This document shows positions 1-38,661 of a stretch of DNA of 38,661 nucleotides, piece by piece. Position numbers and translations under genes: made by a program. The DNA is taken from IMG/VR virus record IMGVR_UViG_2684623189_000006; one strand, written 5' to 3'. Source of the stretch: a virus. Taxonomy: Duplodnaviria > Heunggongvirae > Uroviricota > Caudoviricetes. How positions within the stretch are numbered: position 1 is the stretch's first letter; each line of letters starts with the position of its first letter. Under the pieces are notes generated by a model that made no database searches, was not told where the DNA came from, and worked only from the letters and a program-made list of their open reading frames with translations.

Positions 1-258
1 ATGCAAACCGTTATTTTTGGTCGTCCGGGTTGCCCTTACTGTGTGCGTGCAAAAGATCTGGCTGAGAAATTGAGCAATGAACGCGATGATTTCCAGTATC
101 AGTATGTAGATATTCGTGCGGAAGGGATCACTAAAGAAGATCTACAACAAAAGGCAGGTAAACCCGTAGAAACCGTGCCGCAGATTTTTGTCGATCAGCA
201 ACATATCGGCGGCTATACCGATTTTGCTGCATGGGCGAAAGAGAATCTGGACGCCTGA
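1..258 (+). CDS. grxA: Glutaredoxin 1 (complete, 85 aa)
   Basis: The 85-aa ORF begins MQTVIFGRPGCPYCVRAKDLAEK with the CPYC active site and matches the E. coli GrxA sequence as I recall it. A hairpin plus T-run follows the stop. Confidence 0.9.
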   Translation: MQTVIFGRPGCPYCVRAKDLAEKLSNERDDFQYQYVDIRAEGITKEDLQQKAGKPVETVPQIFVDQQHIGGYTDFAAWAKENLDA

Positions 259-267
259 TCGTCTGAC

Positions 268-300
268 AAGCCCTCGCGTTGAGGGCTTTATTGATTTTTT
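268..300 (+). terminator. Rho-independent terminator between convergent grxA and ybjM
   Basis: GC stem gccctc(270-275)/gagggc(281-286) followed by a T-rich run (287-300). Confidence 0.6.
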
Positions 301-665
301 CTGTGCTGTGGTTTAAACAAACTACTGATAAATAAGAAACACAATGCCCCCAGCGCACACCAGAACACCGCACTTAATAACCATGCCAGCTCTTGCCAGA
401 ATGAGCGCGTCGGTGAAAAAAACAGCCGCATAATGAGCATCGAACAGGGTGCCGCCAGCATTGCGCCAAACAGAGGTTTCAGGACTTCTCTACGATGTGA
501 AAAGAAGCTGGCAACTGCACCAGGAAGAATGAAAAATAGCAAACCGATTTCAGGATGCCCGGCAGCCCGAAAAGCGCCTTTCATGTGCGTCGCCAGAAAA
601 AGACACACCACAATGAAGAGGACAAAACAGCAGATTGCCCCCGCCCAACGTTGTTTATGTTTCAC
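288..665 (-). CDS. ybjM: Inner-membrane protein YbjM-like (125 aa)
   Basis: A 125-aa hydrophobic ORF convergent with grxA. Its position and length match ybjM in the E. coli grxA-ybjM-ybjL neighbourhood. Confidence 0.7.
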   Translation of the reverse strand: MKHKQRWAGAICCFVLFIVVCLFLATHMKGAFRAAGHPEIGLLFFILPGAVASFFSHRREVLKPLFGAMLAAPCSMLIMRLFFSPTRSFWQELAWLLSAVFWCALGALCFLFISSLFKPQHRKNQ

Positions 666-934
666 TCGTTCCTCCTGACACTGCGTCTATCGAACACATT
701 TTTCGCCAGTGTGGCGTTCAGTAAGATAAAGCCGCTTCGCATTCCATGCTAATATAGGCCAACGCAATTCATATAGCCGTTGATACCTAATGTGATTACA
801 CTAGTAAAATATATTGTTACTTTACTATCTTTTAGGTGCGCTGAATGAATCTGCGCCCTGAATTCTGGTAAAAAACATTATCGTAAATTACCATTTCTTT
901 CAACAGCTTACTAGTAAACAAGAAGTTAGCCTCC

Positions 935-2620
935 GTGAATATAAACGTCGCCGAATTGTTAAATGGGAATTACATTCTGTTATTATTTGTGGTCCTCGCG
1001 CTTGGGCTATGTCTCGGGAAATTACGACTTGGTTCGATCCAACTGGGTAATTCCATTGGCGTTTTAGTCGTATCGCTGTTATTAGGCCAACAACATTTCA
1101 GCATTAACACCGACGCGCTTAATCTTGGCTTTATGCTGTTTATTTTCTGCGTCGGGGTCGAAGCCGGACCGAACTTTTTTTCCATTTTTTTTCGCGATGG
1201 GAAAAATTACCTAATGTTAGCACTGGTGATGGTTGGCAGTGCGCTGGTGATCGCCTTAGGGTTAGGTAAGCTGTTTGGCTGGGATATTGGCCTGACGGCC
1301 GGTATGTTAGCTGGCTCTATGACGTCGACACCGGTTCTGGTCGGTGCTGGCGATACACTGCGTCATTCCGGCATGGAAAGCAGGCAGCTCTCACTGGCAC
1401 TGGATAATCTGAGCCTCGGGTATGCCTTAACCTATTTAATCGGTCTGGTGAGTTTGATTGTTGGTGCGCGTTACTTGCCGAAATTGCAGCATCAGGACTT
1501 ACAGACCAGCGCCCAGCAAATCGCCCGCGAACGTGGCCTGGACACTGATGCCAACCGTAAGGTTTATTTACCGGTGATCCGCGCCTACCGCGTCGGCCCG
1601 GAGCTGGTGGCCTGGACCGACGGCAAAAATCTGCGTGAACTGGGTATTTATCGACAAACTGGCTGCTACATTGAACGTATTCGACGTAACGGGATTCTGG
1701 CGAATCCAGACGGTGATGCTGTGCTACAAATGGGCGATGAAATAGCGTTGGTAGGCTATCCCGACGCCCACGCACGACTCGATCCCAGCTTCCGTAACGG
1801 CAAAGAAGTTTTCGATCGTGACCTTCTCGACATGCGTATCGTCACTGAAGAAGTGGTCGTTAAAAACCATAACGCCGTGGGCAAACGTCTCGCACAACTG
1901 AAGTTGACCGATCACGGTTGCTTCCTTAACCGCGTCATTCGTAGCCAGATTGAGATGCCGATAGATGACAACGTCGTGCTTAACAAAGGTGACGTTTTAC
2001 AAGTCAGCGGCGATGCCCGTCGCGTAAAAACCATCGCCGATCGCATCGGCTTTATCTCGATTCACAGCCAGGTCACTGACTTGCTGGCATTCTGCGCCTT
2101 CTTTGTTATTGGGCTGATGATCGGGATGATCACCTTCCAGTTCAGCACATTCAGTTTCGGCATGGGGAACGCTGCCGGGTTGTTATTCGCCGGAATTATG
2201 CTGGGATTTATGCGCGCTAACCACCCGACCTTCGGTTACATTCCGCAGGGTGCATTAAGCATGGTGAAAGAGTTCGGCTTAATGGTGTTTATGGCAGGCG
2301 TTGGTCTGAGCGCCGGTAGCGGTATTAATAACGGCCTGGGCGCGATTGGCGGTCAGATGTTGATTGCCGGATTGATTGTCAGTCTTGTGCCAGTGGTTAT
2401 CTGTTTCTTGTTCGGTGCTTATGTATTGCGAATGAACCGCGCACTGTTGTTCGGCGCAATGATGGGCGCACGCACCTGCGCGCCGGCAATGGAGATCATC
2501 AGTGATACAGCTCGCAGTAACATCCCGGCGCTGGGCTATGCGGGCACCTATGCAATCGCCAACGTCCTGCTGACGCTGGCAGGGACAATCATCGTCATGG
2601 TATGGCCAGGATTAGGATAA
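935..2620 (+). CDS. ybjL: Putative transporter YbjL (AAE-family permease with central TrkA-C-like domains, 561 aa)
   Basis: A 561-aa ORF with hydrophobic N- and C-terminal halves and a soluble middle region. Length and gene context match E. coli ybjL. Confidence 0.85.
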
Positions 2621-2732
2621 AACTGAAGTTGCCCTGAAAATGAAATTTTTTTGCACAACCGCAGAACTTTTCCGCAGGGCATCAGTCTTAATTAGTGCCA
2701 CTGCTTTTCTTTGATGTCCCCATTTTGTGGAG

Positions 2733-2778
2733 CCCATCAACCCCGCCATTTCGGTTCAAGGTTGATGGGTTTTTTGTT
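2733..2778 (+). terminator. Rho-independent terminator downstream of ybjL
   Basis: Stem cccatcaacc(2733-2742)/ggttgatggg(2760-2769) followed by tttttttgttg. Confidence 0.65.
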
Positions 2779-2855
2779 GTCTGAAATTTATGCCGATTAA
2801 AATCATGACGTTAGAAGCACTGTTTTTTAACGATGGCGACAAAATGGCGGCAGCG

Positions 2856-3074
2856 TCAAAGAGAGAGCGCCACCTGTCCTGATTTCATTGGATGCGGCTG
2901 AACCGGATTTGACTCTTTTGGCGTTGCAATCGAACGAACAAAAGTTTCATGGGTTACAAAAGTATGGCTGCAGTTAATATTCTGGCACTGGTTGTAACGC
3001 TCTTTGGTCAATGAAGATACCTGAAAACTGCTGCGAGTATGGGCGGCACTTCCACACAGTGGGCAAATCATCAT
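2856..3074 (-). CDS. ogr: Ogr/Delta-family zinc-finger late-gene activator
   Basis: Contains MMICPLCGSAAHTRSS...CQNINCSHTF, the C-x2-C...C-x4-C pattern of P2 Ogr. The start is taken at the internal ATG (3074), which is preceded by a GGGAGA Shine-Dalgarno; the longer ORF extends to 3107. Confidence 0.8.
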   Translation of the reverse strand: MMICPLCGSAAHTRSSFQVSSLTKERYNQCQNINCSHTFVTHETFVRSIATPKESNPVQPHPMKSGQVALSL

Positions 3075-3164
3075 TTTTCGAGTTCTCCCCATTTTTGCTA
3101 AATTCACAATAATGATACCGCATTATTCCATTTTGCAAACTTAAAAGTTCTCCATTACGAAGAA

Positions 3165-4265
3165 TCATTCCATTTCGAAATCATCAATCCTCACTTCAAG
3201 CTCCAAACTGGTCGTAAAACCGTTATCCGGGCTGACGGTATGCGTCAGAGTCGTAATGGTCCATTCCGCATCATCTATCGGCTGTTTAAAACCACTGACC
3301 TTCACAGGCATTTCCGTGTAGAGATCTGCCCGCCCTTCTGCCAGTTGTAGCGAAAATGACGCAACGCCGCGTTGCAGGCGTTCCCACTGCATTTTCGCCG
3401 CTCGTTCGGCGTTGCTCCGGTTGGCATAAGTGCGATTAAGTACCAGCACGTTTTCATCCGTACCCACCAGGTAATCGCCCTGCTTCGCTTCTGGCTCTTT
3501 CTTCTGCTTCTTAGTTCTGCGCTTACGCTTCACCGTGGTGCTTTCTTTCTTCGCAGGTTCGCGGGTATGCAACCAGCTGGCAATTACGCCCGTGTAGGCT
3601 CCGCGATCTGCCAGGGTAAATCGGTGACTGTCGCCGTCCTTGCGTGTGATAGTGATCACTGGCAGAGGTTTACCAGTGGCGCTTTTGCCCTGCCCCTGCC
3701 GGATGAATAACAGATTGCCATTTTTCACCGACGCGATGGCACCGTACTGTCGCGCCAGCCGCATCAGAAAACTGCCGTCACTCTCATTAGTCTGGTCTAT
3801 ATGCTCCACGGGCTTATCCGACAGGTCTTTACCCAGTGCCATCTTCAGCTTGTGCCGCGCGGCTATTTCCTTCACCACTTCCCCAACGGTGGTCTTATGC
3901 CACGATTTTTCACGGCGGGTATTCAGCGTTTCCCGAAAATCAGCACTTCGCGCCCGGATAGTCAGGCGGTCCGGTGCGCCAGTGTGTTCAATCTCGTCCA
4001 CTGTGAATGCCCCTTTCGGGAAAAGCGGCTGCCCCTTCCAGCCCAGCGCCAGCGTAATAACCGCACCACGGCGCGGCAGCACGATTTTTCCGTCAGCGTC
4101 ATCCAGCTCCAGATCAAGCTGGTCCGCTTCAAAGCCCCGGTTATCCGTCAGCGTCAAACTCATCAGGCGGTTATCCAGCACAGTGGTGATATCCCTGCCC
4201 TCAATACTGATGCTGAATGCGGGAGTTTTGTTGCCTTTGTTAAGCAGTTCAGAGCTGAAATTCAC
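3165..4265 (-). CDS. D: Tail protein D (late control gene D family)
   Basis: A 366-aa ORF in the conserved P2 position after U. It carries a lysine-rich linker (KRKRRTKKQKK) and the overall gpD-like sequence. Confidence 0.85.
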   Translation of the reverse strand: MNFSSELLNKGNKTPAFSISIEGRDITTVLDNRLMSLTLTDNRGFEADQLDLELDDADGKIVLPRRGAVITLALGWKGQPLFPKGAFTVDEIEHTGAPDRLTIRARSADFRETLNTRREKSWHKTTVGEVVKEIAARHKLKMALGKDLSDKPVEHIDQTNESDGSFLMRLARQYGAIASVKNGNLLFIRQGQGKSATGKPLPVITITRKDGDSHRFTLADRGAYTGVIASWLHTREPAKKESTTVKRKRRTKKQKKEPEAKQGDYLVGTDENVLVLNRTYANRSNAERAAKMQWERLQRGVASFSLQLAEGRADLYTEMPVKVSGFKQPIDDAEWTITTLTHTVSPDNGFTTSLELEVRIDDFEME

Positions 4266-4747
4266 GACAGCAGCCCTCCCACCGTTTTACTGATATCGCT
4301 TAAGGCAGACGTTGCCGTGTCCTGCAGATTATTCAGTTGCGCACTGAGATCACCGAACATATCGGACAGGGATTCATCCACTCGTTTGAGCGACAGGGTG
4401 AACTCAATCCGGCGCGGCATACCGTCGCGGAAAAACTCCGTTTTAGTCTGATTCAGTCCCTCAATCACATACATGCCGTAAATCGTGCCGCTGCCTTCAA
4501 TCAGGGGCCATGCTTTCCCCTGTTCTGCCATCTGCTCCAGTGCCAGCAACGACAGCCTGCCGCCTGTTATTTCCGGCATAAGAACACCGGAAAGCGTCAG
4601 CATGTCGTTTTCCGGTCCCAGAAACTGCGTGGACGGACGTCGGTTTACCCGACTGTTTGCCGCATGTCGCCAGCTGCGTTGATACTGCAGTTCCTGATAC
4701 GGAACGGTGCGCAGCATAAACACGTACAATCCCAGCACCATCATCAT
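4262..4747 (-). CDS. U: Tail protein U
   Basis: A 161-aa ORF between T and D. The 4-bp overlaps with both neighbours match P2 synteny. Confidence 0.8.
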   Translation of the reverse strand: MMMVLGLYVFMLRTVPYQELQYQRSWRHAANSRVNRRPSTQFLGPENDMLTLSGVLMPEITGGRLSLLALEQMAEQGKAWPLIEGSGTIYGMYVIEGLNQTKTEFFRDGMPRRIEFTLSLKRVDESLSDMFGDLSAQLNNLQDTATSALSDISKTVGGLLS

Positions 4748-7700
4748 GCGTCGTATCCCCCCTGATCGCTGTAGTTACTCCTGGCTTTTGCCTTCAGCCT
4801 GCGTTCACGTTCATCAAGCTGGCGTGCCACCTCCCGCGCAATATCCTGCGCACTTTGTCCTGGCTGCGTCTGAATGATGATCTGCGTCGGTGCCTCAATC
4901 CGTTGAACGAGCGGCACAGTGGCTGCGCGACTCACAATTGCTTCTCCACCTTTCGCGGGAAGTGCCAAAGGGTGCAACGGTGGAAGCTCTGCTGGCGCGG
5001 CAGCAACGCCCATCATTCCGGCAACAACGGCAGCCAGTGCAGCTGTATTTCTCCGGCTGGTCACATTTGCCGGGCCGTTAACAATTTCCGGCCCGTTTTC
5101 ACCGACGATGCCAAACTGCCCGCGCGGGATATACCCGCCGCTGTCATACATCCCCGCAAAGCCATATCCCCATGATGGAAAACCACCCGATGGCATCATC
5201 ACTTTACCGTCTGCATTCACCGTCGCAGGTTGCTGACGCGTCACGCTTTCCGGCAGTTTTGCCTTTGCGGCCTCTTTACTGACAATGCCGAGCTTCTCCA
5301 GCAACCAGGAAACGCCGGATTTCAGGGAGTCCAGCGGATGCATGACCATATTCAGCCCTTCCGCCAGTGCCTCCCCGAATCGCCGCCCCATTGCCGCTGC
5401 GCTCTGCAGTTCGGCAGAGGTCGACTTAACGGGCGTCAGCAGATCAGTAAACCAGCCCCACAGCGCCTGCACTTTGTCGCCAATCCACTGGAACACGGGC
5501 TTAAGCGGTTCGAACGCTGCACTGATGGGACCTGCCGCCGCTTTGAATCCTTCCACCACGCCACCGAGAAATGCGGTGATGGGTTGCCAGTATTTCCAGA
5601 CAACCAGCGCCACGCCCGCCAGTGCAGTAACCACAAGACCTATCGGACTGAGCAGAGCACCTAACAGACCAGATATGGCATACAGGGCAACGCGCAGCAT
5701 CGCCAGTGGACCAGATGCCAGTACTCGCAGCACCGTGCCTGCGGCGGCCAGTCCACCGCGCAGTACCGCCAGAGGATTCATAAACATCACAGCAACAGCA
5801 CGTAAACCGGATAATCCAGACAGCAAAAGTGCAACCGGCGCACCTGCTACAGTTTTCAGGACATTTCCCGTCAGTGATGCCGTGCGGCGCAAAGACGACA
5901 ACGGCGCAGTAAGTAAACCTGCGGCGTTGCCCGATGAAGCAAGCCCGCGTCGCAGCAGTGCCAGTGGTGCGCCAGCCAGCCAGGACAACGCGCTGCTGGT
6001 TCGAGTTACTGCTGCCGTAACGGAAGATAACGTTTTGATACCCAACACAGAGAATCCCAGACGGATCACTGCCAGCGGCCCCAGCACTGCAGCCAGCGCC
6101 ACCGCTAAGGTGCCGAGGCCGACGGTAACCGCAGCCACAACAGCCGATGCTTTCATCAGTGTGCCTGTCAGTTCCGGGTTAGCTTCCACCCAGCGACGCA
6201 ACGCCCCCGTGACGCTTTTCACCGTGTACAGAATATCCATCAGCGGCTGGCGCAGCGTTTCGCCCAGGCTGCTGAAGGTGTTCTGCGCTCCGGTTTTGAC
6301 CAGCAACCACTGCGCAGAAAGTGAATCCTTGTTAATGTCGGATTCTTTCTGCATGGAGCCGAGCGCATCATTGCCCGCTGTCAGTTTTAACTGACGCTGC
6401 AGTTCCGGCAGGTTGTTTGCCAGTTTCGCCGCGTCATCGCCAAACTCTTTACCAAACAACATAGTCATGGTAGACAGGCGCTTGTCCTGCGGCAGCGCGT
6501 TTACCTTCTCCAGCACGCGCTGGATGGTTCCCATCGCATCCTTCGTCATCTGCTTTTCAATCACTTCAGGATTGAGTTTCAGCAGATTCATCCCTTCAAA
6601 GAAACTCTTGCTTTGCATGGTGGCAATGGACAATTCACGCACCATCGCGTTTGCTGCACTGGCTGCAACCTCTGGCGCAGCGCCCAGTGTCAGGAAGGTG
6701 GAACCCAGCGCCGCCGCTTTACGATAATCCAGACGGTCAGCCACACCGCCCAGACGTTGCATCACATCAATGATGTCTGCCCCTTTCGACATGGCGTTAT
6801 CATCCAGATAGTTCAGCGCATCACCGAGCTGTTCAATATTGCGGGTGGGGATTTTGTAGAGCTGGGCGATTTTCCCCAGACTTTCTGACAGTTCATCCGC
6901 TGGCAGCTCAAAGGCTGTTGCCGCCTTTGCTGCCGTACTGGCGAAGGCCAGCAGGTCACGTTTCTGATCTTCCCAGCTGTCGTCAGGGTTTGCGACGTTC
7001 ATGCGCGCACCACCTTCAACCAGTGCAGCGAAGTCCACCGCACCGTTTTCCATCGGCAACTGTTCGCTGGCAGCCTTGATGGCATCCTGCATTTCATAAA
7101 AACGTGCAGTGCGGTTGCCATTATCGTCACGCAGACCATTGACCTGCTTTGCCACACCTTTCATGGCATCTTCCATGCTGGTATAGCTTTTTACTGCCGC
7201 CATCACTGGCGCACCCATTGCCAGCCCTGCAGCCGTGGTGGTGGCTCCGGCACCTGCAATACGATCACGCACCTCCAGCGAACGGGCATAACTGGCACGC
7301 GCTGCATTCATCCTGCGCTGAGCTTCCCCCAGTCGCTTCAGCCGCGCCTCCTGTTTCGAAAGTTCCTGGTTATAACGTGATGTTTCACGGGCTAAACGGG
7401 CAGTTGCTCCCGCATCGTCTTTCGCAGAAATTCCCGCCCGGTACAGTTCAGCGCGCACAAGCGCCGTCTGCTGCTGCAGCTTTTTCTGGCGTTCTTCCAG
7501 GCGCTGAACAGCCAGCCGTTGACGGCCCAGAGCAACAACCTGACGTTGCGAAGGCGGCCCCATCGCTCCCAGTTCCTGACTGAGCAAATTTGCACGCTGG
7601 CGGGCATAGTTCAGCCTGTCGCCTAATTTCTGATTTTCTGCCTGCAGCTTTCGGAAGCTGTCCAGACTGCTCCCGGCCTGATCAAGCTGCTTTATTGCAT

Positions 7701-7821
7701 CGCGGGATTTTTTGACAGCAGCAGCCAGTTCTCTTGAACTGGCCTGCGCAGATCGAAATGGGCGGGTGAGCTTGTCAACCGCATTAAGAATGACCTGCAG
7801 ACGCAGGTTGTTATCACTCAT
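4744..7821 (-). CDS. T: Tail tape-measure protein T
   Basis: A 1025-aa ORF with a coiled-coil N-terminal part and a glycine/alanine-rich hydrophobic central region, placed after E/E'. Confidence 0.9.
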   Translation of the reverse strand: MSDNNLRLQVILNAVDKLTRPFRSAQASSRELAAAVKKSRDAIKQLDQAGSSLDSFRKLQAENQKLGDRLNYARQRANLLSQELGAMGPPSQRQVVALGRQRLAVQRLEERQKKLQQQTALVRAELYRAGISAKDDAGATARLARETSRYNQELSKQEARLKRLGEAQRRMNAARASYARSLEVRDRIAGAGATTTAAGLAMGAPVMAAVKSYTSMEDAMKGVAKQVNGLRDDNGNRTARFYEMQDAIKAASEQLPMENGAVDFAALVEGGARMNVANPDDSWEDQKRDLLAFASTAAKAATAFELPADELSESLGKIAQLYKIPTRNIEQLGDALNYLDDNAMSKGADIIDVMQRLGGVADRLDYRKAAALGSTFLTLGAAPEVAASAANAMVRELSIATMQSKSFFEGMNLLKLNPEVIEKQMTKDAMGTIQRVLEKVNALPQDKRLSTMTMLFGKEFGDDAAKLANNLPELQRQLKLTAGNDALGSMQKESDINKDSLSAQWLLVKTGAQNTFSSLGETLRQPLMDILYTVKSVTGALRRWVEANPELTGTLMKASAVVAAVTVGLGTLAVALAAVLGPLAVIRLGFSVLGIKTLSSVTAAVTRTSSALSWLAGAPLALLRRGLASSGNAAGLLTAPLSSLRRTASLTGNVLKTVAGAPVALLLSGLSGLRAVAVMFMNPLAVLRGGLAAAGTVLRVLASGPLAMLRVALYAISGLLGALLSPIGLVVTALAGVALVVWKYWQPITAFLGGVVEGFKAAAGPISAAFEPLKPVFQWIGDKVQALWGWFTDLLTPVKSTSAELQSAAAMGRRFGEALAEGLNMVMHPLDSLKSGVSWLLEKLGIVSKEAAKAKLPESVTRQQPATVNADGKVMMPSGGFPSWGYGFAGMYDSGGYIPRGQFGIVGENGPEIVNGPANVTSRRNTAALAAVVAGMMGVAAAPAELPPLHPLALPAKGGEAIVSRAATVPLVQRIEAPTQIIIQTQPGQSAQDIAREVARQLDERERRLKAKARSNYSDQGGYDA

Positions 7822-8250
7822 CGTTGGCCCCGCTTCTCTGAATCGCTTTATACCGCCATTCCAGCACTTCGGTCAGCGGCATAACGTCAGTAACGGATGG
7901 CGGCCAGTGAAAAATGGTGGCGATATCTGCCACCAGATCGTCAACCGTCAGGCTGTCGGTAAACCGGCAAGCACCGACTTCCTCAACAAAAAAGTGACAA
8001 CCTCAACCGACATGGCAGTGAGATCTGCCGGGTCCATCTCTGCAATTTCCTGTGCAGTCAGTGCCGGACTGGAGATGCGGGGGATCACGGTCATCATCGC
8101 GTTTACATCCATATCCATAATGGCCTGCAGGCGTGTACCGCGCAGCGCACCGGACTGCGGTTTACGCAGCACAATTTCGGTGATTTCTGTTTTACCGCGC
8201 TTGATGGGGGTATCCAGTTGAATGGTCTTTTCAGTCTGCTTATCGCTCAT
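7814..8250 (-). CDS. E': Tail assembly chaperone E+E' (product of programmed -1 frameshift)
   Basis: The slippery heptamer T-TTT-TTG (7987-7993 on the minus strand) lies in the TFL codons of E. The -1 frame stays open for about 58 codons and stops at 7814-7816, overlapping the T start codon. Confidence 0.7.
7948..8250 (-). CDS. E: Tail assembly chaperone E
   Basis: A 100-aa ORF in the P2 position before T, with a T6G slippery site near its 3' end. Confidence 0.8.
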   Translation of the reverse strand: MSDKQTEKTIQLDTPIKRGKTEITEIVLRKPQSGALRGTRLQAIMDMDVNAMMTVIPRISSPALTAQEIAEMDPADLTAMSVEVVTFLLRKSVLAGLPTA

Positions 8251-8304
8251 TTTGTTGTCCTGTAAATTGGGTTCTGGCGCGGAATCCCGCGCCGTTCAGA
8301 TACA

Positions 8305-8820
8305 TCAGAGGCCGAGGGCGTTGCGGTGCGCTTCCATCAGGTCCACACCGTTCACAATTTCCACCATGTTGATAAGGTCCACTTCATAGAGCACCTCACC
8401 ATTGATGGTCAGCTTCGCGTAGCTGTTGGTACTGGTCACTTTGGTGGTGTTGCTTTCGCCCGTCTTCCACTCGCCGGAATCCACTTCTTTGTGACGTCCA
8501 CGCACCACAAGCTCCACGGCCTGCACTTCCCCGGTATCATCACGCTGGATAGAGCCGGTAAAGCGCAACTGGATGCCATCCACCGTGGCTTTGCCCATCT
8601 GTTTAAACAGCAGCAGTTCAGTACCACCAATGGAAAATTCTGTGTCCAGAGCACTGTCATCAAGCCCCAGATCCACATCCACTGCACCCGGCATTCCGCC
8701 GCCGCGATACTTCTCATATTTGCGGGTGAATTTCGGCAGCGTCAGCGACTCAACGCTCCCCTGCCAGTTGTTCCCGTCGTTAAACAGGTTCAGGTGTTTT
8801 AATTTGCGTGGTAAAGCCAT
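8305..8820 (-). CDS. FII: Tail tube protein FII
   Basis: A 171-aa ORF directly downstream of the sheath gene; gpFII-like sequence. Confidence 0.85.
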   Translation of the reverse strand: MALPRKLKHLNLFNDGNNWQGSVESLTLPKFTRKYEKYRGGGMPGAVDVDLGLDDSALDTEFSIGGTELLLFKQMGKATVDGIQLRFTGSIQRDDTGEVQAVELVVRGRHKEVDSGEWKTGESNTTKVTSTNSYAKLTINGEVLYEVDLINMVEIVNGVDLMEAHRNALGL

Positions 8821-8829
8821 GTTGTCCCC

Positions 8830-10002
8830 TTACGCGCTGACCTGGCTGGCGAAATTCACCAGGTACTGATCGGTGATGCGCTGACGCAACATCAGATTTT
8901 CAAGTGGCGGCACTGGCGTGTAGTCGTAGTCGATGGTGAGTTTTCCGGCTTTCAGAGTGTCTTTGTCGTTCACCGACTCGTCCAGCCAGCAATCACCACC
9001 AATGAGATACCCCTGACTGACCAGGCTGCGCATTTTGGCGCGGATGCCCTCGATAATGTCGCGCGCCAGCGACGGGTTCAGCGGTTTGTCCACTGCCCAC
9101 ATGTGCGCTTCTGCCATTGTGTCCGTCAGCACCTGCGCCGTGCGGGTGTAGTTTTCGAAAGCAAAGAGCGGGTCATCACTCAGGCAGCGGGAACCCCAAA
9201 AGCGTAAACCGTCTTTACGCACAAGCGTGGTGACGTCGTTCTGGTTCAGCAGACCTGCATCGGTTGCCGGGTCCTGCAGATCCCAGAACACATCTGCAGA
9301 AATTCCGGTGACACCGTTCACGCCCACGTTGGACAGGCTTTTGTGCCACCCAGTCTGCTCATCAATTTTGGCACGCAGACCAAGCGCACGGGCGGTGGCA
9401 TATGCCGTTGCTTCGGCATTCAGCACCGTGTCCCAGCCAGTAAAGTCGGGCCAGATCAGCATTCCTTCGCGCTGGCTGAAGTTTTCACGGTAAGTGATCG
9501 CCTCCTGTACCGTCTTGCAGCCATACGCTGACAGGTAGGCAAACCCACGCAGGCTTTGCGCCACACTCAGCAACTCAGTCGCAACGGCTTTGTTATCGTG
9601 ACCTGGCACGCCGAGAATGCGCGGTTTAACGCCGAGCTGTGTCTGGGCAGATAACAGGGCTTTCATGCCTGTTTTTTTACCTTCAGCAGTCACTGCGCCG
9701 ATGATATTGGTCGTGGTTTCTTCTTCCGTTTCACCCTGCGGCACACGCACAACAACGGTCACGGGTTTTGCCTGGTCAGCGATGGCATCCAGCGAACGGG
9801 CCAGCGTGCCGGACTCACCCGCTTTACCGCTGGCAGTCAGCACATCAGTGATCAGCACGGGTTTATTAAGAGGAAACATTTTTGCATCGGCATCATCGCC
9901 CGTGCAGACCATGCCCACGATGGCGGTGCTCACCGTGGTAATGGATCGGGTACCTTCGTTGACTTCAACAACGCGCACCCCGTGGTGGTAATCCTGAGCC
10001 AT
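8830..10002 (-). CDS. FI: Tail sheath protein FI
   Basis: A 390-aa ORF; contractile sheath in the P2 FI position. Confidence 0.85.
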
Positions 10003-10078
10003 AGTGGCGAACCTCCTGATTGGATTAGGCTTCGCCCTATGTTGAAGTGATTGTGCCTGACAAACAGCTAAGCGCAGT

Positions 10079-10096
10079 TGTACCGTTATTCACACA
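10079..10096 (-). promoter_or_regulatory. Ogr-type late promoter element TGT-N12-ACA upstream of FI (PF-like)
   Basis: TGTaccgttattcacACA lies about 80 bp upstream of the FI start codon. Confidence 0.55.
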
Positions 10097-10144
10097 AAAT
10101 GACGGTATTTGTCTGCTTGCAGGGATAATCAAAATAATGCTGAT

Positions 10145-10717
10145 TCAGGGGGATTCATTACTCTTATTTGCCGGAAATTTTCTATAAATTGTGGAAACAC
10201 CCACATCAAAAATCAGTGCAATACGCTGTCTTGATTCTCCGGCCTCGAGTAAGCGTCCAATCTGTGCCCACTGTTCGGTGGTCAACTTAGGACGGCGTCC
10301 ACCTACTCTGCCTTTATCACGAGCTGCAGCCAGCCCCGCCCTGGTACGTTCAACTATCAGTTCGCGTTCCATTTCAGCCAGGGCCCCCATGACATGAAAA
10401 AAGAAACGGCCCATTGGGGTGCTGGTATCAATACTGTCAGTCAGGCTTCGGAAATTCACGCCACGCTGACGCAACTCTTCTATCAGCGTAACAAGATGCC
10501 GCATACTGCGCCCCAACCTGTCCAGCTTCCAGACAACCAGAGTGTCTCCAACCGATAGTGTCCTGAGCAGTTTTTTAAGCCCCGGTCTGTCGGGCTTAGT
10601 GCCACTGATTTTGTCCTCAAAAATCCGCTCACATCCCGCGCAGTTCAGTGCATTACGTTGCAAATCTGTGTTCTGGTCATTTGTTGACACGCGTACATAG
10701 CCAATAAGCATGATCAA
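10145..10717 (-). CDS. Serine recombinase, DNA invertase (Cin/Gin/Hin/Pin family)
   Basis: N-terminal GYVRVSTNDQ catalytic serine motif, resolvase-like core and C-terminal HTH (GVSTIYRKF). It sits next to a segment bounded by inverted 26-bp sites. Confidence 0.9.
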   Translation of the reverse strand: MIMLIGYVRVSTNDQNTDLQRNALNCAGCERIFEDKISGTKPDRPGLKKLLRTLSVGDTLVVWKLDRLGRSMRHLVTLIEELRQRGVNFRSLTDSIDTSTPMGRFFFHVMGALAEMERELIVERTRAGLAAARDKGRVGGRRPKLTTEQWAQIGRLLEAGESRQRIALIFDVGVSTIYRKFPANKSNESP

Positions 10718-10766
10718 TCCCCTGAATAAAAACCGGGGATGATGCCAGTTAGTCGTAATCGCTGCA

Positions 10767-10792
10767 TTTTCTTAAACGTTGGTTTAGGAGAA
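10767..10792. repeat. Invertase crossover site (left inverted repeat)
   Basis: ttttcttaaacgttggtttaggagaa is an imperfect inverted copy of the site at 12664-12689 and resembles gix/cix-type sites. Confidence 0.75.
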
Positions 10793-11137
10793 GCGGCGAA
10801 AAGGGATGTGGGCACAGGAGATAATCAGATACCGGATATGGGAGCATTCGCTTCTGGTTCGGGATGGTTCAGGCTACCAGGTGGATATATTGTTCAGTTT
10901 GGCACTTTTTCAGGAAACACGACCCGCTTTATCAGTGGACACTTCCCTATACCATTCCCTAATCAGCCGATGGTTTCAGTCAGTGTTATGTCTGATGCCG
11001 TTCAGTCAGACCCGTCGAATCCTGCCACGCAGGTTTTGTCTGTAAATTTTGAACATATCAGTAATTCAGCGTGGCGTGTGGCAACCAGTGATATCTCACA
11101 GCAATACAGATTCAGTTATATTTCGATAGGACGGTAG
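10793..11137 (+). CDS. Alternative tail-fibre C-terminal cassette (silent orientation, no own start)
   Basis: Open frame running in-frame from the crossover site; it would be fused to the constant part of H after inversion. Confidence 0.6.
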   Translation, partial: AAKRDVGTGDNQIPDMGAFASGSGWFRLPGGYIVQFGTFSGNTTRFISGHFPIPFPNQPMVSVSVMSDAVQSDPSNPATQVLSVNFEHISNSAWRVATSDISQQYRFSYISIGR

Positions 11138-11139
11138 AA

Positions 11140-11580
11140 ATGCAGAAATATATTTTCAGTGCCGATAAAAATGCGTTTTTCCCTGTGGAGCTTAAAATCG
11201 CTTATCAGGAATCCGGCGAATGGCCCGGTGATGGAATCGAAATTGACGACACTGTTGCCGCCGAATTTATGAAGGAAGCACCAGAAGGAAAATACAGAGG
11301 TGTCATCGACGGAATGCCTGCATGGATTGATATTCCACCGCCAACTCATGAGGAACAAATTGCCGCAGCCGAACTGGAAAAGCAGCAATTGATTAATCAG
11401 GTCAACGAATACATAAACAGTAAGCAATGGCCTGGTAAAGCGGCGATTGGTCGCCTGAAAGGTGAGGAACTGGCGCAATATAATTTGTGGCTGGATTATC
11501 TGGACGCACTGGAGCTGGTCGATACTTCCGGTGCGCCAGATATTGAATGGCCTACGCCTCCGGCAGTTCAGGCCAGATGA
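11140..11580 (+). CDS. Tail-fibre assembly protein (for alternative cassette)
   Basis: A 146-aa ORF with a tail-fibre-chaperone-like C-terminus (...DALELVDTSGAPDIEWPTPP), paralogous to the G-like protein on the other strand. Confidence 0.75.
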   Translation: MQKYIFSADKNAFFPVELKIAYQESGEWPGDGIEIDDTVAAEFMKEAPEGKYRGVIDGMPAWIDIPPPTHEEQIAAAELEKQQLINQVNEYINSKQWPGKAAIGRLKGEELAQYNLWLDYLDALELVDTSGAPDIEWPTPPAVQAR

Positions 11581-12145
11581 CGTCCGGCGCTGTGCTCGTA
11601 TCTGTTGCCGTCACCGCGTCAATATAATCCAGCACAGCGTTAAGTCGGGTGTTTTCTGGCTGCGTCAGCTTCCGCCCGGCCTGTAATTTCAGTTGAATCA
11701 GACTGATGGAAGCCATTGCAGCATCAATCAGCGACTGGCGCCGTGCTTCTGCCGCTTCTACTGCGGCGCTATGCTGTGCCTCGGTATCCGTCACCCATTT
11801 CTCACCATCCCATTTATCGTATGGCGTTAACGGTGAAAGCGTGACATAACCGTCTTTGATGGCACCGATATAATCCACTGTAACAGCTGCGCCATTTTCA
11901 GTTGAGTAAACGGTCTCATTGCGATGGTCTTCTTCATGGCTCCATCCCTTACCCGTAAATACTGCCACTTTTCCCGGAATGTTTTCGCTCGGGTCAATAC
12001 CAGTGGAACAGGCGGGCATACTTACTCCAGTATTAATATATTCATCAGACCAGCCGGTATATTCATACGTTACTGCATTATAATAAAAACAACGCATATC
12101 GCCCGGCACTGTAGCCAGCCCATTTTCATCAAAAACAGGTTTCAT
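11552..12145 (-). CDS. G: Tail-fibre assembly protein G
   Basis: A 197-aa ORF immediately after H. Its C-terminus (...DAVTATDTSTAPDVIWPELPEA) is paralogous to the ORF at 11140-11580. Confidence 0.8.
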   Translation of the reverse strand: MKPVFDENGLATVPGDMRCFYYNAVTYEYTGWSDEYINTGVSMPACSTGIDPSENIPGKVAVFTGKGWSHEEDHRNETVYSTENGAAVTVDYIGAIKDGYVTLSPLTPYDKWDGEKWVTDTEAQHSAAVEAAEARRQSLIDAAMASISLIQLKLQAGRKLTQPENTRLNAVLDYIDAVTATDTSTAPDVIWPELPEA

Positions 12146-13725
12146 TATTTAGCCCTCACCAGAAAGTTAAATGCAATATTTCGTGGACGGGTTTCTGTAC
12201 CTACATTTCCACTAATTTCACCATAACGTTTAACACTACGAGAGCTAAGAGCTCGTAGTGAGGAAGGCACCTTAAGACCGGGTTCGTCCGTTTTAACTAT
12301 TCCCCCGTCACCATATGTAGCCAGTATTCCTGGGTTTACTCCTTCCCGTGCACTTCCTGCGGCAAGCCCGTCCCCCGTCCACAATTCCATATTGTGTGCA
12401 TGATCCATAATTGTGTGTGATTGCCCTGAGAGTAGGGTACGTCCGACATCAATCCCGCGCCCGTCATCCCAGATACGAATGAAATCACCGCGTGCGTCAG
12501 GTAATGCCAGCGCCGGAAACACTTTCGCCAGCACAGGGTAATCAGTGGCAGAGAATTTCGCGCCGTTGAACTTCAAAAACACCATACCGGACCAGCTATC
12601 GATTACGGTATCTGGCATTGCAGCGGACGGCCAGAAGAACGGAACGCCAATAGCTGGAGCTCCTTCTCCCAAACCAAGGTATGTGAGAAGACCAGCGACA
12701 TCCTTTCCACTCAAATTAGTCAGCGTATTGTCCAGCGGTTGTTTACCTGCCAGCGCATTAAGCATTGTCGTGGCAAAGTTCGGGTCATTCCCCAGCGCCG
12801 CCGCCAGTTCGTTCAGTGTATCCAGTGCCGCAGGTGCAGAACCCACCATTGCCGCAATCGCCGATTTCACAAAAGCCGTGGTGGCAATCTGTGTATTGTT
12901 AACCGACTGTGCGGCAGTGGGGGCTGTTGGCGTTCCGGTGAGTTCCGGACTTGACAGCGGCGCTTTCAGTGCCAGCGCATTGTTAATGGTGGTACTGAAT
13001 TTCGGATCATTGTTAATGGCTGCGGCTAATTCTTTCAGCGTGTCCAGCGTGGCTGGCGCACCATTAATCAGGGCCGTCAGTGCCGCCTGAACAAACGCGG
13101 TGGTCGCAACCTGCGTGGTGTTATTCCCTGCCGCTGGCGTTGGCGCTTTTGGTGTCCCGGTAAACGTCGGACTTTCTTTGGGTGCATACTGTGAATGCGG
13201 GTCCGGTGCGGCAAGATGTTTTGCCATCTGATCATCCACGTACACCTTCAGCTCCAGTACCTTGTCATCCACATACTTGCGGGTTGCCAGCACTACGGCA
13301 GGGTCGATTTTCAGGGTGATATTGTCCGTGCTGCTGGTAATCAGCACCATGCGCACGGTCTGGGTACGCCCGCTGCCTTCAGCCAGTTGCGGTTTATAGC
13401 TTTCCGGGCAGTTCCCCACGGCAATCAATGCCCCTGACTCATCAAACAGGCCCACTTCACGTATCCACCAACCGCCCTCGTTTTCAGGGATCACCTGTTC
13501 AGCAATAATCTGGCTGCTGTTCTGCGGGTCGATATAGAGCATATTCAGCGCAGCCCGGCGTTTCTCATTTACCAGTGCCGTCTGCTTTGCGTCCGGCGTC
13601 GGCAATGCTCCGCCGCCATCGCCCACCGCCATATGGGTAATTTTTAGCGGCACACCGAGCGCGGCGGCGCTGGCAAGTTTCGCCTCGCCAATATCCGTCA
13701 GCAGGGTATAAAATTTTGTGCTCAT
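12145..13725 (-). CDS. H: Tail fibre protein H (constant N-terminus plus currently expressed variable C-terminus)
   Basis: A 526-aa ORF with internal repeated motifs (TTAFV...ALDTL.ELAAA) and a crossover site about 345 codons in. Confidence 0.85.
   Translation of the reverse strand: MSTKFYTLLTDIGEAKLASAAALGVPLKITHMAVGDGGGALPTPDAKQTALVNEKRRAALNMLYIDPQNSSQIIAEQVIPENEGGWWIREVGLFDESGALIAVGNCPESYKPQLAEGSGRTQTVRMVLITSSTDNITLKIDPAVVLATRKYVDDKVLELKVYVDDQMAKHLAAPDPHSQYAPKESPTFTGTPKAPTPAAGNNTTQVATTAFVQAALTALINGAPATLDTLKELAAAINNDPKFSTTINNALALKAPLSSPELTGTPTAPTAAQSVNNTQIATTAFVKSAIAAMVGSAPAALDTLNELAAALGNDPNFATTMLNALAGKQPLDNTLTNLSGKDVAGLLTYLGLGEGAPAIGVPFFWPSAAMPDTVIDSWSGMVFLKFNGAKFSATDYPVLAKVFPALALPDARGDFIRIWDDGRGIDVGRTLLSGQSHTIMDHAHNMELWTGDGLAAGSAREGVNPGILATYGDGGIVKTDEPGLKVPSSLRALSSRSVKRYGEISGNVGTETRPRNIAFNFLVRAK
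12664..12689. repeat. Invertase crossover site (right inverted repeat, inside H)
   Basis: ttctcccaaaccaaggtatgtgagaa. It encodes ...YLGLGE in the H frame; the partner site encodes ...VGLGE in the silent cassette frame. Confidence 0.75.
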
Positions 13726-14327
13726 GGATTCACTCTCATTGTGTCAATAACATGGACCGCCCCGCCTTCATGCGCGGTGCCACCGGAAATAATCGTTTCG
13801 TTGATATACGGATAGATCGTGATTTCTTCGCCAAGATAGCTGGCGGCTCCCACCCAATGCGGGCCGCTGGTCTGCAGATTGATGGACATGCCGATCATGT
13901 GGCGGCTACATGGTTTGGCATCGCTTATCAGTCGCTCAAGTTCCAGATAGGTATCTTCAGTGATGCCCTGGTCCTGCACGCCGATATCCAGGCGAAACGT
14001 GCCCGGTGCCTCTCCGGTTTGCCACCACTCAATAATGCGGATCAGAAAGCCGAACGGCTCCACCACCCGCCGCACGGCACTGGTGGTCCCTTTATGCTGA
14101 TGAATATAAAAAGCATCCTTCACCACCTGGCGCTTGACGCTTTCTGTCCAGCCCTCGTCCCAGCGATCCACAGAGAACGCCCAGGCGAGATAAGGCAGGA
14201 AACTGACCGGACAGGTTGCCGGATTCCACAAGTCACGAAGCGGCACCTGCAGATCAGAAATCCCGCTGCAGGTTTGCGCCAGTCGGCGCTCCAGTGGTGT
14301 TGAACCCGGTGGCAGCAGACTATTCAT
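13722..14327 (-). CDS. I: Baseplate assembly protein I
   Basis: P2 synteny between J and H. Confidence 0.75.
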   Translation of the reverse strand: MNSLLPPGSTPLERRLAQTCSGISDLQVPLRDLWNPATCPVSFLPYLAWAFSVDRWDEGWTESVKRQVVKDAFYIHQHKGTTSAVRRVVEPFGFLIRIIEWWQTGEAPGTFRLDIGVQDQGITEDTYLELERLISDAKPCSRHMIGMSINLQTSGPHWVGAASYLGEEITIYPYINETIISGGTAHEGGAVHVIDTMRVNP

Positions 14328-15228
14328 CCGTTCCTCCGTTGGTTACGCTCCACTGCGTACATGATGCCGCCTGTGTTTTGTTCAGGACCACATCCGCCAG
14401 AGGAGAAGCCAGCTCCACACGCTGCACACCCTCAACATGCAGGGCGGCAAAGATGGCGCTACGGCGAATATCCCGACCAAGACGCGTCTGACTGGCGATG
14501 TACTTCTGCAGGCTGGCTTTTGCCGCTGCCATTACCGGCTCTGCTTCCGGTCCCGGATAGAGAAAAATGGTGGCTTCCACGCGATACGGGATGATTTCTG
14601 CGCTGCGAACCGTCAGACGGTCAGCCACCGGGCGGACGTTCTCACTGTTCAGAGCTTTTTCCACCACGTCCAGCAGGTCTTTTTCTGCAGTTCCATCGCC
14701 TTCGCGGCTAAGGACAGTCAGCACCACCTCTGCAGGCGCCGGGCTGGTTGCACTGGCATCCGCCACCCGACCGTCGGCGCTTCGGGCATGAAATTCATAA
14801 GCTGCAGTTGGCCCCGCAACAGAAAGCCCTTCAAAGGCTGCAGGCACACGCAGGCGTAACGCTTCATCGCTTTCCATCACAGCCGCAACGGGTGGCACAG
14901 CGTCATTATCAGCAGGCGTCACCGTCAGGCGTTTCACGTTGTAGTTGGCAGCGAGCTGGTCAAGATCGCCGCCCATCGCGTAAGCCACCATCACAGCATG
15001 CGCGGCTTCGTTAATGCGCTGGCGCAGAAGCAACTCACGGTAAGCGTTCTCCTGAAGCAATTTGGTGACGGGTTCAGATTCCAGTTCCAGCGTGCGGATC
15101 ACTGCTTCCTGCTCATCTTTCGGATGAAGCGCAACAAATTCGGCCTTGCGTTCGGCAATCAGCGTCTCAAAGTCCGGCACATCCACAATCTGCGGCGCAG
15201 GCAACTGCGAAAGGTCAATCACTGCCAT
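14320..15228 (-). CDS. J: Baseplate assembly protein J
   Basis: Start taken at the ATG at 15228 (MAVIDLSQ...), which is preceded by an AGGAGC Shine-Dalgarno; the longer ORF reaches 15267. Confidence 0.8.
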   Translation of the reverse strand: MAVIDLSQLPAPQIVDVPDFETLIAERKAEFVALHPKDEQEAVIRTLELESEPVTKLLQENAYRELLLRQRINEAAHAVMVAYAMGGDLDQLAANYNVKRLTVTPADNDAVPPVAAVMESDEALRLRVPAAFEGLSVAGPTAAYEFHARSADGRVADASATSPAPAEVVLTVLSREGDGTAEKDLLDVVEKALNSENVRPVADRLTVRSAEIIPYRVEATIFLYPGPEAEPVMAAAKASLQKYIASQTRLGRDIRRSAIFAALHVEGVQRVELASPLADVVLNKTQAASCTQWSVTNGGTDE

Positions 15229-15574
15229 TCTCTGCTCCTGTTGATACGGAAAGGGAAACAGGCACACCGTTATTACGCCGCCCGGTCAGCTCCACCACCA
15301 TTGAACCGTCAAAATTGCTGTTAATGGTGATGGAATCCAGCGTCAGCCGTGGCTCCCAGCGACTCAGCGCCACATACACTGCCGACATGACCTGCAGGCG
15401 TAATGCCGGATTTTGTGGCTGGTCTATCAGTGCCGACAGCAGGGAACCATATTCCCGACGGGCAATGCGGCTACCCTGCGGCGTCAGCAAAATGTCCCGC
15501 ACCGACTGGCGCAGATGGTCAATATCAGTAATGGCTTTACCGCTGGTATTGTTCATCCCGCTATAAAGCGTCAT
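15215..15574 (-). CDS. W: Baseplate wedge protein W (GPW/gp25 family)
   Basis: A 119-aa ORF; P2 synteny. Confidence 0.8.
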   Translation of the reverse strand: MTLYSGMNNTSGKAITDIDHLRQSVRDILLTPQGSRIARREYGSLLSALIDQPQNPALRLQVMSAVYVALSRWEPRLTLDSITINSNFDGSMVVELTGRRNNGVPVSLSVSTGAENGSD

Positions 15575-16149
15575 ACCGGGCCTCCGGTTGTATCGCCGCC
15601 TTTCAGGACGCCAGTATGCTGATGCGCATCAACCACGATCCCGTTAGAACTCATCGCTCCGCCGCCCTGAGTAACGCCACCATTGATCACCACTTCGCTG
15701 TTAATACGCGTGCACTCAGCCTCCAGCACAAACTCACTGGTTTTCAGGGTGATGTTATCGGCAGCCTCAATGACCATGGATTTGATGCCCCTGACATACC
15801 AGCGCCCGGTGGCAGGTTCGTATTCAAACCAGCCACCGTCAGGATGTTCTGTCACGCAGGCGTCCGCCGACGTCGACGGTGGTGCGAACTGATTCGAATA
15901 GATGGCGGGCAGCGCAAAAGCTGTTTCCAGATTACCGCCCATACTCAGCAGCACCACCTGCTCACCTTCCGATGGTCGCCACCATGTCCGGGCATTCCCG
16001 GCACGCAGCGTCAGCCAGCTGATCCAGTTGGTTTCAAGGTCGCCCGTTTTCACCCGGCAAAGCCAGTTTGTCCTGTCCACTTCGGTGACTACCCCAGTGC
16101 GGATCAGGTTGGTGATAAGGCGCATGATTTCGGTTAATTGTGCGTTCAT
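15571..16149 (-). CDS. V: Baseplate spike/assembly protein V
   Basis: A 192-aa ORF; P2 synteny. Confidence 0.8.
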   Translation of the reverse strand: MNAQLTEIMRLITNLIRTGVVTEVDRTNWLCRVKTGDLETNWISWLTLRAGNARTWWRPSEGEQVVLLSMGGNLETAFALPAIYSNQFAPPSTSADACVTEHPDGGWFEYEPATGRWYVRGIKSMVIEAADNITLKTSEFVLEAECTRINSEVVINGGVTQGGGAMSSNGIVVDAHQHTGVLKGGDTTGGPV

Positions 16150-16195
16150 AGGGAAAGGTTGCCATCAGGGGAAGAAAGGCGGCAGTGCTGCAACT

Positions 16196-16213
16196 TGTAT
16201 CAGTGCTGATACA
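16196..16213 (-). promoter_or_regulatory. Ogr-type late promoter element TGT-N12-ACA upstream of V (PV-like)
   Basis: TGTatcagtgctgatACA lies in the S-V intergenic region. Confidence 0.55.
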
Positions 16214-16217
16214 AAAA

Positions 16218-16664
16218 TCACCCCGCCAGCCATTGCAGAATCATGTCGCGGGTCATTGCCTCAACATCATCATTTACACCCAGAAGGCGACGCTCTGCGT
16301 AACGGACCTCCGGTCCTTTGCGGCTGACGCGATCACGTAAGCCGTAGTGATGAACACGGGCAATGCGCTGTACCTTGCCTTCAAACTGCACGCTGGCAGA
16401 GTCGGCGCTGGCGGAAGTTTTCAGGTATTTTGTGGTGCGCAGCTTTGCAAACATCTGACGTTTGATACGGCCTTTTTTACTGCGTGCTGTTACCCGTCGC
16501 GGTTCATAACTGCTGCCATCTGGATTGCGCTGCATTCTGATATTTTGCTGCTGTGTCCGGCGTAGTTCCTGCGCCAGCTGGCGCATCATGCGGCTTCTTG
16601 CGGCTGGCTCCAGATTCGCCAGCAAGGCACTCAGCCAGTCGTCCACTTTCTGCAGTTCAGCCAC
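16218..16664 (-). CDS. S: Tail completion protein S
   Basis: A 148-aa ORF; P2 synteny. Confidence 0.75.
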   Translation of the reverse strand: MAELQKVDDWLSALLANLEPAARSRMMRQLAQELRRTQQQNIRMQRNPDGSSYEPRRVTARSKKGRIKRQMFAKLRTTKYLKTSASADSASVQFEGKVQRIARVHHYGLRDRVSRKGPEVRYAERRLLGVNDDVEAMTRDMILQWLAG

Positions 16665-17109
16665 GTTTCACCGTCCACATTTCTTCAGGTTCATCAGGTT
16701 CCGCTATAGCTTCAACGCTCGACACACTGCCGTCAGTGCTGACCAGCACACGCTCCGTCAGTTGCAGGTTGAGGCTGATATCACAGACATCGTTGCGCAG
16801 AATATCCACCTCAAAGGTGAATAGCTTTTCCCGTAACGCCGGGTTATTGATGGCATCGGGCTGGTTATCACGCAGCCACAGCAAAACCGGGGCCATCAGC
16901 AGATTCTGGTCGCCGCTGAAATCCTCAATCACCACGTTCAGGGTGTAGCGGTACTCCCATGACATGGAGCTGGCCCCCGTGGCAACCAGCGAACCGTTAT
17001 CCACAAACAGATGCAGTTTGTCCGGGTTATTTCGGACATAAGGCACCGCTTTATTGAGGGCGTAGCGCAGGGATTGTGGTTTGTTCACTGTTTCGCTCCT
17101 GACACGCAA
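16657..17109 (-). CDS. R: Tail completion protein R
   Basis: A 150-aa ORF; P2 synteny. Confidence 0.75.
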   Translation of the reverse strand: MRVRSETVNKPQSLRYALNKAVPYVRNNPDKLHLFVDNGSLVATGASSMSWEYRYTLNVVIEDFSGDQNLLMAPVLLWLRDNQPDAINNPALREKLFTFEVDILRNDVCDISLNLQLTERVLVSTDGSVSSVEAIAEPDEPEEMWTVKRG

Positions 17110-17341
17110 TAATCATGTCCACTTTGTCTGCACAGATCGCCCAGGCGGCCTCCGTTTCATCCAGCAACGCATTCAGATCACCGTTAGTGCGCGGTGCTGC
17201 CTGCTCCAGCCGACACGGCGTCACTCTCGGACAACCACTGACGGTAAGCTGCACCTCCGGTGAGTACCGGACGTTCCCGCAGCCGGATAATGTCAGCAGG
17301 CAAAGGAGTATCAGCCCAGTGGCGTAAATCCTCGTTCTCAC
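17051..17341 (-). CDS. lysC: LysC, Rz1-like outer-membrane lipoprotein spanin (embedded/overlapping)
   Basis: Signal peptide with an LSGC lipobox. The ORF is in an alternative frame, overlapping the 3' end of lysB and the 5' end of R. Confidence 0.65.
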   Translation of the reverse strand: MRTRIYATGLILLCLLTLSGCGNVRYSPEVQLTVSGCPRVTPCRLEQAAPRTNGDLNALLDETEAAWAICADKVDMIIACQERNSEQTTIPALRPQ

Positions 17342-17612
17342 GTTTCAGTTCCTCGATCCGGCGTTGTCGTTGTCTCAGCTGTGCGCTGGTCTGTTCTGCT
17401 TCGGCATAGAGCCGCGCCTGCTCCCGGTTATTGGTTTCATTCAGAATGGACAGGCTGATAAGCTGGCTGTTGCTCTTTGCCAGTGCCTGGCTTTTGCTCT
17501 GCAGCTCGTTTGCCTGCGTGCTGATGGTCTGGCTGGCATCAGCCAGCCGCCACGTCTGCCAGCCCAGCGCCGCCAGTAATAACGCCAGCACAACCAGCAG
17601 CAACCGGTTCAT
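17184..17612 (-). CDS. lysB: LysB, Rz-like inner-membrane spanin
   Basis: N-terminal transmembrane helix followed by a coiled-coil periplasmic domain. Confidence 0.75.
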   Translation of the reverse strand: MNRLLLVVLALLLAALGWQTWRLADASQTISTQANELQSKSQALAKSNSQLISLSILNETNNREQARLYAEAEQTSAQLRQRQRRIEELKRENEDLRHWADTPLPADIIRLRERPVLTGGAAYRQWLSESDAVSAGAGSTAH

Positions 17613-17986
17613 GCTGCTACCTGTTGCGCCATCTGATTACGGGTGATCCAGAAGGCAATAACGGTCAGTAGATAAAAGACCAGGGTAATAGCCCACCCCG
17701 TCCATGCGAGACTTACAACAATCAGCAATCGCATCACCCAACTGATAAATACGTTTTCTTTTCGGGTAATTGTCTTCAGCAAAGATGCCCTTAACTCCTG
17801 CCAGAGCGGGCCATTCTGAATTAACGCAGCCAGTGCTACCGGAATTACCGCCCATGTCAGCAAACAGGCTACCCAAACGCCGGACGCTGCCAGTACCGGA
17901 AAGATCCCCTGCGGATACACCATTGCTGCGATTAACAGCGCCATCCATAACATCAGAAACAGTCCGCTGATTAATTTCTTTTTCAT
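17609..17986 (-). CDS. lysA: LysA membrane protein (lysis timing)
   Basis: Multi-transmembrane ORF. Start taken at the ATG at 17986 (MKKKLISG), which has a GGGAG Shine-Dalgarno and overlaps the K stop; the longer ORF reaches 18058. Confidence 0.65.
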   Translation of the reverse strand: MKKKLISGLFLMLWMALLIAAMVYPQGIFPVLAASGVWVACLLTWAVIPVALAALIQNGPLWQELRASLLKTITRKENVFISWVMRLLIVVSLAWTGWAITLVFYLLTVIAFWITRNQMAQQVAA

Positions 17987-17987
17987 T

Positions 17988-18500
17988 TCAGTTTGCTCCC
18001 TGTAAACACCAGGCCATCTCCCGCGCACGGCGGTTATCCAGCCCCTGATTAAACACACCTTTTACATAAACCCAGCGCGGCAACTGTCGGCACCCATCCG
18101 CCCAGCGCCGCTGATTGAGCAATTTCACCAGCGTGGAACTACAGGCATTGCCCGTCCCCACGTTGAAGGCAAACGACACCGTAGCGTCATACACCTTCTG
18201 TGGTGGCTGTTGCTTCACACACCTTTCCAGTGCCCGCTCCACACGCAGCACGTTGGAGATCAGCCCTTCTGCTGCCTGTCGTTCCGTGATTGTTTTGCCG
18301 GGAATGACGCCCGATGTATTACCAATGCCGTCGGTCCAGACACCCGCGCTGCACTGATACGGCTGCAGACGACAGCCTTCGTAATCGGCAATCAGTTTCA
18401 GTCCCTCCACGGAGGTGTGAAGCTGCTGAAAACCCGGCAGCGTGGCAGCAATAGCCAGCACGACCCCGACAAGGCAGCGTTTAACGACTGATGGATTCAT
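17988..18500 (-). CDS. K: Endolysin K (lysozyme-like, with N-terminal signal/anchor)
   Basis: A 170-aa ORF with a hydrophobic N-terminus, in the P2 K position. Confidence 0.8.
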   Translation of the reverse strand: MNPSVVKRCLVGVVLAIAATLPGFQQLHTSVEGLKLIADYEGCRLQPYQCSAGVWTDGIGNTSGVIPGKTITERQAAEGLISNVLRVERALERCVKQQPPQKVYDATVSFAFNVGTGNACSSTLVKLLNQRRWADGCRQLPRWVYVKGVFNQGLDNRRAREMAWCLQGAN

Positions 18501-18696
18501 AGTCCTCCCGCGAGATCTGCCCGTCGCGCAGAAGCTGGTAGGCTTTGTGTTTGTAGTACCAGTTGATAGCCAGCATCAGCACACCAATCATCAGGCCGCC
18601 CAGCGTTGAGGCATCCTTGATGGACAAATCGCCCAGCCAGGCCAGCACGACGGCGATGCAATACGTGATAAAGGCGCTGATTCGCTCAAGCGTCAT
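18481..18696 (-). CDS. Y: Holin
   Basis: A 71-aa protein with two predicted transmembrane segments and a charged C-terminus, immediately upstream of the endolysin gene. Confidence 0.75.
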   Translation of the reverse strand: MTLERISAFITYCIAVVLAWLGDLSIKDASTLGGLMIGVLMLAINWYYKHKAYQLLRDGQISREDYESISR

Positions 18697-18699
18697 AAT

Positions 18700-18903
18700 T
18701 CAGTCCCATAGCTGGACGGTCTGCACGGTGGTGGTTGTCGGAATGTCCGGCAGCTCCACCTGCAGCCCGTGAGGTAAAAAGGGGCCGTATTCGGCAAGCC
18801 CCGGATTTGCCTTCAGTACCTGCTCCGTGACACCCTGCGTGCGCCCGTAATGACGCCAGCAAAGCGCGTCCACCGTGTCATACTGATGCGCACGCACTTT
18901 CAT
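18700..18903 (-). CDS. X: Tail protein X
   Basis: A 67-aa ORF; P2 synteny. Confidence 0.75.
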   Translation of the reverse strand: MKVRAHQYDTVDALCWRHYGRTQGVTEQVLKANPGLAEYGPFLPHGLQVELPDIPTTTTVQTVQLWD

Positions 18904-19367
18904 CAGATAAGCTCCACTGTGCAGTGCGGCGCATCCTGTACCCGGCTGATGGCCCAGCGGGCGTCACGCCACAAATCACCGCTTGCTTCCGCCTGTTCCT
19001 CGCCCCGCTTCACACCGGACGCCGTGGCGTCATAGTCCTGATAACGCTCATTGAGCATGGCGCGTGCCCAGCAGTAAACCGCGTTGAAATAGTGATGAAT
19101 GCGCTCACTTTTGCCGTCCAGCTGTTCCGCCGGAACCTCAGCCAGCGACGCATACCCCAGCATCTGCTGACGTCTGCGAAACTCATACAGCTCTGCGTTG
19201 ACCTCCGAAATTGCCGACAGCGCAACCTGCTTTAAACGCGGCTGCGTCACCGTGCCGTCAGTGCGCATGACACTGCGAAACTCCGACAAGTCCACATCAG
19301 GCCAGAACGGCGTATTTCTGATGATTTCCGCCTGTTCCGATGCCTGTTCTGGCGCAACAAACTTCAT
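18903..19367 (-). CDS. L: Head completion/stabilisation protein L
   Basis: Start taken at the ATG at 19367 (MKFVAPEQ), which has an AGGAGA Shine-Dalgarno; the longer ORF (to 19430) would start at GTG. Confidence 0.75.
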   Translation of the reverse strand: MKFVAPEQASEQAEIIRNTPFWPDVDLSEFRSVMRTDGTVTQPRLKQVALSAISEVNAELYEFRRRQQMLGYASLAEVPAEQLDGKSERIHHYFNAVYCWARAMLNERYQDYDATASGVKRGEEQAEASGDLWRDARWAISRVQDAPHCTVELI

Positions 19368-19462
19368 GCTGCTTTCTCCTGAAATAAAGGGCGGTGGACG
19401 GGGTTTTGATGTGGCTGTGCCTTTCGCCACCCCGTGCCGCCCGTGCGCGGGGGCACGTTCTG

Positions 19463-20113
19463 TCAGCGGCTGTCATTGCGCAGTCTGCGCTCCAGCTGCT
19501 GTTTGTCTTTTTTCACGCCACAGCGGGGATCGAGCTGTAACGCATGGTTGAGATGATTAAGGGCGGAAGCCGGATTGCTTTCACTCAGGACAGCGCCAAT
19601 CGCTTTATGCAGACGCGCCCGTGACTGGTCCGGCATATCCAGACCGTCTGTCAGCTCCAGCGTCTGCAGCAACAGATCGGCATCAAAGCCGGTGGCGGCA
19701 AGCATTGCGCTCTGCGCTGCATCTGCCATTTCCTCTGCCAGCACGGTCTGCACGTTGCGGTTACCCAGCGGCATCACCCAGCCATGACGCAGGGCATGAC
19801 GCCCAATCTCCAGCGCCCCGGCATAATCTCCGGCATCAATGCGCCACAGCATCACGTACATCAGCACGTCATCCTGTTGAGCGCCTCCGGCAGCCAGGAC
19901 GCCCTCCGCCCAGGCGGCATATTTCGGCAGCAGCTCCACCTTGATTTCCGCTTTTTTCACCGTGGACTGAACGCCCTTGAGACGGCGGCGGTCTTCCGCC
20001 AGTTGCAGCAGCATCAGGTCATAGCCCGACGCGTGGCGAACACTGCCGCCCTCACGGGCGGCCTGTTCAGCCTGAACGCGCAGGCGATGCTGCCGTGCGG
20101 GACTCAGGCTCAT
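19463..20113 (-). CDS. M: Terminase endonuclease (small) subunit M
   Basis: A 216-aa ORF; P2 synteny. Confidence 0.75.
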   Translation of the reverse strand: MSLSPARQHRLRVQAEQAAREGGSVRHASGYDLMLLQLAEDRRRLKGVQSTVKKAEIKVELLPKYAAWAEGVLAAGGAQQDDVLMYVMLWRIDAGDYAGALEIGRHALRHGWVMPLGNRNVQTVLAEEMADAAQSAMLAATGFDADLLLQTLELTDGLDMPDQSRARLHKAIGAVLSESNPASALNHLNHALQLDPRCGVKKDKQQLERRLRNDSR

Positions 20114-20116
20114 GGT

Positions 20117-21172
20117 TTATGCTCCGGCTTCTACGGCGACGCTGAAGTCGCCAATCTGGATGTTTTCCACCAGTGCTGCGCAGCGGTAGTCCTCAACCAC
20201 ATAGGCTTCGTTAACGGATTCAAAGTTTTCAATCCGGTCACGTTTCGGGTTGTCGATAACTGAACGGCGGCGGGTGTCTTCCTGCCAGTAGATGGACAGG
20301 TTATCCAGACGGGTGATCAGCAGCGCATTCGGCGGGAAGAACGGCGCACGCACGGCCTGCAGGCCACCCATGCGTTTCTGGCTGATGATCATATCGGCAG
20401 CCAGTTTTTCACTGTTTTCCTGCTCTTTGTTGACCAGCGGGAAATACTTATCAGACAACAGTTCACGACCGCAAATCACCACCAGATCGTCATCGTCCTG
20501 GTAGACCACGTCGATAAGCTCATTGACCGCATCCATCACCACGGCGTCCAGGTTGGCATATTCGCCACCTTTACCGACTTTCACCGCGCCCGGTGTGGTT
20601 TCACCGCCCGTGGTGGTGCTGCCCATGACGTGATCCGGTGCATCCTCACGGATTTTCTGTAGCCAGCCTTTATTCACATCCTGCAGCAGCGGGTTTTCGC
20701 TGCGGTTGGAGGTTTTCGCACGCTTCACGCCGTTAAAGCCGATCATGATGCGGTCCAGTGCCTGACGTTTCACGATGGCGTCACGGATACGCACCTGGAA
20801 ATCCTGAAACTTCGCCCACAGGTCCAGCTTCGCGTAGGTCAGCACCGTGTCAAAGTTGGTCTGCTCGCATTTATATTCCACATCGACCATCAGCGTCGGA
20901 TCGACAGGCTCACGCTCTTTTGCGGTGGTATCAGTGGTTCCGGCAATGGTGCTGCCAACACCCAGCCCCAGCAACTGACCAGACTGCTCAGTCACTGGCG
21001 TGACGTTAATCAGCGTCAGGAATGCGGCGGACTGCTGGATCTGGTCTTCCAGCGTCTGCTGCACAGACGGCTCTACAGTAAACTTGCTGGACAGTTCTTC
21101 AACTGCCACACCGTTCAGACGCGCCAGCTGCTGCAGGTAAGCGTTAAAAGCAAAGCGGGTATTCTTCTTCAT
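20117..21172 (-). CDS. N: Major capsid protein N
   Basis: A 351-aa ORF; P2 gpN-like sequence and synteny. Confidence 0.9.
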   Translation of the reverse strand: MKKNTRFAFNAYLQQLARLNGVAVEELSSKFTVEPSVQQTLEDQIQQSAAFLTLINVTPVTEQSGQLLGLGVGSTIAGTTDTTAKEREPVDPTLMVDVEYKCEQTNFDTVLTYAKLDLWAKFQDFQVRIRDAIVKRQALDRIMIGFNGVKRAKTSNRSENPLLQDVNKGWLQKIREDAPDHVMGSTTTGGETTPGAVKVGKGGEYANLDAVVMDAVNELIDVVYQDDDDLVVICGRELLSDKYFPLVNKEQENSEKLAADMIISQKRMGGLQAVRAPFFPPNALLITRLDNLSIYWQEDTRRRSVIDNPKRDRIENFESVNEAYVVEDYRCAALVENIQIGDFSVAVEAGA

Positions 21173-21188
21173 CAGGTTTTGTGCTCCA

Positions 21189-22022
21189 TCAGCAATTGGT
21201 CAGAGTGTCAGCGGGGGCGTTACCGCCTGTTGCACGCTGGCGGTAGTCCTGGCGGCTGTCTTCATGGCTCAGCTTGTCCACCAGTTCGTTAAAGGCGGTC
21301 TGCTGTGCCTGCAGAGCAATCTCCAGCTCAGACAGGCGTTCTTCCTGCTCAGACAGGGATTTTTCGGTGCGTGCGCTCAGGTTCTGCTGCTCAGTGGCGA
21401 CCAGCTCCACGGCCTTATGCACATCAGAGAATCGGGCGTCATCGGACTGCTCTTTTTTGGTGAACAGCGCCGTGACACGGGCAAACAGGGACGGTTTGTC
21501 ATCCTGGATTTCTTCCAGTTCGATCACCGTTTCCTCTGCAGCGGTAAAGAGATTGGCAGGATTCTGCTTGCGGTTTGCCAGCGGGTTATGGGCCGCACTG
21601 GCGCTGAATGTCAGCATTTCAGTGCCCAGACTGGCAGGGTCATCAGTGGCAGCCAGGCCGACCAGGTAGGCTTTGCCCGTATCAGCAAACTTCGGGCTGA
21701 CTTCCATAGAGGTGAATAATTTCTGGCCTTTTTTCACCAGCTCCACCAGGGATTCCGTTGGCTCAACGTCGGCATACAGCGCCATCTTGCCCGCCAGCGG
21801 ACCTTCCGTGATTTCTTCAGCAAACAGCGCCGTCACCTTGCCGTAGCGGTTAAAGGTGCTGTCCGGCAGATAAGACTTGATGTGCTCAAGGTTAATCAGA
21901 GCGGTATACACCGCCGGGTTGTAGCTGGCTGCCATCTGTTCCAGCCATTCACGCTGGATTTCGCGTCCGTCGGTGGTGGCACCTTCCACCCCGATGCGAA
22001 AACGCTTTGCTTTCACTGTCAT
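21189..22022 (-). CDS. O: Capsid scaffolding protein O
   Basis: A 277-aa ORF with a C-terminal coiled-coil, upstream of N. Confidence 0.85.
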   Translation of the reverse strand: MTVKAKRFRIGVEGATTDGREIQREWLEQMAASYNPAVYTALINLEHIKSYLPDSTFNRYGKVTALFAEEITEGPLAGKMALYADVEPTESLVELVKKGQKLFTSMEVSPKFADTGKAYLVGLAATDDPASLGTEMLTFSASAAHNPLANRKQNPANLFTAAEETVIELEEIQDDKPSLFARVTALFTKKEQSDDARFSDVHKAVELVATEQQNLSARTEKSLSEQEERLSELEIALQAQQTAFNELVDKLSHEDSRQDYRQRATGGNAPADTLTNC

Positions 22023-22100
22023 GAGCCGTGCTCCGTTAGAAAAAACTTACTGGAGCCTTATGGTTGCGGTGATGGGGGCAGTGAAACAATGCGCGGTATT

Positions 22101-22118
22101 TGTACCGACAACCACACA
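22101..22118. promoter_or_regulatory. Ogr-type late promoter element TGT-N12-ACA in the divergent O/P control region
   Basis: TGTaccgacaaccacACA lies between the divergent O and P genes. Confidence 0.55.
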
Positions 22119-22164
22119 AACCGCAGGCGGGGAAAGCCTTCATTCAAGGCTGTAGGTTTGTGCC

Positions 22165-23931
22165 ATGAACACCACACTGACACCCGCAGATCTCGATCCC
22201 CGTCGGCAGGCCATGCTGCTGTACTTTCAGGGATACCGTGTAGCCCGCATTGCTGAAATGCTGGGCGAGAAAGTTGCAACCGTTCACAGCTGGAAAAAAC
22301 GCGACAAGTGGGGTGACTATGGGCCGCTGGATCAGATGCAGCTCACCACCGCCGCACGCTACTGCCAGCTCATTATGAAGGAGCACAAAGAAGGGAAAGA
22401 TTTCAAAGAGATTGACCTGCTGGCGCGCCAGTCGGAGCGCCATGCGCGGATCGGCAAGTTTAACAATGGCGGCAACGAAGCCGACTTAAACCCTAACGTC
22501 GCCAACCGCAACAAAGGCCCGCGCCGTCAGCCGGAAAAGAACGTTTTCACCGATGAACAGATTGAGAAGCTGGAAGAAATCTTCCATTCCTCCATGTTCA
22601 ACTACCAGCGCCACTGGTGGGAAGCCGGAAAAACCAACCGCATCCGCAACCTGCTGAAGTCACGCCAGATCGGCGCGACCTTCTATTTTGCCCGTGAAGC
22701 CCTGATTGACGCCCTGCTAACCGGGCGTAACCAGATTTTCCTTTCCGCCAGCAAGGCTCAGGCCCACGTCTTCAAGCAGTACATCATCGACTTCGCCAAA
22801 GAAGTGGAGGTGGAGCTGAAAGGCGATCCGATGGTGCTTCCTAACGGGGCCACGCTGTACTTCCTCGGCACCAATGCCCGCACGGCCCAGAGTTACCACG
22901 GCAACCTGTATCTGGATGAATATTTCTGGATACCGAAATTCCAGGAGCTGCGCAAAGTGGCTTCCGGTATGGCTATTCACAAAAAATGGCGACAAACCTA
23001 TTTTTCCACGCCATCCAGCCTGACACACAGTGCTTATCCGTTCTGGTCCGGTGCGCTGTTCAACCGAGGGCGCAACAAAGCCGATAAGGTGGACATCGAC
23101 CTGTCCCACAGCAATCTGGCCCCCGGCCTGCTGTGCGCAGACGGGCAGTACCGCCAGATAGTCACTGTGGAAGATGCGGTGCGCGGCGGCTGTAACCTGT
23201 TCGACCTCGACCAGTTGCGCATGGAGTACAGCCCGGACGAATACCAGAACCTGCTGATGTGTGAGTTCGTGGACGATCTCGCGTCCGTGTTCCCGCTCAG
23301 CGAGCTGCAGGCGTGCATGGTGGACAGCTGGGAAGTCTGGACCGACTTTCATGCACTGGCGCTGCGCCCGTTTGGCTGGCGCGAAGTGTGGATCGGTTAT
23401 GACCCGGCAAAAGGTACGCAAAACGGCGACAGCGCCGGATGCGTGGTGGTGGCTCCGCCAGCCGTGCCGGGCGGCAAGTTCCGCATTCTTGAGCGTCACC
23501 AGTGGCGCGGAATGGACTTTCGCGCCCAGGCTGACGCCATCAAAAAACTGACCGAACAGTATAACGTGACCTATATCGGCATCGACTCGACCGGCGTCGG
23601 TCACGGGGTTTACGAGAACGTGAAAGCGTTTTTTCCTGCCGTCCGGGAGTTTGTCTACAACCCCAACGTTAAAAACGCCCTGGTACTCAAGGCCTACGAC
23701 ATTATCAGCCACCGCCGCCTGGAGTTTGACGCCGGGCACACCGACATTGCGCAGTCATTTATGGCAATCCGTCGCGCTACCACTGCCAGTGGCAACCGCC
23801 CGACCTATGAAGCCAGCCGCAGCGAAGAAGCCAGCCATGCCGATCTGGCCTGGGCAACAATGCACGCACTGTTTAACGAACCGCTGCAGGGCGAGTCCGC
23901 CAATACCAGCAATATTGTGGAGATTTTTTGA
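22165..23931 (+). CDS. P: Terminase ATPase (large) subunit P
   Basis: A 588-aa ORF; P2 gpP-like sequence, divergent from O. Confidence 0.9.
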   Translation: MNTTLTPADLDPRRQAMLLYFQGYRVARIAEMLGEKVATVHSWKKRDKWGDYGPLDQMQLTTAARYCQLIMKEHKEGKDFKEIDLLARQSERHARIGKFNNGGNEADLNPNVANRNKGPRRQPEKNVFTDEQIEKLEEIFHSSMFNYQRHWWEAGKTNRIRNLLKSRQIGATFYFAREALIDALLTGRNQIFLSASKAQAHVFKQYIIDFAKEVEVELKGDPMVLPNGATLYFLGTNARTAQSYHGNLYLDEYFWIPKFQELRKVASGMAIHKKWRQTYFSTPSSLTHSAYPFWSGALFNRGRNKADKVDIDLSHSNLAPGLLCADGQYRQIVTVEDAVRGGCNLFDLDQLRMEYSPDEYQNLLMCEFVDDLASVFPLSELQACMVDSWEVWTDFHALALRPFGWREVWIGYDPAKGTQNGDSAGCVVVAPPAVPGGKFRILERHQWRGMDFRAQADAIKKLTEQYNVTYIGIDSTGVGHGVYENVKAFFPAVREFVYNPNVKNALVLKAYDIISHRRLEFDAGHTDIAQSFMAIRRATTASGNRPTYEASRSEEASHADLAWATMHALFNEPLQGESANTSNIVEIF

Positions 23932-24965
23932 TGGGAAAGAGTAAGAAGAACCGCGCTGCGTCGACGAAACAGATCCAGCATAAAAGCCAGACTTCAGCCG
24001 AAGCATTCAGCTTCGGTGATCCCGTTCCTGTTCTGGACCGCCGCGAACTGCTGGACTATGTGGAATGCGTACAGATGGATCGCTGGTATGAGCCACCAGT
24101 GAGTTTCGACGGACTGGCGCGAACCTTCCGCGCCGCCATACATCATAGCTCACCGATTGCAGTGAAGTGCAACATTCTGACCAGCACCTACATCCCTCAC
24201 CCGCTGCTCAGCCAGCAGGCTTTTTCGCGTTTTGTACAGGACTTTCTGGTTTTTGGTAACGCCTACCTGGAGAAACGCACGAACCGCTTCGGTGAAGTTA
24301 TAGCCCTTGAGCCTGCTCTGGCAAAATACACCCGACGCGGGTTAGACCTGGATACCTACTGGTTTGTGCAATACGGTATGACAACCCAGCCGTATCAGTT
24401 CACGAAAGGCAGCATTTTTCATCTGATGGAGCCGGACATCAACCAGGAGATCTACGGCCTGCCCGGTTATCTTTCTGCCATTCCGTCAGCCCTGCTCAAC
24501 GAGTCCGCCACGCTGTTCCGCCGGAAGTATTACATTAACGGCAGCCATGCGGGCTTCATCATGTACATGACCGACGCCGCGCAGAACCAGGAGGATGTGA
24601 ACAACCTCCGCAACGCAATGAAAAGTGCCAAAGGTCCTGGTAACTTCCGTAACCTGTTTATGTACTCGCCTAACGGCAAAAAGGATGGGCTTCAGATTAT
24701 CCCGTTGTCAGAAGTGGCGGCGAAGGATGAGTTCCTGAATATCAAGAACGTGAGCCGGGACGACATGATGGCGGCGCATCGTGTGCCGCCGCAAATGATG
24801 GGTATCATTCCCAACAATACCGGCGGTTTTGGGGATGTGGAAAAGGCCAGTCGCGTCTTCACAAGAAACGAAATAGTACCGTTACAAAAGCGATTGCTGG
24901 AGCTAAATGAATGGCTTGGTGAAGAGGTAGTCCGATTCAATCCATATGAGCTTAATACTGACTAG
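23928..24965 (+). CDS. Q: Portal protein Q
   Basis: A 345-aa ORF overlapping the P stop; P2 gpQ-like. Confidence 0.9.
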   Translation: MMGKSKKNRAASTKQIQHKSQTSAEAFSFGDPVPVLDRRELLDYVECVQMDRWYEPPVSFDGLARTFRAAIHHSSPIAVKCNILTSTYIPHPLLSQQAFSRFVQDFLVFGNAYLEKRTNRFGEVIALEPALAKYTRRGLDLDTYWFVQYGMTTQPYQFTKGSIFHLMEPDINQEIYGLPGYLSAIPSALLNESATLFRRKYYINGSHAGFIMYMTDAAQNQEDVNNLRNAMKSAKGPGNFRNLFMYSPNGKKDGLQIIPLSEVAAKDEFLNIKNVSRDDMMAAHRVPPQMMGIIPNNTGGFGDVEKASRVFTRNEIVPLQKRLLELNEWLGEEVVRFNPYELNTD

Positions 24966-24971
24966 CAAGCA

Positions 24972-24998
24972 TAAAAAAGCCCGGTATTACCGGGCTTC
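24972..24998. terminator. Bidirectional rho-independent terminator
   Basis: Stem gcccggta/taccgggc with an A-run on the plus strand, giving a T-run after the hairpin on the minus strand. Confidence 0.65.
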
Positions 24999-25020
24999 AT
25001 GCAAAACGCATTTCATGGAA

Positions 25021-25200
25021 TTAAGCAGCTTTCTGCTTTTCTTTGAGCTTACCATGCAGCTCATTTCCTTCAAATTTGCAGTCCTGCATCATATGTGGGG
25101 CCGCTTGAAGTAGTTCTTCCATCGCGACGCCCATACGGCTGAAAACATCAGATACTGAGTAATGCTTCTGAGCTTTCTTGTCACTATGCGTCATAGTCAT
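25021..25200 (-). CDS. Small hypothetical protein (59 aa; not in the supplied ORF track)
   Basis: ATG at 25200 preceded by an AAGAGGAAAT Shine-Dalgarno. It translates to MTMTHSDKKAQKHYSVSDVFSRMGVAMEELLQAAPHMMQDCKFEGNELHGKLKEKQKAA and is followed by the terminator. Confidence 0.5.
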   Translation of the reverse strand: MTMTHSDKKAQKHYSVSDVFSRMGVAMEELLQAAPHMMQDCKFEGNELHGKLKEKQKAA

Positions 25201-25279
25201 GATTTCCTCTTAGAGGTCAAGCCTCATCATCCGGTAGTGGATGTTTGGCGCAGCATTGTAGCACTGCGCAAAAATTTAT

Positions 25280-25879
25280 CTACTGTTTCTTAGAAGTAAT
25301 GTAGCGTCTTACTACATCAGTTATTGTAGCAAAAGGTGCCGAAAGCAAGCTTATATCACCTTTAAAACCAAATTTTTTATAGTGGTCAGCAACTTTTTGA
25401 TTCAGGGCTTCAGGGATCCGAATCTCTTGACACCCAACCGCGCTACCAAAAAGATATACCGCCCACAATGTAACCATGAACATGTTGCCGTAAAGAGGGT
25501 GCTCTACGTCATCATCTTTCACAAAAGATTCCACAAAATGGATCTCTATGACTCCAGCGTCCTCGTCAAAGGTGCACATAGCTGCGCCAGAAGGGATATG
25601 CCTAAGTGGCCCCGCAAGGAGCTTCAAACAAAATTCAAACTTATCACTTCGATTGCCAAACCGAGAAAAACCATAATCCCATTCTAGCTGAGCGTATCCT
25701 GTGGTCAGGATCACATAGTCTTCATCACTGATTGGACCAACAGCCAACGGCATCTTCAAAGTATCGAGGAGAAACTGAAGGTTACTTATACTTTGACTGG
25801 CAATCTGCTCTAAGTTCAATTCTCTGTCCTTCATGCTTACGACATTAAAGGCGACTACTTTAATGTCATTTTCGGACAA
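25280..25879 (-). CDS. Hypothetical protein (199 aa), cargo between Q and cos
   Basis: Long ORF with no recognisable family. The start is uncertain: TTG at 25879 or an internal ATG. Confidence 0.5.
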   Translation of the reverse strand: MSENDIKVVAFNVVSMKDRELNLEQIASQSISNLQFLLDTLKMPLAVGPISDEDYVILTTGYAQLEWDYGFSRFGNRSDKFEFCLKLLAGPLRHIPSGAAMCTFDEDAGVIEIHFVESFVKDDDVEHPLYGNMFMVTLWAVYLFGSAVGCQEIRIPEALNQKVADHYKKFGFKGDISLLSAPFATITDVVRRYITSKKQ

Positions 25880-26104
25880 AGACTATAAATCTTTAATGAA
25901 ACAATAGCAGAACCTTTTAAAGGTTTGCTACCTATCACTGCAACTTGTGACAGAACACTAAATCTACAGCCAACTCCGGAACACATTCAACATTTATTTA
26001 AATCCCTTCAAACAAGATTGCACAAAAACGCGCCCTCCCTTTCAGAAGAAAACCATCAGCGGGCCTGAGGCTAAGTGAATTTTACTATTTCAACCCGCGG
26101 CGTG

Positions 26105-26130
26105 CGCTCGTATCCCCGCCACGCCTGCCC
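26105..26130. other. Probable cos site (cohesive-end region)
   Basis: The minus strand reads GGCGTGGCGGGGA..., which matches the first 13 nt of the P2/186 cohesive end as I recall it. Confidence 0.5.
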
Positions 26131-26505
26131 GCTTTATGTAGTGGTTTTCATGCACCTGCATGACATGAGCAAAAGCCCGCCAGTTCTGGCGGGCCTTAAC
26201 AAAAACGAGCCTCAAACGTTCATGCAAACTCATGCAGCATATACATACACTACATCAACAGCATCCATTGCTATCATTTCCAGTTCGCTTCCTACAACAT
26301 CATTGCGAATAGTTATGTTACCAAGCGGCTTTTTCATACCTTTTCGGCATGACACTTCAGACGCACCAATACTGACGTGTAATGCTTCCCCCGCAACGTC
26401 AACCCACTTAATGGTAATTTAATGTAGTTGCATGAGACGAAAAAATCTCCATAGTTGACAGACTCTATGAATGCAGCATCACTAGCAAGCATGAATAAAC
26501 ATGCA

Positions 26506-27210
26506 TCATCTAACAGATACTTTTGCATAAATCAAAGGCCTATCCGAAGAGCCATTTTTACGTACGACCACTCCACTGATATCATGGTTTTTACTAAGAT
26601 CTCGTAATGCGGCGCACAATGCCTTGTTGACATACCCTAGATGATTGTCGTTTTTCGTTACTAATATGGCCAGCGGATCAACAGTATTGGTATCTTCATT
26701 GCGCAATATGACTTCATCACCAATTGATATCTCGTCAAGAGCTAGACGCCCTTCCTTAATCATGTGTCTCGTTCCGGCGACCTCCATGACATAATCAAAA
26801 GGTGGCCGAATAGAAGACAAGTCTGGGACAAAATAAAAACCATCACTAGCCACTTTTCCGCCAGTACAAGCGAGCAAAACGAAGTCATTCTCTCTAAAAT
26901 CAGCAGGAAGACGAAACGTCAGCAAGTAATCGGCAAAATCTTCTCTTTTCCTGGAGGGTAACCTTCTTGAAAAGGTTTGCATAACGTCTTTGCGATGAGT
27001 CGTAACTTTTATGTCAAAAGCAGGAAAACCGTGAAAGCCTTTATCCCCAGCTTTAGCAAAATCTTTGCTATCCGTAAGATAATTAAACTCGTAGCCTTCA
27101 GACTCATCTTGAAGAAGTTCACCAACGACATAGCGAGAGCCGCCGTCGGTCGGTTGCCATGTCAGTAAGAGCCTACTTGGCATGGGAATTTTTTCTATTA
27201 AGATAGTCAT
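26506..27210 (-). CDS. HIRAN-like domain protein (234 aa), third gene of cargo operon
   Basis: The C-terminal region (DPLAILV...LGYVNKALCAALRDL...GVVVRKNG) resembles the HIRAN fold motif. Its ATG overlaps the upstream stop (ATGA) and has an AAGGTG Shine-Dalgarno. Confidence 0.5.
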   Translation of the reverse strand: MTILIEKIPMPSRLLLTWQPTDGGSRYVVGELLQDESEGYEFNYLTDSKDFAKAGDKGFHGFPAFDIKVTTHRKDVMQTFSRRLPSRKREDFADYLLTFRLPADFRENDFVLLACTGGKVASDGFYFVPDLSSIRPPFDYVMEVAGTRHMIKEGRLALDEISIGDEVILRNEDTNTVDPLAILVTKNDNHLGYVNKALCAALRDLSKNHDISGVVVRKNGSSDRPLIYAKVSVR

Positions 27211-28118
27211 GAAGTAACACCTTTAATCAGTTCAATACGCATGTTTGTTACACGAACAATCCATGCAGCACGTTCTCTAGTCAGCGGAACAGGGCAGTTT
27301 ATTTCCGTCAACTCCGCAAAAGTTGAGTCCCAAAAGTCATGGTTCAAACGAGCCAGTCTTTCAGCTACCCGCTGTTTTAATTCTTCTTTTTTATCACAAA
27401 GTTCTTTGATTAACTCTAAATGACCTAATCTCTGATACTCATCTTTGCCCAGAGTTTTACGCAAATGATGCTTTCCCCGGCTAACATGCTCCCTGAGTCT
27501 ATGATCGGTCCAATCAGCAACATGTTCCGGAAAGCGTTCGTAGCATAAGCTCGTACCATTATCGAAAAATGGTGCAAGCTGACACTCGCTGGTTAAAGGG
27601 GAGAAGATAAACCCCCAGTTTTCTTGATGTCTATCTGTATTACCTATTACTGCGTCAAAGAGAGCCATATTCTCCAACCACTCAACATAGTCAACTTTAA
27701 GAGCTTTCGCGATAATCCTCAGCCCTTCAATGGAATGCTTAGCTCCTTTCTCACGATCAAAATTTGGATCTCTTCGAACAAAGTAATCACCAGCGGGAGC
27801 AAATTTCTCATAATCTTTATGATGAAACCACTCAATGAGGGCCCCGCAAAACGTATGCCCCAAATCATTAGTCTTTAACGAAGGAACTGCTTTGGGGACA
27901 TTAAAACCAAGCTGCAATCCAATCCTGTAGGCAACGATCTCACACCAAAATTGATCTGGGTATTTTTTAATACTTCTCTTAAAAAGATACGGCCACGATG
28001 CTTTGATACCATGGGGGGCAACATCAGGGGAAATAACCAATGCCTTAGAGCGAGCACCAACAGGATACTGTGCGAAAACATCTAGCTCAGTCCAATAGGT
28101 TACATCTAAGCAATCCAT
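27207..28118 (-). CDS. HipA-like / PI3K-PI4K-like protein kinase-fold protein (303 aa)
   Basis: Carries the catalytic-loop-like motif DAVIGNTDRHQENWGFIF (D-x-H-x-x-N) typical of HipA-like Ser/Thr kinases. Confidence 0.55.
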   Translation of the reverse strand: MDCLDVTYWTELDVFAQYPVGARSKALVISPDVAPHGIKASWPYLFKRSIKKYPDQFWCEIVAYRIGLQLGFNVPKAVPSLKTNDLGHTFCGALIEWFHHKDYEKFAPAGDYFVRRDPNFDREKGAKHSIEGLRIIAKALKVDYVEWLENMALFDAVIGNTDRHQENWGFIFSPLTSECQLAPFFDNGTSLCYERFPEHVADWTDHRLREHVSRGKHHLRKTLGKDEYQRLGHLELIKELCDKKEELKQRVAERLARLNHDFWDSTFAELTEINCPVPLTRERAAWIVRVTNMRIELIKGVTS

Positions 28119-28133
28119 AGCTAAGTCCTATAT

Positions 28134-28688
28134 TTATTTTTTATTTAAATTCATATAGATGTGAGAAACCTGTGCGATCTGAAATAAAACATCATCGAAT
28201 GCTGTGTGCCTAATGCCAGTGAAATTTTTATCAGCATGAGAAAAAATTCCTTTGCTTTCACCAAGTGCTAAGATGGTTCTAACGTCAAGAGTATCTCTGA
28301 ATGACCATGGGCAATCCAGACCCGCCTGTAACAGGGCATGATGCATGATCGTGCAGTCAAACTCTTTCCCGTTTCCCCACACTTTTACTCGGCCAGTACG
28401 ATTATGAAGAATAAATGCCACAAATTCATTCAGAACCTCTAAAAGGTCCTTAGTGCCATCAAAATTTTCGTTTTTAGCTTCAGTACTTTGATTCATCCAC
28501 CACTTTACAGTAGAGGGGGCAATGGTTCTGCCTGCTTGTTCATGATCAAGCGAAATAACTTGATAGAAACCCGGACCAATCTCGCCAGTCTCCGGCACGA
28601 AAAAAGCCGCACCAACTGAAAGGATATAAGCTGTTTTTTCAACATCCAATGTTTCTATATCTAACATTACATGATTCATAAGAAGCAA
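28134..28688 (-). CDS. DEDDh-type 3'-5' exonuclease (DnaQ-like fold), first gene of cargo operon
   Basis: N-terminal MLDIETLD (Exo I motif) and C-terminal HTAFDDV (H-x4-D, Exo III motif). The start is uncertain: TTG at 28688 or ATG at 28679. Confidence 0.6.
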   Translation of the reverse strand: MLLMNHVMLDIETLDVEKTAYILSVGAAFFVPETGEIGPGFYQVISLDHEQAGRTIAPSTVKWWMNQSTEAKNENFDGTKDLLEVLNEFVAFILHNRTGRVKVWGNGKEFDCTIMHHALLQAGLDCPWSFRDTLDVRTILALGESKGIFSHADKNFTGIRHTAFDDVLFQIAQVSHIYMNLNKK

Positions 28689-28852
28689 TTGAAACCATTT
28701 AGTAAAAATTGAAAGCTATCACCACATTAATGCATGGCATGTACATTTGTGGACGAAAACAAGTATTCTGATTATAACCCAAGTGAAAAGCTCAAGTGTC
28801 GTAACTTTCACTCGGTTGTTTTCAGTTTCGAAAAACTACTGGGAAGATCCAT

Positions 28853-29023
28853 CTAGTGGTTGTATTCATGAGCGCGAATTCTCGCCATCAGCTCATCAGT
28901 CAACTCAGAAACCCACTGCAGAGCCAGCCCCTTCTCTTCATCACTACACTCACTAGCCGCTACAAGCTTAAGAAAAAAATCAATGCGCTGGAGCTTCAAA
29001 GACTCCAAAAAATAGTCCTGCAT
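28853..29023 (-). CDS. Small SOS-regulated protein (56 aa; not in the supplied ORF track), possible Tum-like antirepressor
   Basis: ATG at 29023 preceded by an AGGAGGAAAG Shine-Dalgarno. It translates to MQDYFLESLKLQRIDFFLKLVAASECSDEEKGLALQWVSELTDELMARIRAHEYNH. A perfect LexA box lies about 45 bp upstream. Confidence 0.45.
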   Translation of the reverse strand: MQDYFLESLKLQRIDFFLKLVAASECSDEEKGLALQWVSELTDELMARIRAHEYNH

Positions 29024-29065
29024 CTTTCCTCCTATGACACCACAAGCAATACTGTATGCACAACC

Positions 29066-29085
29066 ACTGTTTATATTTACAGTAT
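29066..29085. promoter_or_regulatory. LexA (SOS) box
   Basis: aCTGTttatatttACAGta matches CTGT-N8-ACAG exactly and is AT-rich inside. It sits in the A-distal intergenic region upstream of the small minus-strand ORF. Confidence 0.6.
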
Positions 29086-29175
29086 ATAATAATCTTACTG
29101 ATGTAAAACGTTTTTTACGTTCATCAGCCTGATATGCCTGGTATTATTAAGAGCACGAATTGTTAACCCACGTGA

Positions 29176-31590
29176 TTAATACAGGTTCCGCCACTTATCA
29201 TCTTCCTGCAAACGCTGGTTCCGATAGAAGATACGCAGGCCTGCTCCTGACGGAATACTGCCACCGCGAAGGAGTAAATCGACCTCTTTCTCGCTGCCAT
29301 CAAATCCTCTTGACTTCAGTTCATAGACGAGCTGCTGACGCTGATACTCTGTAATTCGCTGTTTGTAGTCTTTACGCCGTTTCGGTTTCACCAGGCGTAA
29401 TCTTGCTGCCAGTTCCTGGCGCTCTTTTTTGCTCATACTATGCAGGTAATCGTGCAACTCCTTGTCATCCATACAGGTAATGTCAGTTCTGGTATCCCCA
29501 TCTGTTGATTTATCTTTCTCCTGTTGGTTCAAATTTTCAGCAAGGGGACAGTTATTGCCACGAGTCCAAGGGGCGCAAGCGCCCTGGTCGGCTGCCGCCT
29601 CCTGAACGTCAACGGCCTTACGAACCATTTTCCACTTCACTGCATGAGTACAAATCTTGCCCTCTGCAATGGGTGACCAGATGCCATAAATACGAATACC
29701 GTGATCGCCATAGGCGGTCGGCTCTTCGTTAATTTCATAAGCTGTTCTGATAAGGTGATATTTGCGGGGAACCAGTACGCCGCCCTGCTTCATAATGTAG
29801 GTGGCAAAACAACCAGCATCAGCAGCAGCCAGGATTGCATCAAGGCGCGGGTTATCCAGTACCGGCGCACCTGCTTTTTTGTCCCCCTGTTGCCTTGCCG
29901 CCTGACCAGCCAGCAATCGCAGTTCACGGTAAGCCTGACGCCCCGGAATGCCAAAGAAGCGGAATTGCTGAACACGATGCAGAGACGCCCAAGCATTAAC
30001 GTATTCAGCATTATCACGCAGGGATTTCCCCGTTTCCTTGCTGATCTCGCCAGCCAGACCACGCCCGTCCATGTTCTTACTGATGTATTTCGCGATGTAG
30101 CTTGTTGGCGTACCTTTGCGCGGGTTAATCAACTCAGACTTAAAGCGCGGCCCAGTGTTATTGCCCAGCTCCTCGCGGTCTTCACGGATGGCAAACTTAC
30201 GCAGTAATGCAGTGATGGCGCGGCGGTCTTTTTTGCGCATAAAACACAACAGGTGCCAGTGAACTGTACCGTCATGATGCGGCTCAGCCACCCGCACGCC
30301 ATACCAGCGCAATCCGGCTTTGTGCATCGCCTTACGAAATGCAGCAAACATGCCGACCAGATAATCACTACTTTGTCTTACCGTCGCATTTGTCCAGGTT
30401 GGGTTGGGCCTGCCGTTATTTAGCGTGGAATGGAAACGTGACGGACAGGTGATGGTGTAGAAAACGGCGCAGTCACCGCGCATTTCCGCGATAAGCTCCA
30501 GGCCTTTAACACAGGCCATCATCTCATTGCGGCGATGCGCAGGGTTGCTGCTGCTGGCGTTTACCACATCCTCCATGTCCAGCGTGTCGCCGTCTTCGTT
30601 CACCAGTTCATGAGAACGAAAAAACTCCAGCGACTTACGGCGCTGCTCACGTTTATGCATCACGGCTTCATAGCTGACATAGGGAGATGCTTTTTTGCTG
30701 ACCAGGCAAACAGCACGCAACTGCTCTTCCCGCCATTCGCAACGCATCTTCCATAATTTCCGGTACCACCAGTCGGCGCACAACATACGCGCCAGCGAAC
30801 CCGGAATGAGTTCATAGGGCACGGGTTTACGGCGGTTTCTTTTCCGGCGGAGTTGATCAAACGCAGGCGGGATGACATCCAGACGCAGGGTTTCCGCTGC
30901 CACCTTTTCCCATGTCTTGCGGATTTCTTCTGGCTTAACGTCATCGGTGACATACAAATCGCCACAAGCTGCATCAAGGCACATGCTCATATGCGCAGCG
31001 ACAAGGGTAGACAAGCGTTTCACCTGATCCTGACTCATTTCAGGCAGGATCAGCAGGCCGTCCAGCCCTTCATGGCTTGCCATAAAGCGAAAAGAAGTGG
31101 ATAGCTGACTGTCGCGTACATGCTCCAGTCGTTCCAGACATGGCTTAATCGTCTCACGCAAATAGCGGGAATAAGCCTTTGGCCTGCCTAGGCTGCTGAA
31201 GTATTCAATACGTTGCAACAGCGGCTTGCTGATATGGGAAGGCTGGGCATTGACGTCCGCCAGAATGACCATATCTGGATTAAAACGCTGCTGCTCATGC
31301 GCCAGCTTTGCCCGGCTAATGAGCTTATCCTGCTCCATTTCGCGTTGGACAGGATCACGGGATTCATTAAAGAAATAACGCTCCCAGACCTGATCACTCA
31401 GTGCCTCGCGGCGCAGTTGTTCCTGCTCGTTATCGGCAGCGTACAGAGTGATCAGGTTTGAAAGCGCAGAAACCGGCGCAACTTCCGCCGGGTCCAGATA
31501 AGGGTTAATAGCCTTTTTCGGGCTGTTCCATGAGAATGCTGCGGCGGCCTCGTTAAAGCCGCTGCAGTTGTTCATATCAGCATGGCTCAT
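29176..31590 (-). CDS. A: Replication initiation protein A (rolling-circle nickase)
   Basis: An 804-aa ORF; P2/186 gpA-like sequence and position. Confidence 0.85.
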
Positions 31591-32443
31591 GCACGCACTC
31601 CGTACACGGCAGAACTATCCACGCCACGCGAAGGCTCAAATCCCACCCAGCAGCGCGCCCAGAAACAGCGATGATTTCTGTTGCAGATTTACTCTCACCA
31701 GCTGCTACGCCGATGCTGCGTTTTGCCTTGATGTAGTGGTGAGTAAAATTGCGATACAGCGAACGGATCAGGGATGTGTCACTGTTAGAAACAATGACCG
31801 GATGTCCTTCTGATGACCGATGTTCAAGAACGGATGCCAGGTGATACTGGTCATCTTCAGTGAAGCCGTCAGTGTGATAACCGGAAAACGTGCCGTCATA
31901 CGGCGGATCGCAATACACCACATCCCCCGCCTTCAACATCGCCAGCGTTTCATCAAAGCTGGCGCAGATAAACGTTGCCCGCTGGGCTTTTTCTGCAAAT
32001 GCGCGAATTTCTTTTTCTGGGAAATACGGATTTTTATAATTACCGTAGGGAATGTTGAAATGCCCGCTCTTGTTATAGCGACATAAACCACGGTAACCGT
32101 GACGATTGAGATACAGGAAATATACCGCTTTCATGAAATCAGTAATTTCATTTGAGTAATTAAACTCCTGCCTTATGTTGTAATAAGCCACCTCCCTGTT
32201 TGCTTCCTTAAATAAAACTCTGGCGCGAGATATAAACGATTCACAATCAGCGGCAACCTTTTTATAGAGGTTGATTAAATCAGGATTAATATCCGCAACC
32301 AGATAGCTTGGATAATCCGTCTCCATCATCACAGCACAGGAACCCGCGAAAGGTTCAACCAGTCGCGGGCCAGCAGGAAGGTGTTTTTTCAGTTCGGACA
32401 TAATTGCGGTTTTATTTCCCGCCCATTTCAGGATGGTGCTCAT
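31577..32443 (-). CDS. DNA adenine methyltransferase (Dam-like, D12 class)
   Basis: N-terminal LKWAGNK and DPPY catalytic motifs. Start taken at the ATG at 32443 (MSTILKW), overlapping the upstream stop (ATGA). The 3' end overlaps the A start by 14 nt. Confidence 0.8.
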
Positions 32444-32742
32444 ACAGCACCTCCTGCAATAACATATCCTAAAGCTTCTAATGGGGTTAATGAGCGAATT
32501 GATAGCATCACCCATTGTTCTGAAACTGCCATGACGTCATTAACCGGAAGCACATGAGAGATAACCGCGGCCCATTCCCTACCCGTAAATACGCCATGCT
32601 TCCATTCGCAAAGAGAAAGAACATCACCAACTTTATAGCCACGATCGTCTTTACGAAGTTCAGCCGTCTTTTGACCTGCAACCACAGCGTTGAAATACTT
32701 AGGTGCAATTTTTAATTGATGGATACGCACAGCCCCTGTCAT
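32440..32742 (-). CDS. ASCH/DUF3850-like small protein
   Basis: About 100 aa. Start taken at the ATG at 32742 ([17 protein letters not shown]...), overlapping the TraR stop (ATGA). Confidence 0.5.
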
Positions 32743-32966
32743 ACAGCACCTCCGTTGTAATGTTTGCCTTTCAGCTCTGCGATTTCCTGACAGGTAATGC
32801 AAAGCTGCGCTCCTGGAATGGCGCGGCGGCGTGCTGGCGGAATTGGCGCTTCACATTCAATGCAAAGCACGCGAGACACGCCCGGTGTTTTGGCACGGGC
32901 AGCACGGATATGGCGCTGGCGTTCTTCTTCAACGCGCTGCTGTACGAGATCCATTGCATCAGCCAT
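32739..32966 (-). CDS. TraR/DksA-family C4 zinc-finger protein
   Basis: A 75-aa ORF with [26 protein letters not shown] (C-x2-C...C-x2-C). Confidence 0.8.
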
Positions 32967-33199
32967 TAGTGGATCTCCTGCGCTTCGTTCTGGATTGCTT
33001 CAGCGGTCACACGCAGCAGTTCTGCCGCTTCGACGTGGTTTAGCTGGCGGGATGTGATATGACACGCAAGACTATCAAGGCTGGCAGCCATTGCTTCAGC
33101 CCTTGCCCGGCGTTCTTCCAGACGAGCCTCTGTCAGTAAAATATTAAGCCCTGCGTCATCCGGTCCGGTTTTAGTCGTGAGGGTTTCAATATTACGCAT
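32966..33199 (-). CDS. Hypothetical early-region protein (77 aa)
   Basis: ATG at 33199 preceded by an AGGAGA Shine-Dalgarno; helical, acidic protein. Confidence 0.55.
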   Translation of the reverse strand: MRNIETLTTKTGPDDAGLNILLTEARLEERRARAEAMAASLDSLACHITSRQLNHVEAAELLRVTAEAIQNEAQEIH

Positions 33200-33266
33200 A
33201 ATCAATTCTCCTGAATTTAGATAAAGGGATGCCCGGCGGGTTTACGCCATTAATTTCATTAGCTGG

Positions 33267-33608
33267 TTAATTCGGCATGGTTAGCCGTCTGGGAAATAAG
33301 CTCACCACTGCACGAAAATGATTCATTGCTTTAATCAACTCCCGCTTTTCGTCAGTGGTCAGCTCATTAATGCTGATGCTATGACGTTCAGCTGGAATTT
33401 TTGCCATAAAGAATATGGCAGCCAGTGCCCGTTTATTTTGTTCGCTATTGATATCCCGTGGATCACGCATATCTTTAATAAACCGCTCAAGCTCTGACTC
33501 AATATTCAGGCCAAAAACTTTCGCCCTTAACTCCGCAATGTGATTAAGTCCATTCAGGCGTTCACCGGGGCTTAATGGAACAGTCGCCGCAGCGCCATTA
33601 ATTGCCAT
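33267..33608 (-). CDS. Hypothetical early-region protein (113 aa)
   Basis: ORF in the early rightward operon; no family recognised. Confidence 0.55.
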   Translation of the reverse strand: MAINGAAATVPLSPGERLNGLNHIAELRAKVFGLNIESELERFIKDMRDPRDINSEQNKRALAAIFFMAKIPAERHSISINELTTDEKRELIKAMNHFRAVVSLFPRRLTMPN

Positions 33609-33630
33609 AATTCATATCCCCAAAACGCAA

Positions 33631-33855
33631 CTATCGTTCTTTGTTCTTACGGTAACGTTCAAGAGGAGATACATTTTTTCGTATCGTCTCTTTAACCTGC
33701 TCTCCCCGTAAAAACGTCCCATCCTTTAGCGTGAAAAAGTAACTGCCATCGCCCGACAACGACGGATAACAACAGAGCAAATCATCTTCAGGTACTGAAT
33801 AACTCTCCCCTCTGTAACGAAACTGATAAACCACTTCACTTTCCGCTGCATACAT
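33631..33855 (-). CDS. Hypothetical early-region protein (74 aa)
   Basis: Protein-like composition. It overlaps the 3' part of the upstream ORF in another frame. Confidence 0.45.
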   Translation of the reverse strand: MYAAESEVVYQFRYRGESYSVPEDDLLCCYPSLSGDGSYFFTLKDGTFLRGEQVKETIRKNVSPLERYRKNKER

Positions 33856-34022
33856 TTTGACTTTCTCCGTTTCCCCGTGGTCAATTCAGACAGCAATTCA
33901 TCTTGTGAACGGCACGGATGCCAGCGTTTACCATCCTCACCCATGATCCAGCCGTGACCGTAGTGCATTGCCGGGCTTTGTTTTACCAGCAGCGATGCAA
34001 ATGATGGTTCTTTCGTCAGCAT
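33726..34022 (-). CDS. Hypothetical small basic protein downstream of cII (Fil/Dhr position); 3' part doubtful
   Basis: ATG at 34022 overlaps the cII stop. The N-terminal 60 aa look protein-like; the C-terminal part overlaps the 74-aa ORF. Confidence 0.35.
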   Translation of the reverse strand: MLTKEPSFASLLVKQSPAMHYGHGWIMGEDGKRWHPCRSQDELLSELTTGKRRKSKCMQRKVKWFISFVTEGRVIQYLKMICSVVIRRCRAMAVTFSR

Positions 34023-34029
34023 AAGCACC

Positions 34030-34557
34030 TCACAGCAAACCGAATGAAGCACCGAGGCCAGTCACGGTATCAACTGCACTCGCCATCGCAGGATTAGCCT
34101 GTAAACGGGCCTGCAATGAAACAGCCGCCAGCGCCATCAGTCGTGTTACAGAATTAATGCTGCTGATGGCATCACGACGACCGGCACTGGTTTTTACATC
34201 GCCAGATACCGCACCTGCAGCAACACGCCCGATCTCTGCGGTTGCACTCATGACGTAATGTGGCAGTTTCTCTTTTGCCACCTCATTAATCGGTACACAT
34301 GGCAGACAATGAATCTGTGCCAGAAAACCATCTACCAGCGTTGAATCTTCAGTCAGATCGGTAAGCAGCCAGATTTCTGGTGCGGTTAATAAATGAGGTT
34401 GAGCTGGGTTCAGCTTGTTCCGCAGAATCTGCACATTCATGCCAGCACGTTCTGCCAGTTGCACCAGGTTGTGGCGCAATGCGAATGCACGACAGGCTTC
34501 ATCAAAATGTGGATGTTTGGAAACTTGGTAATCAAACATATTCGACATCTCTGACAT
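34030..34557 (-). CDS. cII: CII-like lysogeny establishment activator
   Basis: Matches coliphage 186 CII as I recall it ([23 protein letters not shown]...[28 protein letters not shown]...). The start may be the internal ATG at 34539. Confidence 0.8.
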
Positions 34558-34571
34558 AACCCAAAATGGAA

Positions 34572-34793
34572 CTAGTTAATGCTCAAATTGCATTCAGCGA
34601 GTGCATCAACAGTCATTGCTGCGATATTGATCATCACCTTTTCTCGCTTTTTATCCTTACGGAGACGATGGCGAATAAGACGTCCATCAGCCAGCATGTC
34701 ATTGATGGTGTCGATAGATAAGCCAGTCAGTTCGCTGTATTTCTCAATAGAAACAGATGGAACAGCTAAGGTGATTGAAATATGTGGAGTCAT
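34572..34793 (-). CDS. apl: Apl/Cox-like excisionase and switch regulator
   Basis: A 73-aa HTH protein (EKYSELTGLSIDTINDMLADG). Its ATG at 34793 has a GAGGA Shine-Dalgarno, and it is the first gene of the rightward operon, divergent from cI. Confidence 0.7.
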   Translation of the reverse strand: MTPHISITLAVPSVSIEKYSELTGLSIDTINDMLADGRLIRHRLRKDKKREKVMINIAAMTVDALAECNLSIN

Positions 34794-34918
34794 GATGCAA
34801 GATTCCTCGATTAACATGATGCGTGGTAACTGGTGATTAACACCGTCAAGTTCACTTTCTCACACATTAATTCTTCATTTGAGAAGTGTCAACTCAATAT
34901 TACTCAAAGGCGTACTAG

Positions 34919-35797
34919 ATGAATTTCAAAAACGGAGGACAGGCAGTCATAACGCGCATGCTTGAAGCGTATGGATTCAAGACGCGGCAAGCCCTATGTG
35001 AACAGTTCAATGTATCTGCAAGTACTATGGGAACGCGCTGGATGCGTGACGCATTTCCTGCTGACTGGGTAATTCAGTGTGCAATTGAAACAGGAGCATC
35101 TATAGAGTGGCTCTCATTCGGAAAAGGCGTGCCATTTCCTAAGAATACCGAAGTTCCCGCTAAATTAGAGGAACCAGCATCATTGGTTCAATATGTTCCC
35201 AAAGCCACCACCAACGAGAACCCAATTGTGAACCATCCAAATCTGGATTCAGGTGGACGTAATGCGATAAACAGGCTAATGGAAGCGTATGGCTTTAAAA
35301 CAAGACAAGAACTTGCCGACCATTTGAATGTGTCTAAAAGCACAATGGCGAATAGATACTTGCGAGACACATTCCCAGCTGACTGGATCATAAGATGCTC
35401 GTTGGAAACAAGAACTTCTCTTTTATGGTTAGCAACTGGGCGCGGGCAAAAACTTGGAAGCGAAGAAAGTGAAGCTTTAGAAATTCCTAAAGTAAAACTT
35501 ATTGACAATCAAATTTTCGATGCTGGTCATTTATTGATAGATAAGTCCCTGCTTCCTCATTTTAATGATTTACTCGCAATTGAAGACGAACATTGCATAA
35601 ATATTGCACACATGAATAAAGCTAATGTTGAAGACGGAAGATGGATTGTTCAATACCAAAATAATTTCAAGTTAAAACAAATTTTTCTATTACCTGGAGG
35701 CAATCTTCGAGTAACAGACGATGATTTAACATTTGATTGTGAAAAAGAAGATATAAAATTAGTTGCCAAAATTTTCTCACAGTACCGTACTATTTAA
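34919..35797 (+). CDS. cI: CI-type immunity repressor (186 CI family) with tandemly duplicated N-terminal DNA-binding domain
   Basis: Two about 60-aa repeats (MLEAYGFKTRQ...ETGASIEWLSFGKG and LMEAYGFKTRQ...ETRTSLLWLATGRG) followed by a 186-CI-like C-terminal domain. Confidence 0.75.
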   Translation: MNFKNGGQAVITRMLEAYGFKTRQALCEQFNVSASTMGTRWMRDAFPADWVIQCAIETGASIEWLSFGKGVPFPKNTEVPAKLEEPASLVQYVPKATTNENPIVNHPNLDSGGRNAINRLMEAYGFKTRQELADHLNVSKSTMANRYLRDTFPADWIIRCSLETRTSLLWLATGRGQKLGSEESEALEIPKVKLIDNQIFDAGHLLIDKSLLPHFNDLLAIEDEHCINIAHMNKANVEDGRWIVQYQNNFKLKQIFLLPGGNLRVTDDDLTFDCEKEDIKLVAKIFSQYRTI

Positions 35798-35812
35798 TCT
35801 TGAGGCATAGTA

Positions 35813-36841
35813 ATGGATTTTATAAAAAAACTCGAATTTGGAAATTATACTCTCCGTTTTGGTGATGATGTTTTGCTAGACTATTATGATGAAATTGTTT
35901 TCCCCTCTTTTTTGGAGATGGCAAACATCCGCAGAATATCTGACAAATCAGAGTTCTTTTTCATTGATACTGAATGCGTCATACTTGACGAAGAAGCAAC
36001 ACCCCCAGTACTCGGAATTAAAGGTCGGATTATTAAGAATACATTATTAACCAGAGAACAAGTATTTGATGGTGCTGATTTGGTTGAAGATCATCAAGAG
36101 CTTGAAACAGCCCCGAGCTCTTTCTTTCTTCTAATATTAAACACTCACAGATTAATTCTTTGCAAGGAAGTTAGTGGTGCTCCCACAATTCAAAACTTTC
36201 AGTCAACAAGTCAGTGTTTCTTAAACATAGAATATGAAAAATACATATCTCATTTATACGAAACCGCACAAGAAGAACGCAAAGAAAACCCTGACTTACC
36301 TCGAGTCACTAAAAAAAGCTTACGGAACGAAATCAAACGCCCGAAGCTAAGAATAACGCCGTTAACTGACAAACAAAGCCTAGAGCAATTTATTGATAAT
36401 TTTAATAAAATCCAAAATGTCTCAGTAAAACTTCTCCCTACAAATCAAGAAGAAATTGATAACGACGAATTTTGGGAGTCACTTGAAAGTGCCGGAGACG
36501 AAATGGGAAGTATTTCTACATCTATTCGCTTTTCAAACACCGATTCAGGCTTGAATCATGGTGCTGTTTTAGAACAACTCACATCAGCAACCAGATTGGC
36601 TAATTCAGGAATAAATATTAAAGGATATGATGACAATGGTGATATAATCAAAGGTAGCAATGATGACTTTGTTTTGTTAAGTGAGATGAATGAATTATCA
36701 AAGGATACGGTAGTAGCTGCAAATGAAAGTTATGAGCGGTATGAAAATCTTGTAGAAGAAGGTAAGATATCTCTACCCCGTTCTCTTTCACAAAAGACGA
36801 TTAGAATTATTAGCAATATATATGAAAGGTTTGGTCGATGA
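35813..36841 (+). CDS. Hypothetical protein (342 aa), AT-rich cargo gene 1 between cI and int
   Basis: Low-GC ORF with a GAGG Shine-Dalgarno and no recognisable family. Its stop overlaps the next start (ATGA). Confidence 0.6.
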   Translation: MDFIKKLEFGNYTLRFGDDVLLDYYDEIVFPSFLEMANIRRISDKSEFFFIDTECVILDEEATPPVLGIKGRIIKNTLLTREQVFDGADLVEDHQELETAPSSFFLLILNTHRLILCKEVSGAPTIQNFQSTSQCFLNIEYEKYISHLYETAQEERKENPDLPRVTKKSLRNEIKRPKLRITPLTDKQSLEQFIDNFNKIQNVSVKLLPTNQEEIDNDEFWESLESAGDEMGSISTSIRFSNTDSGLNHGAVLEQLTSATRLANSGINIKGYDDNGDIIKGSNDDFVLLSEMNELSKDTVVAANESYERYENLVEEGKISLPRSLSQKTIRIISNIYERFGR

Positions 36842-37518
36842 TAAATAAAATAGATGCTAAAGAAATAACCAAAGAGAAAAACCTTTGGGATGTTTACTTG
36901 CTCTGCAAACGGATTACTATTAGTACATTCCATATTTGTATTTTGCTCACAGCATCTATTTTTTTATTAACAAACTCTTTTTTTATTGAGAAGGATATGT
37001 CTCATTTAGTATCTGACATTAGAAACTGGGCTTTGATTGGTTTTAACTTTGCAGTGACAACCTTAGGTTTTCTCATTGCTGGTTTCACAATATTTGCAAC
37101 ACTATCCAAACCCGAGATGTTTCTTCAGATGATGTCAATACAACATAAAAAAACACAGATGCCCACGTTAAAATATAACTTTATGGCATTTATGAAAGTT
37201 TTCATCTCATTTATTACGTTTACTTTCATTTATCTAATAATAATTCTCTTTTGTCAAAAAGATGGAATAATTGGCAATATAATTGATTTATTTCCATATT
37301 CAAAATCGATAAAAGAATTAATTATTAAATTTGGATACTGTGTTATAGGGACTAGCCTTATTTACTTAGTGTTAGTAGTAAAGACATTTATTTTTAATAT
37401 CTACGCTATCATAATGAATAATATTCGTTGGGAGTTATACATTAAAAGAAAAGAACAAAGACTTTCCAGTAACAAAGAGACAATCAATAAAAACATAGAT
37501 GTAACTAAAATGCATTAA
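36838..37518 (+). CDS. Hypothetical integral membrane protein (226 aa, about 4 TM helices), AT-rich cargo gene 2
   Basis: Four long hydrophobic segments; translationally coupled to the upstream gene. Confidence 0.6.
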   Translation: MINKIDAKEITKEKNLWDVYLLCKRITISTFHICILLTASIFLLTNSFFIEKDMSHLVSDIRNWALIGFNFAVTTLGFLIAGFTIFATLSKPEMFLQMMSIQHKKTQMPTLKYNFMAFMKVFISFITFTFIYLIIILFCQKDGIIGNIIDLFPYSKSIKELIIKFGYCVIGTSLIYLVLVVKTFIFNIYAIIMNNIRWELYIKRKEQRLSSNKETINKNIDVTKMH

Positions 37519-37555
37519 ACACATAACATATGTATAGTTATCCAATCATCATACA

Positions 37556-37583
37556 TTGACACTGTATAAAAAAACAGTATAAA
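37556..37583 (+). promoter_or_regulatory. Sigma70-like promoter with embedded LexA box upstream of int
   Basis: TTGACA (37556-37561), a 16-nt spacer and TATAAA (37578-37583). The spacer contains CTGTataaaaaaACAG (CTGT-N8-ACAG). Confidence 0.5.
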
Positions 37584-37608
37584 TGCTCTCCACTGGAGGG
37601 CATTTTTT

Positions 37609-38661
37609 ATGGCAGTACGAAAACTCACCACAGGGAAATGGCTTTGCGAATGTTACCCCGCCGGACGAAGTGGGCGTCGTGTGCGTAAACAATTCGCCAC
37701 CAAAGGCGAAGCTCTGGCTTTTGAGCGTCACACGATGGAAGAAACCGAATCAAAGCCCTGGCTGGGCGAATCAGTGGATCGTCGAACCCTGAAAGACGTG
37801 GTTGAGCTATGGTTCAAATTACATGGTAAATCTCTGACTGCTGGACAGCATGTCTATGACAAATTGCTGCTGATGGTTGACGCTCTAGGCAATCCTCTTG
37901 CAACCAATCTCACCTCTAAAATGTTTGCCCACTATCGAGATAAACGCCTGACAGGTGAGATCTACTTCAGCGAGAAATGGAAGAAAGGAGCCAGCCCGGT
38001 CACCATTAACCTGGAGCAAAGCTATCTAAGTAGTGTTTTTAGCGAACTATCCCGCCTGGGCGAATGGTCGTATCCAAACCCACTGGAGAACATGCGAAAA
38101 TTCACCATCGCAGAAAAAGAGATGGCATGGCTTACCCATGAGCAGATTGTTGAACTGCTGGCTGATTGCAAACGTCAGGACCCAATTCTGGCACTGGTAG
38201 TCAAGATATGCTTAAGCACAGGCGCACGCTGGCGAGAAGCAATAAATCTTACCCGATCACAGGTGACTAAATACCGAATTACCTTTGTAAGAACGAAGGG
38301 GAAGAAAAACAGAAGCATCCCTATCAGTAAAGAGCTTTATGAAGAGATCATGGCGCTTGATGGGTTCAATTTCTTCACAGACTGCTATTTTCAATTTTTA
38401 TCCGTGATGGAAAAAACGTCTATCGTGCTCCCTCGCGGTCAACTCACACACGTTCTGCGCCATACGTTTGCGGCGCACTTCATGATGTCGGGTGGAAACA
38501 TTCTGGCCTTACAAAAAATTCTCGGACACCACGATATAAAAATGACTATGCGTTACGCACATCTGGCACCGGATCATCTAGAAACGGCGCTCCGTTTCAA
38601 TCCTCTGGCAACGCTGCCAAGTGGCGACAAAGTGGCGGCAGCGGTTGGCATTACCCCGTAA
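37609..38661 (+). CDS. int: Tyrosine recombinase / integrase (P2/186 family)
   Basis: A 350-aa ORF with the C-terminal catalytic region ...LSTGARWREA...HVLRHTFAAHFMMSGG...LGHHDIKMTMRYAHL (R...HxxR...Y) and a GGAGGG Shine-Dalgarno. Confidence 0.9.
   Translation: MAVRKLTTGKWLCECYPAGRSGRRVRKQFATKGEALAFERHTMEETESKPWLGESVDRRTLKDVVELWFKLHGKSLTAGQHVYDKLLLMVDALGNPLATNLTSKMFAHYRDKRLTGEIYFSEKWKKGASPVTINLEQSYLSSVFSELSRLGEWSYPNPLENMRKFTIAEKEMAWLTHEQIVELLADCKRQDPILALVVKICLSTGARWREAINLTRSQVTKYRITFVRTKGKKNRSIPISKELYEEIMALDGFNFFTDCYFQFLSVMEKTSIVLPRGQLTHVLRHTFAAHFMMSGGNILALQKILGHHDIKMTMRYAHLAPDHLETALRFNPLATLPSGDKVAAAVGITP

What the first reader, a model, noticed from the sequence alone, without database searches (positions are those of the whole stretch)
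25021..25879. Unexpected cargo between portal gene Q and cos: a 199-aa ORF plus a 59-aa ORF ending in a strong terminator
In P2 the portal gene ends close to cos, as I recall. Here about 1.1 kb separates Q from the cos-like motif. It holds two minus-strand ORFs convergent with Q: an unassignable 199-aa protein and a small 59-aa basic protein with a strong Shine-Dalgarno that is missing from the supplied ORF track. A strong terminator follows them. A large-plus-small gene pair at a phage variable site could be a toxin-antitoxin pair or an anti-defence module.
Basis: partly seen in the sequence, partly recalled or inferred. Interest (0 to 1): 0.5.

Follow-up and report, generated by a model that had tools for sequence, protein, structure and literature searches.

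The report
Phage GNAT enzyme with small partner
The stretch between the portal gene and cos of this P2-family prophage holds a real, self-contained two-gene insert (an uncharacterised acetyltransferase-fold protein plus a 59-residue partner that looks built for rapid degradation); it moves between unrelated phages and is probably a toxin-antitoxin-like module, but it lies in an already described cargo hotspot and its function is untested.

Summary
Both minus-strand ORFs, the Shine-Dalgarno, the terminator, the cos core (26107-26125) and the ~1.1 kb Q-cos gap are all present. Corrections: the large gene is probably 179 aa (TTG 25819), not 199. It is assignable, as a confident GNAT acetyltransferase fold that no Pfam, NCBIfam or PADLOC model detects. 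RefSeq already annotates the 59-aa ORF.

The two genes form a ~1.12 kb insert (24938-26056) with candidate promoters and its own terminator. The large-then-small pair recurs in 97 of 97 loci fetched through the large protein. Slots include other P2-likes next to portal, lambdoid int-xis and antiterminator-lysis intervals, downstream of a CI-like repressor, and inside baseplate genes.

All 47 distinct small proteins end in [K/R/Q]AA, resembling ClpX degrons. AlphaFold gives one helix with disordered tails. The intergenic region carries a conserved -10 box.

No sampled locus has the GNAT gene without the small gene. About 205 E. coli genomes have the small gene behind a Panacea-antitoxin module instead.

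Best reading (about 0.4): a toxin-first, labile-antitoxin, RnlAB-like module, probably for phage exclusion. It is not a canonical GNAT/DUF1778 toxin. The slot lies in the P2 gpA-gpQ hotspot of Rousset et al. 2022, whose supplement lists this arrangement as 'hypothetical + hypothetical'.

The parts
24938..26056 (.). Extent of the inserted cassette relative to a cassette-less P2-family relative
   Evidence: BLASTN against E. coli O177:H21 prophage L106: homology stops at window 24937 (inside the 3' end of Q) and resumes at 26057. GC is 0.41-0.43 here against 0.54-0.60 in the structural genes.
24976..24998 (-). Intrinsic terminator of the cassette: GAAGCCCGG-TAA-TACCGGGCTTT followed by TTTTTTAT. 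It abuts the Q stop codon.
   Evidence: Terminator scan. An equivalent GC hairpin plus T-run follows the small gene in every cassette, including those in lambdoid phages, so it travels with the cassette. In P2 and in L106 the terminator at this position is oriented for Q instead.
25021..25200 (-). Small gene, 59 aa (WP_021523861). One predicted helix (residues 16-39) with Lys-rich disordered tails. The C-terminus is ...KQKAA.
   Evidence: ORF. phrog_2741 E 1.6e-30. RefSeq CDS. AlphaFold2 pLDDT 66.8 with a single helix. All 47 distinct relatives end in AA. No Pfam, PADLOC or NCBIfam family reaches its curated threshold.
25205..25210 (-). Shine-Dalgarno AGAGGA of the small gene
   Evidence: Read directly from the sequence. 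GAGG or GGAG is kept before the start codon in all relatives.
25255..25282 (-). Candidate promoter for the small gene alone. The -35 is TAGATA (25277-25282, overlapping the stop codon of the large gene). Spacer 16. TG at 25262-25263. The -10 is TACAAT (25255-25260). The -10 lies in the loop of the inverted repeat GCGCAG (25264-25269) / CTGCGC (25248-25253).
   Evidence: Promoter scan hit. A TAnnAT box sits at the start of the intergenic region in every divergent group. CAGTGnTAnAAT is invariant in the P2-group alignment, and one relative carries the compensatory GCGCAA/TTGCGC. Expression was not tested.
25280..25819 (-). Large gene, a GNAT-fold protein of 179 aa from the conserved TTG start.
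25841..25867 (-).
   Evidence: Read directly from the sequence. The block CCGAAAATGACATTAAAGT is conserved at nucleotide level with indels in relatives. Its role is unknown.
25961..25990 (-). Candidate promoter for the large gene: TTGAAT (25985-25990), 18 nt spacer, TAGATT (25961-25966)
   Evidence: Only 8 of 12 consensus matches, and not called by the scan. It is conserved in P2-group relatives as TTGA.T ... TGTAGATTTTGT. Weak evidence.
26107..26125 (-). cos core (cohesive-end sequence), phage backbone
   Evidence: GGCGTGGCGGGGATACGAG against P2 cosL GGCGAGGCGGGGAAAGCAC. The surrounding 26057-26254 is conserved in Fels-2-like phages and about 1,200 E. coli genomes.
23928..24965 (+). Portal gene Q (context; convergent with the cassette)
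   Evidence: ORF. RefSeq 'phage portal protein'.

Best explanation
The interval holds a mobile two-gene moron. I read it as a toxin-first, toxin-antitoxin-like module carried by the prophage.

Proposed mechanism:
1. The upstream gene encodes a divergent, acidic GNAT-fold enzyme, presumably acyl-CoA dependent. This is the effector.
2. The downstream gene encodes a 59-residue single-helix peptide. It has its own constitutive promoter and a C-terminal ...[K/R]x[K/R/Q]AA tail that resembles ClpX degrons. This is the short-lived neutraliser.
3. In a healthy lysogen, continuous synthesis of the peptide keeps the enzyme silent.
4. When an infecting phage, or another stress, blocks host transcription or translation, the peptide is degraded and the enzyme is released. 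It then modifies its target and the infection aborts.

The target is more likely a protein or small molecule than tRNA, because the enzyme family is acidic.

Shown: the two genes are real. The large protein has a GNAT fold. The catalytic-type residues are conserved. Linkage of the two genes is strict across phage types. The cassette brings its own terminator, and promoter-like boxes are conserved. The AA C-terminus is invariant.

Inferred: physical interaction, toxicity, lability, activation by infection, and an anti-phage role.
For: 1. Linkage. In 97 of 97 loci fetched through the large protein, the small gene follows on the same strand at 77-196 nt, and both genes are intact. Divergence of the two proteins is correlated (Spearman 0.84 over 47 distinct pairs). 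A distant chromosomal subfamily in Klebsiella and Pantoea (20-24% identity) also has a 57-58 aa ORF 91-96 nt downstream.

2. Asymmetry of the kind expected for toxin versus antitoxin. No locus has the GNAT gene without the small gene: 0 of 97, and 0 of 60 sampled E. coli hits. About 205 of 562 E. coli genomes, and 18 of 79 IMG/VR loci, have the small gene without the GNAT gene. Natural GNAT disruptions also exist: frameshifted P0028 and P0029, and a match lacking the first 139 nt of the GNAT gene with the small gene present in O111:H8 (H82).

3. The replacement for the GNAT gene is a Panacea (PF13274) antitoxin gene plus a 128-aa ORF, so the position hosts a TA-type module.

5. The small protein is one helix with disordered Lys-rich tails and no DNA-binding fold. 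All 47 variants end in AA preceded by K, R or Q. Compare the ClpX degrons ssrA ...ALAA, RseA ...GVAA and MuA RRKKAI (PMC8138137).

6. The -10 box between the two genes is conserved in every group. It would give the small gene extra, independent transcription.

7. Precedent. [quoted passage not shown]

8. Contexts are moron or defence slots: the P2 cos hotspot, downstream of a CI-like repressor, between int and xis, between antiterminator Q and the holin, and inside baseplate genes.
Against: - There is no direct evidence of toxicity, binding, lability or anti-phage activity.
- No PADLOC, Pfam or NCBIfam defence or TA model matches.
- The canonical acetyl-CoA loop Q/RxxGxG/A is degenerate here (HPLYGNM). 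Its Gly is kept in only 40 of 55 family members, so the cofactor is not established.
- The enzyme is acidic (pI 5.06; family median 4.75-5.06) and the peptide basic. This is the reverse of the common acidic-antitoxin, basic-toxin pattern, and it argues against tRNA as substrate.
- The peptide has no DNA-binding domain, so classical type II autoregulation is not expected.
- The module is almost absent from plasmids (5 of 72,556), unlike typical addiction modules.
- Retention of the small gene behind the PanA module could mean it works independently of the GNAT protein.
- The partner in the distant subfamily is not detectably homologous and lacks the AA end.
Confidence: 0.4

Rival explanations
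1. The GNAT protein is a non-toxic modifying enzyme with a small regulatory, specificity or substrate subunit. It acetylates a host or phage protein, or a small molecule, to the phage's benefit. The benefit could be lysogenic conversion, resistance to an aminoacyl-nucleotide type antibiotic, or anti-defence as AcrVA5 does to Cas12a. The basic Lys-rich peptide would be its adaptor or even its substrate.
For: - GNAT fold with conserved catalytic-type residues.
- An acidic enzyme paired with a Lys-rich basic partner.
- The family is essentially restricted to phages and rare on plasmids.
- Some copies lie in the antiterminator Q to lysis slot, which I expect to be transcribed late.
- A GNAT anti-CRISPR exists: AcrVA5 (10.1101/2021.11.16.468554).
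- There is no hit to any TA or defence model.
Against: - It does not explain why the GNAT gene never occurs without the peptide while the peptide occurs without the GNAT gene.
- It does not explain the invariant degron-like AA end.
- It does not explain the separate promoter for the peptide.
- The gene that replaces the GNAT gene is a Panacea antitoxin module.
- One copy sits directly downstream of a CI-like repressor, which suggests expression in the lysogen rather than early in infection.
Confidence: 0.28
2. Reversed polarity. The small basic peptide is the harmful component and the GNAT protein neutralises it, by binding or by acetylating its lysines. This would resemble the TopAI(YjhX)-YjhQ pair of E. 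coli, or the enzyme-antitoxin (type VII) systems. In the variant loci, the promiscuous Panacea antitoxin would take over that role.
For: - In about 205 E. coli genomes the GNAT gene is replaced precisely by a gene encoding an antitoxin-type domain (Panacea), while the small gene is retained.
- Replacement of one antitoxin by another, DUF1778 by DUF4065 (Panacea), is documented for GNAT toxin systems (PMC9177977).
- The acidic-large, basic-small charge pattern.
- YjhQ is a GNAT-type antitoxin (from my own memory, not checked here).
Against: - A toxin with its own extra promoter and a degradation tag is atypical.
- PanA is followed at 30 nt by its own likely partner, the 128-aa ORF, so it need not act on the small protein.
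- The peptide is a single soluble helix with no evident toxic fold.
Confidence: 0.1
3. The two genes are functionally independent neighbours. The small gene with its promoter and terminator would be a separate unit, or merely a conserved flank used for cargo exchange.
For: - The small gene has its own promoter-like box and terminator.
- It persists intact without the GNAT gene at the dusA-side end of mEp460-like prophages, with the junction about 10 nt before its ATG.
Against: - The pair travels together into at least five different slots in unrelated phage backbones.
- Cassette-less relatives lack both genes.
- The two proteins co-diverge.
- Only two architectures were found for the small gene among 79 loci.
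Confidence: 0.1

Closest known systems
GNAT/DUF1778 (RHH) type II toxin-antitoxin systems: AtaRT, TacAT, KacAT, ItaRT
   Same: A two-gene module with a GNAT-fold protein of about 160-180 aa. AtaT, KacT and TacT3 are the top or near-top structural matches. An invariant Tyr in helix alpha-4 lies at a similar sequence position to the Tyr mutated in the AtaT Y144F and KacT Y145F structures.
   Different: There is no sequence-level relationship: no PDB hit at E<=10 and no Pfam GNAT hit. The partner is a 59-aa single helix without an RHH/DUF1778 or DUF4065 domain. It lies downstream rather than upstream. The protein is acidic (pI about 5), so aminoacyl-tRNA is an unlikely substrate. Structural scores are no better than for generic GNATs (TM 0.5-0.6).
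RnlAB / LsoAB toxin-antitoxin anti-phage systems
   Same: The logic I propose is the same. The toxin gene comes first. The small downstream antitoxin is intrinsically unstable (Lon- and ClpX-dependent). Release follows phage-induced shut-off (PMC11869752). That rnlB has an internal promoter is my recollection, not checked here.
   Different: There is no homology. The RnlA toxin is an RNase, not a GNAT protein. Lability, toxicity and defence are only inferred for the present pair.
Cargo of the P2 cos-proximal hotspot (old and tin in P2; systems validated by Rousset et al. 2022)
   Same: It lies in the gpA-gpQ interval that the paper defines as the hotspot. The arrangement is listed in their supplementary table. 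It is low in GC and varies between otherwise similar prophages.
   Different: It sits on the Q side of cos, whereas old and tin lie on the A side. The authors listed it as 'hypothetical + hypothetical', and I found no sign that they characterised it. The same cassette also occurs outside P2-like phages.
Morons of lambdoid phages (promoter-gene-terminator inserts)
   Same: A self-contained unit with promoter-like boxes and its own terminator. Its composition differs from the backbone. It is inserted between backbone genes at several sites, including the interval between antiterminator Q and the lysis genes. That stx genes occupy that interval in Stx phages is my recollection, not checked here.
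   Different: 'Moron' describes an architecture, not a function. Expression in the lysogen has not been shown here.
AcrVA5, a GNAT anti-CRISPR that acetylates Cas12a
   Same: A GNAT-fold enzyme carried by a mobile element and acting on a protein target.
   Different: AcrVA5 does not appear among the 50 matches listed in the PDB search. As far as I recall it has no small partner gene. Nothing here indicates anti-defence activity.

Membership tests
GNAT (Gcn5-related N-acetyltransferase) superfamily | Mixed alpha/beta fold with topology beta1-alpha1-alpha2-beta2-beta3-beta4-alpha3-beta5-alpha4-beta6 | tested here: met
GNAT (Gcn5-related N-acetyltransferase) superfamily | Recognised by sequence profiles (Pfam Acetyltransf_1 and related models) | tested here: not met
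   No Pfam family at E<=1 for the window protein. Only 1 of 55 family members touches PF00583, at E 0.006. No NCBIfam hit.
GNAT (Gcn5-related N-acetyltransferase) superfamily | Acetyl-CoA pyrophosphate-binding loop Q/R-x-x-G-x-G/A between beta4 and alpha3 | tested here: inconclusive
   The loop at the right position reads H-P-L-Y-G-N-M. The Gly is kept in 40 of 55 members and the last position is Met rather than Gly or Ala. Cofactor binding cannot be decided from sequence.
GNAT (Gcn5-related N-acetyltransferase) superfamily | Catalytic general acid or base (Tyr in alpha4, Glu in beta4) | tested here: met
   Y152 is invariant in 55 of 55 sequences. E102 is Glu in 48 of 55 and Gln in the other 7. 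Their positions in alpha4 and beta4 come from the model. Catalysis itself was not tested.
GNAT/DUF1778 type II toxin-antitoxin family (AtaRT, TacAT, KacAT) | Adjacent antitoxin with a DUF1778 (RHH) domain, or a DUF4065 (Panacea) domain in one clade (PMC9177977) | tested here: not met
   The small partner has no Pfam family and is a single helix. No other small ORF with such a domain flanks the gene. Definition taken.
GNAT/DUF1778 type II toxin-antitoxin family (AtaRT, TacAT, KacAT) | Sequence membership of the 'true TA clade' of GNAT toxins | tested here: not met
   The family profile finds no PDB chain at E<=10, although AtaT, KacT and TacT structures are in the PDB.
GNAT/DUF1778 type II toxin-antitoxin family (AtaRT, TacAT, KacAT) | Acetylates aminoacyl-tRNA and arrests growth | not testable with these tools
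   The only indirect point is that the protein is acidic (pI 5.06, net charge -7; family median 4.75-5.06), which does not favour RNA binding.
P2 cos-proximal cargo hotspot (Rousset et al. 2022) | Variable genes located between replication gene A and portal gene Q, next to cos | tested here: met
   The gene order in the window and its RefSeq twin is Q, cassette, cos, HIRAN, HipA-like, exonuclease, then gpA. Definition. The arrangement is listed in their supplement. It is absent from a close relative.
P2 cos-proximal cargo hotspot (Rousset et al. 2022) | Confers resistance to phages | not testable with these tools
   No PADLOC model matches either protein. I found no experimental record.
Toxin-antitoxin module (generic) | Toxin never found without its antitoxin, while orphan antitoxins are tolerated | tested here: met
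   GNAT gene without the small gene: 0 of 97 loci, and 0 of 60 sampled E. coli hits. Small gene without the GNAT gene: 18 of 79 IMG/VR loci and about 205 of 562 E. coli genomes. This is consistent with the definition but does not prove it.
Toxin-antitoxin module (generic) | Proteolytically unstable antitoxin | tested here: inconclusive
   All 47 variants have a disordered C-terminal tail ending in [K/R/Q]AA. This resembles the ClpX degrons listed in PMC8138137.
Toxin-antitoxin module (generic) | Toxicity of one partner that is neutralised by the other, with a physical complex | not testable with these tools
Moron (autonomous promoter-gene-terminator insert in a phage) | Own terminator and promoter, atypical composition, inserted between backbone genes | tested here: met
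   Terminator. Conserved -10 boxes. GC 0.41-0.43. Insertion boundaries. The same unit occurs in at least five slots. Promoter activity was not measured.

The most novel reading that the evidence does not exclude
A phage-restricted family of sequence-orphan, acidic GNAT-fold effectors, each held in check by a degron-tagged single-helix peptide, is a new toxin-antitoxin or abortive-infection family. Its toxin would acetylate a protein or metabolite rather than aminoacyl-tRNA. Its effector part can be swapped for a Panacea-type module upstream of the retained small gene.
Probability: 0.25. Interest if true: 0.65.

Novelty: new variant of a known kind. Interest (0 to 1): 0.45.

Why it matters
If the toxin-antitoxin or defence reading is right, it adds a compact (~0.9 kb) and widely shuffled module to the prophage defence repertoire. 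A relative of this cassette is present in about 7% of complete E. coli genomes, including O157:H7 strains.

It would also extend GNAT toxins beyond the DUF1778-linked clade that acetylates tRNA, to a lineage that current Pfam, PADLOC and NCBIfam models miss.

The invariant C-terminal AA tail gives a directly testable handle on how such a module could sense infection. If the reading is wrong, the pair remains a well-delimited, conserved phage cargo of unknown function in a hotspot that has already yielded validated systems.

For annotation, the work corrects the start of the large gene. It also shows that the Q side of cos is a cargo slot of its own.

Tried and rejected
The BFVD search added only generic GNATs.
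- The PDB sequence search with the family profile gave nothing at E<=10.
- Rfam on 24900-26300 gave only sub-threshold chance hits.
- RNAalifold on the intergenic region of 12 P2-group cassettes gave a weak structure (-4 kcal/mol, 7 pairs, one compensatory). I therefore do not claim an RNA element. The hairpin in front of the Shine-Dalgarno looked covarying by eye across groups, but RNAalifold on the P2-group sequences did not predict it.
- The C-terminal extension of a longer family member (P0085) looked to me like a fused small protein. The small-protein HMM does not detect it, so I dropped the idea.
- The broad alignment A3 was too divergent for locus scanning.
- A literature search by accession and PHROG number found nothing. 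Searches for GNAT-based phage defence found only the canonical tRNA-acetylating toxins.
- I considered that the terminator is simply tQ. I rejected this because its T-run faces the cassette and the same terminator accompanies the cassette in lambdoid phages.
Full report
**What the window is.** The window is a 186/Fels-2-like P2-family prophage of E. coli. The region tested (24900-26200) is 100% identical to the chromosome of strain FDAARGOS_1283, and the RefSeq gene map of that prophage matches the window's ORFs. The terminase gene P (22165-23931) and portal gene Q (23928-24965) lie on the plus strand. Downstream of Q the GC content falls from 0.54-0.60 to 0.41-0.46 until about 29500.

**Checking the observation.**
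- The 59-aa ORF is at 25021-25200(-), with AGAGGA four bases before its ATG.
- The 199-aa ORF is at 25280-25879(-).
- A strong terminator lies on the minus strand at 24998-24976: 10 pairs, then TTTTTTAT.
- A cos core, GGCGTGGCGGGGATACGAG, is at 26107-26125(-). It matches 12 of the first 13 bases of P2 cosL and lies in a block conserved in Fels-2, SopEPhi, RE2010 and about 1,200 E. coli genomes.
- The Q-cos distance is 1,141 nt here and 167 nt in P2.

Three details need correction.
- The N-terminal 20 codons of the 199-aa reading overlap a nucleotide-conserved leader that carries frame-breaking indels in relatives. The conserved start is TTG 25819 behind AAGGA, giving 179 aa. PGAP chose ATG 25834, giving 184 aa.
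- The 59-aa ORF is annotated in RefSeq as WP_021523861.
- This copy is only marginally basic, with pI 7.9.

**Extent of the insert.** Against a cassette-less relative (E. coli O177:H21), homology ends at window 24937 and resumes at 26057. About 1.12 kb here therefore replaces about 150 nt there. In that relative, and in P2, the terminator after Q is oriented for Q. Here the T-run faces the two minus-strand genes.

**The large protein.** No Pfam, NCBIfam or PADLOC model matches it. PHROGs places it in phrog_4350, function unknown. An AlphaFold2 model built on 29 homologues is confident (pLDDT 88.5, pTM 0.86) and has the canonical GNAT topology.
- Foldseek against the PDB returns GNAT acetyltransferases. 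AtaT, KacT and TacT3 rank among the best matches, but their scores (TM 0.5-0.6) are no better than those of generic GNATs.
- Viral structures give the same picture.

The family is small: 75 representatives at E<=1e-3 among 1.8 billion proteins. The members that carry organism names are Enterobacterales. Across 55 members down to 17% identity, W52 and Y152 are invariant, E102 is kept in 48 of 55, and F157 in 52 of 55. Y152 sits in helix alpha-4 and E102 in strand beta-4, the usual places for the GNAT general acid and base. The acetyl-CoA loop is degenerate (HPLYGNM). The family is acidic, with median pI about 5, which argues against a tRNA substrate.

**The small protein.** It belongs to phrog_2741, function unknown. 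AlphaFold2 gives one helix (residues 16-39) with disordered Lys-rich tails and no DNA-binding fold. All 47 distinct relatives end in AA preceded by K, R or Q: KQKAA, RRRKAA, HRQAA, SKKAA. Known C-terminal ClpX degrons are ssrA ...ALAA, RseA ...GVAA and MuA RRKKAI (PMC8138137). Calling this tail a degron is my inference.

**Linkage and mobility.** I fetched loci through the large protein from genomes, IMG/VR and assemblies. In 97 of 97, the small gene follows on the same strand after 77-196 nt, and both genes are intact. Divergence of the two proteins is correlated, with Spearman 0.84. The slots are:
- next to portal, convergent, in P2-like prophages of E. coli, Pectobacterium, Pantoea and Mixta, with portal identity 62-100%;
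- between int and xis in mEp460-like lambdoids;
- directly after an S24 CI-like repressor in Serratia symbiotica;
- between antiterminator Q and the holin or lysozyme genes;
- inside baseplate genes.

A distant subfamily (20-24% identity) sits as a two-gene island in Klebsiella and Pantoea chromosomes. It again has a 57-58 aa ORF about 90 nt downstream, but that partner is not detectably homologous and lacks the AA end.

Every cassette ends in its own GC hairpin plus T-run. The intergenic region always begins with a TAnnAT box. In the window this is TG-n-TACAAT at 25255-25263, with the -35 overlapping the large gene's stop codon. This suggests a separate promoter for the small gene. A weaker candidate promoter (TTGAAT, 18 nt, TAGATT; 25961-25990) and a 10-bp inverted repeat (25841-25867) lie upstream of the large gene.

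**The reverse test.** Loci fetched through the small protein show only two architectures: GNAT-small (61 loci) and Panacea antitoxin + 128-aa ORF + small (18 loci). In complete E. coli genomes, the mEp460-type cassette is complete in 358 of 5,426, including O157:H7. About 205 further genomes have only the small gene. Of those, the two loci I inspected have the PanA (PF13274) gene plus the 128-aa ORF in place of the GNAT gene and the intergenic region. The junction is about 10 nt before the small ATG. In an evenly spaced sample of 60 hits, none had the GNAT gene alone. The variant in this window is rare, present in 10 of 5,426 genomes. The family is almost absent from plasmids, at 5 of 72,556.

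**Interpretation.** Taken together, the pattern best fits a toxin-first toxin-antitoxin-like module:
- an enzyme that never occurs without its small partner;
- a partner that can occur alone;
- a degron-like tail;
- extra transcription of the partner from its own promoter;
- replacement of the enzyme gene by a bona fide TA-type module.

The closest working analogue is RnlAB. [quoted passage not shown]

The pair is not a member of the canonical GNAT/DUF1778 family, which is defined by its RHH or DUF4065 antitoxin and forms one clade (PMC9177977). The partner domain, the gene order and the sequence relationship were all tested and are not met.

Three rivals remain.
- A non-toxic modifying enzyme with a regulatory or substrate subunit, including an anti-defence role like AcrVA5.
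- Reversed polarity, with the GNAT protein as neutraliser.
- Two independent neighbours.

None can be excluded without experiments. I put the TA-like reading at about 0.4.

**Relation to what is known.** Rousset et al. 2022 define the P2 hotspot as the whole gpA-gpQ interval, with cos inside it. [quoted passage not shown] It also lists the same small-gene accession alongside other cargo. Fels-2 carries an unrelated 565-aa gene in the same Q-cos slot. Cargo at this position is therefore not surprising to a specialist.

What appears to be undescribed is the cassette itself. I found no literature on it, and no profile library names it.

**Verdict.** This is a real, conserved and mobile two-gene module of unknown function in a known hotspot. 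I class it as a new variant of a known kind, of moderate interest.

Noticed in passing
window 26506-28667 (HIRAN 26506-27210, HipA-like 27207-28118, exonuclease about 28134-28667, all minus strand): On the other side of cos lies a three-gene cargo. It comprises a HIRAN-domain protein, a HipA_C-like kinase (together PADLOC candidate system PDC-M03, E 4e-36 each) and an Rv2179c-like 3'-5' exonuclease (PF16473, labelled DUF5051 in Rousset's table). Rousset et al. cloned an 'Exonuclease + HipA' P2 system (pFR108). The main text does not mention it by those terms.
   Followed up: partly
L107 1983-3184 (E. coli O121:H19) and L186 1486-2687 (APEC BEN5202): At the dusA-side end of mEp460-like prophages, about 205 complete E. 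coli genomes have the small gene without the GNAT gene. In the two loci inspected, a Panacea (PF13274) antitoxin gene plus a 128-aa ORF of unknown family takes its place, followed by the retained 57-aa small gene. Neither protein matches PADLOC. This could be an uncharacterised PanAT pair, or a three-gene unit.
   Followed up: partly
window 35813-37518 (+), between the CI repressor and integrase genes: Two overlapping genes of 342 and 226 aa lie in a stretch of very low GC (0.28-0.37). They have no Pfam or PADLOC match. This is another cargo slot of the prophage. [quoted passage not shown]
   Followed up: partly
window 25201-25279 and the equivalent intergenic regions of L001-L096: Directly before the Shine-Dalgarno of the small gene there is a short hairpin. 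By eye its arms differ between groups but stay complementary: GAGG/CCTC here, GAGAC/GTCTC in the mEp460 group, GCCTG/CAGGC in L041. The mEp460-type spacer (about 180-196 nt) holds several palindromes. RNAalifold on the P2 group alone gave only weak support.
   Followed up: partly
window about 31587-32443 (-): RefSeq annotates the prophage DNA adenine methylase gene as frameshifted (a pseudogene) in the chromosome that matches the tested region of the window at 100% identity.
   Followed up: no
window about 10132-11592: A recombinase-family (invertase-type) gene sits next to partial tail-fibre and tail-fibre-assembly fragments in opposite orientation. This looks like an invertible tail-fibre segment that would switch host range.
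   Followed up: no
L105 1235-2932 (Fels-2 STM2723.1): Fels-2 carries a single 565-aa hypothetical gene in the same Q-cos slot. The Q side of cos is therefore a recurrent cargo site distinct from the A side, where old and tin lie in P2.
   Followed up: no
L097 5001-5837 (Klebsiella) and L101 5001-5836 (Pantoea): A distant branch of the same GNAT-fold family (20-24% identity) occurs as a stand-alone two-gene island between housekeeping genes. It is widespread in Klebsiella (listed in 390 blocks of the collection index) and has its own unrelated 57-58 aa downstream partner.
   Followed up: partly

What the first reader, a model, noticed from the sequence alone, without database searches (positions are those of the whole stretch)
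26506..28688. Three-gene cargo operon (DEDDh exonuclease, HipA/PI3K-like kinase, HIRAN-like protein) in the cos-proximal variable locus: candidate undescribed anti-phage system
Three same-strand genes sit between the cos-like site and gene A, where P2 itself carries old/tin and where P2-like prophages are known to exchange defence cargo. They are tightly linked, with a 15-bp gap and then an ATGA overlap. The predicted products are a DnaQ-like 3'-5' exonuclease (MLDIETLD and HTAFDD motifs), a protein with a HipA/PI3K-like catalytic loop (GNTDRHQEN), and a protein with a HIRAN-like C-terminal domain. The locus is visibly more AT-rich than the flanking phage backbone. I do not recognise this gene combination as a named system.
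Basis: partly seen in the sequence, partly recalled or inferred. Interest (0 to 1): 0.85.

Follow-up and report, generated by a model that had tools for sequence, protein, structure and literature searches.

The report
Prophage kinase–HIRAN module plus exonuclease
In the defence-cargo slot of a P2-like E. coli prophage sit a HipA-type kinase and its HIRAN-domain partner, a pair already catalogued as a candidate but untested anti-phage toxin-antitoxin module, preceded by a T4-DexA-like exonuclease that travels with them only in P2-like phages, so this is a new three-gene variant of a known kind rather than a wholly new system.

Summary
Three minus-strand genes (exonuclease, kinase, HIRAN protein; 15-bp gap, ATGA overlap) lie in AT-rich cargo between gene A and a cos-like site of a complete P2/186-like prophage.

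The kinase and HIRAN pair is not undescribed. It is the hipIN module of Gerdes et al. 2021 (HipI kinase plus HipN, a HipS-like and HIRAN protein) and PADLOC candidate PDC-M03. DefensePredictor lists this exact kinase and a 234-aa HIRAN protein encoded next to it as predicted defence genes. I found no experimental test.

The exonuclease is a T4-DexA / Rv2179c-family DEDDh enzyme. About 100 other hipIN loci lack it, and most of its relatives stand alone. It is nevertheless cargo rather than P2 backbone: 0 of 80 sibling phages carry it. It accompanies hipIN in six diverged P2-like lineages with congruent trees, once beside the integrase and once before a fused kinase–HipS–HIRAN gene. All three genes are under purifying selection. 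The linked exonucleases carry Arg where stand-alone relatives have the Trp that DexA needs for 5hmC DNA.

Most likely this is an abortive-infection kinase switch gated by DNA 3' ends, with an accessory 3'-end-trimming nuclease.

The parts
28134..28679 (-). DexA / Rv2179c-family DEDDh 3'-5' exonuclease, 181 aa from the ATG at 28679 (alternative starts: TTG 28688, ATG 28667)
   Evidence: Pfam PF16473 5e-50. The profile hits T4 DexA 8KEL at 7e-15. The AF2 model has pLDDT 92 and its best Foldseek hit is DexA, TM 0.8. D7, E9, D108, H158 and D163 are invariant. The signature Arg128 sits at the DexA W152 position.
27207..28118 (-). HipI-type short HipA-family Ser/Thr kinase, the putative toxin/effector (303 aa)
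   Evidence: Pfam HipA_C 3.6e-10 and PADLOC PDC-M03A 4e-36. The profile hits CtkA at 3e-13 and Legionella HipT at 2e-4. The catalytic loop G159-N167 (GNTDRHQEN) and D186 are invariant in 24 homologues. An AGGA Shine-Dalgarno lies 8 nt upstream.
26506..27210 (-). [quoted passage not shown]
28680..28852 (-). Intergenic leader upstream of the exonuclease, with a perfect TATAAT at 28776-28771 but no well-spaced -35
   Evidence: Sequence read; the consensus scan found no promoter or terminator here. The stretch is 87-93% identical to L088, inside the shared block. Expression signals remain unresolved.
28853..29023 (-). orf56, a backbone gene that marks the left edge of the exchanged block
   Evidence: phrog_698 1.6e-33. 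Present in 80 of 80 sibling P2-like phages. The high-identity block shared with L088 starts here.
26171..26194 (-). Terminator-like hairpin GCCCGCCA-GAAC-TGGCGGGC followed by TTTT, about 310 nt downstream of the HipN stop
   Evidence: Read directly. The scan's T-run rule missed it.
26107..26125 (-). cos-like site, the right boundary of the cargo slot
   Evidence: GGCGTGGCGGGGATACGAG, inside the block 26263-26087 that is conserved at 80-87% in the diverged phages L088, L082 and L090. The identification as cos is by resemblance recalled from memory.

Best explanation
This is a cargo operon of a P2/186-like prophage made of a hipIN-type toxin-antitoxin-like kinase switch and an accessory exonuclease.

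Shown here:
- The kinase is a short HipA-family kinase with an intact catalytic loop.
- The downstream protein is a HipS-like domain fused to a HIRAN domain.
- The upstream protein is an intact T4-DexA-family DEDDh 3'-5' exonuclease.
- The three genes are variable cargo rather than phage backbone.
- They are inherited and exchanged together in P2-like phages, under purifying selection.

Inferred by analogy:
- When an infecting phage produces free single-stranded 3'-OH DNA ends or short DNA fragments, the HIRAN domain binds them and the kinase is released.
- The kinase phosphorylates an essential translation factor, probably an aminoacyl-tRNA synthetase as HipA and HipT do. The cell stops growing and the infection aborts.

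My commitment for the exonuclease, the least certain step (about 0.3 on its own): it trims or clears 3' ssDNA ends and short oligonucleotides. It thereby sets the activation threshold or resets the sensor, rather than acting as a stand-alone killer of modified phage DNA.
For: Identity of the parts:
- establish the domain assignments.

hipIN is an obligate pair in defence contexts:
- Kinase and HipN are adjacent in 77 of 80 species-representative loci.
- 12 of these lie directly after type I R-M hsdM-hsdS genes.
- The pair is PADLOC candidate PDC-M03. DefensePredictor gives log-odds of 5.5 and 7.1, above its strict cut-off of 4.
- A second hipIN type occupies the same hotspot in sibling phages.
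- A HipA-family kinase system, DS-6 or HipAD, has been validated as a defence whose protection requires a predicted kinase catalytic residue.

Hotspot:
- The A-to-portal interval takes 68 different lengths in 80 phages whose A protein is at least 97% identical.

Linkage of the exonuclease:
- It is absent from all 80 sibling phages, so it is cargo.
- It sits directly upstream of hipIN, on the same strand and closely spaced, in six lineages that are only 38-64% identical. All lineages with visible flanking genes are P2-like.
- One of these triads lies next to the integrase instead of gene A (L283). Another precedes a fused kinase-HipS-HIRAN gene in phage 899.
- The exonuclease and kinase+HipN trees are congruent.
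- dN/dS is 0.24-0.29 for the exonuclease, 0.20-0.22 for the kinase and 0.12-0.14 for HipN.
- One homogeneous 87-99% identity block, 29020-26485, is shared with a phage whose gene A 3' end is only 60-72% identical.

Role of the exonuclease:
- All 21 hipIN-linked exonucleases have Arg at the DexA W152 position, against Trp in 69 of 86 stand-alone ones. In metagenomes, 0 of 56 non-Arg exonucleases have a kinase, against 2 of 3 Arg-type ones.
- The W152A mutant of DexA loses activity on T4 DNA but keeps activity on unmodified DNA.
- DexA prefers ssDNA, and its closest structural relative is the dinucleotidase Rexo2.
- An unrelated DEDD enzyme specific for DNA dinucleotides sits next to HipA and HIRAN genes in a third of 93 Gram-positive cases. 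A dinucleotidase cannot be a DNA-killing effector, which favours a ligand-clearing role.
- Gerdes et al. proposed HIRAN sensing of phage DNA ends.
Against: - No phenotype has been measured. Toxicity, neutralisation, the trigger and the kinase target are all by analogy.
- About 100 hipIN loci lack the exonuclease. These include close relatives (L005, L286), a P2-like phage (L102) and the alternative hipIN type in sibling P2 phages. hipIN evidently works without it.
- The exonuclease-positive loci sit in one region of the kinase tree, so there may have been as few as one to three acquisition events. The co-occurrence counts are not phylogenetically independent.
- The exonuclease family is mostly stand-alone, both in lambdoid prophages and on Serratia and Gibbsiella chromosomes.
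- A stand-alone E. coli homologue, EcD, is reported to protect against T4.
- The Arg signature also occurs in three exonucleases that are not linked to hipIN.
- No exonuclease row from that contig turned up in the stored, truncated part of the DefensePredictor table; I searched by accession and locus tag guessed from another genome's annotation.
- No convincing promoter was found.
- HIRAN could instead serve for operator binding and autoregulation.
Confidence: 0.55

Rival explanations
1. Two independent modules are stacked in one hotspot. The exonuclease is a self-sufficient gene, either an HREX/EcD-like nuclease that attacks modified phage DNA or a phage DNA-metabolism accessory. hipIN is a separate two-gene system. 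They are neighbours that were transferred together, with no mechanistic coupling.
For: Most relatives of the exonuclease stand alone: 78 of 80 viral loci, 605 phage records and chromosomal copies in Serratia and Gibbsiella. EcD alone is reported to protect E. coli from T4. hipIN is complete without the exonuclease in about 100 loci, including in the same P2 hotspot. PADLOC defines PDC-M03 as two genes, and the exonuclease hits no PADLOC model. Defence systems commonly cluster.
Against: In a hotspot that turns over extremely fast (68 interval lengths in 80 near-identical phages), the exonuclease was seen only with hipIN. It stayed directly upstream through divergence to about 40% identity, through a relocation (L283) and through a kinase-HipN fusion. 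The trees are congruent. The linked exonucleases lack the Trp reported as essential for 5hmC DNA cleavage. A second, unrelated DEDD nuclease family shows the same adjacency in Gram-positives.
Confidence: 0.25
2. hipIN is a plain addiction or stabilisation toxin-antitoxin module, or a persistence module, with no anti-phage role. It keeps the prophage or its cargo in the population. The HIRAN domain is only the DNA-binding part used for autoregulation, replacing HipB's HTH, and the exonuclease is unrelated.
For: HipA-family modules are classical TA and persistence loci, and Gerdes et al. describe hipIN first as a putative TA module. hipIN has no HTH partner, so some DNA-binding function is needed for autoregulation. 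Nothing has been tested.
Against: The location is a slot where P2 carries old and tin, and where many cargos have been shown to be defensive (abstract of Rousset et al. 2022). hipIN is embedded after type I R-M hsdM-hsdS genes in 12 loci. Two independent predictors call it defensive. The related HipAD kinase system has been validated as a defence. HIRAN domains bind DNA ends rather than specific operators.
Confidence: 0.12
3. The operon serves the phage's own lytic cycle or counter-defence. Under this reading the exonuclease degrades host DNA or immune signalling nucleotides and the kinase reprogrammes the host. It would be expressed by read-through from the early B-A operon.
For: The genes have the same orientation as gene A, and no terminator was detected between A, orf56 and the exonuclease. 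T4 DexA scavenges host DNA. No lysogenic promoter was identified.
Against: The cargo is absent from 80 of 80 sibling phages, so it is dispensable for the lytic cycle. hipIN is mostly chromosomal and lies in R-M islands. A kinase paired with a HipS-like neutraliser is the architecture of a held-in-check toxin.
Confidence: 0.05

Closest known systems
hipIN module (HipI kinase + HipN putative antitoxin; Gerdes, Baerentsen and Brodersen 2021, mBio, PMC8262856)
   Same: [quoted passage not shown] The proposed DNA-end sensing and abortive-infection logic is the same.
   Different: Described as bicistronic, with no exonuclease and no prophage location mentioned. It has never been tested experimentally. 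I did not place this kinase in their clade XI tree.
PADLOC-DB candidate system PDC-M03 (A = HipA-like kinase, B = HIRAN protein)
   Same: Both window proteins match at 4e-36 over nearly their full length, and their genes are adjacent.
   Different: It is a two-gene candidate. The exonuclease matches no PADLOC model. The window pair is a divergent subtype: sibling phages carry a subtype that scores 2e-122 and 3e-93.
HipL (single-chain kinase-HipS-like-HIRAN; Gerdes 2021)
   Same: It has the same three domains. A close relative of this locus in Escherichia phage 899 is exactly this fusion (519 aa) and is also preceded by the exonuclease. Fused forms of about 540 aa are among the nearest family members and in phrog_26212.
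   Different: The window has the split, two-gene form.
diDNase-HipA-HIRAN gene clusters of Actinomycetes and Clostridia (NAR 2025, PMC11706625)
   Same: A DEDD-superfamily 3'-5' nuclease acting on DNA lies directly adjacent to HipA-domain and HIRAN-domain genes on mobile elements near defence genes. The functional link is explicitly left open.
   Different: The nuclease there is an NrnC-like, dimeric, deoxydinucleotide-specific enzyme in Gram-positives. Here it is a DexA / Rv2179c-like DEDDh enzyme in P2-like phages of Proteobacteria.
T4 DexA and the bacterial homologue EcD ('HREX'; NAR 2025, PMC12153337)
   Same: Same Pfam family and fold, with the same DEDDh catalytic residues. EcD is an E. 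coli homologue reported to defend against T4.
   Different: The DexA W152 position is Arg in every hipIN-linked exonuclease. EcD is described as a single gene with no partner genes mentioned. I could not obtain the EcD sequence (HAK9828821.1) to compare directly.
HipBST and HipAD / DS-6 (validated or characterised HipA-family systems)
   Same: In HipBST a separate HipS protein neutralises a short kinase. HipS is the best structural match of the HipN N domain. In DS-6/HipAD, mutating a predicted kinase catalytic residue abolishes phage defence in E. coli.
   Different: HipBST has an HTH HipB and no HIRAN domain. The HipAD partner is a DUF3037/DUF1829 protein. Neither has an exonuclease.

Membership tests
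hipIN (Gerdes 2021) | Short HipA-homologous kinase lacking N-subdomain 1, with conserved core kinase motifs | tested here: met
   303 aa against about 440 for HipA. HipA_C scores 40.3 bits against a cut-off of 30.5. The GNTDRHQEN loop and D186 are invariant. The profile hits HipT(Lp) and CtkA.
hipIN (Gerdes 2021) | [quoted passage not shown] | tested here: met
hipIN (Gerdes 2021) | Kinase falls in the HipI subclade of clade XI | not tested
Assignment rests on architecture only.
hipIN (Gerdes 2021) | Kinase is toxic and is neutralised by HipN | not testable with these tools
   Needs expression experiments. It has also not been tested in the literature I could search.
PADLOC PDC-M03 | Adjacent genes match the PDC-M03A and PDC-M03B models | tested here: met
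   PDLC04340 at 4.1e-36 (residues 1-298) and PDLC04352 at 3.9e-36 (residues 11-225); the genes overlap by 4 nt.
DexA / Rv2179c-like DEDDh exonucleases (PF16473) | Profile match above the curated threshold, with all five DEDDh residues | tested here: met
   170 bits against a cut-off of 27. D7, E9, D108, H158 and D163 are invariant. T4 DexA is the best sequence-profile and fold match.
DexA / Rv2179c-like DEDDh exonucleases (PF16473) | 3'-5' exonuclease activity and its substrate | not testable with these tools
   Biochemistry is needed.
HREX (EcD-type 5hmC-DNA-specific defence exonuclease) | Trp equivalent to DexA W152, required for cleavage of 5hmC DNA | tested here: not met
   Arg in the window and in all 21 hipIN-linked exonucleases; Trp in 69 of 86 stand-alone relatives.
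HREX (EcD-type 5hmC-DNA-specific defence exonuclease) | Acidic residue equivalent to D169, and loss of the tetramerisation residue D90 | not tested
   I only had DexA residues 1-162 from the printed alignment, and I had no EcD sequence.
diDNase-HipA-HIRAN cluster (NAR 2025) | The nuclease is an NrnC-like diDNase with the HHAxFD EXOII motif and a C-terminal Tyr | tested here: not met
   The window nuclease is PF16473 with an H-x4-D motif (HTAFDD) and a DexA fold. It resembles the cluster in organisation but is not a member.
HipL | Kinase, HipS-like and HIRAN domains in one polypeptide | tested here: not met
   There are two ORFs with an ATGA overlap. The relative in phage 899 does meet this feature.
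Cargo of the P2 gene-A-to-cos (old/tin) hotspot | Lies between gene A and cos, and is variable among otherwise near-identical phages | tested here: met
   The position is shown. All three genes are absent from 80 of 80 phages whose A protein is at least 97% identical, and the interval length ranges from 257 to 6198 bp.

The most novel reading that the evidence does not exclude
Free DNA 3' ends or very short DNA fragments act as a danger signal for a kinase-based immune switch, and hipIN-type systems repeatedly recruit a dedicated DEDD 'nano-nuclease' to control that signal. Two unrelated DEDD families were recruited independently: NrnC-like deoxydinucleotidases in Gram-positives and Arg-signature DexA-like enzymes in P2-like phages. 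Under this reading the exonuclease sets the ligand level seen by the HIRAN sensor, much as ring nucleases or Orn-type enzymes tune nucleotide second messengers. The window would then hold an E. coli-native example of a sensor, kinase and signal-clearing enzyme circuit.
Probability: 0.22. Interest if true: 0.8.

Novelty: new variant of a known kind. Interest (0 to 1): 0.5.

Why it matters
hipIN / PDC-M03 is a recurrent, computationally flagged but experimentally untouched candidate immune module. A 2021 hypothesis that a HIRAN domain senses phage DNA ends to unleash a HipA-type kinase is still untested. This locus offers a native E. coli, prophage-borne version that can be cloned as a block of about 2.9 kb.

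It comes with natural comparators: the split and fused forms, and a sibling hipIN type without the exonuclease in the same hotspot. It also provides a clear residue signature (Arg versus Trp) that separates hipIN-linked exonucleases from stand-alone ones.

If the exonuclease proves to be coupled, it would explain the puzzling adjacency of deoxydinucleotidases to HipA and HIRAN genes in Gram-positives. It would also add a new logic, nuclease-tuned sensing of DNA ends, to bacterial immunity. If it is not coupled, the result is still useful. The locus is then an ordinary stack of a DexA-like nuclease and PDC-M03, and annotation pipelines should not report a new system.

Tried and rejected
- **The exonuclease is a conserved P2 backbone gene next to the hotspot.** Rejected: 0 of 80 sibling phages have it, whereas orf56 is present in 80 of 80.
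- **The exonuclease is a universal third component of hipIN.** Rejected: it is absent from 76 of the 77 species-representative loci with an adjacent kinase and HipN (three more were truncated), and from most viral loci. No other conserved upstream nuclease was found; the only other recurrent neighbour is type I R-M hsdM/hsdS.
- **The exonuclease belongs to the published diDNase family.** Rejected: the Pfam family and motifs differ.
- **The exonuclease is needed for a P2-like phage to tolerate its own hipIN.** Weakened: L227, L231, L275 and L102 carry hipIN without it.
- **Searches that gave nothing:**
  - NCBIfam had no hit above its cut-offs.
  - Rfam found nothing across 24900-29300.
  - The promoter scan found no site upstream of the operon, and overall counts were below the shuffle expectation.
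  - The remembered P2 cos 19-mer did not match.
  - Megablast against the phage collection found nothing.
  - The Yersinia ruckeri kinase P0002 was not on record for a context look-up, although L090 appears to represent that lineage.
  - No paper reporting an experimental test of hipIN or PDC-M03 turned up, and the 'HipAD' text search returned only unrelated papers.
  - Supplements of the 2026 P2/P4 survey are not held.
- **Caveat on the trees.** The neighbour-joining trees are quick distance trees without support values. I use them only for coarse congruence.
Full report
**1. Observation**

The window is a complete P2/186-like prophage inserted next to ybjL/grxA. It is identical to one in E. 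coli SF-173. On the minus strand, downstream of the replication gene A (29176-31590) and a small backbone gene orf56 (28853-29023), lie three ORFs:
- an exonuclease at 28688/28679..28134;
- a kinase at 28118..27207;
- a HIRAN protein at 27210..26506.

The gap between the first two is 15 bp. The last two overlap by ATGA, read directly. GC drops to 0.37-0.44 across 25000-29200, against 0.52-0.55 in the flanks.

About 310 nt after the last stop codon there is a strong hairpin followed by TTTT (26194-26171). Next comes a cos-like GGCGTGGCGGGGATACGAG (26125-26107), inside a DNA block conserved among diverged P2-like phages.

**2. What the proteins are**

- *Exonuclease.* Pfam places it in PF16473 (Rv2179c-like, 5e-50). 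A profile of it and its relatives hits T4 DexA (PDB 8KEL) at 7e-15. A confident AF2 model (pLDDT 92) has DexA as its best fold match (TM 0.8), followed by RNase T, ERI, Orn and REXO2; the CBASS exonuclease Cap18 also appears. The five DEDDh residues are invariant.
- *Kinase.* It matches HipA_C (3.6e-10). It is a short HipA-family enzyme whose catalytic loop and Mg-binding Asp are invariant in 24 homologues. Its profile hits CtkA and Legionella HipT.

**3. The kinase and HIRAN pair is already described**

It has exactly the architecture that Gerdes et al. (2021) named hipIN: a HipI kinase plus HipN, a HipS-like and HIRAN putative antitoxin. A single-chain version is called HipL. They proposed that HIRAN recognises DNA ends of invading phages or replication intermediates and thereby activates the kinase to abort infection. 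They stated that this remained to be tested.

- PADLOC-DB lists the pair as candidate system PDC-M03, and both window proteins match at 4e-36.
- The supplementary tables of DefensePredictor (Science 2026) list this exact kinase (WP_021523856.1, log-odds 5.49). They also list the adjacent 234-aa HIRAN protein (WP_021563624.1, log-odds 7.11). Both are labelled 'predicted novel defense gene', above the paper's strict cut-off of 4.
- The same paper validates a different HipA-family kinase system (DS-6 or HipAD) as a defence whose protection requires a predicted kinase catalytic residue.
- I found no experimental test of hipIN itself.

**4. Comparative genomics of hipIN**

- The kinase is rather isolated. 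Its nearest relatives are 93% and then 52% identical, and the rest are 45% or less.
- In 80 species-representative genomes (32-45% identity), kinase and HipN are adjacent in 77; the other three are cut at contig ends.
- Twelve of these loci lie immediately downstream of type I R-M hsdM-hsdS genes, a classic defence-island position.
- The family is of modest size: 239 clusters at 50% identity with E ≤ 1e-30 among 1.84 billion representatives, including fused forms of about 540 aa.

**5. Is the exonuclease part of it?**

*Against a general role.* Only one of the 80 genome loci (L009) has the exonuclease. Most viral hipIN loci lack it. Relatives of the exonuclease are very common on their own:
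- 605 phage records, all below 60% identity;
- 78 of 80 viral loci with no kinase;
- conserved chromosomal copies next to alanine-racemase and D-amino-acid-oxidase-family genes (dadX/dadA by my reading) in Serratia and Gibbsiella, at 46-49% identity.

*For linkage in P2-like phages.*
1. The exonuclease is cargo, not backbone. Among 80 phages whose A protein is at least 97% identical to the window's, the A-to-portal interval takes 68 different lengths (257-6198 bp). orf56 is in all 80 and the exonuclease in none.
2. The order exonuclease, kinase, HipN, on one strand and closely spaced, recurs in six lineages that are only 38-64% identical to each other. The six lineages are:
   - the window group (81-100%);
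   - L090;
   - L283/L284;
   - L096/L310;
   - L009/L092-L094;
   - Escherichia phage 899.

   All lineages with visible flanks are P2-like phages whose A proteins are only 30-35% identical to the window's.
3. In L283 the triad lies beside the integrase rather than between A and the portal gene.
4. In phage 899 the exonuclease precedes a single 519-aa kinase-HipS-HIRAN fusion.
5. Distance trees of the exonuclease and of kinase+HipN show the same groupings.
6. dN/dS against 94-96% identical copies is 0.24-0.29 for the exonuclease, 0.20-0.22 for the kinase and 0.12-0.14 for HipN.
7. Against phage L088, one homogeneous block of 87-99% identity spans 29020-26485 (orf56 through HipN). The adjacent 3' end of gene A is only 60-72% identical. 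This indicates that the cassette was exchanged as a unit.

*Limits.* The exonuclease-positive loci occupy one region of the kinase tree, interleaved with exonuclease-negative marine loci. There may have been only one to three gains, followed by losses. Sibling P2 phages L227, L231 and L275 carry a second hipIN subtype in the same hotspot without any exonuclease (PDC-M03 A at 2e-122, B at 3e-93). L102 is another P2-like phage with hipIN and no exonuclease in the 733 bp available upstream. The exonuclease is therefore an optional accessory of one hipIN clade, not a requirement.

**6. A signature that separates linked from stand-alone exonucleases**

A 2025 study of T4 DexA reports that W152 and D169 are needed for cleavage of 5hmC-containing T4 DNA but not of unmodified DNA. 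It also reports that a stand-alone E. coli homologue, EcD, protects against T4 ('HREX').

- At the DexA W152 position, all 21 hipIN-linked exonucleases have Arg (motif PW-x-F-R). Of 86 stand-alone relatives, 69 have Trp and only 2 have Arg.
- In an independent metagenome sample, 0 of 56 non-Arg exonucleases with enough downstream DNA had a kinase, against 2 of 3 Arg-type ones. Both positives are P2-like loci.
- The Arg exceptions are a phage replication-module gene, a fusion protein and one lambdoid-type locus.
- These counts are not phylogenetically independent. They do show that the linked enzymes form a distinct subfamily and fail one defining feature of the HREX model.

**7. Mechanism**

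*Shown:* the architecture, the intact catalytic sites, the co-inheritance of the three genes and their defence-type contexts.

*Inferred by analogy:*
- HipN's HipS-like domain neutralises the kinase, as HipS does for HipT.
- The HIRAN domain binds 3'-OH DNA ends, as in HLTF. Gerdes et al. note that most bacterial HIRAN domains lack the Phe needed for duplex binding, which suggests ssDNA.
- Release of the kinase blocks translation through phosphorylation of an aminoacyl-tRNA synthetase, as with HipA and GltX or HipT and TrpS.

*Exonuclease.* I commit, with modest confidence, to a role in trimming or clearing the 3'-end or oligonucleotide ligand, which would set the threshold, suppress noise or reset the sensor.
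- DexA prefers ssDNA, and its nearest structural relative is the dinucleotidase Rexo2.
- The only other nuclease known next to HipA and HIRAN genes is a strictly deoxydinucleotide-specific enzyme. Such an enzyme cannot be a DNA-destroying effector.

The main rival is simple stacking of two independent modules.

**8. Expression signals are unresolved**

The consensus scan finds no promoter upstream of the exonuclease, and no terminator between A, orf56 and the operon. A perfect TATAAT at 28776-28771 lacks a properly spaced -35. Rfam finds nothing in the region.

**9. Verdict**

It is a candidate anti-phage cargo operon. Its core is a known, named but untested candidate (hipIN, or PDC-M03). The three-gene form with a DexA-like, Arg-signature exonuclease in P2-like phages is, as far as I could find, undescribed. 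I class it as a new variant of a known kind, of moderate interest. The locus is rare: 6 of 5426 complete E. coli genomes have a match, 5 of them full-length.

Noticed in passing
window 35813-36841 and 36838-37518 (+ strand): Two overlapping hypothetical genes (342 and 226 aa) lie between the CI repressor and the integrase. They have no Pfam or PADLOC hit. This may be another cargo or defence slot of the prophage. The related phage L283 has a different unknown 284-aa gene at the same place.
   Followed up: partly
window 25021-25879 (- strand): orf199 (25280-25879, phrog_4350, no Pfam or PADLOC hit) and orf59 (25021-25200) sit between the cos-like site and the portal gene. They are present in only 1 of 80 sibling phages. 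They are therefore also variable cargo, of unknown function, on the other side of cos.
   Followed up: partly
window 24961-24978 and 26481-26498: An 18-nt direct repeat, ACTAGCAAGCAT(A/G)AA(A/T)AA, occurs at the portal stop codon and again 8 nt after the HipN stop. The second copy lies exactly where identity with phage L088 breaks. It could be a recombination scar from cassette exchange, or chance; I estimate roughly 0.2-1 such pairs by chance in 4.4 kb.
   Followed up: no
L227 6812-8463 (also L231 and L275): Sibling P2-like phages with an A protein at least 97% identical carry a second, divergent hipIN subtype in the same hotspot. The kinase is 29% identical and matches PDC-M03A at 2e-122; the partner matches PDC-M03B at 3e-93. 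It is preceded by a DinI-like gene and a 141-aa ORF, with no exonuclease.
   Followed up: yes
L122 4646-6205 (Escherichia phage 899, PV533660; the same match coordinates in Yersinia phage GMG73): The gene annotated 'hypothetical protein' (519 aa) is a fused kinase-HipS-like-HIRAN (HipL-type) protein, directly preceded by a DexA-like exonuclease annotated '3'-5' exoribonuclease'.
   Followed up: yes
L017, L019, L022, L028, L030, L043 and six other genome loci, directly upstream of the kinase: hipIN is inserted immediately after type I restriction-modification hsdM-hsdS genes in 12 proteobacterial genomes.
   Followed up: partly
window 31587-32443 and 33867-34022 (- strand): RefSeq annotates the prophage Dam-type DNA adenine methylase as frameshifted, and a Fil-family gene as a truncated pseudogene. 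The prophage may be partly decayed.
   Followed up: no
L289-L291 (Serratia and Gibbsiella chromosomes): The nearest non-phage relatives of the exonuclease (46-49% identity, Trp-type) are single chromosomal genes in a conserved neighbourhood with an alanine racemase, a DAO-family oxidase and a FadR-type regulator. They look like a housekeeping paralogue of the DexA family.
   Followed up: partly
window 10145-12145: A recombinase-family (invertase-type) gene lies next to oppositely oriented tail-fibre assembly genes and a short gp53-like fragment. This suggests an invertible tail-fibre host-range switch.
   Followed up: no

What the first reader, a model, noticed from the sequence alone, without database searches (positions are those of the whole stretch)
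28853..29085. Perfect LexA box with a small un-annotated ORF: possible Tum-like SOS antirepressor
aCTGTttatatttACAGta (29066-29085) lies upstream of a 56-aa ORF with a strong Shine-Dalgarno, in the region beyond gene A. In 186 this is where the LexA-controlled tum antirepressor gene resides, as I recall. The same promoter could also read through into the downstream three-gene cargo operon and make it SOS-inducible.
Basis: partly seen in the sequence, partly recalled or inferred. Interest (0 to 1): 0.45.

Follow-up and report, generated by a model that had tools for sequence, protein, structure and literature searches.

The report
SOS-controlled prophage antirepressor gene (tum)

Summary
CTGT-N8-ACAG lies at 29067-29082 and matches 17 of 20 positions of the LexA consensus. 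It overlaps the -10 of a 186-p95-like promoter (TTTACA, 17 nt, TACTGT). The promoter precedes a 56-aa ORF (28853-29023, minus strand) just downstream of replication gene A.

The ORF has no Pfam or NCBIfam family and no pairwise BLAST similarity to 186 Tum or PSP3 TumA. A profile built only from its own family nevertheless picks the 186 tum frame as the single significant hit among 680 six-frame segments (E 9e-10, Tum residues ~6-48). hhalign gives 96% probability.

The ORF is 95% identical to ECHS_RS04495 of E. coli HS prophage DuoHS. Published primers show this is the gene deleted as "tum"; that deletion, like lexA(Ind-), abolishes mitomycin-C induction. The box is kept in 39 of 40 complete related loci across many Enterobacterales genera.

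The local differences are minor. The ORF is 6 aa shorter than its relatives. The usual DinI-like downstream gene is replaced by an exonuclease plus a HipA-like/HIRAN pair. No terminator is seen before that cargo, so SOS read-through into it is plausible but untested.

Verdict: interpretation supported, biology already known, low interest.

The parts
29102..29107 (-). Putative -35 hexamer TTTACA of the tum promoter, preceded by an A-tract at 29111-29116.
   Evidence: Sequence read. Across 40 loci anchored on the LexA box, TTTACA/TTCACA and the upstream AAAAA are 80-95% conserved while the spacer varies. Phage 186 p95 has TTCACA at the equivalent place.
29065..29084 (-). LexA (SOS) box TACTGTAAATATAAACAGTG. 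Its first six bases, TACTGT (29084-29079), serve as the putative -10, 17 nt after the -35.
   Evidence: The architecture matches the annotated 186 p95 promoter, where the -10 TACTGT lies inside the LexA site. The core is perfect in 28 of 41 related loci and has one mismatch, mostly CCAG, in 11. LexA binding itself was not tested.
29049..29057 (-). Conserved ATACAGTAT element in the predicted 5' leader, resembling a LexA half-site. Its role is unknown.
   Evidence: Seen. The motif (A)TATATACAGT recurs at the same offset in most Escherichia, Citrobacter, Enterobacter and Klebsiella-type loci.
29028..29033 (-). Shine-Dalgarno sequence AGGAGG, 4 nt upstream of the ATG.
   Evidence: It is conserved in the close relatives aligned.
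28853..29023 (-). tumA-type antirepressor gene of 56 aa. It is a C-terminally shortened allele; relatives are 62 aa.
   Evidence: phrog_698, E 1.6e-33. Family HMM hits 186 tum at E 9.2e-10 and hhalign gives 96%. It is 95% identical to DuoHS Tum ECHS_RS04495 and 93% at the DNA level to the Fels-2 STM2728 region. AlphaFold2 predicts a two-helix hairpin, H4-22 and H27-54, with pLDDT 92. Codon-position variability is 34/18/52.
28689..28852 (-). A 164-nt spacer where homology to Fels-2-like phages ends, about 6-9 nt past the stop codon. The dinI-like gene is missing here. No intrinsic terminator was found. It contains a TATAAT hexamer with no usable -35.
   Evidence: The blastn match to relatives stops at query position 148, which is window position 28847 (alignment). 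There is no DinI hit in the window. There are no terminator or promoter hits on the minus strand. The RNA fold is unremarkable, z = -1.25.
26506..28688 (-). Cargo that may be co-transcribed: an Rv2179c-like 3'-5' exonuclease (28134-28688), a HipA_C-like kinase (27207-28118) and a HIRAN-domain protein (26506-27210).
   Evidence: Pfam hits. The kinase and HIRAN proteins match PADLOC candidate system PDC-M03 A and B, E 4e-36 each. The full arrangement is found in only 4 of 5426 complete E. coli genomes.
26170..26196 (-). The first strong terminator-like hairpin on this strand: GGCCCGCCA-gaac-TGGCGGGC followed by TTTTGCT. It is the predicted 3' end of the transcription unit.
   Evidence: Found by my own scan and confirmed by reading the sequence.
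34919..35797 (+). Presumed target: a 186-type CI repressor with two Phage_CI_repr HTH domains, one Phage_CI_C domain and no LexA-like self-cleavage domain.
   Evidence: Pfam PF07022 matched twice (E 4e-59) and PF16452 once (E 2e-16). It is 29-44% identical to the CI proteins of 186, Fels-2 and DuoHS.
29176..31590 (-). Replication gene A, the upstream neighbour that fixes the position of the module.
   Evidence: Pfam Phage_GPA, E 2.3e-127. A GPA C-terminus lies upstream of the small ORF in 36 of 41 related loci.

Best explanation
This is the SOS switch of a 186/Fels-2-type (P2-like) prophage of E. coli. In an undamaged lysogen, host LexA sits on the box at 29065-29084. The box overlaps the -10 of a promoter (TTTACA, 17 nt, TACTGT), so the promoter stays shut. 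DNA damage activates RecA, LexA cleaves itself, and the promoter fires. The 56-aa two-helix protein is then made. Like the N-terminal half of 186 Tum and like PSP3 TumA, it would bind the prophage's non-cleavable 186-type CI repressor and stop it binding its operators, starting lytic development.

Shown here: the sequence features, their conservation, the homology to Tum, and orthology to a genetically tested tum gene. Inferred: LexA binding at this site, TumA-CI binding, and activity of this shortened allele against this prophage's unusual CI with two HTH domains. The transcript probably continues into the exonuclease, HipA-like and HIRAN cargo genes and ends near 26170. That last step is only sequence-compatible.
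For: 1. The box and promoter have the same architecture as the mapped 186 p95 promoter.
2. The box is unique in the window at 3 or fewer mismatches, with 0 of 100 shuffles matching.
3. Across 41 loci from Escherichia, Citrobacter, Klebsiella, Enterobacter, Pantoea, Erwinia, Serratia, Tatumella and others, the CTGT/ACAG arms are kept (28 perfect, 11 with one mismatch). The inner 8 nt and the flanks vary. Of the two remaining loci, one (L049) is a frameshifted pseudogene with a decayed box and the other (L015) is cut off upstream by the end of its contig.
4. Homology to Tum: 186 Tum residues 1-69 hit phrog_698 (E 6e-6) and phrog_8554 (E 3e-12), the families that the window ORF hits at 2e-33 and 2e-8, in the same register 7-44. 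An HMM built from 32 family members with no Tum sequences finds only the 186 tum frame among 680 six-frame segments (E 9.2e-10). hhalign on alignments trimmed to the start codon gives 96% probability and E 4e-9.
5. Genetics in an orthologue: DuoHS ECHS_RS04495 is 95% identical, with an identical box and -35. The published delta-tum primers fuse exactly its ATG to its TGA. Both delta-tum and lexA(Ind-) block mitomycin-C-induced lysis.
6. Literature: Fels-2 and PSP3 have tum split into two genes, and the upstream PSP3 gene is the antirepressor (PMC3121763). In Fels-2, STM2727 is the most significantly changed LexA-regulon gene after the mutagen MX (lowest p-value, 5.5 to 14.8-fold) (PMC2225428).
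7. The prophage's CI is of the 186 type and has no self-cleavage domain, so it needs an antirepressor to respond to SOS.
8. The prophage appears structurally complete.
Against: Pairwise BLASTP to 186 Tum and to PSP3 TumA finds nothing, and the family HMM hits PSP3 TumA only at E 2.7.

This allele ends 6 residues early through a TAG that relatives lack, and its activity is untested.

Its CI is only 36-44% identical to the CI proteins of Fels-2 and DuoHS and has a duplicated HTH domain. Cross-reactivity of a nearly identical TumA with this CI is therefore assumed, not shown.

The -10 TACTGT matches only 3 of 6 consensus positions, and the generic promoter scan reports no promoter here.

The DinI-like partner found in about half of the related loci is absent. 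RefSeq flags the neighbouring dam gene as frameshifted, so some decay of this prophage is possible.
Confidence: 0.82

Rival explanations
1. The gene is a decaying remnant. The promoter and LexA box still work, but the shortened 56-aa protein no longer inactivates this prophage's divergent CI with two HTH domains. The element would then mainly act as an SOS-responsive promoter for the downstream exonuclease, HipA-like and HIRAN cargo genes.
For: There is a premature TAG relative to the 62-aa relatives, and the dinI-like partner has been lost at a recombination junction. The CI is only 36-44% identical to the CI proteins that pair with near-identical TumA proteins. The adjacent dam gene is flagged as frameshifted. 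No terminator lies before the cargo.
Against: The region homologous to 186 Tum (residues ~6-48) and both predicted helices (4-22 and 27-54) are intact, so only the tail is lost. Independent 55-56-aa alleles exist elsewhere (L036; P0028). About half of the related loci also lack dinI. The N-terminal HTH domains of CI are much better conserved than the C-terminal domain. The rest of the prophage looks complete.
Confidence: 0.12
2. The small protein is not an antirepressor. It would instead be an SOS modulator or a helper of the DinI-like protein, for example acting on RecA or LexA. The delta-tum phenotype in DuoHS would then be indirect or polar on dinI.
For: Direct binding to CI has been shown only for full-length 186 Tum (cited in PMC3121763). 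In most close relatives a dinI-like gene starts 11 nt after the ORF and could be translationally coupled to it.
Against: The DuoHS deletion is in frame and keeps the start and stop codons. SOS reporter activity is normal in delta-tum cells. The upstream PSP3 gene is reported to carry the antirepressor activity. Here and in 19 of 41 loci the ORF occurs without dinI. The homology is to the non-DinI half of Tum.
Confidence: 0.04
3. The palindrome and the ORF are chance features of an AT-rich intergenic region.
For: The CTGT-N8-ACAG core alone is expected 0.5 times per window, and 10 of 100 shuffles had two or more. The generic promoter scan finds nothing here.
Against: No shuffle reaches 17 of 20 matches to the consensus. 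The box, the -35 and the ORF are conserved across many genera with a coding pattern of substitution. The ORF matches phrog_698 at E 1.6e-33.
Confidence: 0.01

Closest known systems
Tum of E. coli HS prophage DuoHS (ECHS_RS04495; Phollow study, PMC12055606 and preprint PMC11195241)
   Same: The proteins are 95% identical over 56 aa. The -35, LexA box, leader and Shine-Dalgarno sequence are identical, and both genes sit directly after gene A. The DuoHS gene is genetically required for SOS (mitomycin C) induction, together with cleavable LexA.
   Different: The DuoHS protein is 62 aa and is followed 11 nt later by a DinI-like gene. The window copy stops 6 residues early and is followed by unrelated cargo. 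The DuoHS CI has one HTH domain (189 aa), whereas the window CI has two (292 aa) and is 44% identical.
Fels-2 STM2728 plus the DinI-like STM2726.1 (the split tum of Salmonella LT2)
   Same: The module is 93% identical at the DNA level across the end of gene A, the promoter and the ORF. The Fels-2 tum region is SOS-induced (PMC2225428) and is cited as the cause of the lethal lexA-null phenotype (Bunny et al. 2002, as cited in PMC3121763).
   Different: Fels-2 keeps the DinI-like second half. Its CI is 36% identical to the window CI.
Tum of coliphage 186 (146 aa, p95 SOS operon)
   Same: The genome position and promoter design are the same, with the LexA box overlapping a TACTGT -10. The N-terminal ~45 residues are homologous at profile level, sharing the motif RhxhhxRLxAxxxCxxxDxxxAL. 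The operon continues into a downstream accessory gene, orf97.
   Different: 186 Tum is a fusion with a C-terminal DinI-like domain and has several internal starts. Pairwise identity to the window protein is too low for BLAST to detect.
PSP3 TumA and TumB
   Same: Both have a split arrangement: a small upstream antirepressor gene (60 aa) behind a LexA box after gene A.
   Different: They belong to different PHROG families, phrog_1993 versus phrog_698, linked only by weak cross-hits (E 0.003; HMM E 2.7). PSP3 keeps tumB, and the window has no tumB.
Other LexA-controlled antirepressors (Gifsy GfoA/GftA, N15 AntC), as reviewed in PMC3121763
   Same: The logic is the same: LexA represses a small antirepressor that inactivates a non-cleavable phage repressor.
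   Different: No sequence relationship to them was seen or tested here. In Gifsy phages the gene order is dinI first and the antirepressor second.

Membership tests
186 Tum / PSP3 TumA-type antirepressor of P2-like (Peduoviridae) phages | Sequence homology to the N-terminal, non-DinI half of 186 Tum | tested here: met
   Met at profile level only. The family HMM hits the 186 tum frame at E 9.2e-10 and is the only significant hit among 680 segments. hhalign gives 96% probability and E 4e-9. PHROG cross-hits fall in the same register. Pairwise BLASTP is negative.
186 Tum / PSP3 TumA-type antirepressor of P2-like (Peduoviridae) phages | Gene lies immediately downstream of replication gene A on the same strand, with its own promoter | tested here: met
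   Gene A is at 29176-31590 and the ORF at 28853-29023, both on the minus strand. The layout is the same in 186, PSP3, Fels-2 and DuoHS, and a GPA C-terminus lies upstream in 36 of 41 related loci.
186 Tum / PSP3 TumA-type antirepressor of P2-like (Peduoviridae) phages | Promoter carries a LexA box that overlaps the -10 | tested here: met
   Met at the sequence level: TTTACA, 17 nt, then TACTGT inside the box, as annotated for 186 p95. The feature is conserved in 39 of the 41 loci; the two exceptions are a contig cut off upstream (L015) and a pseudogene (L049).
186 Tum / PSP3 TumA-type antirepressor of P2-like (Peduoviridae) phages | The cognate immunity repressor is of the 186 CI type, non-cleavable, with an HTH N-terminal domain and a CI_C domain | tested here: met
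   PF07022 matched twice and PF16452 once, with no peptidase S24 domain.
186 Tum / PSP3 TumA-type antirepressor of P2-like (Peduoviridae) phages | Required for SOS induction of the prophage | not testable with these tools
   Shown for the 95%-identical DuoHS orthologue, but not for this allele.
186 Tum / PSP3 TumA-type antirepressor of P2-like (Peduoviridae) phages | Binds CI and reversibly prevents operator binding | not testable with these tools
   Shown biochemically only for 186 Tum (Shearwin et al. 1998, as cited in PMC3121763).
186 Tum / PSP3 TumA-type antirepressor of P2-like (Peduoviridae) phages | A DinI-like moiety is fused to it (186) or encoded directly downstream (PSP3 tumB, Fels-2, DuoHS) | tested here: not met
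   There is no DinI-like sequence in the window, and homology to relatives ends just after the stop codon. DinI is also absent in 19 of 41 related loci, so this feature is accessory rather than defining.
Enterobacterial SOS (LexA) box | A CTGT-N8-ACAG palindrome with an AT-rich centre and TA flanks, close to TACTGTATATATATACAGTA | tested here: met
   The core is perfect and the 20-mer matches 17 of 20 positions, which is unique in the window. The 186 box matches 18 of 20 (read).
Enterobacterial SOS (LexA) box | LexA binds the site and represses transcription | not testable with these tools
   Indirect evidence only: lexA(Ind-) blocks induction of DuoHS, which has an identical box, and the Fels-2 tum region is induced by the mutagen MX.
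DinI family (considered for the small ORF itself) | Similarity to DinI or to the C-terminal half of Tum | tested here: not met
   The ORF has no Pfam hit. Its homology maps to Tum residues ~6-48, outside the DinI-like half.

The most novel reading that the evidence does not exclude
At this locus a recombination event removed dinI and any terminator. The LexA-repressed tum promoter would now head a ~2.9-kb operon: tumA', a 3'-5' exonuclease, a HipA-like kinase, a HIRAN protein, and a terminator at about 26170. A candidate anti-phage system (PADLOC PDC-M03) in the P2 gpA-gpQ defence hotspot would then be switched on by DNA damage together with prophage induction.

More generally, the first cargo gene of this hotspot is co-oriented with tum in 27 of 37 related loci. 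The two hotspot papers checked do not mention LexA or SOS control at all.
Probability: 0.35. Interest if true: 0.45.

Novelty: already known. Interest (0 to 1): 0.2.

Why it matters
The practical value is for annotation. About one in five complete E. coli genomes (1101 of 5426) carries this module. Yet RefSeq calls the gene 'hypothetical protein', and PHROGs lists phrog_698 as 'unknown function'. Pfam, NCBIfam and PADLOC have no model for it, and some records name it 'levan regulatory protein'.

Linking phrog_698 and phrog_8554 to 186 Tum and to the experimentally deleted DuoHS tum gene would let SOS-inducibility of P2-like prophages be predicted from sequence.

The only open biological point is whether defence cargo placed directly behind tum is expressed from the SOS promoter.

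Tried and rejected
- Pairwise BLASTP of the ORF against 186 Tum and PSP3 TumA gave no alignment. Profiles were needed to see the relationship.
- Pfam, NCBIfam and PADLOC have no family for the ORF.
- The generic promoter scan found nothing at the site. Its rule of at least 4 of 6 matches per hexamer would also miss the mapped 186 p95 -10 (TACTGT), so this is not counted as evidence against a promoter.
- The first hhalign run (97.7%) was inflated. Some database proteins carry mis-called N-terminal extensions that are translations of the conserved LexA-box leader. I trimmed both alignments to the start codon and repeated the run, which gave 96%.
- A Foldseek search of the AlphaFold2 model against BFVD gave no hit with E below 1. 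A two-helix hairpin is uninformative for this purpose.
- The search for related loci with the diverse alignment failed because no sufficiently conserved stretch was available. The single protein was used instead.
- Bunny et al. 2002 (PMC151935) is not held, so it is cited only through PMC3121763.
- A whole-word literature search for TumA/TumB returned only noise.
- The overlapping + strand ORF 28856-29089 (77 aa) was rejected. Substitutions among orthologues follow the codon phase of the minus strand.
- No DinI remnant was found in the 164-nt spacer.
- Rfam finds no RNA family in the region.

Full report
**What the window is.** The window is a P2/186-like prophage. It is 100% identical to part of the chromosome of E. 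coli FDAARGOS_1283. It includes replication gene A (29176-31590, minus strand; Pfam Phage_GPA, E 2e-127), a CII gene, and a 186-type CI gene. It also includes an integrase and an apparently complete set of structural genes.

**Checking the observation.** The + strand at 29065-29084 reads CACTGTTTATATTTACAGTA. On the minus strand this is TACTGTAAATATAAACAGTG. That is a perfect CTGT-N8-ACAG core and a 17-of-20 match to the LexA consensus.
- It is the only site in the window within three mismatches of the consensus, and none occurred in 100 shuffles.
- The bare core occurs twice in the window against 0.52 expected. The second copy is discussed under side observations.
- The identical RefSeq record annotates the ORF, but only as 'hypothetical protein'.

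**Promoter anatomy.** Read on the minus strand, the region is an A-tract (29116-29111), TTTACA (29107-29102), a 17-nt spacer, and then TACTGT (29084-29079). TACTGT forms the first six bases of the LexA box. The annotated and mapped p95 promoter of phage 186 has the same design: TTCACA, a -10 of TACTGT, and a LexA site beginning at that -10. PSP3 looks the same. LexA bound here would occlude the -10. The generic promoter scan misses the site because TACTGT matches only 3 of 6 consensus positions. It would miss 186 p95 for the same reason.

**Conservation.**
- In an alignment with Fels-2, SEN8, a Klebsiella phage, Cartapus and the distant ESSI2_ev015 (47% protein identity), the box and the -35 are invariant while the surrounding intergenic DNA diverges.
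- Among 41 loci from one genome per species, across more than 15 Enterobacterales genera, the core is perfect in 28 and has one mismatch in 11, mostly the natural CCAG variant.
- The two exceptions are a contig cut off 53 nt upstream and a frameshifted pseudogene whose box has also decayed.
- Anchoring 40 sequences on the box shows at least 95% conservation of TATACTGT and ACAGT. The A-tract and TTTACA/TTCACA are 80-95% conserved, and the spacer and the inner 8 nt vary.
- Substitutions inside the ORF fall mainly on third codon positions. Variable columns are 34/18/52 and entropy is 19/9/54. The ORF is therefore a real gene under purifying selection.
- About 1100 of 5426 complete E. coli genomes carry the segment from the end of gene A through this ORF at 90% identity or more.

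**What the protein is.** Pfam, NCBIfam and PADLOC have nothing for it. PHROGs places it in phrog_698 ('unknown function', E 1.6e-33), with weaker hits to phrog_8554 and phrog_1993. Pairwise BLASTP against 186 Tum and PSP3 TumA finds nothing. Profile methods do connect them.
- The first 69 residues of 186 Tum hit phrog_1993 (E 2e-23), phrog_8554 (E 3e-12) and phrog_698 (E 6e-6), in the same register 7-44. PSP3 TumA is a member of phrog_1993.
- I collected 50%-identity representatives of the window family and aligned 32 of them. I trimmed the alignment to the start codon and built an HMM.
- Searched against all 680 stop-to-stop six-frame segments of the whole 186 genome plus the PSP3 right end, the HMM's single significant hit is the tum frame (E 9.2e-10). 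It aligns to Tum residues ~6-48, the half that is not DinI-like.
- hhalign of the trimmed family against a Tum N-terminal family alignment gives 96% probability and E 4e-9. An untrimmed run gave 97.7%, but it was inflated by translated LexA-box leaders in mis-called database ORFs.
- The shared motif is roughly E-x-h-x-h-[QE]-R-[IV]-[ED]-h-h-A-R-L-x-A-x-x-x-C-x-x-x-D-[KR]-E-h-A-L-x-h-I-A-E-L.
- AlphaFold2 predicts a confident two-helix hairpin, helices 4-22 and 27-54, with pLDDT 92. Fold search gives nothing specific.

**Experimental anchor.** The Fels-2 orthologue STM2728 is followed by a DinI-like gene that the record annotates as similar to PSP3 TumB. Lemire et al. (PMC3121763) state that Fels-2 and PSP3 have tum split in two by a stop codon. 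They also state that the upstream PSP3 gene carries the antirepressor activity, citing Bunny et al. 2002.

E. coli HS carries prophage DuoHS, whose gene ECHS_RS04495 is 95% identical to the window ORF. Its -35, box, leader and Shine-Dalgarno sequence are identical to the window's. The Phollow study (PMC12055606; primers in preprint PMC11195241) made an in-frame 'delta-tum' deletion.
- The reverse complement of primer NHR24 is GTGGTGTCATAGGAGGAAAGATG followed by TGA. This 23-mer matches the window exactly at 29021-29043, ending on the ATG.
- Primer NHR28 continues TGAGGTGACTTTTATGCGCATTG. That is the stop codon of the small ORF plus the start of the dinI-like gene in Fels-2 and HS.
- The gene they deleted is therefore this ORF's orthologue. 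Both delta-tum and lexA(Ind-) abolish mitomycin-C-induced lysis and virion foci, and the SOS reporter stays normal in delta-tum cells.
- In Salmonella, STM2727 in the same Fels-2 operon is the most significantly changed LexA-regulon gene after the mutagen MX, rising 5.5 to 14.8-fold (PMC2225428).

**Mechanism.** The prophage's CI has 186-type HTH and CI_C domains and no LexA-like cleavage domain. It cannot sense RecA directly and needs an antirepressor. The proposed chain is DNA damage, LexA cleavage, promoter opening, TumA synthesis, CI inactivation, then lytic growth.

The sequence features, the homology and the orthology are shown here. LexA binding, TumA-CI binding, and activity of this particular allele are inferred.

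One weak inference concerns the target. TumA proteins that are 93-95% identical coexist with CI proteins that are only 36-44% identical overall. The N-terminal HTH domains of those CI proteins remain about 60-75% identical, while the C-terminal domains diverge. This fits the HTH domain being the target.

**What differs here.**
1. The ORF ends at codon 56 through a TAG where relatives read on for six more residues (...R-S-M-D-V-x-x). Homology to relatives stops 6-9 nt later. Both predicted helices and the Tum-homologous core are intact. Other 55-56-aa alleles exist.
2. The DinI-like gene is absent. This is also true in 19 of 41 related loci, so it is not exceptional.
3. In its place, after a 164-nt spacer, come three genes: an Rv2179c-like 3'-5' exonuclease, a HipA_C-like kinase and a HIRAN protein. 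The last two match PADLOC candidate system PDC-M03 A and B. The full arrangement occurs in only 4 of 5426 E. coli genomes and in no phage record.
4. This is the gpA-gpQ defence hotspot of P2-like phages (PMC9122126).

**Read-through.** No terminator-like hairpin lies on the minus strand between the ORF and the exonuclease gene, and the spacer's RNA fold is unremarkable. The spacer holds a TATAAT hexamer with no usable -35, judged by reading. The first strong terminator-like hairpin on this strand is at 26196-26170, after the HIRAN gene.

In 186, the p95 transcript passes a partial terminator into orf97, an exclusion gene. Among related loci, the first cargo ORF is co-oriented with tum in 27 of 37. 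SOS-driven expression of the cargo is therefore plausible but untested. The two hotspot papers I checked contain no occurrence of 'LexA' or 'SOS'.

**Verdict.** The element is a local allele of a known, genetically validated gene, so novelty is 'already known' and interest is low. What remains useful is the annotation gap (phrog_698 and RefSeq list it as hypothetical) and the testable possibility of SOS-coupled defence cargo.

Noticed in passing
window 37554-37590 (box at 37562-37577), upstream of the integrase gene 37609-38661 (+): The second CTGT-N8-ACAG in the window (CTGTATAAAAAAACAG) sits in the spacer of a near-consensus promoter: TTGACA, 16 nt, TATAAA. This lies directly upstream of int, which suggests a LexA-controlled integrase promoter. 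E. coli HS and STEC1587 have the same promoter with CTGG-N8-ACAG at this position. Several hundred E. coli genomes match this segment.
   Followed up: partly
window 34919-35797 (+): The CI repressor (292 aa) has two tandem 186-type HTH domains (Pfam Phage_CI_repr matched twice) followed by one CI_C domain. The CI proteins of 186, Fels-2 and DuoHS have a single HTH domain (189-210 aa). Similar double-HTH CI proteins seem to occur in Klebsiella P2-like phages.
   Followed up: partly
window 35813-37518 (+): Two overlapping ORFs (342 aa, and 226 aa that looks like a membrane protein) are inserted between cI and int. DuoHS has only a 63-aa ORF at this position. Neither ORF has any hit in Pfam, PHROGs or PADLOC. 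They may be lysogen-expressed cargo of unknown function.
   Followed up: partly
window 26506-28688 (-): An Rv2179c-like 3'-5' exonuclease is followed by a HipA_C-like kinase and a HIRAN-domain protein. The kinase and HIRAN protein match PADLOC candidate defence system PDC-M03 A and B (E 4e-36 each). The trio occurs in only 4 of 5426 complete E. coli genomes and in no phage record. phrog_26212 appears to be a fusion of the kinase and HIRAN parts.
   Followed up: partly
window 25280-26505: Between the HIRAN gene and a phrog_4350 ORF (25280-25879, minus strand) lies a stretch of about 630 nt with no convincing gene. It contains a strong terminator-like hairpin at 26170-26196 (minus strand).
   Followed up: no
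window 29049-29057 (-), in the leader of the tum gene: An ATACAGTAT element resembling a LexA half-site is conserved 8 nt downstream of the LexA box in most Escherichia, Citrobacter, Enterobacter and Klebsiella loci. It is absent in the Pantoea and Erwinia types, whose leaders are shorter. It might be a second, weak LexA contact or a feature of the leader.
   Followed up: no
window 2700-2778 (+): The host sRNA gene rybB (Rfam RF00110, 105 bits) lies near the start of the window, about 390 nt from the first phage-sized ORFs listed. In E. coli HS, prophage DuoHS lies between ybjL and rcdA. The window's prophage may therefore occupy the same chromosomal site.
   Followed up: no
window 31577-32515 (-): The DNA adenine methylase gene upstream of gene A is flagged as 'frameshifted' (pseudogene) in the identical RefSeq record. 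This could be a sign of some decay in this prophage.
   Followed up: no
database proteins P0253, P0168, P0159 and P0164: Several database versions of TumA-type proteins carry mis-called N-terminal extensions such as '...Y-x-Y-T-V...'. These are translations of the conserved LexA-box leader, and they artificially raise profile-profile scores between the families. Some records also name the protein 'levan regulatory protein', with no visible basis.
   Followed up: yes

Follow-up and report, generated by a model that had tools for sequence, protein, structure and literature searches.

Our analysis showed that the CI immunity repressor of a 186-like E. coli prophage of the Peduoviridae, a protein of 292 aa, has two HTH heads (D1 and D2) with different recognition helices, where 186 CI has one head per subunit. 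It is a variant architecture of the 186-type repressor and not a canonical member. Comparisons of its parts with their closest relatives show that the gene is a three-part mosaic, and not the outcome of an in-place duplication. We propose that CI is a functional two-specificity immunity repressor, in which D1 would read operators at the lytic promoter pR and D2 a distal site within the gene itself, a reading that we regard as quite possible, if short of probable. The features that enter the argument are given in Table 1 by their positions in the window, which is the whole stretch of viral DNA that was analysed (38,661 nucleotides).

Table 1. Features of the lysogeny switch, the cI gene and their neighbourhood, in window coordinates
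Feature	Position	Strand	Basis or remark
cII-like lysogeny establishment regulator	34030..34557	-	PF06892, E = 3.6e-42
apl/cox-like excisionase and repressor	34572..34793	-	73 aa from second ATG; PHROG 575, E = 1.6e-28
W1, weaker candidate flanking site AGTTCACTTTCTCACACA	34849..34866		by eye; 21 bp from W2
pR, inferred lytic promoter	34864..34892	-	-35 TTGACA 34892-34887, 17-nt spacer, -10 TAATGT 34869-34864
W2, candidate main CI operator ATTCTTCATTTGAGAAGT	34870..34887		between pR -35 and -10; homologous position in L004
W3, weaker candidate flanking site TTACTCAAAGGCGTAC	34900..34915		by eye; 29 bp from W2; overlaps cI ribosome-binding site
cI immunity repressor gene	34919..35797	+	D1-linker-D2-CTD; ORF, Pfam, PDB 2FJR, Foldseek
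D1, extra N-terminal HTH head (aa 6-70)	34934..35128	+	domain HMM; recognition helix region VSASTMGTRWMRDA
Inter-head linker (aa 71-111)	35129..35251	+	predicted disordered; 3' part is a fossil single-domain cI leader
Palindrome GAACCCAATTGTGAAC, core CCCAATTG (186 A-type)	35218..35233		PWM; candidate distal FL-like operator for D2
D2, HTH head in canonical CTD-adjacent position (aa 112-176)	35252..35446	+	domain HMM; recognition helix region VSKSTMANRYLRDT
Recombination junction at D2/CTD boundary	35400..35440 (approximate)		identity switch and GC drop
C-terminal oligomerisation domain (CTD), 186-CI type (aa 188-285)	35480..35773	+	PF16452, Foldseek
Cargo genes between cI and int: two AT-rich ORFs (342 aa, 226 aa)	35813..37518	+	ORFs
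Phage integrase	37609..38661	+	PF24624 and PF00589

The first-pass annotation had placed two 186-CI-type heads at residues about 10-70 and 117-178, and the domain searches bear this out: Pfam matches PF07022 (Phage_CI_repr) twice (whole-protein E = 4e-59), with HMM boundaries close to those proposed, and PF16452 (Phage_CI_C) once (E = 2.2e-16). CI thus shares with 186 CI (2FJR, 2FKD; PF07022 and PF16452) the fold of the HTH head and a C-terminal beta-domain. The match to PDB 2FJR is clear in sequence (E = 1.3e-23) and in structure (Foldseek against 2fjr_A, E = 8.8e-17), and residues 9-186 of 2FJR align only to CI residues 115-290, that is to D2 and the CTD, in agreement with the single head that the first-pass annotation gave to 186 CI. 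The CTD resembles 2fkd_A (Foldseek TM 0.90 normalised to the target, rmsd 1.4 A), a similarity of fold that is compatible with a heptamer-of-dimers wheel. The C-terminal domains of LexA and lambda CI are merely remote fold neighbours of it in Foldseek, and Pfam gave no match in CI to Peptidase_S24, the LexA/lambda-type autocleavage domain. Structure prediction, which had been suggested as a check, gave two five-helix HTH domains (AF2; block-mean pLDDT 80-91 for D1) and a disordered linker (pLDDT < 50 across aa 75-106), but no inter-domain geometry, the placement of D1 relative to D2 or to the CTD being undefined in the single-chain model (pTM 0.45). RefSeq genomes annotate the product as 'phage repressor protein CI'.

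The two heads were said to share about half their residues and to be an old duplication. The divergence and the age both stand: the two halves align by BLASTP over 102 aa at 44% identity (E = 2e-31), identity over the 65-aa cores is 57% at the protein and 59% at the DNA level, and synonymous sites are saturated, so that the copies are old and a recent duplication within cI is ruled out. The in-place origin did not survive, because D1 is 86-89% identical to the heads of single-domain CIs of 206 aa, within whose clade it nests, and because the remnant of a cI start precedes D2. With its own D2 it shares 57% identity, and with the D1 of the other tandem lineages no more than 66%. D1 thus stems from the 206-aa single-head lineage, and the apl-switch-D1-D2 block is co-inherited with that of the closest tandem relatives. 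D2 is 82% identical to the heads of single-domain CIs of 197 aa, and the stretch before it is in register with their MSTSKYPIGDD-type leaders; one relative (L115) still has ATGTCAA there. The source of D2, with its leader and start remnant, is thus a complete cI of the 197-aa type that was joined in frame. Together, the identities of D1 and the fossil 5' end before D2 point to in-frame fusion or head replacement between heteroimmune lineages. Across tandem CIs, D1 is polyphyletic, and D2 and the leader are common to the sampled lineages.

The third part is the CTD, which is 78-87% identical to the CTDs of the single-domain proteins P0004, P0005, P0007 and P0009, whereas its identity to the CTDs of the nearest tandem relatives is only 24-26%. 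The tandem loci L001 and L093, about 90% identical to the window in nucleotides up to the junction, are about 50% identical beyond it, and identity to the single-domain locus L097 climbs to 80-97% there and stays at this level through both cargo genes. The 3' half of cI had been noted as AT-rich, and GC indeed declines from 0.50 in D1 and 0.45 in D2 to 0.31 in the CTD; the AT-rich CTD was exchanged jointly with the two downstream cargo genes, as part of a separately acquired module. The two cargo proteins had no Pfam, PADLOC or PHROG match. Relatives hold other gene pairs in the same slot between cI and int, a slot that carries no such cargo in 186, and the cargo genes are probably defence genes.

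Gene order around cI otherwise matches the 186 record: cI is co-oriented with int and divergent from apl/cox and cII, and pR adjoins the cI start as the annotated 186 pR does. The first ATG of the apl/cox-like gene is not conserved in L001-L003, and in related contigs this gene is called at 73 aa. We infer pR by positional homology, its -35 being conserved in position throughout the related loci; a consensus promoter and terminator scan of 34500-35000 called nothing, and missed pR because its -10 matches only 3/6. In the GenBank annotation of 186, the site at pR is of A-type (TCTCCCAATTGAGAGA), the sites at FL, FR and pB are of B-type (ATTCAC-N5-GTGAAT), and FL lies inside cI at +269..+285.

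The first-pass annotation had also suggested a search for operator repeats between apl and cI. This search yielded candidate sites (W1-W3, and the palindrome before D2 discussed below), but no exact repeated 7-mer in the switch region of the window, the pR-proximal sites being degenerate; strict palindromes of the 197-type or 206-type likewise had only degenerate matches at pR. The best candidate is W2, which aligns with the perfect palindrome ACTTTCCATTTGGAAAGT of the D1-related single-head locus L004 (13/18 identical), has the same right half as the 186 pB site ATTCACGAATTGAGAAT, and lies within a 45-bp block showing 2 differences between the window and L001-L003, where neighbouring intergenic DNA is about 30% different. 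L004 itself has four GGAAAGT half-sites at pR. The flanking candidates are weaker. The left half of W1 is like a 186 B-type half-site (FR being ATTCACTTTATGTGAAT), and W1 falls inside the conserved block without statistical support. W3 matches GTACCCANNTGGGTAC at 12/16 positions, one of only 4 such matches in the window, and shows 0 differences from L001-L003, which the ribosome-binding site could explain. A generic repeat finder returned short two-copy families of doubtful meaning, such as an 18-mer whose copies start at a distance of 321 bp from each other (34570 and 34891). Sites of 186 B-type had 21 loose matches in the window against about 15 expected, none of them at the switch. One FR-like site at the apl/cII junction (CCCAAAATGG) was set aside: it is conserved across all immunity types, in loci with one head (L004 among them) as well as in tandem ones, which makes it uninformative and a coding or RBS constraint more likely.

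We assign sites to heads inferentially, from the operators of single-head relatives. These are of ACTTTCCATTTGGAAAGT-type in L004-type loci and of GTTCCCAATTGGGAAC-type in loci like L129 or L007. The pattern recurs independently in the main tandem clade: its D1 helix SQSTMANRYARD accompanies TTCACAAAACGG-type sites at pR, where ACCACAAAAYCG is found in single-head loci whose repressor has a Q-type helix. A simple helix-to-operator code was only partly informative, since Xenorhabdus-type loci and L129 share the recognition helix KSTMANRYLR but differ in their operator variants. W2 also resembles operators of single-head repressors that share the helix of D2, such as AGTTCTCATATTGAGATCT of L011, and D2 could therefore bind at pR too.

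The candidate target of D2 is the palindrome that lies inside cI just upstream of it, at +299..+314 from the ATG, close to the position of FL in 186; both phages thus have a palindromic site within cI, some 270-300 bp from the ATG. It scores 22.3 of 28.3 bits and is the sole PWM match near the switch. The same scan found the palindrome in 12/12 tandem loci, at +298..+361, and its core occurs with at most 2 mismatches in 24 of 33 unique tandem genes, a subset having a divergent variant. Genome-wide, the 12-mer core with at most 2 mismatches was observed once against about 1.5 expected, which alone is not significant; the weight of the palindrome comes from homology, position and codon-position conservation. 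Among the sequences compared, which are mutually related, third codon positions are better conserved than second ones at the palindrome, and carry 0.93 bit there against 0.46 in D2, in contrast to the rest of the linker, which has decayed. Single-domain relatives have the CCCAATTG-type motif as their pR operator, among them L129, in which the recognition helix is the same as in D2. Indeed, the single-head relatives of D2 (L007, L008, L060, L063, L097 and L129) have a CCCAAWTG palindrome both at pR (-46) and at +13, the latter within the leader codons, whereas tandem genes miss it at pR and retain it before D2. Covariation of helix and site is only partial, the pre-D2 sequence being variable in the LATRYM group of D2.

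These observations lead us to the following model. 186 CI acts as a wheel in a looping model, in which the oligomer, like that of lambda CI with OL-OR, links operators clustered near a promoter to a distant one (pR-FL/FR; PMC3675496). The CTD of the window CI would build dimers and probably a 186-type wheel, as we assume from its fold, with D2 in the place of the single head of 186 CI and D1 tethered flexibly by about 40 residues. D1 would read the operators around pR (W2, possibly W1 and W3) and set the immunity of the prophage itself; D2 would read the A-type palindrome within cI. A single oligomer could then bridge pR and the distal site as in the pR-FL loop of 186, with different heads at the two ends where lambda and 186 use the same one. 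In 186 an operator cluster over pR is combined with distal operators about 300 bp away, FL inside cI and FR at the apl/cII junction; the window has candidate counterparts in W1-W3 and in the FL-like palindrome, and no convincing FR-like site was found. A further task of D2 may be the repression of incoming phages that bear the palindrome at pR. The single head of 186 CI reads both the A-type site at pR and the B-type sites at FL, FR and pB, two classes that may be split between heads in the window. In its full form, this idea holds that two specialised heads, a swappable D1 with its switch and an inner D2, would give a hard-wired loop between pR and the gene, possibly immunity of a second type, and new immunity in one step by fusion; we put it forward as a speculation that is on balance doubtful.

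The two heads of one chain or dimer might instead sit side by side on adjacent half-sites of an asymmetric pR operator, so that CI would be a naturally occurring single-chain repressor in which the spacing of half-sites and the cooperativity are changed. The flexible linker between two intact heads would allow this, the halves of W2 are asymmetric (ATTCTTCA/TGAGAAGT) and similar to operators of relatives of both heads, and pR sites of the main tandem clade combine a conserved left half (TTCACA) with a right half that varies. Yet asymmetric sites also occur in single-head relatives, such as L015 (GTTCACAttttGAAATC), and the size, number (about 3) and spacing (20-30 bp) of the pR sites equal those of such relatives; no four-half-site arrays were seen. 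The length and sequence of the linker are poorly conserved among tandem CIs, which argues against a fixed head-to-head geometry, and the retention of a D2-type palindrome before D2 would be left unexplained. We thus think this arrangement unlikely, and the operator evidence fits two heads reading two classes of sites better than it fits adjacent half-sites.

It is improbable to a similar degree that D1 alone runs the switch of the prophage and that D2, having no target in cis, represses superinfecting 186-like phages with a CCCAATTG-type pR, the palindrome before it being a fossil. This would agree with the use of that palindrome as pR operator by co-circulating single-head phages of the same hosts, with purifying selection on D2, and with a polyphyletic D1 before a shared D2 and leader, as if a D2-CTD had been retained and had time and again received a new module of D1 and switch ahead of it. 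Against this stand the conservation of third codon positions at the palindrome, where the rest of the linker has decayed, and its FL-like distance from pR. Immunity against such phages and bridging by two heads are not mutually exclusive.

Selection on the heads bears on whether one of them does something other than bind DNA, such as serving as a decoy or docking site for an antirepressor, or regulating oligomers. The most that can be said for such a role is that the full-length 186 crystal packs its heads in a way incompatible with DNA binding (PMC3675496), so protein contacts are possible. Both heads are under purifying selection: dN/dS is 0.016-0.02 in D1 (against L001 and L093) and 0.11-0.12 in D2, and 0.31-0.47 in the linker. 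The HTH signature of the family, S-x-S-T-[LM]-x-x-R-[YW]-x-R-D-x-F-P, is invariant or nearly so in both heads of 41 tandem proteins. Such constraint makes a non-binding head very unlikely. That cI is an artefact or a decaying pseudogene can be dismissed, as the first-pass annotation had done for assembly: a few relatives are truncated (L010, 229 aa; L126, 237 aa; L128, 198 aa) but nothing in cI itself suggests it, the two heads differ as described, and 12 complete E. coli chromosomes from different hosts carry the 3.5-kb locus with an intact ORF, their identity to it being 98.5-99.9%. The locus is also in 4 IMG/VR contigs, and 18 further complete E. coli genomes have an intact ORF at 86-87% identity (30 in total).

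How unusual is this repressor? It had been allowed that the two-domain architecture might turn out to be the norm in the family. It is a common and ancient sub-architecture, though not the norm: it occurs in 46 of the 120 best clusters at 90% identity, and in about a fifth of the 150 best representatives at 50% identity, down to some that are just 35-45% identical to D2. Sequenced Klebsiella phages have it too, as do no fewer than 64 of 5,426 complete E. coli genomes. Tandem CIs of other P2/186-like phages and prophages, such as those of Klebsiella phages 4LV2017 and ST437-OXA245phi4.2 and of an E. coli E2348/69 prophage, have 291-330 aa, two PF07022 and one PF16452, with a fossil leader and a CCCAAWTG-type palindrome upstream of D2, a set that is fully present in the window, and they are annotated merely as 'repressor protein CI'. 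Most other tandem CIs have a D1 of a distinct clade, with an 18-aa leader (MSTQKFTFRH...) and an invariant helix SQSTMANRYARD, in contrast to the window, whose D1 is of the single-head 206-aa lineage and whose CTD also differs from that of the nearest tandem relatives. We found no description and no experimental study of a tandem-head 186-type CI in the literature, in a search that was thin on subscription journals. What is new here is the recognition of the architecture, its origin and a testable model; the databases already abound in such proteins under a generic name. Covalently linked DNA-binding domains of 434 repressor have been engineered as artificial single-chain repressors without an oligomerisation domain. 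They share with the window CI two HTH domains on a flexible linker, which could in principle read asymmetric or composite operators, and differ from it in that its heads are natural, heterologous and attached to a probable wheel-forming domain.

The control of genes by a protein wheel that wraps and loops DNA has its textbook example in 186 CI. A natural CI with two different heads offers a direct test of how the number and specificity of heads affect cooperativity, looping and immunity. It is not a new kind of system, and its practical value is moderate. The comparative data suggest a simple path to new immunity, in which a foreign head and its switch are fused before an intact repressor gene, and they show an exchange of the oligomerisation domain along with cargo genes that are probably involved in defence.

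Our analysis showed that the CI repressor of this 186-like prophage carries two DNA-binding heads. Pfam matches PF07022 (Phage_CI_repr) twice and PF16452 (Phage_CI_C) once in the 292-aa protein, a domain HMM places the first head (D1) at residues 6-70 and the second (D2) at 112-176, and the two halves align with each other at E = 2e-31, so the tandem heads reported by the first-pass annotation are real. They are not an artefact: 12 complete E. coli chromosomes of unrelated origin carry the same 3.5 kb, 98.5-99.9% identical. An AlphaFold2 model computed from 41 tandem homologues (mean pLDDT 78) has five-helix domains at 7-67 and 113-173, an inter-head linker in which residues 75-106 have pLDDT below 50, and, at 186-290, a C-terminal domain (CTD) rich in beta structure. 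Phage 186 CI is matched in both sequence and model: the sequence match to 2FJR (E = 1.3e-23) spans D2 and the CTD only, and Foldseek aligns the model with 2fjr_A (E = 8.8e-17) and 2fkd_A (TM 0.90 normalised to the target, rmsd 1.4 A). An antisense ORF within cI is without supporting evidence and probably spurious.

Relative to the close tandem relatives L001 and L093, dN/dS is 0.016-0.02 in D1, 0.11-0.12 in D2 and 0.31-0.47 in the linker; dS for each head is about 0.34-0.48. Across 41 tandem proteins, the residues of the HTH signature show little or no variation in either head. The low dN/dS and the retained signature indicate that selection maintains both heads, and the cI gene of the window appears to be functional.

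Positions of the switch genes and candidate sites in the window
Feature	Position	Strand	Remarks
cII	34030-34557	-	
18-nt repeat, first copy	34570-34587		AACTAGTTAATGCTCAAA; apl/cII junction
apl	34572-34793	-	73-aa Cox/Apl-like protein from conserved start 34793
pR -10	34869-34864		TAATGT, read by hand
Candidate pR operator (W2)	34870-34887		ATTCTTCATTTGAGAAGT; position of the L004 palindrome
pR -35	34892-34887		TTGACA, read by hand
18-nt repeat, second copy	34891-34908		AACTCAATATTACTCAAA; just upstream of cI
cI	34919-35797	+	292 aa
Antisense ORF	35188-35508	-	106 aa
D2-type palindrome, candidate D2 operator	35218-35233		GAACCCAATTGTGAAC
Cargo ORF 1	35813-36841		342 aa, AT-rich
Cargo ORF 2	36838-37518		226 aa, AT-rich; membrane protein by appearance
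int	37609-38661		

The heads are anciently diverged, as first proposed (the 65-aa cores share 57% of amino acids and 59% of nucleotides, and synonymous sites are saturated), but they did not arise by duplication in place. In a tree of all heads, the window D1 and its sister clusters P0002 and P0003 nest within the clade of single-head 206-aa repressors, to whose heads D1 is 86-89% identical, against no more than 66% for the D1 heads of other tandem lineages and 57% for its own D2. The D1 of most other tandem proteins falls in a clade of its own, marked by an 18-aa leader and an invariant helix region (SQSTMANRYARD). D2 clusters with its counterparts in other tandem proteins and also with the heads of single-head 197-aa repressors (82% identity), and the 45 nt upstream of it are in register with the 5' ends of single-head genes (MSTSKYPIGDDLAFE versus ATTNENPIVNHPNLD). 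Since a single-head 5' end is retained before D2, tandem genes result from the in-frame joining of an upstream head to a complete cI. Elsewhere, the region preceding D2 in the 326-aa tandem cI of locus L115 (L115:1819-1863) reads ATGTCAATATTAAAAGCCCCAAATGAGATC in mid-ORF. It is a fossil of a single-head cI start codon, pR -35 and leader operator, and begins with ATGTCAA, where the former start codon overlaps the former -35.

The window cI is a three-part mosaic, and sliding-window DNA identity shows the second exchange. Identity to the tandem relatives is at least 87% from cII through D2, the linker excepted (62-78%), and reaches background level around +480 to +520; beyond that point, and through both cargo ORFs, the window instead matches the single-head locus L097 at 80-97%. 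Single-head proteins of Salmonella, Klebsiella aerogenes and Edwardsiella tarda have CTDs 78-87% identical to that of the window cI, versus 24-26% for those of the closest tandem relatives. GC content drops from 0.45 to 0.31 at this junction, which confirms and accounts for the earlier remark that the C-terminal half of the gene is AT-rich.

The gene context is that of a 186-type switch: cII, apl, cI, two unannotated AT-rich ORFs and int. The longest apl ORF begins at an ATG at 34817 (34794-34817), where related loci have AAG; the conserved start leaves a cI-apl spacer of 125 bp. In the annotated record of phage 186, three CI sites lie over the lytic promoter pR, adjoining the cI start (the central one is TCTCCCAATTGAGAGA), and ATTCAC-N5-GTGAAT occurs at FL, FR and pB. 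FL lies within cI (+269..+285; L169, NC_001317 22726-22742), in interdomain-linker codons (aa 90-95), and the distal operator, a candidate one in the tandem genes, is therefore found in linker-coding DNA of single-head and tandem genes alike.

Single-head relatives of each head have characteristic sites. The pR of the D1-related locus L004 contains four GGAAAGT half-sites, and the perfect palindrome ACTTTCCATTTGGAAAGT is among them. In D2-related loci the palindrome AGTACCCAAWTGGGKAC occurs twice, over the pR start at -46 and in the leader codons at +13; L129, whose helix region is identical to that of D2, has GTTCCCAATTGGGAAC at its pR. In the tandem loci scanned, the D2-type palindrome is absent at pR and present in one copy directly before D2 (+298..+361), some genes having a divergent variant. 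By itself this palindrome is not significant genome-wide. Across 27 unique tandem genes, its third codon positions reach 0.93 bit and its second 0.76 bit, compared with third-position values of 0.46 bit for D2 and 0.36-0.57 bit for the adjacent linker. The amino acids vary and the palindromic bases are kept, a pattern suggesting that the DNA itself is constrained.

The window pR sites are degenerate. W2 is part of a 45-bp stretch in which the window clade shows 2 differences, against about 30% of positions in nearby intergenic DNA, and it also resembles operators of repressors having the helix of D2. An independent instance of this head-operator logic is the main tandem clade, whose sites at pR (TTCACAAAACGG and the like, at -34, -14 and +15) resemble ACCACAAAAYCG of single-head repressors with D1-like Q-type helices. 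We found no FR-like site for the window switch. An 18-nt direct repeat, whose copies are 72% identical and lie 321 bp from each other, has one copy in the place of FR in 186; it could be such a site or a chance match.

In the best-supported model, the CTD would oligomerise as in 186, D1 would read the pR operators, inherited along with it, and D2 would read the palindrome within cI, whose distance resembles that of FL. A single oligomer could bridge the two, and D2 could further repress superinfecting phages of the matching immunity type. That dual immunity is the whole role of D2 seems unlikely. The first-pass proposal that the heads bind half-sites side by side is similarly doubtful; the operator evidence better fits heads that each read a separate class of site.

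The CTD and the two cargo genes (35400-37518) travel as one module, unrelated to that of the closest tandem relatives. Neither cargo protein has a match in Pfam, PADLOC or PHROGs. The cI-int slot holds an AAA_15/21 ATPase and a DUF4276 protein in L001 and another unknown pair in L003, and a defence hotspot between cI and int was described in Vibrio K139-like phages (PMC9122126). The two ORFs are candidates for an anti-phage or moron function. The module is shared with the single-head L097, and cargo therefore seems to pass from one immunity type to another through recombination where head and CTD meet.

Of 5,426 complete E. coli genomes, 30 contain the D1-D2 pair, at identities of at least 99% in 12 of them and 86-87% in the other 18; one main-clade query added another 34 E. 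coli genomes, E2348/69 among them. Two-head CIs of 291-330 aa make up 46 of the best 120 among 664 90%-identity clusters (E <= 1e-5), from E. coli, Klebsiella, Salmonella, Citrobacter, Enterobacter, Edwardsiella and Kosakonia; sequenced Klebsiella phages with this architecture include 4LV2017 and ST437-OXA245phi4.2. They also account for about 40 of the best 80 IMG/VR loci, and two matched stretches were seen in about a fifth of the best 150 50%-identity representatives; the six checked are 35-45% identical to D2, all with two PF07022 and one PF16452. Tandem loci are only 2 of 80 in a one-genome-per-species collection. Three tandem-head genes (L010, from Dryocola sp., L126 and L128) are cut down to 198-237 aa, with little or nothing of the CTD left, and probably belong to decaying prophages. 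A 340-aa protein of the 50%-identity library (P0231), weakly related to the CI head, has four consecutive HTH_3/HTH_19 domains; multi-head Xre-type proteins therefore exist outside the 186 family.

All tandem CIs are annotated just as "phage repressor protein CI". Our literature search found no paper describing the two-head architecture, and a 2011 study comparing 18 CI proteins (PMC3448106) makes no mention of it. Rather than a new kind of system, the two-head CI is a common yet apparently unstudied variant within the 186 CI family, of moderate interest to researchers of phage switches, for whom it offers a concrete and testable model.

Follow-up and report, generated by a model that had tools for sequence, protein, structure and literature searches.

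A predicted RexA-fold protein and its four-helix membrane partner form a probable Rex-type exclusion module between cI and int of a 186-like prophage

[quoted passage not shown] The window, i.e., the whole stretch of 38,661 nt that was analysed (IMG/VR record IMGVR_UViG_2684623189_000006), derives from a prophage that adjoins rcdA/ybjJ (RefSeq context, strain SF-173), and its right end carries the following features:

34919..35797, + strand: cI immunity repressor, 292 aa, with two N-terminal HTH copies and a CI C-terminal domain
35798..35812, + strand: cI-A spacer, 15 nt, with a GAGG ribosome-binding site at 35802-35805
35813..36841, + strand: gene A, soluble acidic protein of 342 aa with a predicted RexA/RdgC-like fold
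36838..37518, + strand: gene B, predicted inner-membrane protein of 226 aa with four TM helices (hydropathy, positive-inside, AF2)
37519..37608, + strand: B-int spacer, with a promoter-like element and the int ribosome-binding site GGAGG at 37595-99
37609..38661, + strand: tyrosine integrase int, right flank of the cargo slot (Pfam Int_N and Phage_integrase)

A sequence-only reading of this DNA had placed two overlapping genes between cI and int, and both open reading frames lie exactly at the coordinates that it gave; the stop codon of A and the start codon of B share the ATGA at 36838-36841, as in translationally coupled genes, and the GAGG stands 7 nt upstream of the A start codon. The identity of cI is given by Pfam matches to Phage_CI_repr in two stretches (E 4e-59) and to Phage_CI_C (E 2e-16), and by the RefSeq label 'phage repressor protein CI'. 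The strong AT-richness attributed to the pair was borne out: the GC content is 0.507 over the whole window but 0.354 in A and 0.278 in B, with int at 0.483 and the structural genes at about 0.55-0.60. With a GC content of 0.40, cI belongs to the AT-rich block as well, and the homology with other prophages of E. coli ends within this gene, at ~35440. On the right side the prophage backbone homology returns at 37526-37549, and across 1119 E. coli genomes the break points on this side fall at query positions 8-12, 26-32 or 78. In coliphage 186 cI and int are neighbours, as the sequence-only reading had stated, and the 186 cI stop codon abuts the int start inside the pL operon.

The 15-nt gap between cI and A, which lie on the same strand, leaves no room for a promoter or terminator; a scan of the + strand marked neither within it and, from cI to the end of B, detected no terminator except for a weak stem inside B. 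We therefore infer that cI, A and B are co-transcribed from the lysogenic pL, with cI most likely the first gene of a lysogenic operon that also carries A and B. The promoter scan returned fewer promoter-like sites than shuffled sequence and is uninformative on regulation. The spacer between B and int contains a near-consensus promoter-like element (TTGACA at 37556-61, a 16-nt spacer and TATAAA at 37578-83).

The pairing of a soluble protein with a four-helix membrane protein, proposed from the sequence, is matched by the hydropathy profiles, in which A shows no hydrophobic segment and B shows four. A Foldseek search of the PDB with the A model returned phage lambda RexA as the sole significant match, and the predicted structure consists of a split globular domain with an inserted dimerisation domain, RdgC-like, as in the RexA fold. 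A is thus predicted to have the RexA/RdgC-type fold of lambda RexA. The same predicted fold is shared with RdgC (PDB 2OWL) itself, which, unlike A, is a stand-alone chromosomal housekeeping protein without a membrane partner or mobile-element association. The loop at residues 78-98 of A is modelled with low confidence, yet it is invariant in the family. A profile search collected 693 clusters (50% identity) at E<=1e-3, 354 of them at E<=1e-30, a breadth which indicates that A and B are genuine genes and not chance open reading frames. In Rex-type systems the soluble component forms dimers that bind DNA without sequence specificity; A is acidic (59 D+E versus 38 K+R), which has no obvious fit with a DNA binder.

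Remote-homology and structure searches of the pair had been suggested by the sequence-only reading, and the sequence-based methods were negative throughout, in contrast with the Foldseek match of A. Neither A nor B has a match in Pfam, PADLOC, PHROGs or NCBIfam, and a profile search of the PDB sequences found nothing. A gave no match at E<=1 to the Pfam RexA family (PF15969) or to the PADLOC RexA model, which as a control score lambda RexA at 1e-97 and 9e-110. When A profiles built from 42 and 145 sequences were aligned by hhalign with RexA as a single sequence or as a 33-sequence profile, the probabilities were 1.4%, 0.85% and 2.6%, and the best of these has a P value of 0.018, which is not significant; for B against RexB (PF15968), there was no Pfam or PADLOC match and hhalign gave 0.5% and 0.4%. 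Because the hhalign results are not significant, we claim no sequence homology of A to RexA or of B to RexB. A collinear low-confidence alignment, a shared PS-F motif and a shared TM2 motif were seen as hints only. The window protein A likewise has no match at E<=1 to Pfam DUF4747 (PF15931; gathering threshold 27 bits); its relative P0096 scores 21.5 bits (E 1.7e-4), below the gathering threshold, and a precomputed PF15931 match is present in about 20 of 120 A homologues. A transitive link to DUF4747 or RexA through distant A relatives (E about 1e-60) was tried and rejected, as none of them matched. The pair is most likely an unannotated and widespread relative of RexAB that is undetectable by sequence.

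The Kyte-Doolittle hydrophobic segments of B lie at about 28-50, 64-88, 113-138 and 163-194. Six K+R residues are found in the N-terminus, four in the TM2-TM3 loop and eight in the C-terminus, against two and three in the other two loops. The AF2 model is a helical bundle (pLDDT 82.6) with helices that agree with the hydropathy segments. B is accordingly predicted to be a four-TM protein in an N-in/C-in topology with a cytoplasmic central loop, the layout of a RexB-type effector. We collected 280 B homologues, and wherever a complete locus was inspected, a homologue of A lay beside the B gene. The best-conserved region of the family comprises TM2, the cytoplasmic loop and TM3, with the conserved stretches GFLIAGFTIF and KYNFFAFMKVFI within TM2 and TM3. 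A Foldseek search of BFVD with B returned no match at E<=0.001, and RexB was not among the matches listed. A 165-aa Sbash protein, of the length of gp31, ranked 20th in that search and was rejected as evidence, since its E value of 3.2 is not significant. RexB homology is also absent for the experimentally validated RexBpp of Pseudomonas putida (PMC12894663).

The arrangement of the two genes is that of Rex-like systems, in which the gene for a soluble protein of ~280-370 aa directly precedes, in the same orientation, one for a small membrane protein with several TM helices, and the order cI-A-B mirrors lambda cI-rexA-rexB. Together with the predicted fold of A and the predicted topology of B, this supports the resemblance to sensor-plus-membrane-effector exclusion pairs that had been noticed from the sequence. 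On balance, we consider it reasonably, though far from fully, probable that the cargo A-B, which fills the cI-int slot of this 186-like prophage, is a two-component exclusion system of the Rex type that acts by abortive infection. The pair differs from lambda RexA/RexB (PDB 8TWQ; PF15969, PF15968) in having about 11-12% identity and no match of A or B to the RexA and RexB HMMs, in size (342 aa for A versus 279 for RexA, 226 aa for B versus 144 for RexB) and in its host phage, which is a 186-like peduovirus here and lambdoid for RexAB. The A family, with its 693 clusters at 50% identity, is far larger and taxonomically broader than RexA with its 36 clusters at 90% identity, whose named members all belong to the Enterobacterales except for one partial record labelled Mycobacterium tuberculosis.

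Other Rex-like pairs were compared in the same way. In the actinobacteriophage pairs Sbash gp30/gp31, CarolAnn gp44/gp43 and Butters gp30/gp31, the soluble protein has 337-372 aa and matches DUF4747 weakly, recalling the sub-threshold DUF4747 matches of some A relatives, and its partner has four TM helices, a number common to B, RexB, Sbash gp31, CarolAnn gp43 and Butters gp31. These pairs are expressed in lysogens and defend against heterotypic phages. Sbash gp31 depends critically on its central cytoplasmic loop for function, and in B it is the corresponding loop between TM2 and TM3 that is most conserved. In contrast to A-B, these pairs occur in another host phylum, and neither A nor B resembles them detectably in sequence. 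Transcription together with the repressor is found in lambda RexAB and CarolAnn, whereas Sbash uses a promoter of its own. RexABpp of P. putida prophage P1 (PP_5643/PP_5644; PMC12894663) could be compared by its primer-deduced termini alone (RexApp MHRTATFV...VYNKQSRLMV; RexBpp MLIGQLANP...LYYLGYKLQE), and these are unlike the ends that are conserved within the A and B families; RexABpp is therefore not a close relative of A-B.

In a Rex-type scheme, the two proteins, transcribed with cI from pL, would already be present in the lysogen. When a heterologous phage infects the cell, A, in the cytoplasm and probably as a dimer, would sense a phage product or a replication or recombination intermediate and then engage the conserved cytoplasmic face of B, which is formed by the TM2-TM3 loop and two motifs, TxEKxLW at the N-terminus and RWE at the C-terminus. 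B would then oligomerise or open, membrane potential and ATP would be dissipated, growth would stop and the infection would abort. The same mechanism has been put forward for lambda RexAB, Sbash gp30/31 and CarolAnn gp44/43, and it is supported by experiment for RexABpp (PMC12894663). Gene architecture and fold evidence fit the opposite polarity equally well: A could be a toxic or antiviral effector that B sequesters and silences until infection releases it, as in Butters gp30/gp31, where the roles are reversed and the soluble protein is the effector (PMC12894663, PMC7542560). We regard this reversed logic as unlikely, as the two proteins are equally strongly conserved, B especially in TM2 and TM3, which is more than an anchor needs, and as the membrane protein is the effector in four of the only five Rex-like systems described so far (2026 count, PMC12894663).

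To place the pair in its genomic setting, the cI-int junction was surveyed in related prophages, as the sequence-only reading had advised. In E. coli, the cI-int slot at the rcdA site has variable content between conserved flanking core genes: a lone 63-aa ORF in three loci (L031, L032, L036), a 323/325-aa protein in two (L033, L035), a DUF4041 protein (L034), a KAP NTPase (L002) and a three-gene set (L003). PADLOC recognised PD-Lambda-1 (E 5e-120), PDC-S20 (the KAP NTPase, E 7e-171) and PDC-M11A/B (E 2e-130 and 5e-48) among these other alleles; PD-Lambda-1 is a validated defence gene, and PDC-S20 and PDC-M11 are PADLOC candidate systems. The slot is thus a cargo hotspot, and its defence content, together with the defence-island neighbours described below, adds contextual support to the proposed resemblance of A-B to exclusion pairs. 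None of the defence-annotation models tested (PADLOC) matches the A-B cargo itself. A hotspot between cI and the integrase was described earlier for P2-related K139-like Vibrio phages (Rousset et al. 2022, PMC9122126), and the integrase-primase region holds 8% of the P2 defence systems in the work on P2-like hotspots (PMC9122126; NAR 2026, PMC13586616). As here, those hotspots are variable cargo slots with conserved phage-gene flanks; neither of the two papers mentions Rex.

A and B behave as a unit. In each of the 24 complete related loci, and likewise in 15 of 15 viral contigs, the two genes lie side by side; the gap at their junction, readable in 15 loci, is between -14 and +5 nt, and their divergence co-varies (pairwise identities r 0.88, a value reached in none of 5000 Mantel permutations). 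The pair also occupies the cI-int slot in 186-like phages of Serratia, Kosakonia and Klebsiella (phage 4LV2017), and in viral contigs it is found with cI proteins that are 44-77% identical. Outside prophages, with no cI or int nearby, it resides in defence islands, where its neighbours include Druantia DruA-E, an Eco57I/DruE-like helicase pair with GmrSD, and type I R-M. The module travels between the cI-int slots of prophages and defence islands on chromosomes, in line with the horizontal acquisition that the sequence-only reading had proposed. It is present in 13 of 5426 E. coli genomes, against 1119 of 5426 for the int family, and missing from phage 186 and most related E. coli prophages; a core lysogeny function in 186-like phages was therefore rejected.

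This distribution also bears on a regulatory role, in which A-B would tune the lysis-lysogeny switch or induction of its own prophage and would not serve host defence. Such a role would suit a pair that sits within the immunity operon straight after cI and, in E. coli, travels with the C-terminal half of cI, and a RexB-independent switch role is documented for RexA (PMC11077077). It seems quite unlikely, given that A-B is absent from 186 and most 186-like prophages and occurs without cI and int beside Druantia, R-M and GmrSD. Since the pair is found without cI, or with cI proteins as different as those in the viral contigs, its conserved function cannot hinge on one particular repressor. A non-immune function of a conserved pair, e.g., in membrane or DNA housekeeping, with an incidental association with mobile elements and a convergent or ancient RdgC-like resemblance to RexA, appears equally improbable, as patchy distribution, AT-richness, residence in a hotspot and defence-island neighbours are typical of accessory immune cargo.

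In Dickeya, A-B is kept beside a cI fragment while the remaining prophage has decayed. This persistence could reflect addiction to a toxin-antitoxin-like pair, and selection for defence explains it equally well. Small membrane proteins of prophages can also block the injection of DNA, as P22 SieA and T4 Imm do, and B might act similarly in superinfection exclusion at the membrane, with no abortive infection. Both of these readings are very unlikely; the predicted RexA/RdgC fold of A is unlike any known antitoxin or Sie partner, and no PADLOC model of a toxin-antitoxin or Sie system was matched.

No abortive-infection system has been known for longer than RexAB. We suggest tentatively, at somewhat less than even confidence, that the A-B family is an unrecognised major Rex-type branch of at least 693 clusters (50% identity) in prophage slots and defence islands which current defence-annotation models miss, that B represents a new family unrelated to RexB, and that RexAB is the tip of a superfamily in which RdgC-fold sensors are combined with interchangeable four-TM effectors. 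If true, Rex-type immunity would be widespread in Proteobacteria, and many natural variants would be available for dissecting how a sensor signals to a membrane effector, with conserved motifs such as the A loop at residues 78-98 and the stretch of B from TM2 through TM3 to work from; the family would also fill a gap among the models of defence-annotation tools. In 186-like prophages of E. coli, the survey documents a cargo slot between repressor and integrase inside the lysogenic operon, whose content would be expressed alongside the immunity repressor and would need no promoter of its own. The A-family clusters are found mostly in Gammaproteobacteria, and one member is labelled Myxococcaceae.

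The prophage is 186-like (Peduoviridae) and integrated beside rcdA/ybjJ in E. coli, and strain SF-173 is 100% identical to the window across the region examined. In phage 186, int starts directly after the cI stop and the lysogenic operon from pL has the order cI-int-orf69; because cI abuts int there, the sequence-only reading was correct in its premise of adjacency. Reading of the ORFs likewise reproduced the placement, strand and coupling that it had given for two intervening genes:

35813-36841, + strand, gene A, ORF of 342 aa
36838-37518, + strand, gene B, ORF of 226 aa

The two overlap in an ATGA (36838-36841). A starts 15 nt after the end of cI (35797), with GAGG 7 nt 5' of its start codon, and int starts at 37609. 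Their suspected AT-richness was evident from GC contents of 0.354 (A) and 0.278 (B) versus 0.507 for the whole window, with cI at 0.40, int at 0.483 and the structural genes at 0.55-0.60. As the 15-nt gap leaves no room for signals and we found no convincing terminator, A and B would be transcribed together with cI from pL. A near-consensus sigma-70 promoter-like element precedes int (37556-37599; TTGACA, 16-nt spacer, TATAAA), its spacer holding a 5-bp inverted repeat (ACTGT/ACAGT), and the int RBS, GGAGG, lies downstream. Since this element sits in backbone kept in most E. coli prophages with the same integrase, int expression may be independent of transcriptional read-through across the A-B cargo.

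Single-sequence searches returned 167 homologues of A and 280 of B, and a profile search of 1.84 billion representative proteins gave 693 clusters for A at E<=1e-3 and 354 at E<=1e-30; among the best 150 profile matches listed, nearly all were full length (approximately 330-345 aa). Given this many matches, A and B are, on sequence grounds, real genes. Neither was recognised by Pfam, PADLOC, PHROGs, NCBIfam or the sequences of all PDB chains. The AlphaFold2 model of A, built from an alignment of 42 sequences, was confident (pLDDT 87, pTM 0.85), and the structure search proposed for this protein retrieved the RexA fold: in Foldseek against the PDB, lambda RexA (8TWQ) was the top and only significant match (E 8.4e-7, probability 1.0), with the runner-up entry at E 0.03. 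In the model, an N-terminal sheet is followed by a long helix, then by an alpha/beta domain at the centre and by helices at the C-terminus, an order that fits the split globular domain and inserted dimerisation domain of RexA, for which the structure report gives RdgC as the structural relative (PMC11077077). The sole low-confidence stretch of the model, residues 78-98 (window 36044-36106), has pLDDT <50 at residues 78-83 and 92-97 and contains invariant or nearly invariant L79, R81, Q83, D93, E96, L97 and E98; as a conserved flexible loop, it is a candidate surface for interaction or sensing.

A link between A and RexA at the sequence level failed. The RexA models of Pfam and PADLOC match lambda RexA but not A, and profile-profile comparison with hhalign (145 A sequences, 33 RexA sequences) gave only Prob 2.6% (P 0.018). 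A sub-threshold DUF4747 signal occurs in about 20 of the 120 A homologues listed, with one relative, P0096, scoring 21.5 bits at a cutoff of 27 bits; it was by such a weak signal that mycobacteriophage papers tied Sbash gp30, CarolAnn gp44 and Butters gp30 to RexA.

B has four hydrophobic segments, and the positive-charge distribution places the N- and C-termini on the cytoplasmic side together with the TM2-TM3 loop, so that the topology check proposed for it yielded a 4-TM protein with cytoplasmic termini. This topology is common to B and, as reported, RexB, Sbash gp31, CarolAnn gp43, Butters gp31 and RexBpp of a P. putida prophage. The AlphaFold model is a helical bundle (pLDDT 82.6), and conservation peaks from TM2 through the cytoplasmic loop to the start of TM3, as well as in short cytoplasmic motifs at both ends. 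No significant similarity between B and RexB was found by HMM, hhalign or Foldseek. TM2 of B has an invariant core, GFLIAGFTIFAT (window 37066-37101), similar to the TM2 conserved across the RexB family, AILIAALTFLIG (lambda RexB residues 54-65), and a basic cytoplasmic loop follows TM2 in both; as the hhalign comparison was not significant (P 0.16), this likeness is only a hint of shared origin. In one 285-aa B homologue (P0180), the membrane protein is fused to a C-terminal HTH_73 domain (E 2.7e-11); a 4-TM protein joined to a DNA-binding-like domain is unusual.

The A-B pair behaves as one mobile unit. Wherever loci extended far enough, B lay directly 3' of A (24/24 genomic loci and 15/15 viral contigs), at -14 to +5 nt from the A stop in the 15 loci where this was readable, and, compared pair by pair, the identities of A and B vary together (r 0.88, 20 loci; 0/5000 Mantel permutations reached that value). 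The cI-A-B-int slot recurs in 186-like prophages of Kosakonia (80% and 78% identity) and Serratia (59% and 52%) and in 4LV2017, a classified Klebsiella phage (42% and 40%); the unit is also found with cI proteins only 44-77% identical. In 4LV2017 (NC_047818), B is unannotated and occupies a gap (1083-1850) flanked by int and the A homologue, which is annotated; among related Klebsiella phage records, 11 lack any annotation. In Dickeya ananatis (6420-8683 of locus L027), A and B lie beside smpB, next to 96 residues that are left of the C-terminal domain of cI, and integrase and other phage genes are absent; this is apparently what remains of a domesticated cI-A-B-int prophage end. In Vibrio parahaemolyticus, a corticovirus-like element (1-8623 of loci L029/L030) that encodes a PM2-type (P2_N/P2_C) capsid protein carries the pair at its end, so the module is not restricted to tailed phages; in one strain this element is next to a Zot-encoding filamentous phage. 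A-B adjoins Druantia DruA-E in V. harveyi, where phage genes are absent, and lies between an Eco57I/DruE-like helicase pair and GmrSD in Cobetia. Within 6 kb of the pair at 17 non-186 loci lie, among others, DruE-type helicases, specificity subunits and methylases of type I R-M, mad3, PsyrT and PbeA. A second uncertainty about the pair is whether, like RexA (PMC11077077), it has an additional influence on the switch of its own phage; as A-B is found away from any repressor, this is unlikely to be its conserved role.

The integrase family is present in 1119/5426 complete E. coli genomes and A-B in 13/5426, and the proposed survey of the cI-int junction in related prophages revealed varying alleles:

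63-aa ORF alone (loci L031, L032, L036)
323- or 325-aa protein with a weak DUF2207_C match (L033, L035)
DUF4041 protein matching the validated defence gene PD-Lambda-1 (L034)
KAP NTPase matching the PADLOC candidate system PDC-S20 (L002)
three-gene set matching PDC-M11A/B (L003)

The cI-int slot is thus a cargo hotspot. On the right, backbone homology restarts 8-31 nt past the B stop or, in some genomes, at the int RBS; on the left it stops within cI, at approximately 35440, which links the C-terminal half of the E. coli cI to the A-B cargo. This cI (34919-35797) is a long form (292 aa) in which the Phage_CI_repr HTH domain occurs twice in tandem; that of phage 186 has 192 aa, and long forms occur in CFT073 (308 aa), ExPEC XM (299 aa) and 4LV2017 (313 aa). 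A cI-integrase hotspot has been described in K139-like Vibrio phages (Rousset et al., PMC9122126), and a 2026 survey assigns 8% of P2 defence systems to the integrase-primase region (PMC13586616); neither paper mentions Rex.

Observed features are the RexA fold of A, the four-helix topology of B, two genes that are coupled and co-evolve, and the mobility and neighbourhood of the pair. By analogy, from the shared defining architecture and the RexA fold, we infer that A-B probably works like a RexAB-type system: A would sense a product or DNA intermediate of the infecting phage and engage the conserved cytoplasmic face of B, which would compromise membrane energetics and abort the infection. The RexA fold, the 4-TM partner and the defence neighbours support and sharpen the earlier idea of a sensor paired with a membrane effector. 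This logic has experimental precedent in lambda RexAB, Sbash, CarolAnn and RexABpp. Because Butters works in reverse polarity, according to PMC12894663 and PMC7542560, the polarity of A-B signalling is the main uncertainty. The pair differs from the Rex families of Pfam and PADLOC in that neither sequence-membership test recovered it and B has no detectable likeness to RexB. Since the ends of RexApp and RexBpp, as deduced from primers, differ from the termini of the A and B families, A-B is not simply RexABpp. In the literature searched, RefSeq accessions of A or B are unmentioned and no Rex-like pair is described in 186-like or P2-like phages; A-B is apparently a large, unannotated lineage of Rex-like systems. 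Since abortive-infection systems are known among the cargo of prophage hotspots, the pair is unsurprising in kind. It is a concrete, testable lead that would substantially widen the Rex family and offer new handles on a 70-year-old unsolved mechanism.

Elsewhere in the window, RefSeq annotates a frameshifted DNA adenine methylase (~31587-32443) and a truncated Fil pseudogene (~33867-34022) in the identical SF-173 record, from which these coordinates were converted; partial decay of the prophage is therefore possible. Another AT-rich block of cargo (25280-28688, - strand, GC 0.40-0.46) adjoins replication gene A (29176-31590) and holds, besides a 199-aa ORF with no match:

26506-27210, - strand, HIRAN-domain protein matching PDC-M03B
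27207-28118, - strand, HipA_C-like protein matching PDC-M03A
28134-28688, - strand, Rv2179c-like 3'-5' exoribonuclease

In P2 terms, this block resembles the classical GpA-GpQ defence hotspot, here with a candidate system. A serine resolvase/invertase (Resolvase and HTH_7) beside a tail-fibre assembly gene, in a lower-GC stretch (10145-10717 and 11552-12145), suggests an invertible segment for tail-fibre host range.

Follow-up and report, generated by a model that had tools for sequence, protein, structure and literature searches.

A conserved module combining a LexA box, a CII-type inverted repeat and a leader hairpin precedes P2/186-type integrase genes in prophages of Enterobacterales

Control of the integrase gene is textbook knowledge in the case of phage lambda, where it involves promoter pI and sib, and is presumed to be of the operon type in P2/186 phages. 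The lambda CII site consists of TTGC repeats, and the Int needed for excision comes from pL with retroregulation by sib. Outside phages, LexA repression of the integron integrase, tying recombination to the SOS response, was reportedly described by Guerin et al. in 2009. The role of lambda CII as the activator of lysogeny establishment has been summarised (PMC7708051). In phage 186, CII binds at pE an inverted repeat whose half-sites are centred at -38 and -58, with two helical turns between them (PMC6593788), and the integron intI promoter is described as LexA-repressed, coupling recombination to SOS (PMC3375312). In the searchable literature, whose coverage is incomplete so that an earlier report is possible, no LexA- or CII-controlled int promoter was found for P2/186-like phages.

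The window, i.e. the whole stretch of 38,661 nucleotides that was analysed, is a 186-like (P2-family) prophage. The genes and sites needed for its comparison with the above systems are the following:

29065-29084 and 29050-29069, no strand assigned: further LexA sites of the prophage (23.6 and 12.6 bits, respectively, with the E. coli LexA matrix)
29176-31590, minus strand: gene A
34030-34557, minus strand: cII, encoding the candidate activator of the int promoter (Pfam Phage_CP76, PF06892, 3.6e-42)
34513-34539, plus strand: the prophage's own pE-type CII site, ATGTTTG-N13-CAAACAT, inside the 5' end of cII (half-sites and 13-bp spacing identical to the annotated 186 site)
34572-34817, minus strand: Cox/Apl-like gene
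34919-35797, plus strand: cI, with two Phage_CI_repr HTH stretches
35813-37518, plus strand: two cargo ORFs of low GC content
37609-38661, plus strand: int, encoding a P2/186-family tyrosine integrase of 350 aa (Pfam Int_N, 2.3e-32; Phage_integrase, 6.9e-22)

All genes from cI through int are co-oriented. The RefSeq label of int is 'phage integrase', adjoining rcdA, and identical DNA in complete E. coli genomes also adjoins rcdA, cI being followed there by the cargo, then int and then the chromosome. The cI product has 292 aa in the window, as against 192 aa in 186 and 286 aa in PSP3, and its two Phage_CI_repr HTH stretches indicate a duplicated N-terminal domain. The cargo ORFs code for 342 and 226 aa, the second product displaying about four hydrophobic segments; their GC content is 26-37%, versus 43-53% in the flanks, and neither had a match in Pfam, PADLOC or PHROG. 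Past the prophage's own pE-type site, within 34540-34575, the hexamer standing where the spacing of 186 would put it is CCAAAA (CAAAAT if shifted downstream by one base), and the region aligned with the -35 reads TATTCG; both would fit an activator-dependent pE directed towards cI.

The LexA sites at 29050-29084 lie 3' of gene A and 5' of a 56-aa ORF (28853-29023, minus strand) and, in comparison with the 186 record, occupy the position of the 186 p95/tum SOS operon. The ORF under this second LexA site corresponds to phrog_698, of unknown function, and was rejected as a Tum homologue, as its product has no similarity to 186 Tum or PSP3 TumA; it is a candidate for an antirepressor unrelated to these proteins. 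A gene for an Rv2179c-like 3'-5' exonuclease (28134-28688, minus strand) is located farther downstream of this ORF.

Immediately upstream of int, a module of about 80 bp (37530-37608) was delimited. It would give int its own transcription unit, and is neither a chance match nor a recent repair. Its parts are:

37530-37536, plus strand: left half-site ATGTATA, predicted at about -58 (pattern rarity, match to the 186 CII site)
37550-37556, plus strand: right half-site CATACAT, predicted at about -38 (spacing, conservation)
37556-37561, plus strand: -35 hexamer TTGACA, 6/6 (direct reading)
37560-37579, no strand assigned: putative LexA operator CACTGTATAAAAAAACAGTA, a 20-bp box that takes up the promoter spacer, at about -31 to -12 (matrix score, conservation)
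37562-37577: LexA core CTGT-N8-ACAG, CTGTATAAAAAAACAG, with an AT-rich centre, equal to the 16-bp spacer (direct reading)
37578-37583, plus strand: -10 hexamer TATAAA, 5/6, without the final T (direct reading)
37590-37591, plus strand: predicted transcription start
37585-37608, plus strand: hairpin GCUCUCC-ACU-GGAGGGC, then T6 (folding energy, shuffle z-scores)

The original prediction made on this DNA had proposed that a LexA box overlaps a promoter dedicated to int, and every element on which it was based, namely TTGACA, TATAAA and the spacer with CTGT-N8-ACAG, was located by direct reading where it had been claimed. The ATG of int, at 37609, lies 25 nt past the -10, and an alternative -10, ATAAAT, can be read one base downstream of TATAAA. 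The transcription start was predicted either as the end of the -10 plus 7 (37590) or from the geometry of 186 pE, whose annotated end is 35 nt past the right half-site and which, if applied at int, points to 37591. A promoter scan of the window did not call the int promoter because TATAAA lacks the conserved final T. In relatives, the hexamer aligned with the -10 is usually TTAAAT, TAAAAT or TAAATT, starting at the T of CAGT, and the -35 position reads TTGACC, TTGACA, TTTACA or TTGAAT. The scan calls the same promoter in these relatives, as TTGACC-18-TAAATT in locus L006 and as TTTACA-16-TAAAAT in locus L034, and there, too, the LexA box overlaps the core promoter elements.

The bare CTGT-N8-ACAG pattern has 2 matches in the window for 0.52 expected, and at least two matches were obtained in 10 of 100 shuffles; it is weak evidence alone, whereas the full 20-mer CACTGTATAAAAAAACAGTA is strong evidence. 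The latter was scored, as the original prediction had suggested, with a LexA weight matrix, here a symmetrised one based on 27 classical E. coli SOS boxes as known from published compilations. It reached 23.4 bits, as compared with 12.8-26.8 bits (median 19.9) for known E. coli sites and with a background maximum of 7.9 bits over the window, leaving aside the sites at 29065 and 29050. The LexA operator at int is, on these grounds and on those of its conservation, very probably functional.

Conservation was evaluated on an int-anchored sample of 77 loci with relatives of Int (48-99% identity), containing one genome per species and established regardless of the presence of the motif; 73 of these loci and the window formed the usable set of 74. 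In 41 of the 74, a LexA box scoring 15 bits or more was found at -47 to -54 from the int ATG, and the same layout was kept down to 53% Int identity. LexA scores over the int loci were bimodal, with none between 7.1 and 15.3 bits. Positive loci were scattered over the Enterobacterales, including Escherichia, Enterobacter, Klebsiella, Raoultella, Citrobacter, Kluyvera, Serratia, Yersinia, Pectobacterium, Rahnella, Pantoea, Brenneria, Mixta and others. Within the 41 boxes, CTG and CAG were invariant and the centre was free; the resulting conservation profile correlated with the LexA information profile (Spearman 0.78), an agreement that is partly circular since the LexA-positive set was defined by the same matrix. 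The fixed offset in 41 of 74 loci, this LexA-like profile and the hairpin located before the ATG all argue for the proposal that a LexA-operated promoter belonging to int drives its expression without recourse to the cI transcript.

A motif-first scan of viral contigs with the composite pattern retrieved at least 120 contigs. Among the matches listed, a homologue of Int (44-100% identity) starts at most 120 nt downstream in 117 of 120 contigs and the remaining three end before the next gene, there being no counter-example among these matches. At the level of complete E. coli genomes, a 98-nt module query matched 792 of 5,426 (about 15%), including BLR(DE3) and BL21 Star(DE3), and 1,106 E. coli genomes had a match to a 381-nt query across the site. 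The copy of BLR(DE3), also present in BL21 Star(DE3), comprises the full int promoter module with the LexA box CACTGGTTATACATACAGTA (L324, 3983-4063); the prophage concerned is the defective P2/186-like prophage of E. coli B laboratory strains, in which cII and gene A are truncated and cI and int are intact.

The promoter is preceded by an inverted repeat, ATGTATA-N13-CATACAT, which abuts the -35 in such a way that the last T of CATACAT is the first base of TTGACA. The pattern ATGTWTN-N11-17-NAWACAT has two occurrences in the window for 0.11 expected, the second copy being located at pE, inside cII. In comparison with the 186 half-sites ATGTTTG and CAAACAT, those at int differ at two and one of seven positions, respectively. 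Their centres, 37533 and 37553, are 20 bp apart, and their placement at -58 and -38 depends on the predicted start site. When both promoters were compared in an ungapped register derived from coordinates, the distance from the right half-site to the -10 was 21 nt at the int promoter (TATAAA) as well as at 186 pE (TAAAGT). Over the 77 loci, the repeat pattern was almost confined to two places: one is inside the start of cII, where the pE position is occupied in nearly all loci with cII, and the other, in LexA-positive loci, lies some 80 bp ahead of int. A right half-site abutted the -35 in all 41 LexA-positive loci (NAWACAT in 39, ACGT in two); the left half-site was a strict match in 24 of the 41, most of the others being one-base variants. 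Taken as a whole, this distribution and geometry make it reasonably probable that the CII site at int is functional.

The core promoter at int differs from the weak, activator-dependent core of the pE class, since its -35 is a consensus and only its -10 is imperfect. Owing to this consensus -35, unlike the situation at the activator-dependent pE, CII may be dispensable. Furthermore, the LexA box starts 3 bp past the right half-site, so that LexA and CII might interfere with each other and a LexA dimer might exclude CII; if repression by LexA were full, CII would then be unable to supply Int in undamaged cells. It is in this context that LexA could be seen as the sole regulator of the promoter, the upstream repeat being either not a CII site or functionless, and the Int required for integration stemming from basal or leaky expression. 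A core promoter with TTGACA is plausibly activator-independent, LexA is the best supported of the three module parts, and the left half-site is degenerate in 17 of the 41 loci. However, the repeat agrees with the CII site defined by experiment in 186 as to its sequence, its spacing and its position, its right half-site is kept in 41 of 41 loci though the flanks diverge, and the repeat pattern is, elsewhere in the loci, almost confined to pE. Regulation by LexA alone is consequently regarded as unlikely.

A second CII-like repeat, ATGTATG-N13-CATACAA, was observed in Rahnella prophages (L034, 3576-3602; also L025, L026, L028, L030 and L031). It is located about 40 bp 5' of the late activator gene ogr, between ogr and a divergent glyoxalase-like gene, and pE geometry applied to it places a start almost at the ogr ATG. 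Such a repeat lies in an odd place for a lysogeny activator, and might be taken to mean that the repeat at int is bound by a protein other than CII, be it Int, Apl/Cox, CI or a host factor, which autoregulates int; CII binding at int is itself a prediction, and no cII is visible in ogr-adjacent phages within the short stretches compared. This possibility is nevertheless very improbable: the 186 Int arm consensus (YAYCGCCAYTY) and the Apl and CI sites are annotated at other positions in the 186 record, whereas the repeat at int equals the annotated CII site, and its sole other copy in the window is at pE. Probable recognition of the repeat by CII, in addition to that of the box by LexA, is the reading retained below.

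The leader of int is occupied by a hairpin with a core at 37585-37601 (7-bp stem, 3-nt loop), an extended stem of 11 bp at 37581-37605 and a T6 run at 37603-37608. Its 3' arm includes the Shine-Dalgarno sequence (SD) GGAGG (37595-37599). A folding energy of -14.4 kcal/mol (z = -5.0) was obtained for the 29-nt leader (37580-37608) and one of -15.6 for the segment 37584-37640, as against -5.6 for a transcript that begins at 37591 and no longer has the hairpin. Leader z-scores were based on per-sequence dinucleotide shuffles, with the LexA-negative leaders as control set. Among 35 distinct LexA-positive leaders, the mean z was -3.7, with 29 of the 35 below -2, and the median ΔG was -12.4, versus a mean z of -0.2 and a median ΔG of -2.2 for 30 LexA-negative leaders. 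The LexA-positive leaders displayed at least 10 different stem sequences, always with a purine-rich SD in the 3' arm, and strong folding by so many stem sequences means that it is the structure which is conserved, not the sequence. RNAalifold returned no pairs on a MAFFT alignment of the leaders, in which the stems, being of variable length, are out of register. Rfam gave only sub-threshold matches (Phe_leader at 25.5 bits for a gathering score of 55, and others), which were taken as chance.

In the commonest variant (L006), a canonical terminator starting 2 nt past the -10 is called by the scan. In the window, the hairpin was absent from the called terminators, presumably because the extended stem uses up part of the T-run. 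Rahnella-type hairpins have no T-run, yet their SD and start codon are still paired. With the predicted +1 located within the 5' arm, formation of the hairpin should be limited to read-through transcripts coming from upstream; the chances that it acts as an insulator against upstream transcription are, in our opinion, about even.

Homology between prophages with different cargo begins at 37528-37530, i.e. at the left half-site. Other E. coli prophages carry unrelated genes between cI and the int promoter, such as a trio with an ASCH-domain protein or a KAP/P-loop NTPase, among others; this slot is a hotspot for variable cargo and might house defence genes. A LexA box is never present where the end of cI lies 4-24 bp ahead of the int ATG, as in 186 and PSP3, and int is set apart from cI in all LexA-positive loci. 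As potential carriers of the module, 186, PSP3 and Yersinia phage vB_YenM_201.16 were discarded, their int being of the operon type with no room for it. Three loci (L246, L267 and L270) display the complete module only 22 bp past the cI stop, with no cargo. In at least about 22 viral contigs, plus a Rahnella/Pantoea group, the module is preceded by the late genes D and ogr as well as by a separate terminator, a position in which no cI operon could serve int. As judged from these arrangements, the module seems to travel with the int gene, and more likely permits a variable-cargo slot than arises from one. In one of the Rahnella loci (L034, 6658-6900), a copy of the last 57 or so int codons was observed 1.6 kb past the intact int, beyond an HNH-like gene, which suggests that the att site overlaps the int 3' end or that the copy is a remnant of an earlier integration.

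The original prediction had also considered that the promoter might restore int expression after a cargo insertion had separated int from cI. Such a repair finds no support in view of the age of the module (to 53% Int identity) and its constancy across cargos, as well as of the complete copies found without cargo, 22 bp past the cI stop, and next to ogr. What stands of that prediction, by comparative evidence, is the proposed LexA-operated promoter belonging to int itself; the CII-type site and the hairpin had been overlooked, and they change the model from SOS control only to two inputs with insulation from upstream transcription. Expression of int mainly by read-through from the cI/cargo (pL/pE) operon, with a LexA-box promoter that is weak, non-functional or a mere LexA roadblock, would agree with int expression from the cI operon in 186 and PSP3, with the shared orientation of the genes from cI to int and with a -10 devoid of its final T, but it is scarcely credible given the stable SD-sequestering hairpin and T-run directly before the int ATG, the canonical terminator formed by the hairpin of the commoner variant and the maintenance of the module where int follows ogr and a separate terminator, beyond any cI operon, and it leaves the conservation of the -35, box and -10 unexplained.

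The preferred reading is that of a dedicated, LexA-repressed int promoter module in which at least one of the two additional parts, CII site or hairpin, works as described; its probability, as estimated from sequence comparisons, is roughly 0.6. That the LexA, CII and hairpin parts all work together is possible, at somewhat less than even odds. In an undamaged lysogen, host LexA would fill the spacer of the sigma-70 promoter and int would be silent, and in a healthy lysogen cI/cargo transcripts would end at the hairpin or be blocked translationally. During the SOS response, cleavage of LexA would derepress int together with the LexA-controlled operon at 29050-29084, and Apl produced from pR would then direct excision. 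After infection, phage CII would probably boost the int promoter and thereby provide the Int that integration requires, in the way known of lambda CII and pI. Int would be made at the two moments of need, integration and excision, in a manner comparable to a lambda pI supplemented with an SOS operator, and transcripts from the int promoter itself would escape the hairpin.

In its complete form, which can only be put forward tentatively, this model supposes that a single promoter reads both CII, as a sign of a fresh infection heading to lysogeny, and LexA cleavage, as a sign of DNA damage, with Int made only at integration and excision. The hairpin over the start would block transcription from upstream, and this insulation would explain that the slot between cI and int can take arbitrary cargo, giving rise to a hotspot of cargo genes, probably defence genes. 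If true, the module would represent a third solution to int control beside those of lambda and of the operon type, namely one two-input promoter with a built-in read-through barrier, and prophage excision would be tied directly to LexA and not merely via an antirepressor. As BL21-type strains carry the module, a common production host would possess an SOS-inducible recombinase. Marking the fixed right-hand border of a variable-cargo slot, the module may also be an aid to mining prophages for accessory and defence genes, in a prophage family that has it in about 15% of E. coli genomes and in many other Enterobacterales.

Each part of the module is known from one of the systems 186 p95, 186 pE, lambda pI and integron intI, and it is their combination and their placement at a P2/186-type int that appear undescribed. 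Within the same phage group, p95 of the 186 tum SOS operon resembles the int promoter in having a single strong LexA box over the promoter core (TACTGTATGTTTATACAGTA in 186), but it controls an antirepressor and has neither CII half-sites nor an SD hairpin. The int gene of 186 itself has no LexA box because its ATG overlaps the cI stop. The 186 pE promoter shares with the int promoter a pair of inverted 7-bp half-sites (ATGTWTN/NAWACAT) spaced by 20 bp, and the 21 nt to the -10; unlike it, pE lacks a LexA operator, its -35 is poor, its location is within cII and its target is cI (plus int in 186), whereas the int promoter has a consensus -35 and ATGTATA/CATACAT instead of ATGTTTG/CAAACAT. The operon-type int genes of 186, PSP3 and P2 have the order cI-int-att and the integrase family in common with the present locus, but they abut the upstream gene (4-24 bp) and are devoid of promoter, box and hairpin. 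Lambda pI follows the same logic, being a dedicated int promoter under a lysogeny-establishment activator, with the difference that its CII protein and site are unrelated and that it has no LexA operator. Finally, integron intI, like int here, codes for a tyrosine recombinase and has a LexA box overlapping its promoter, but it belongs to another type of element and another recombinase clade, and has neither a phage activator site nor a promoter-embedded terminator.
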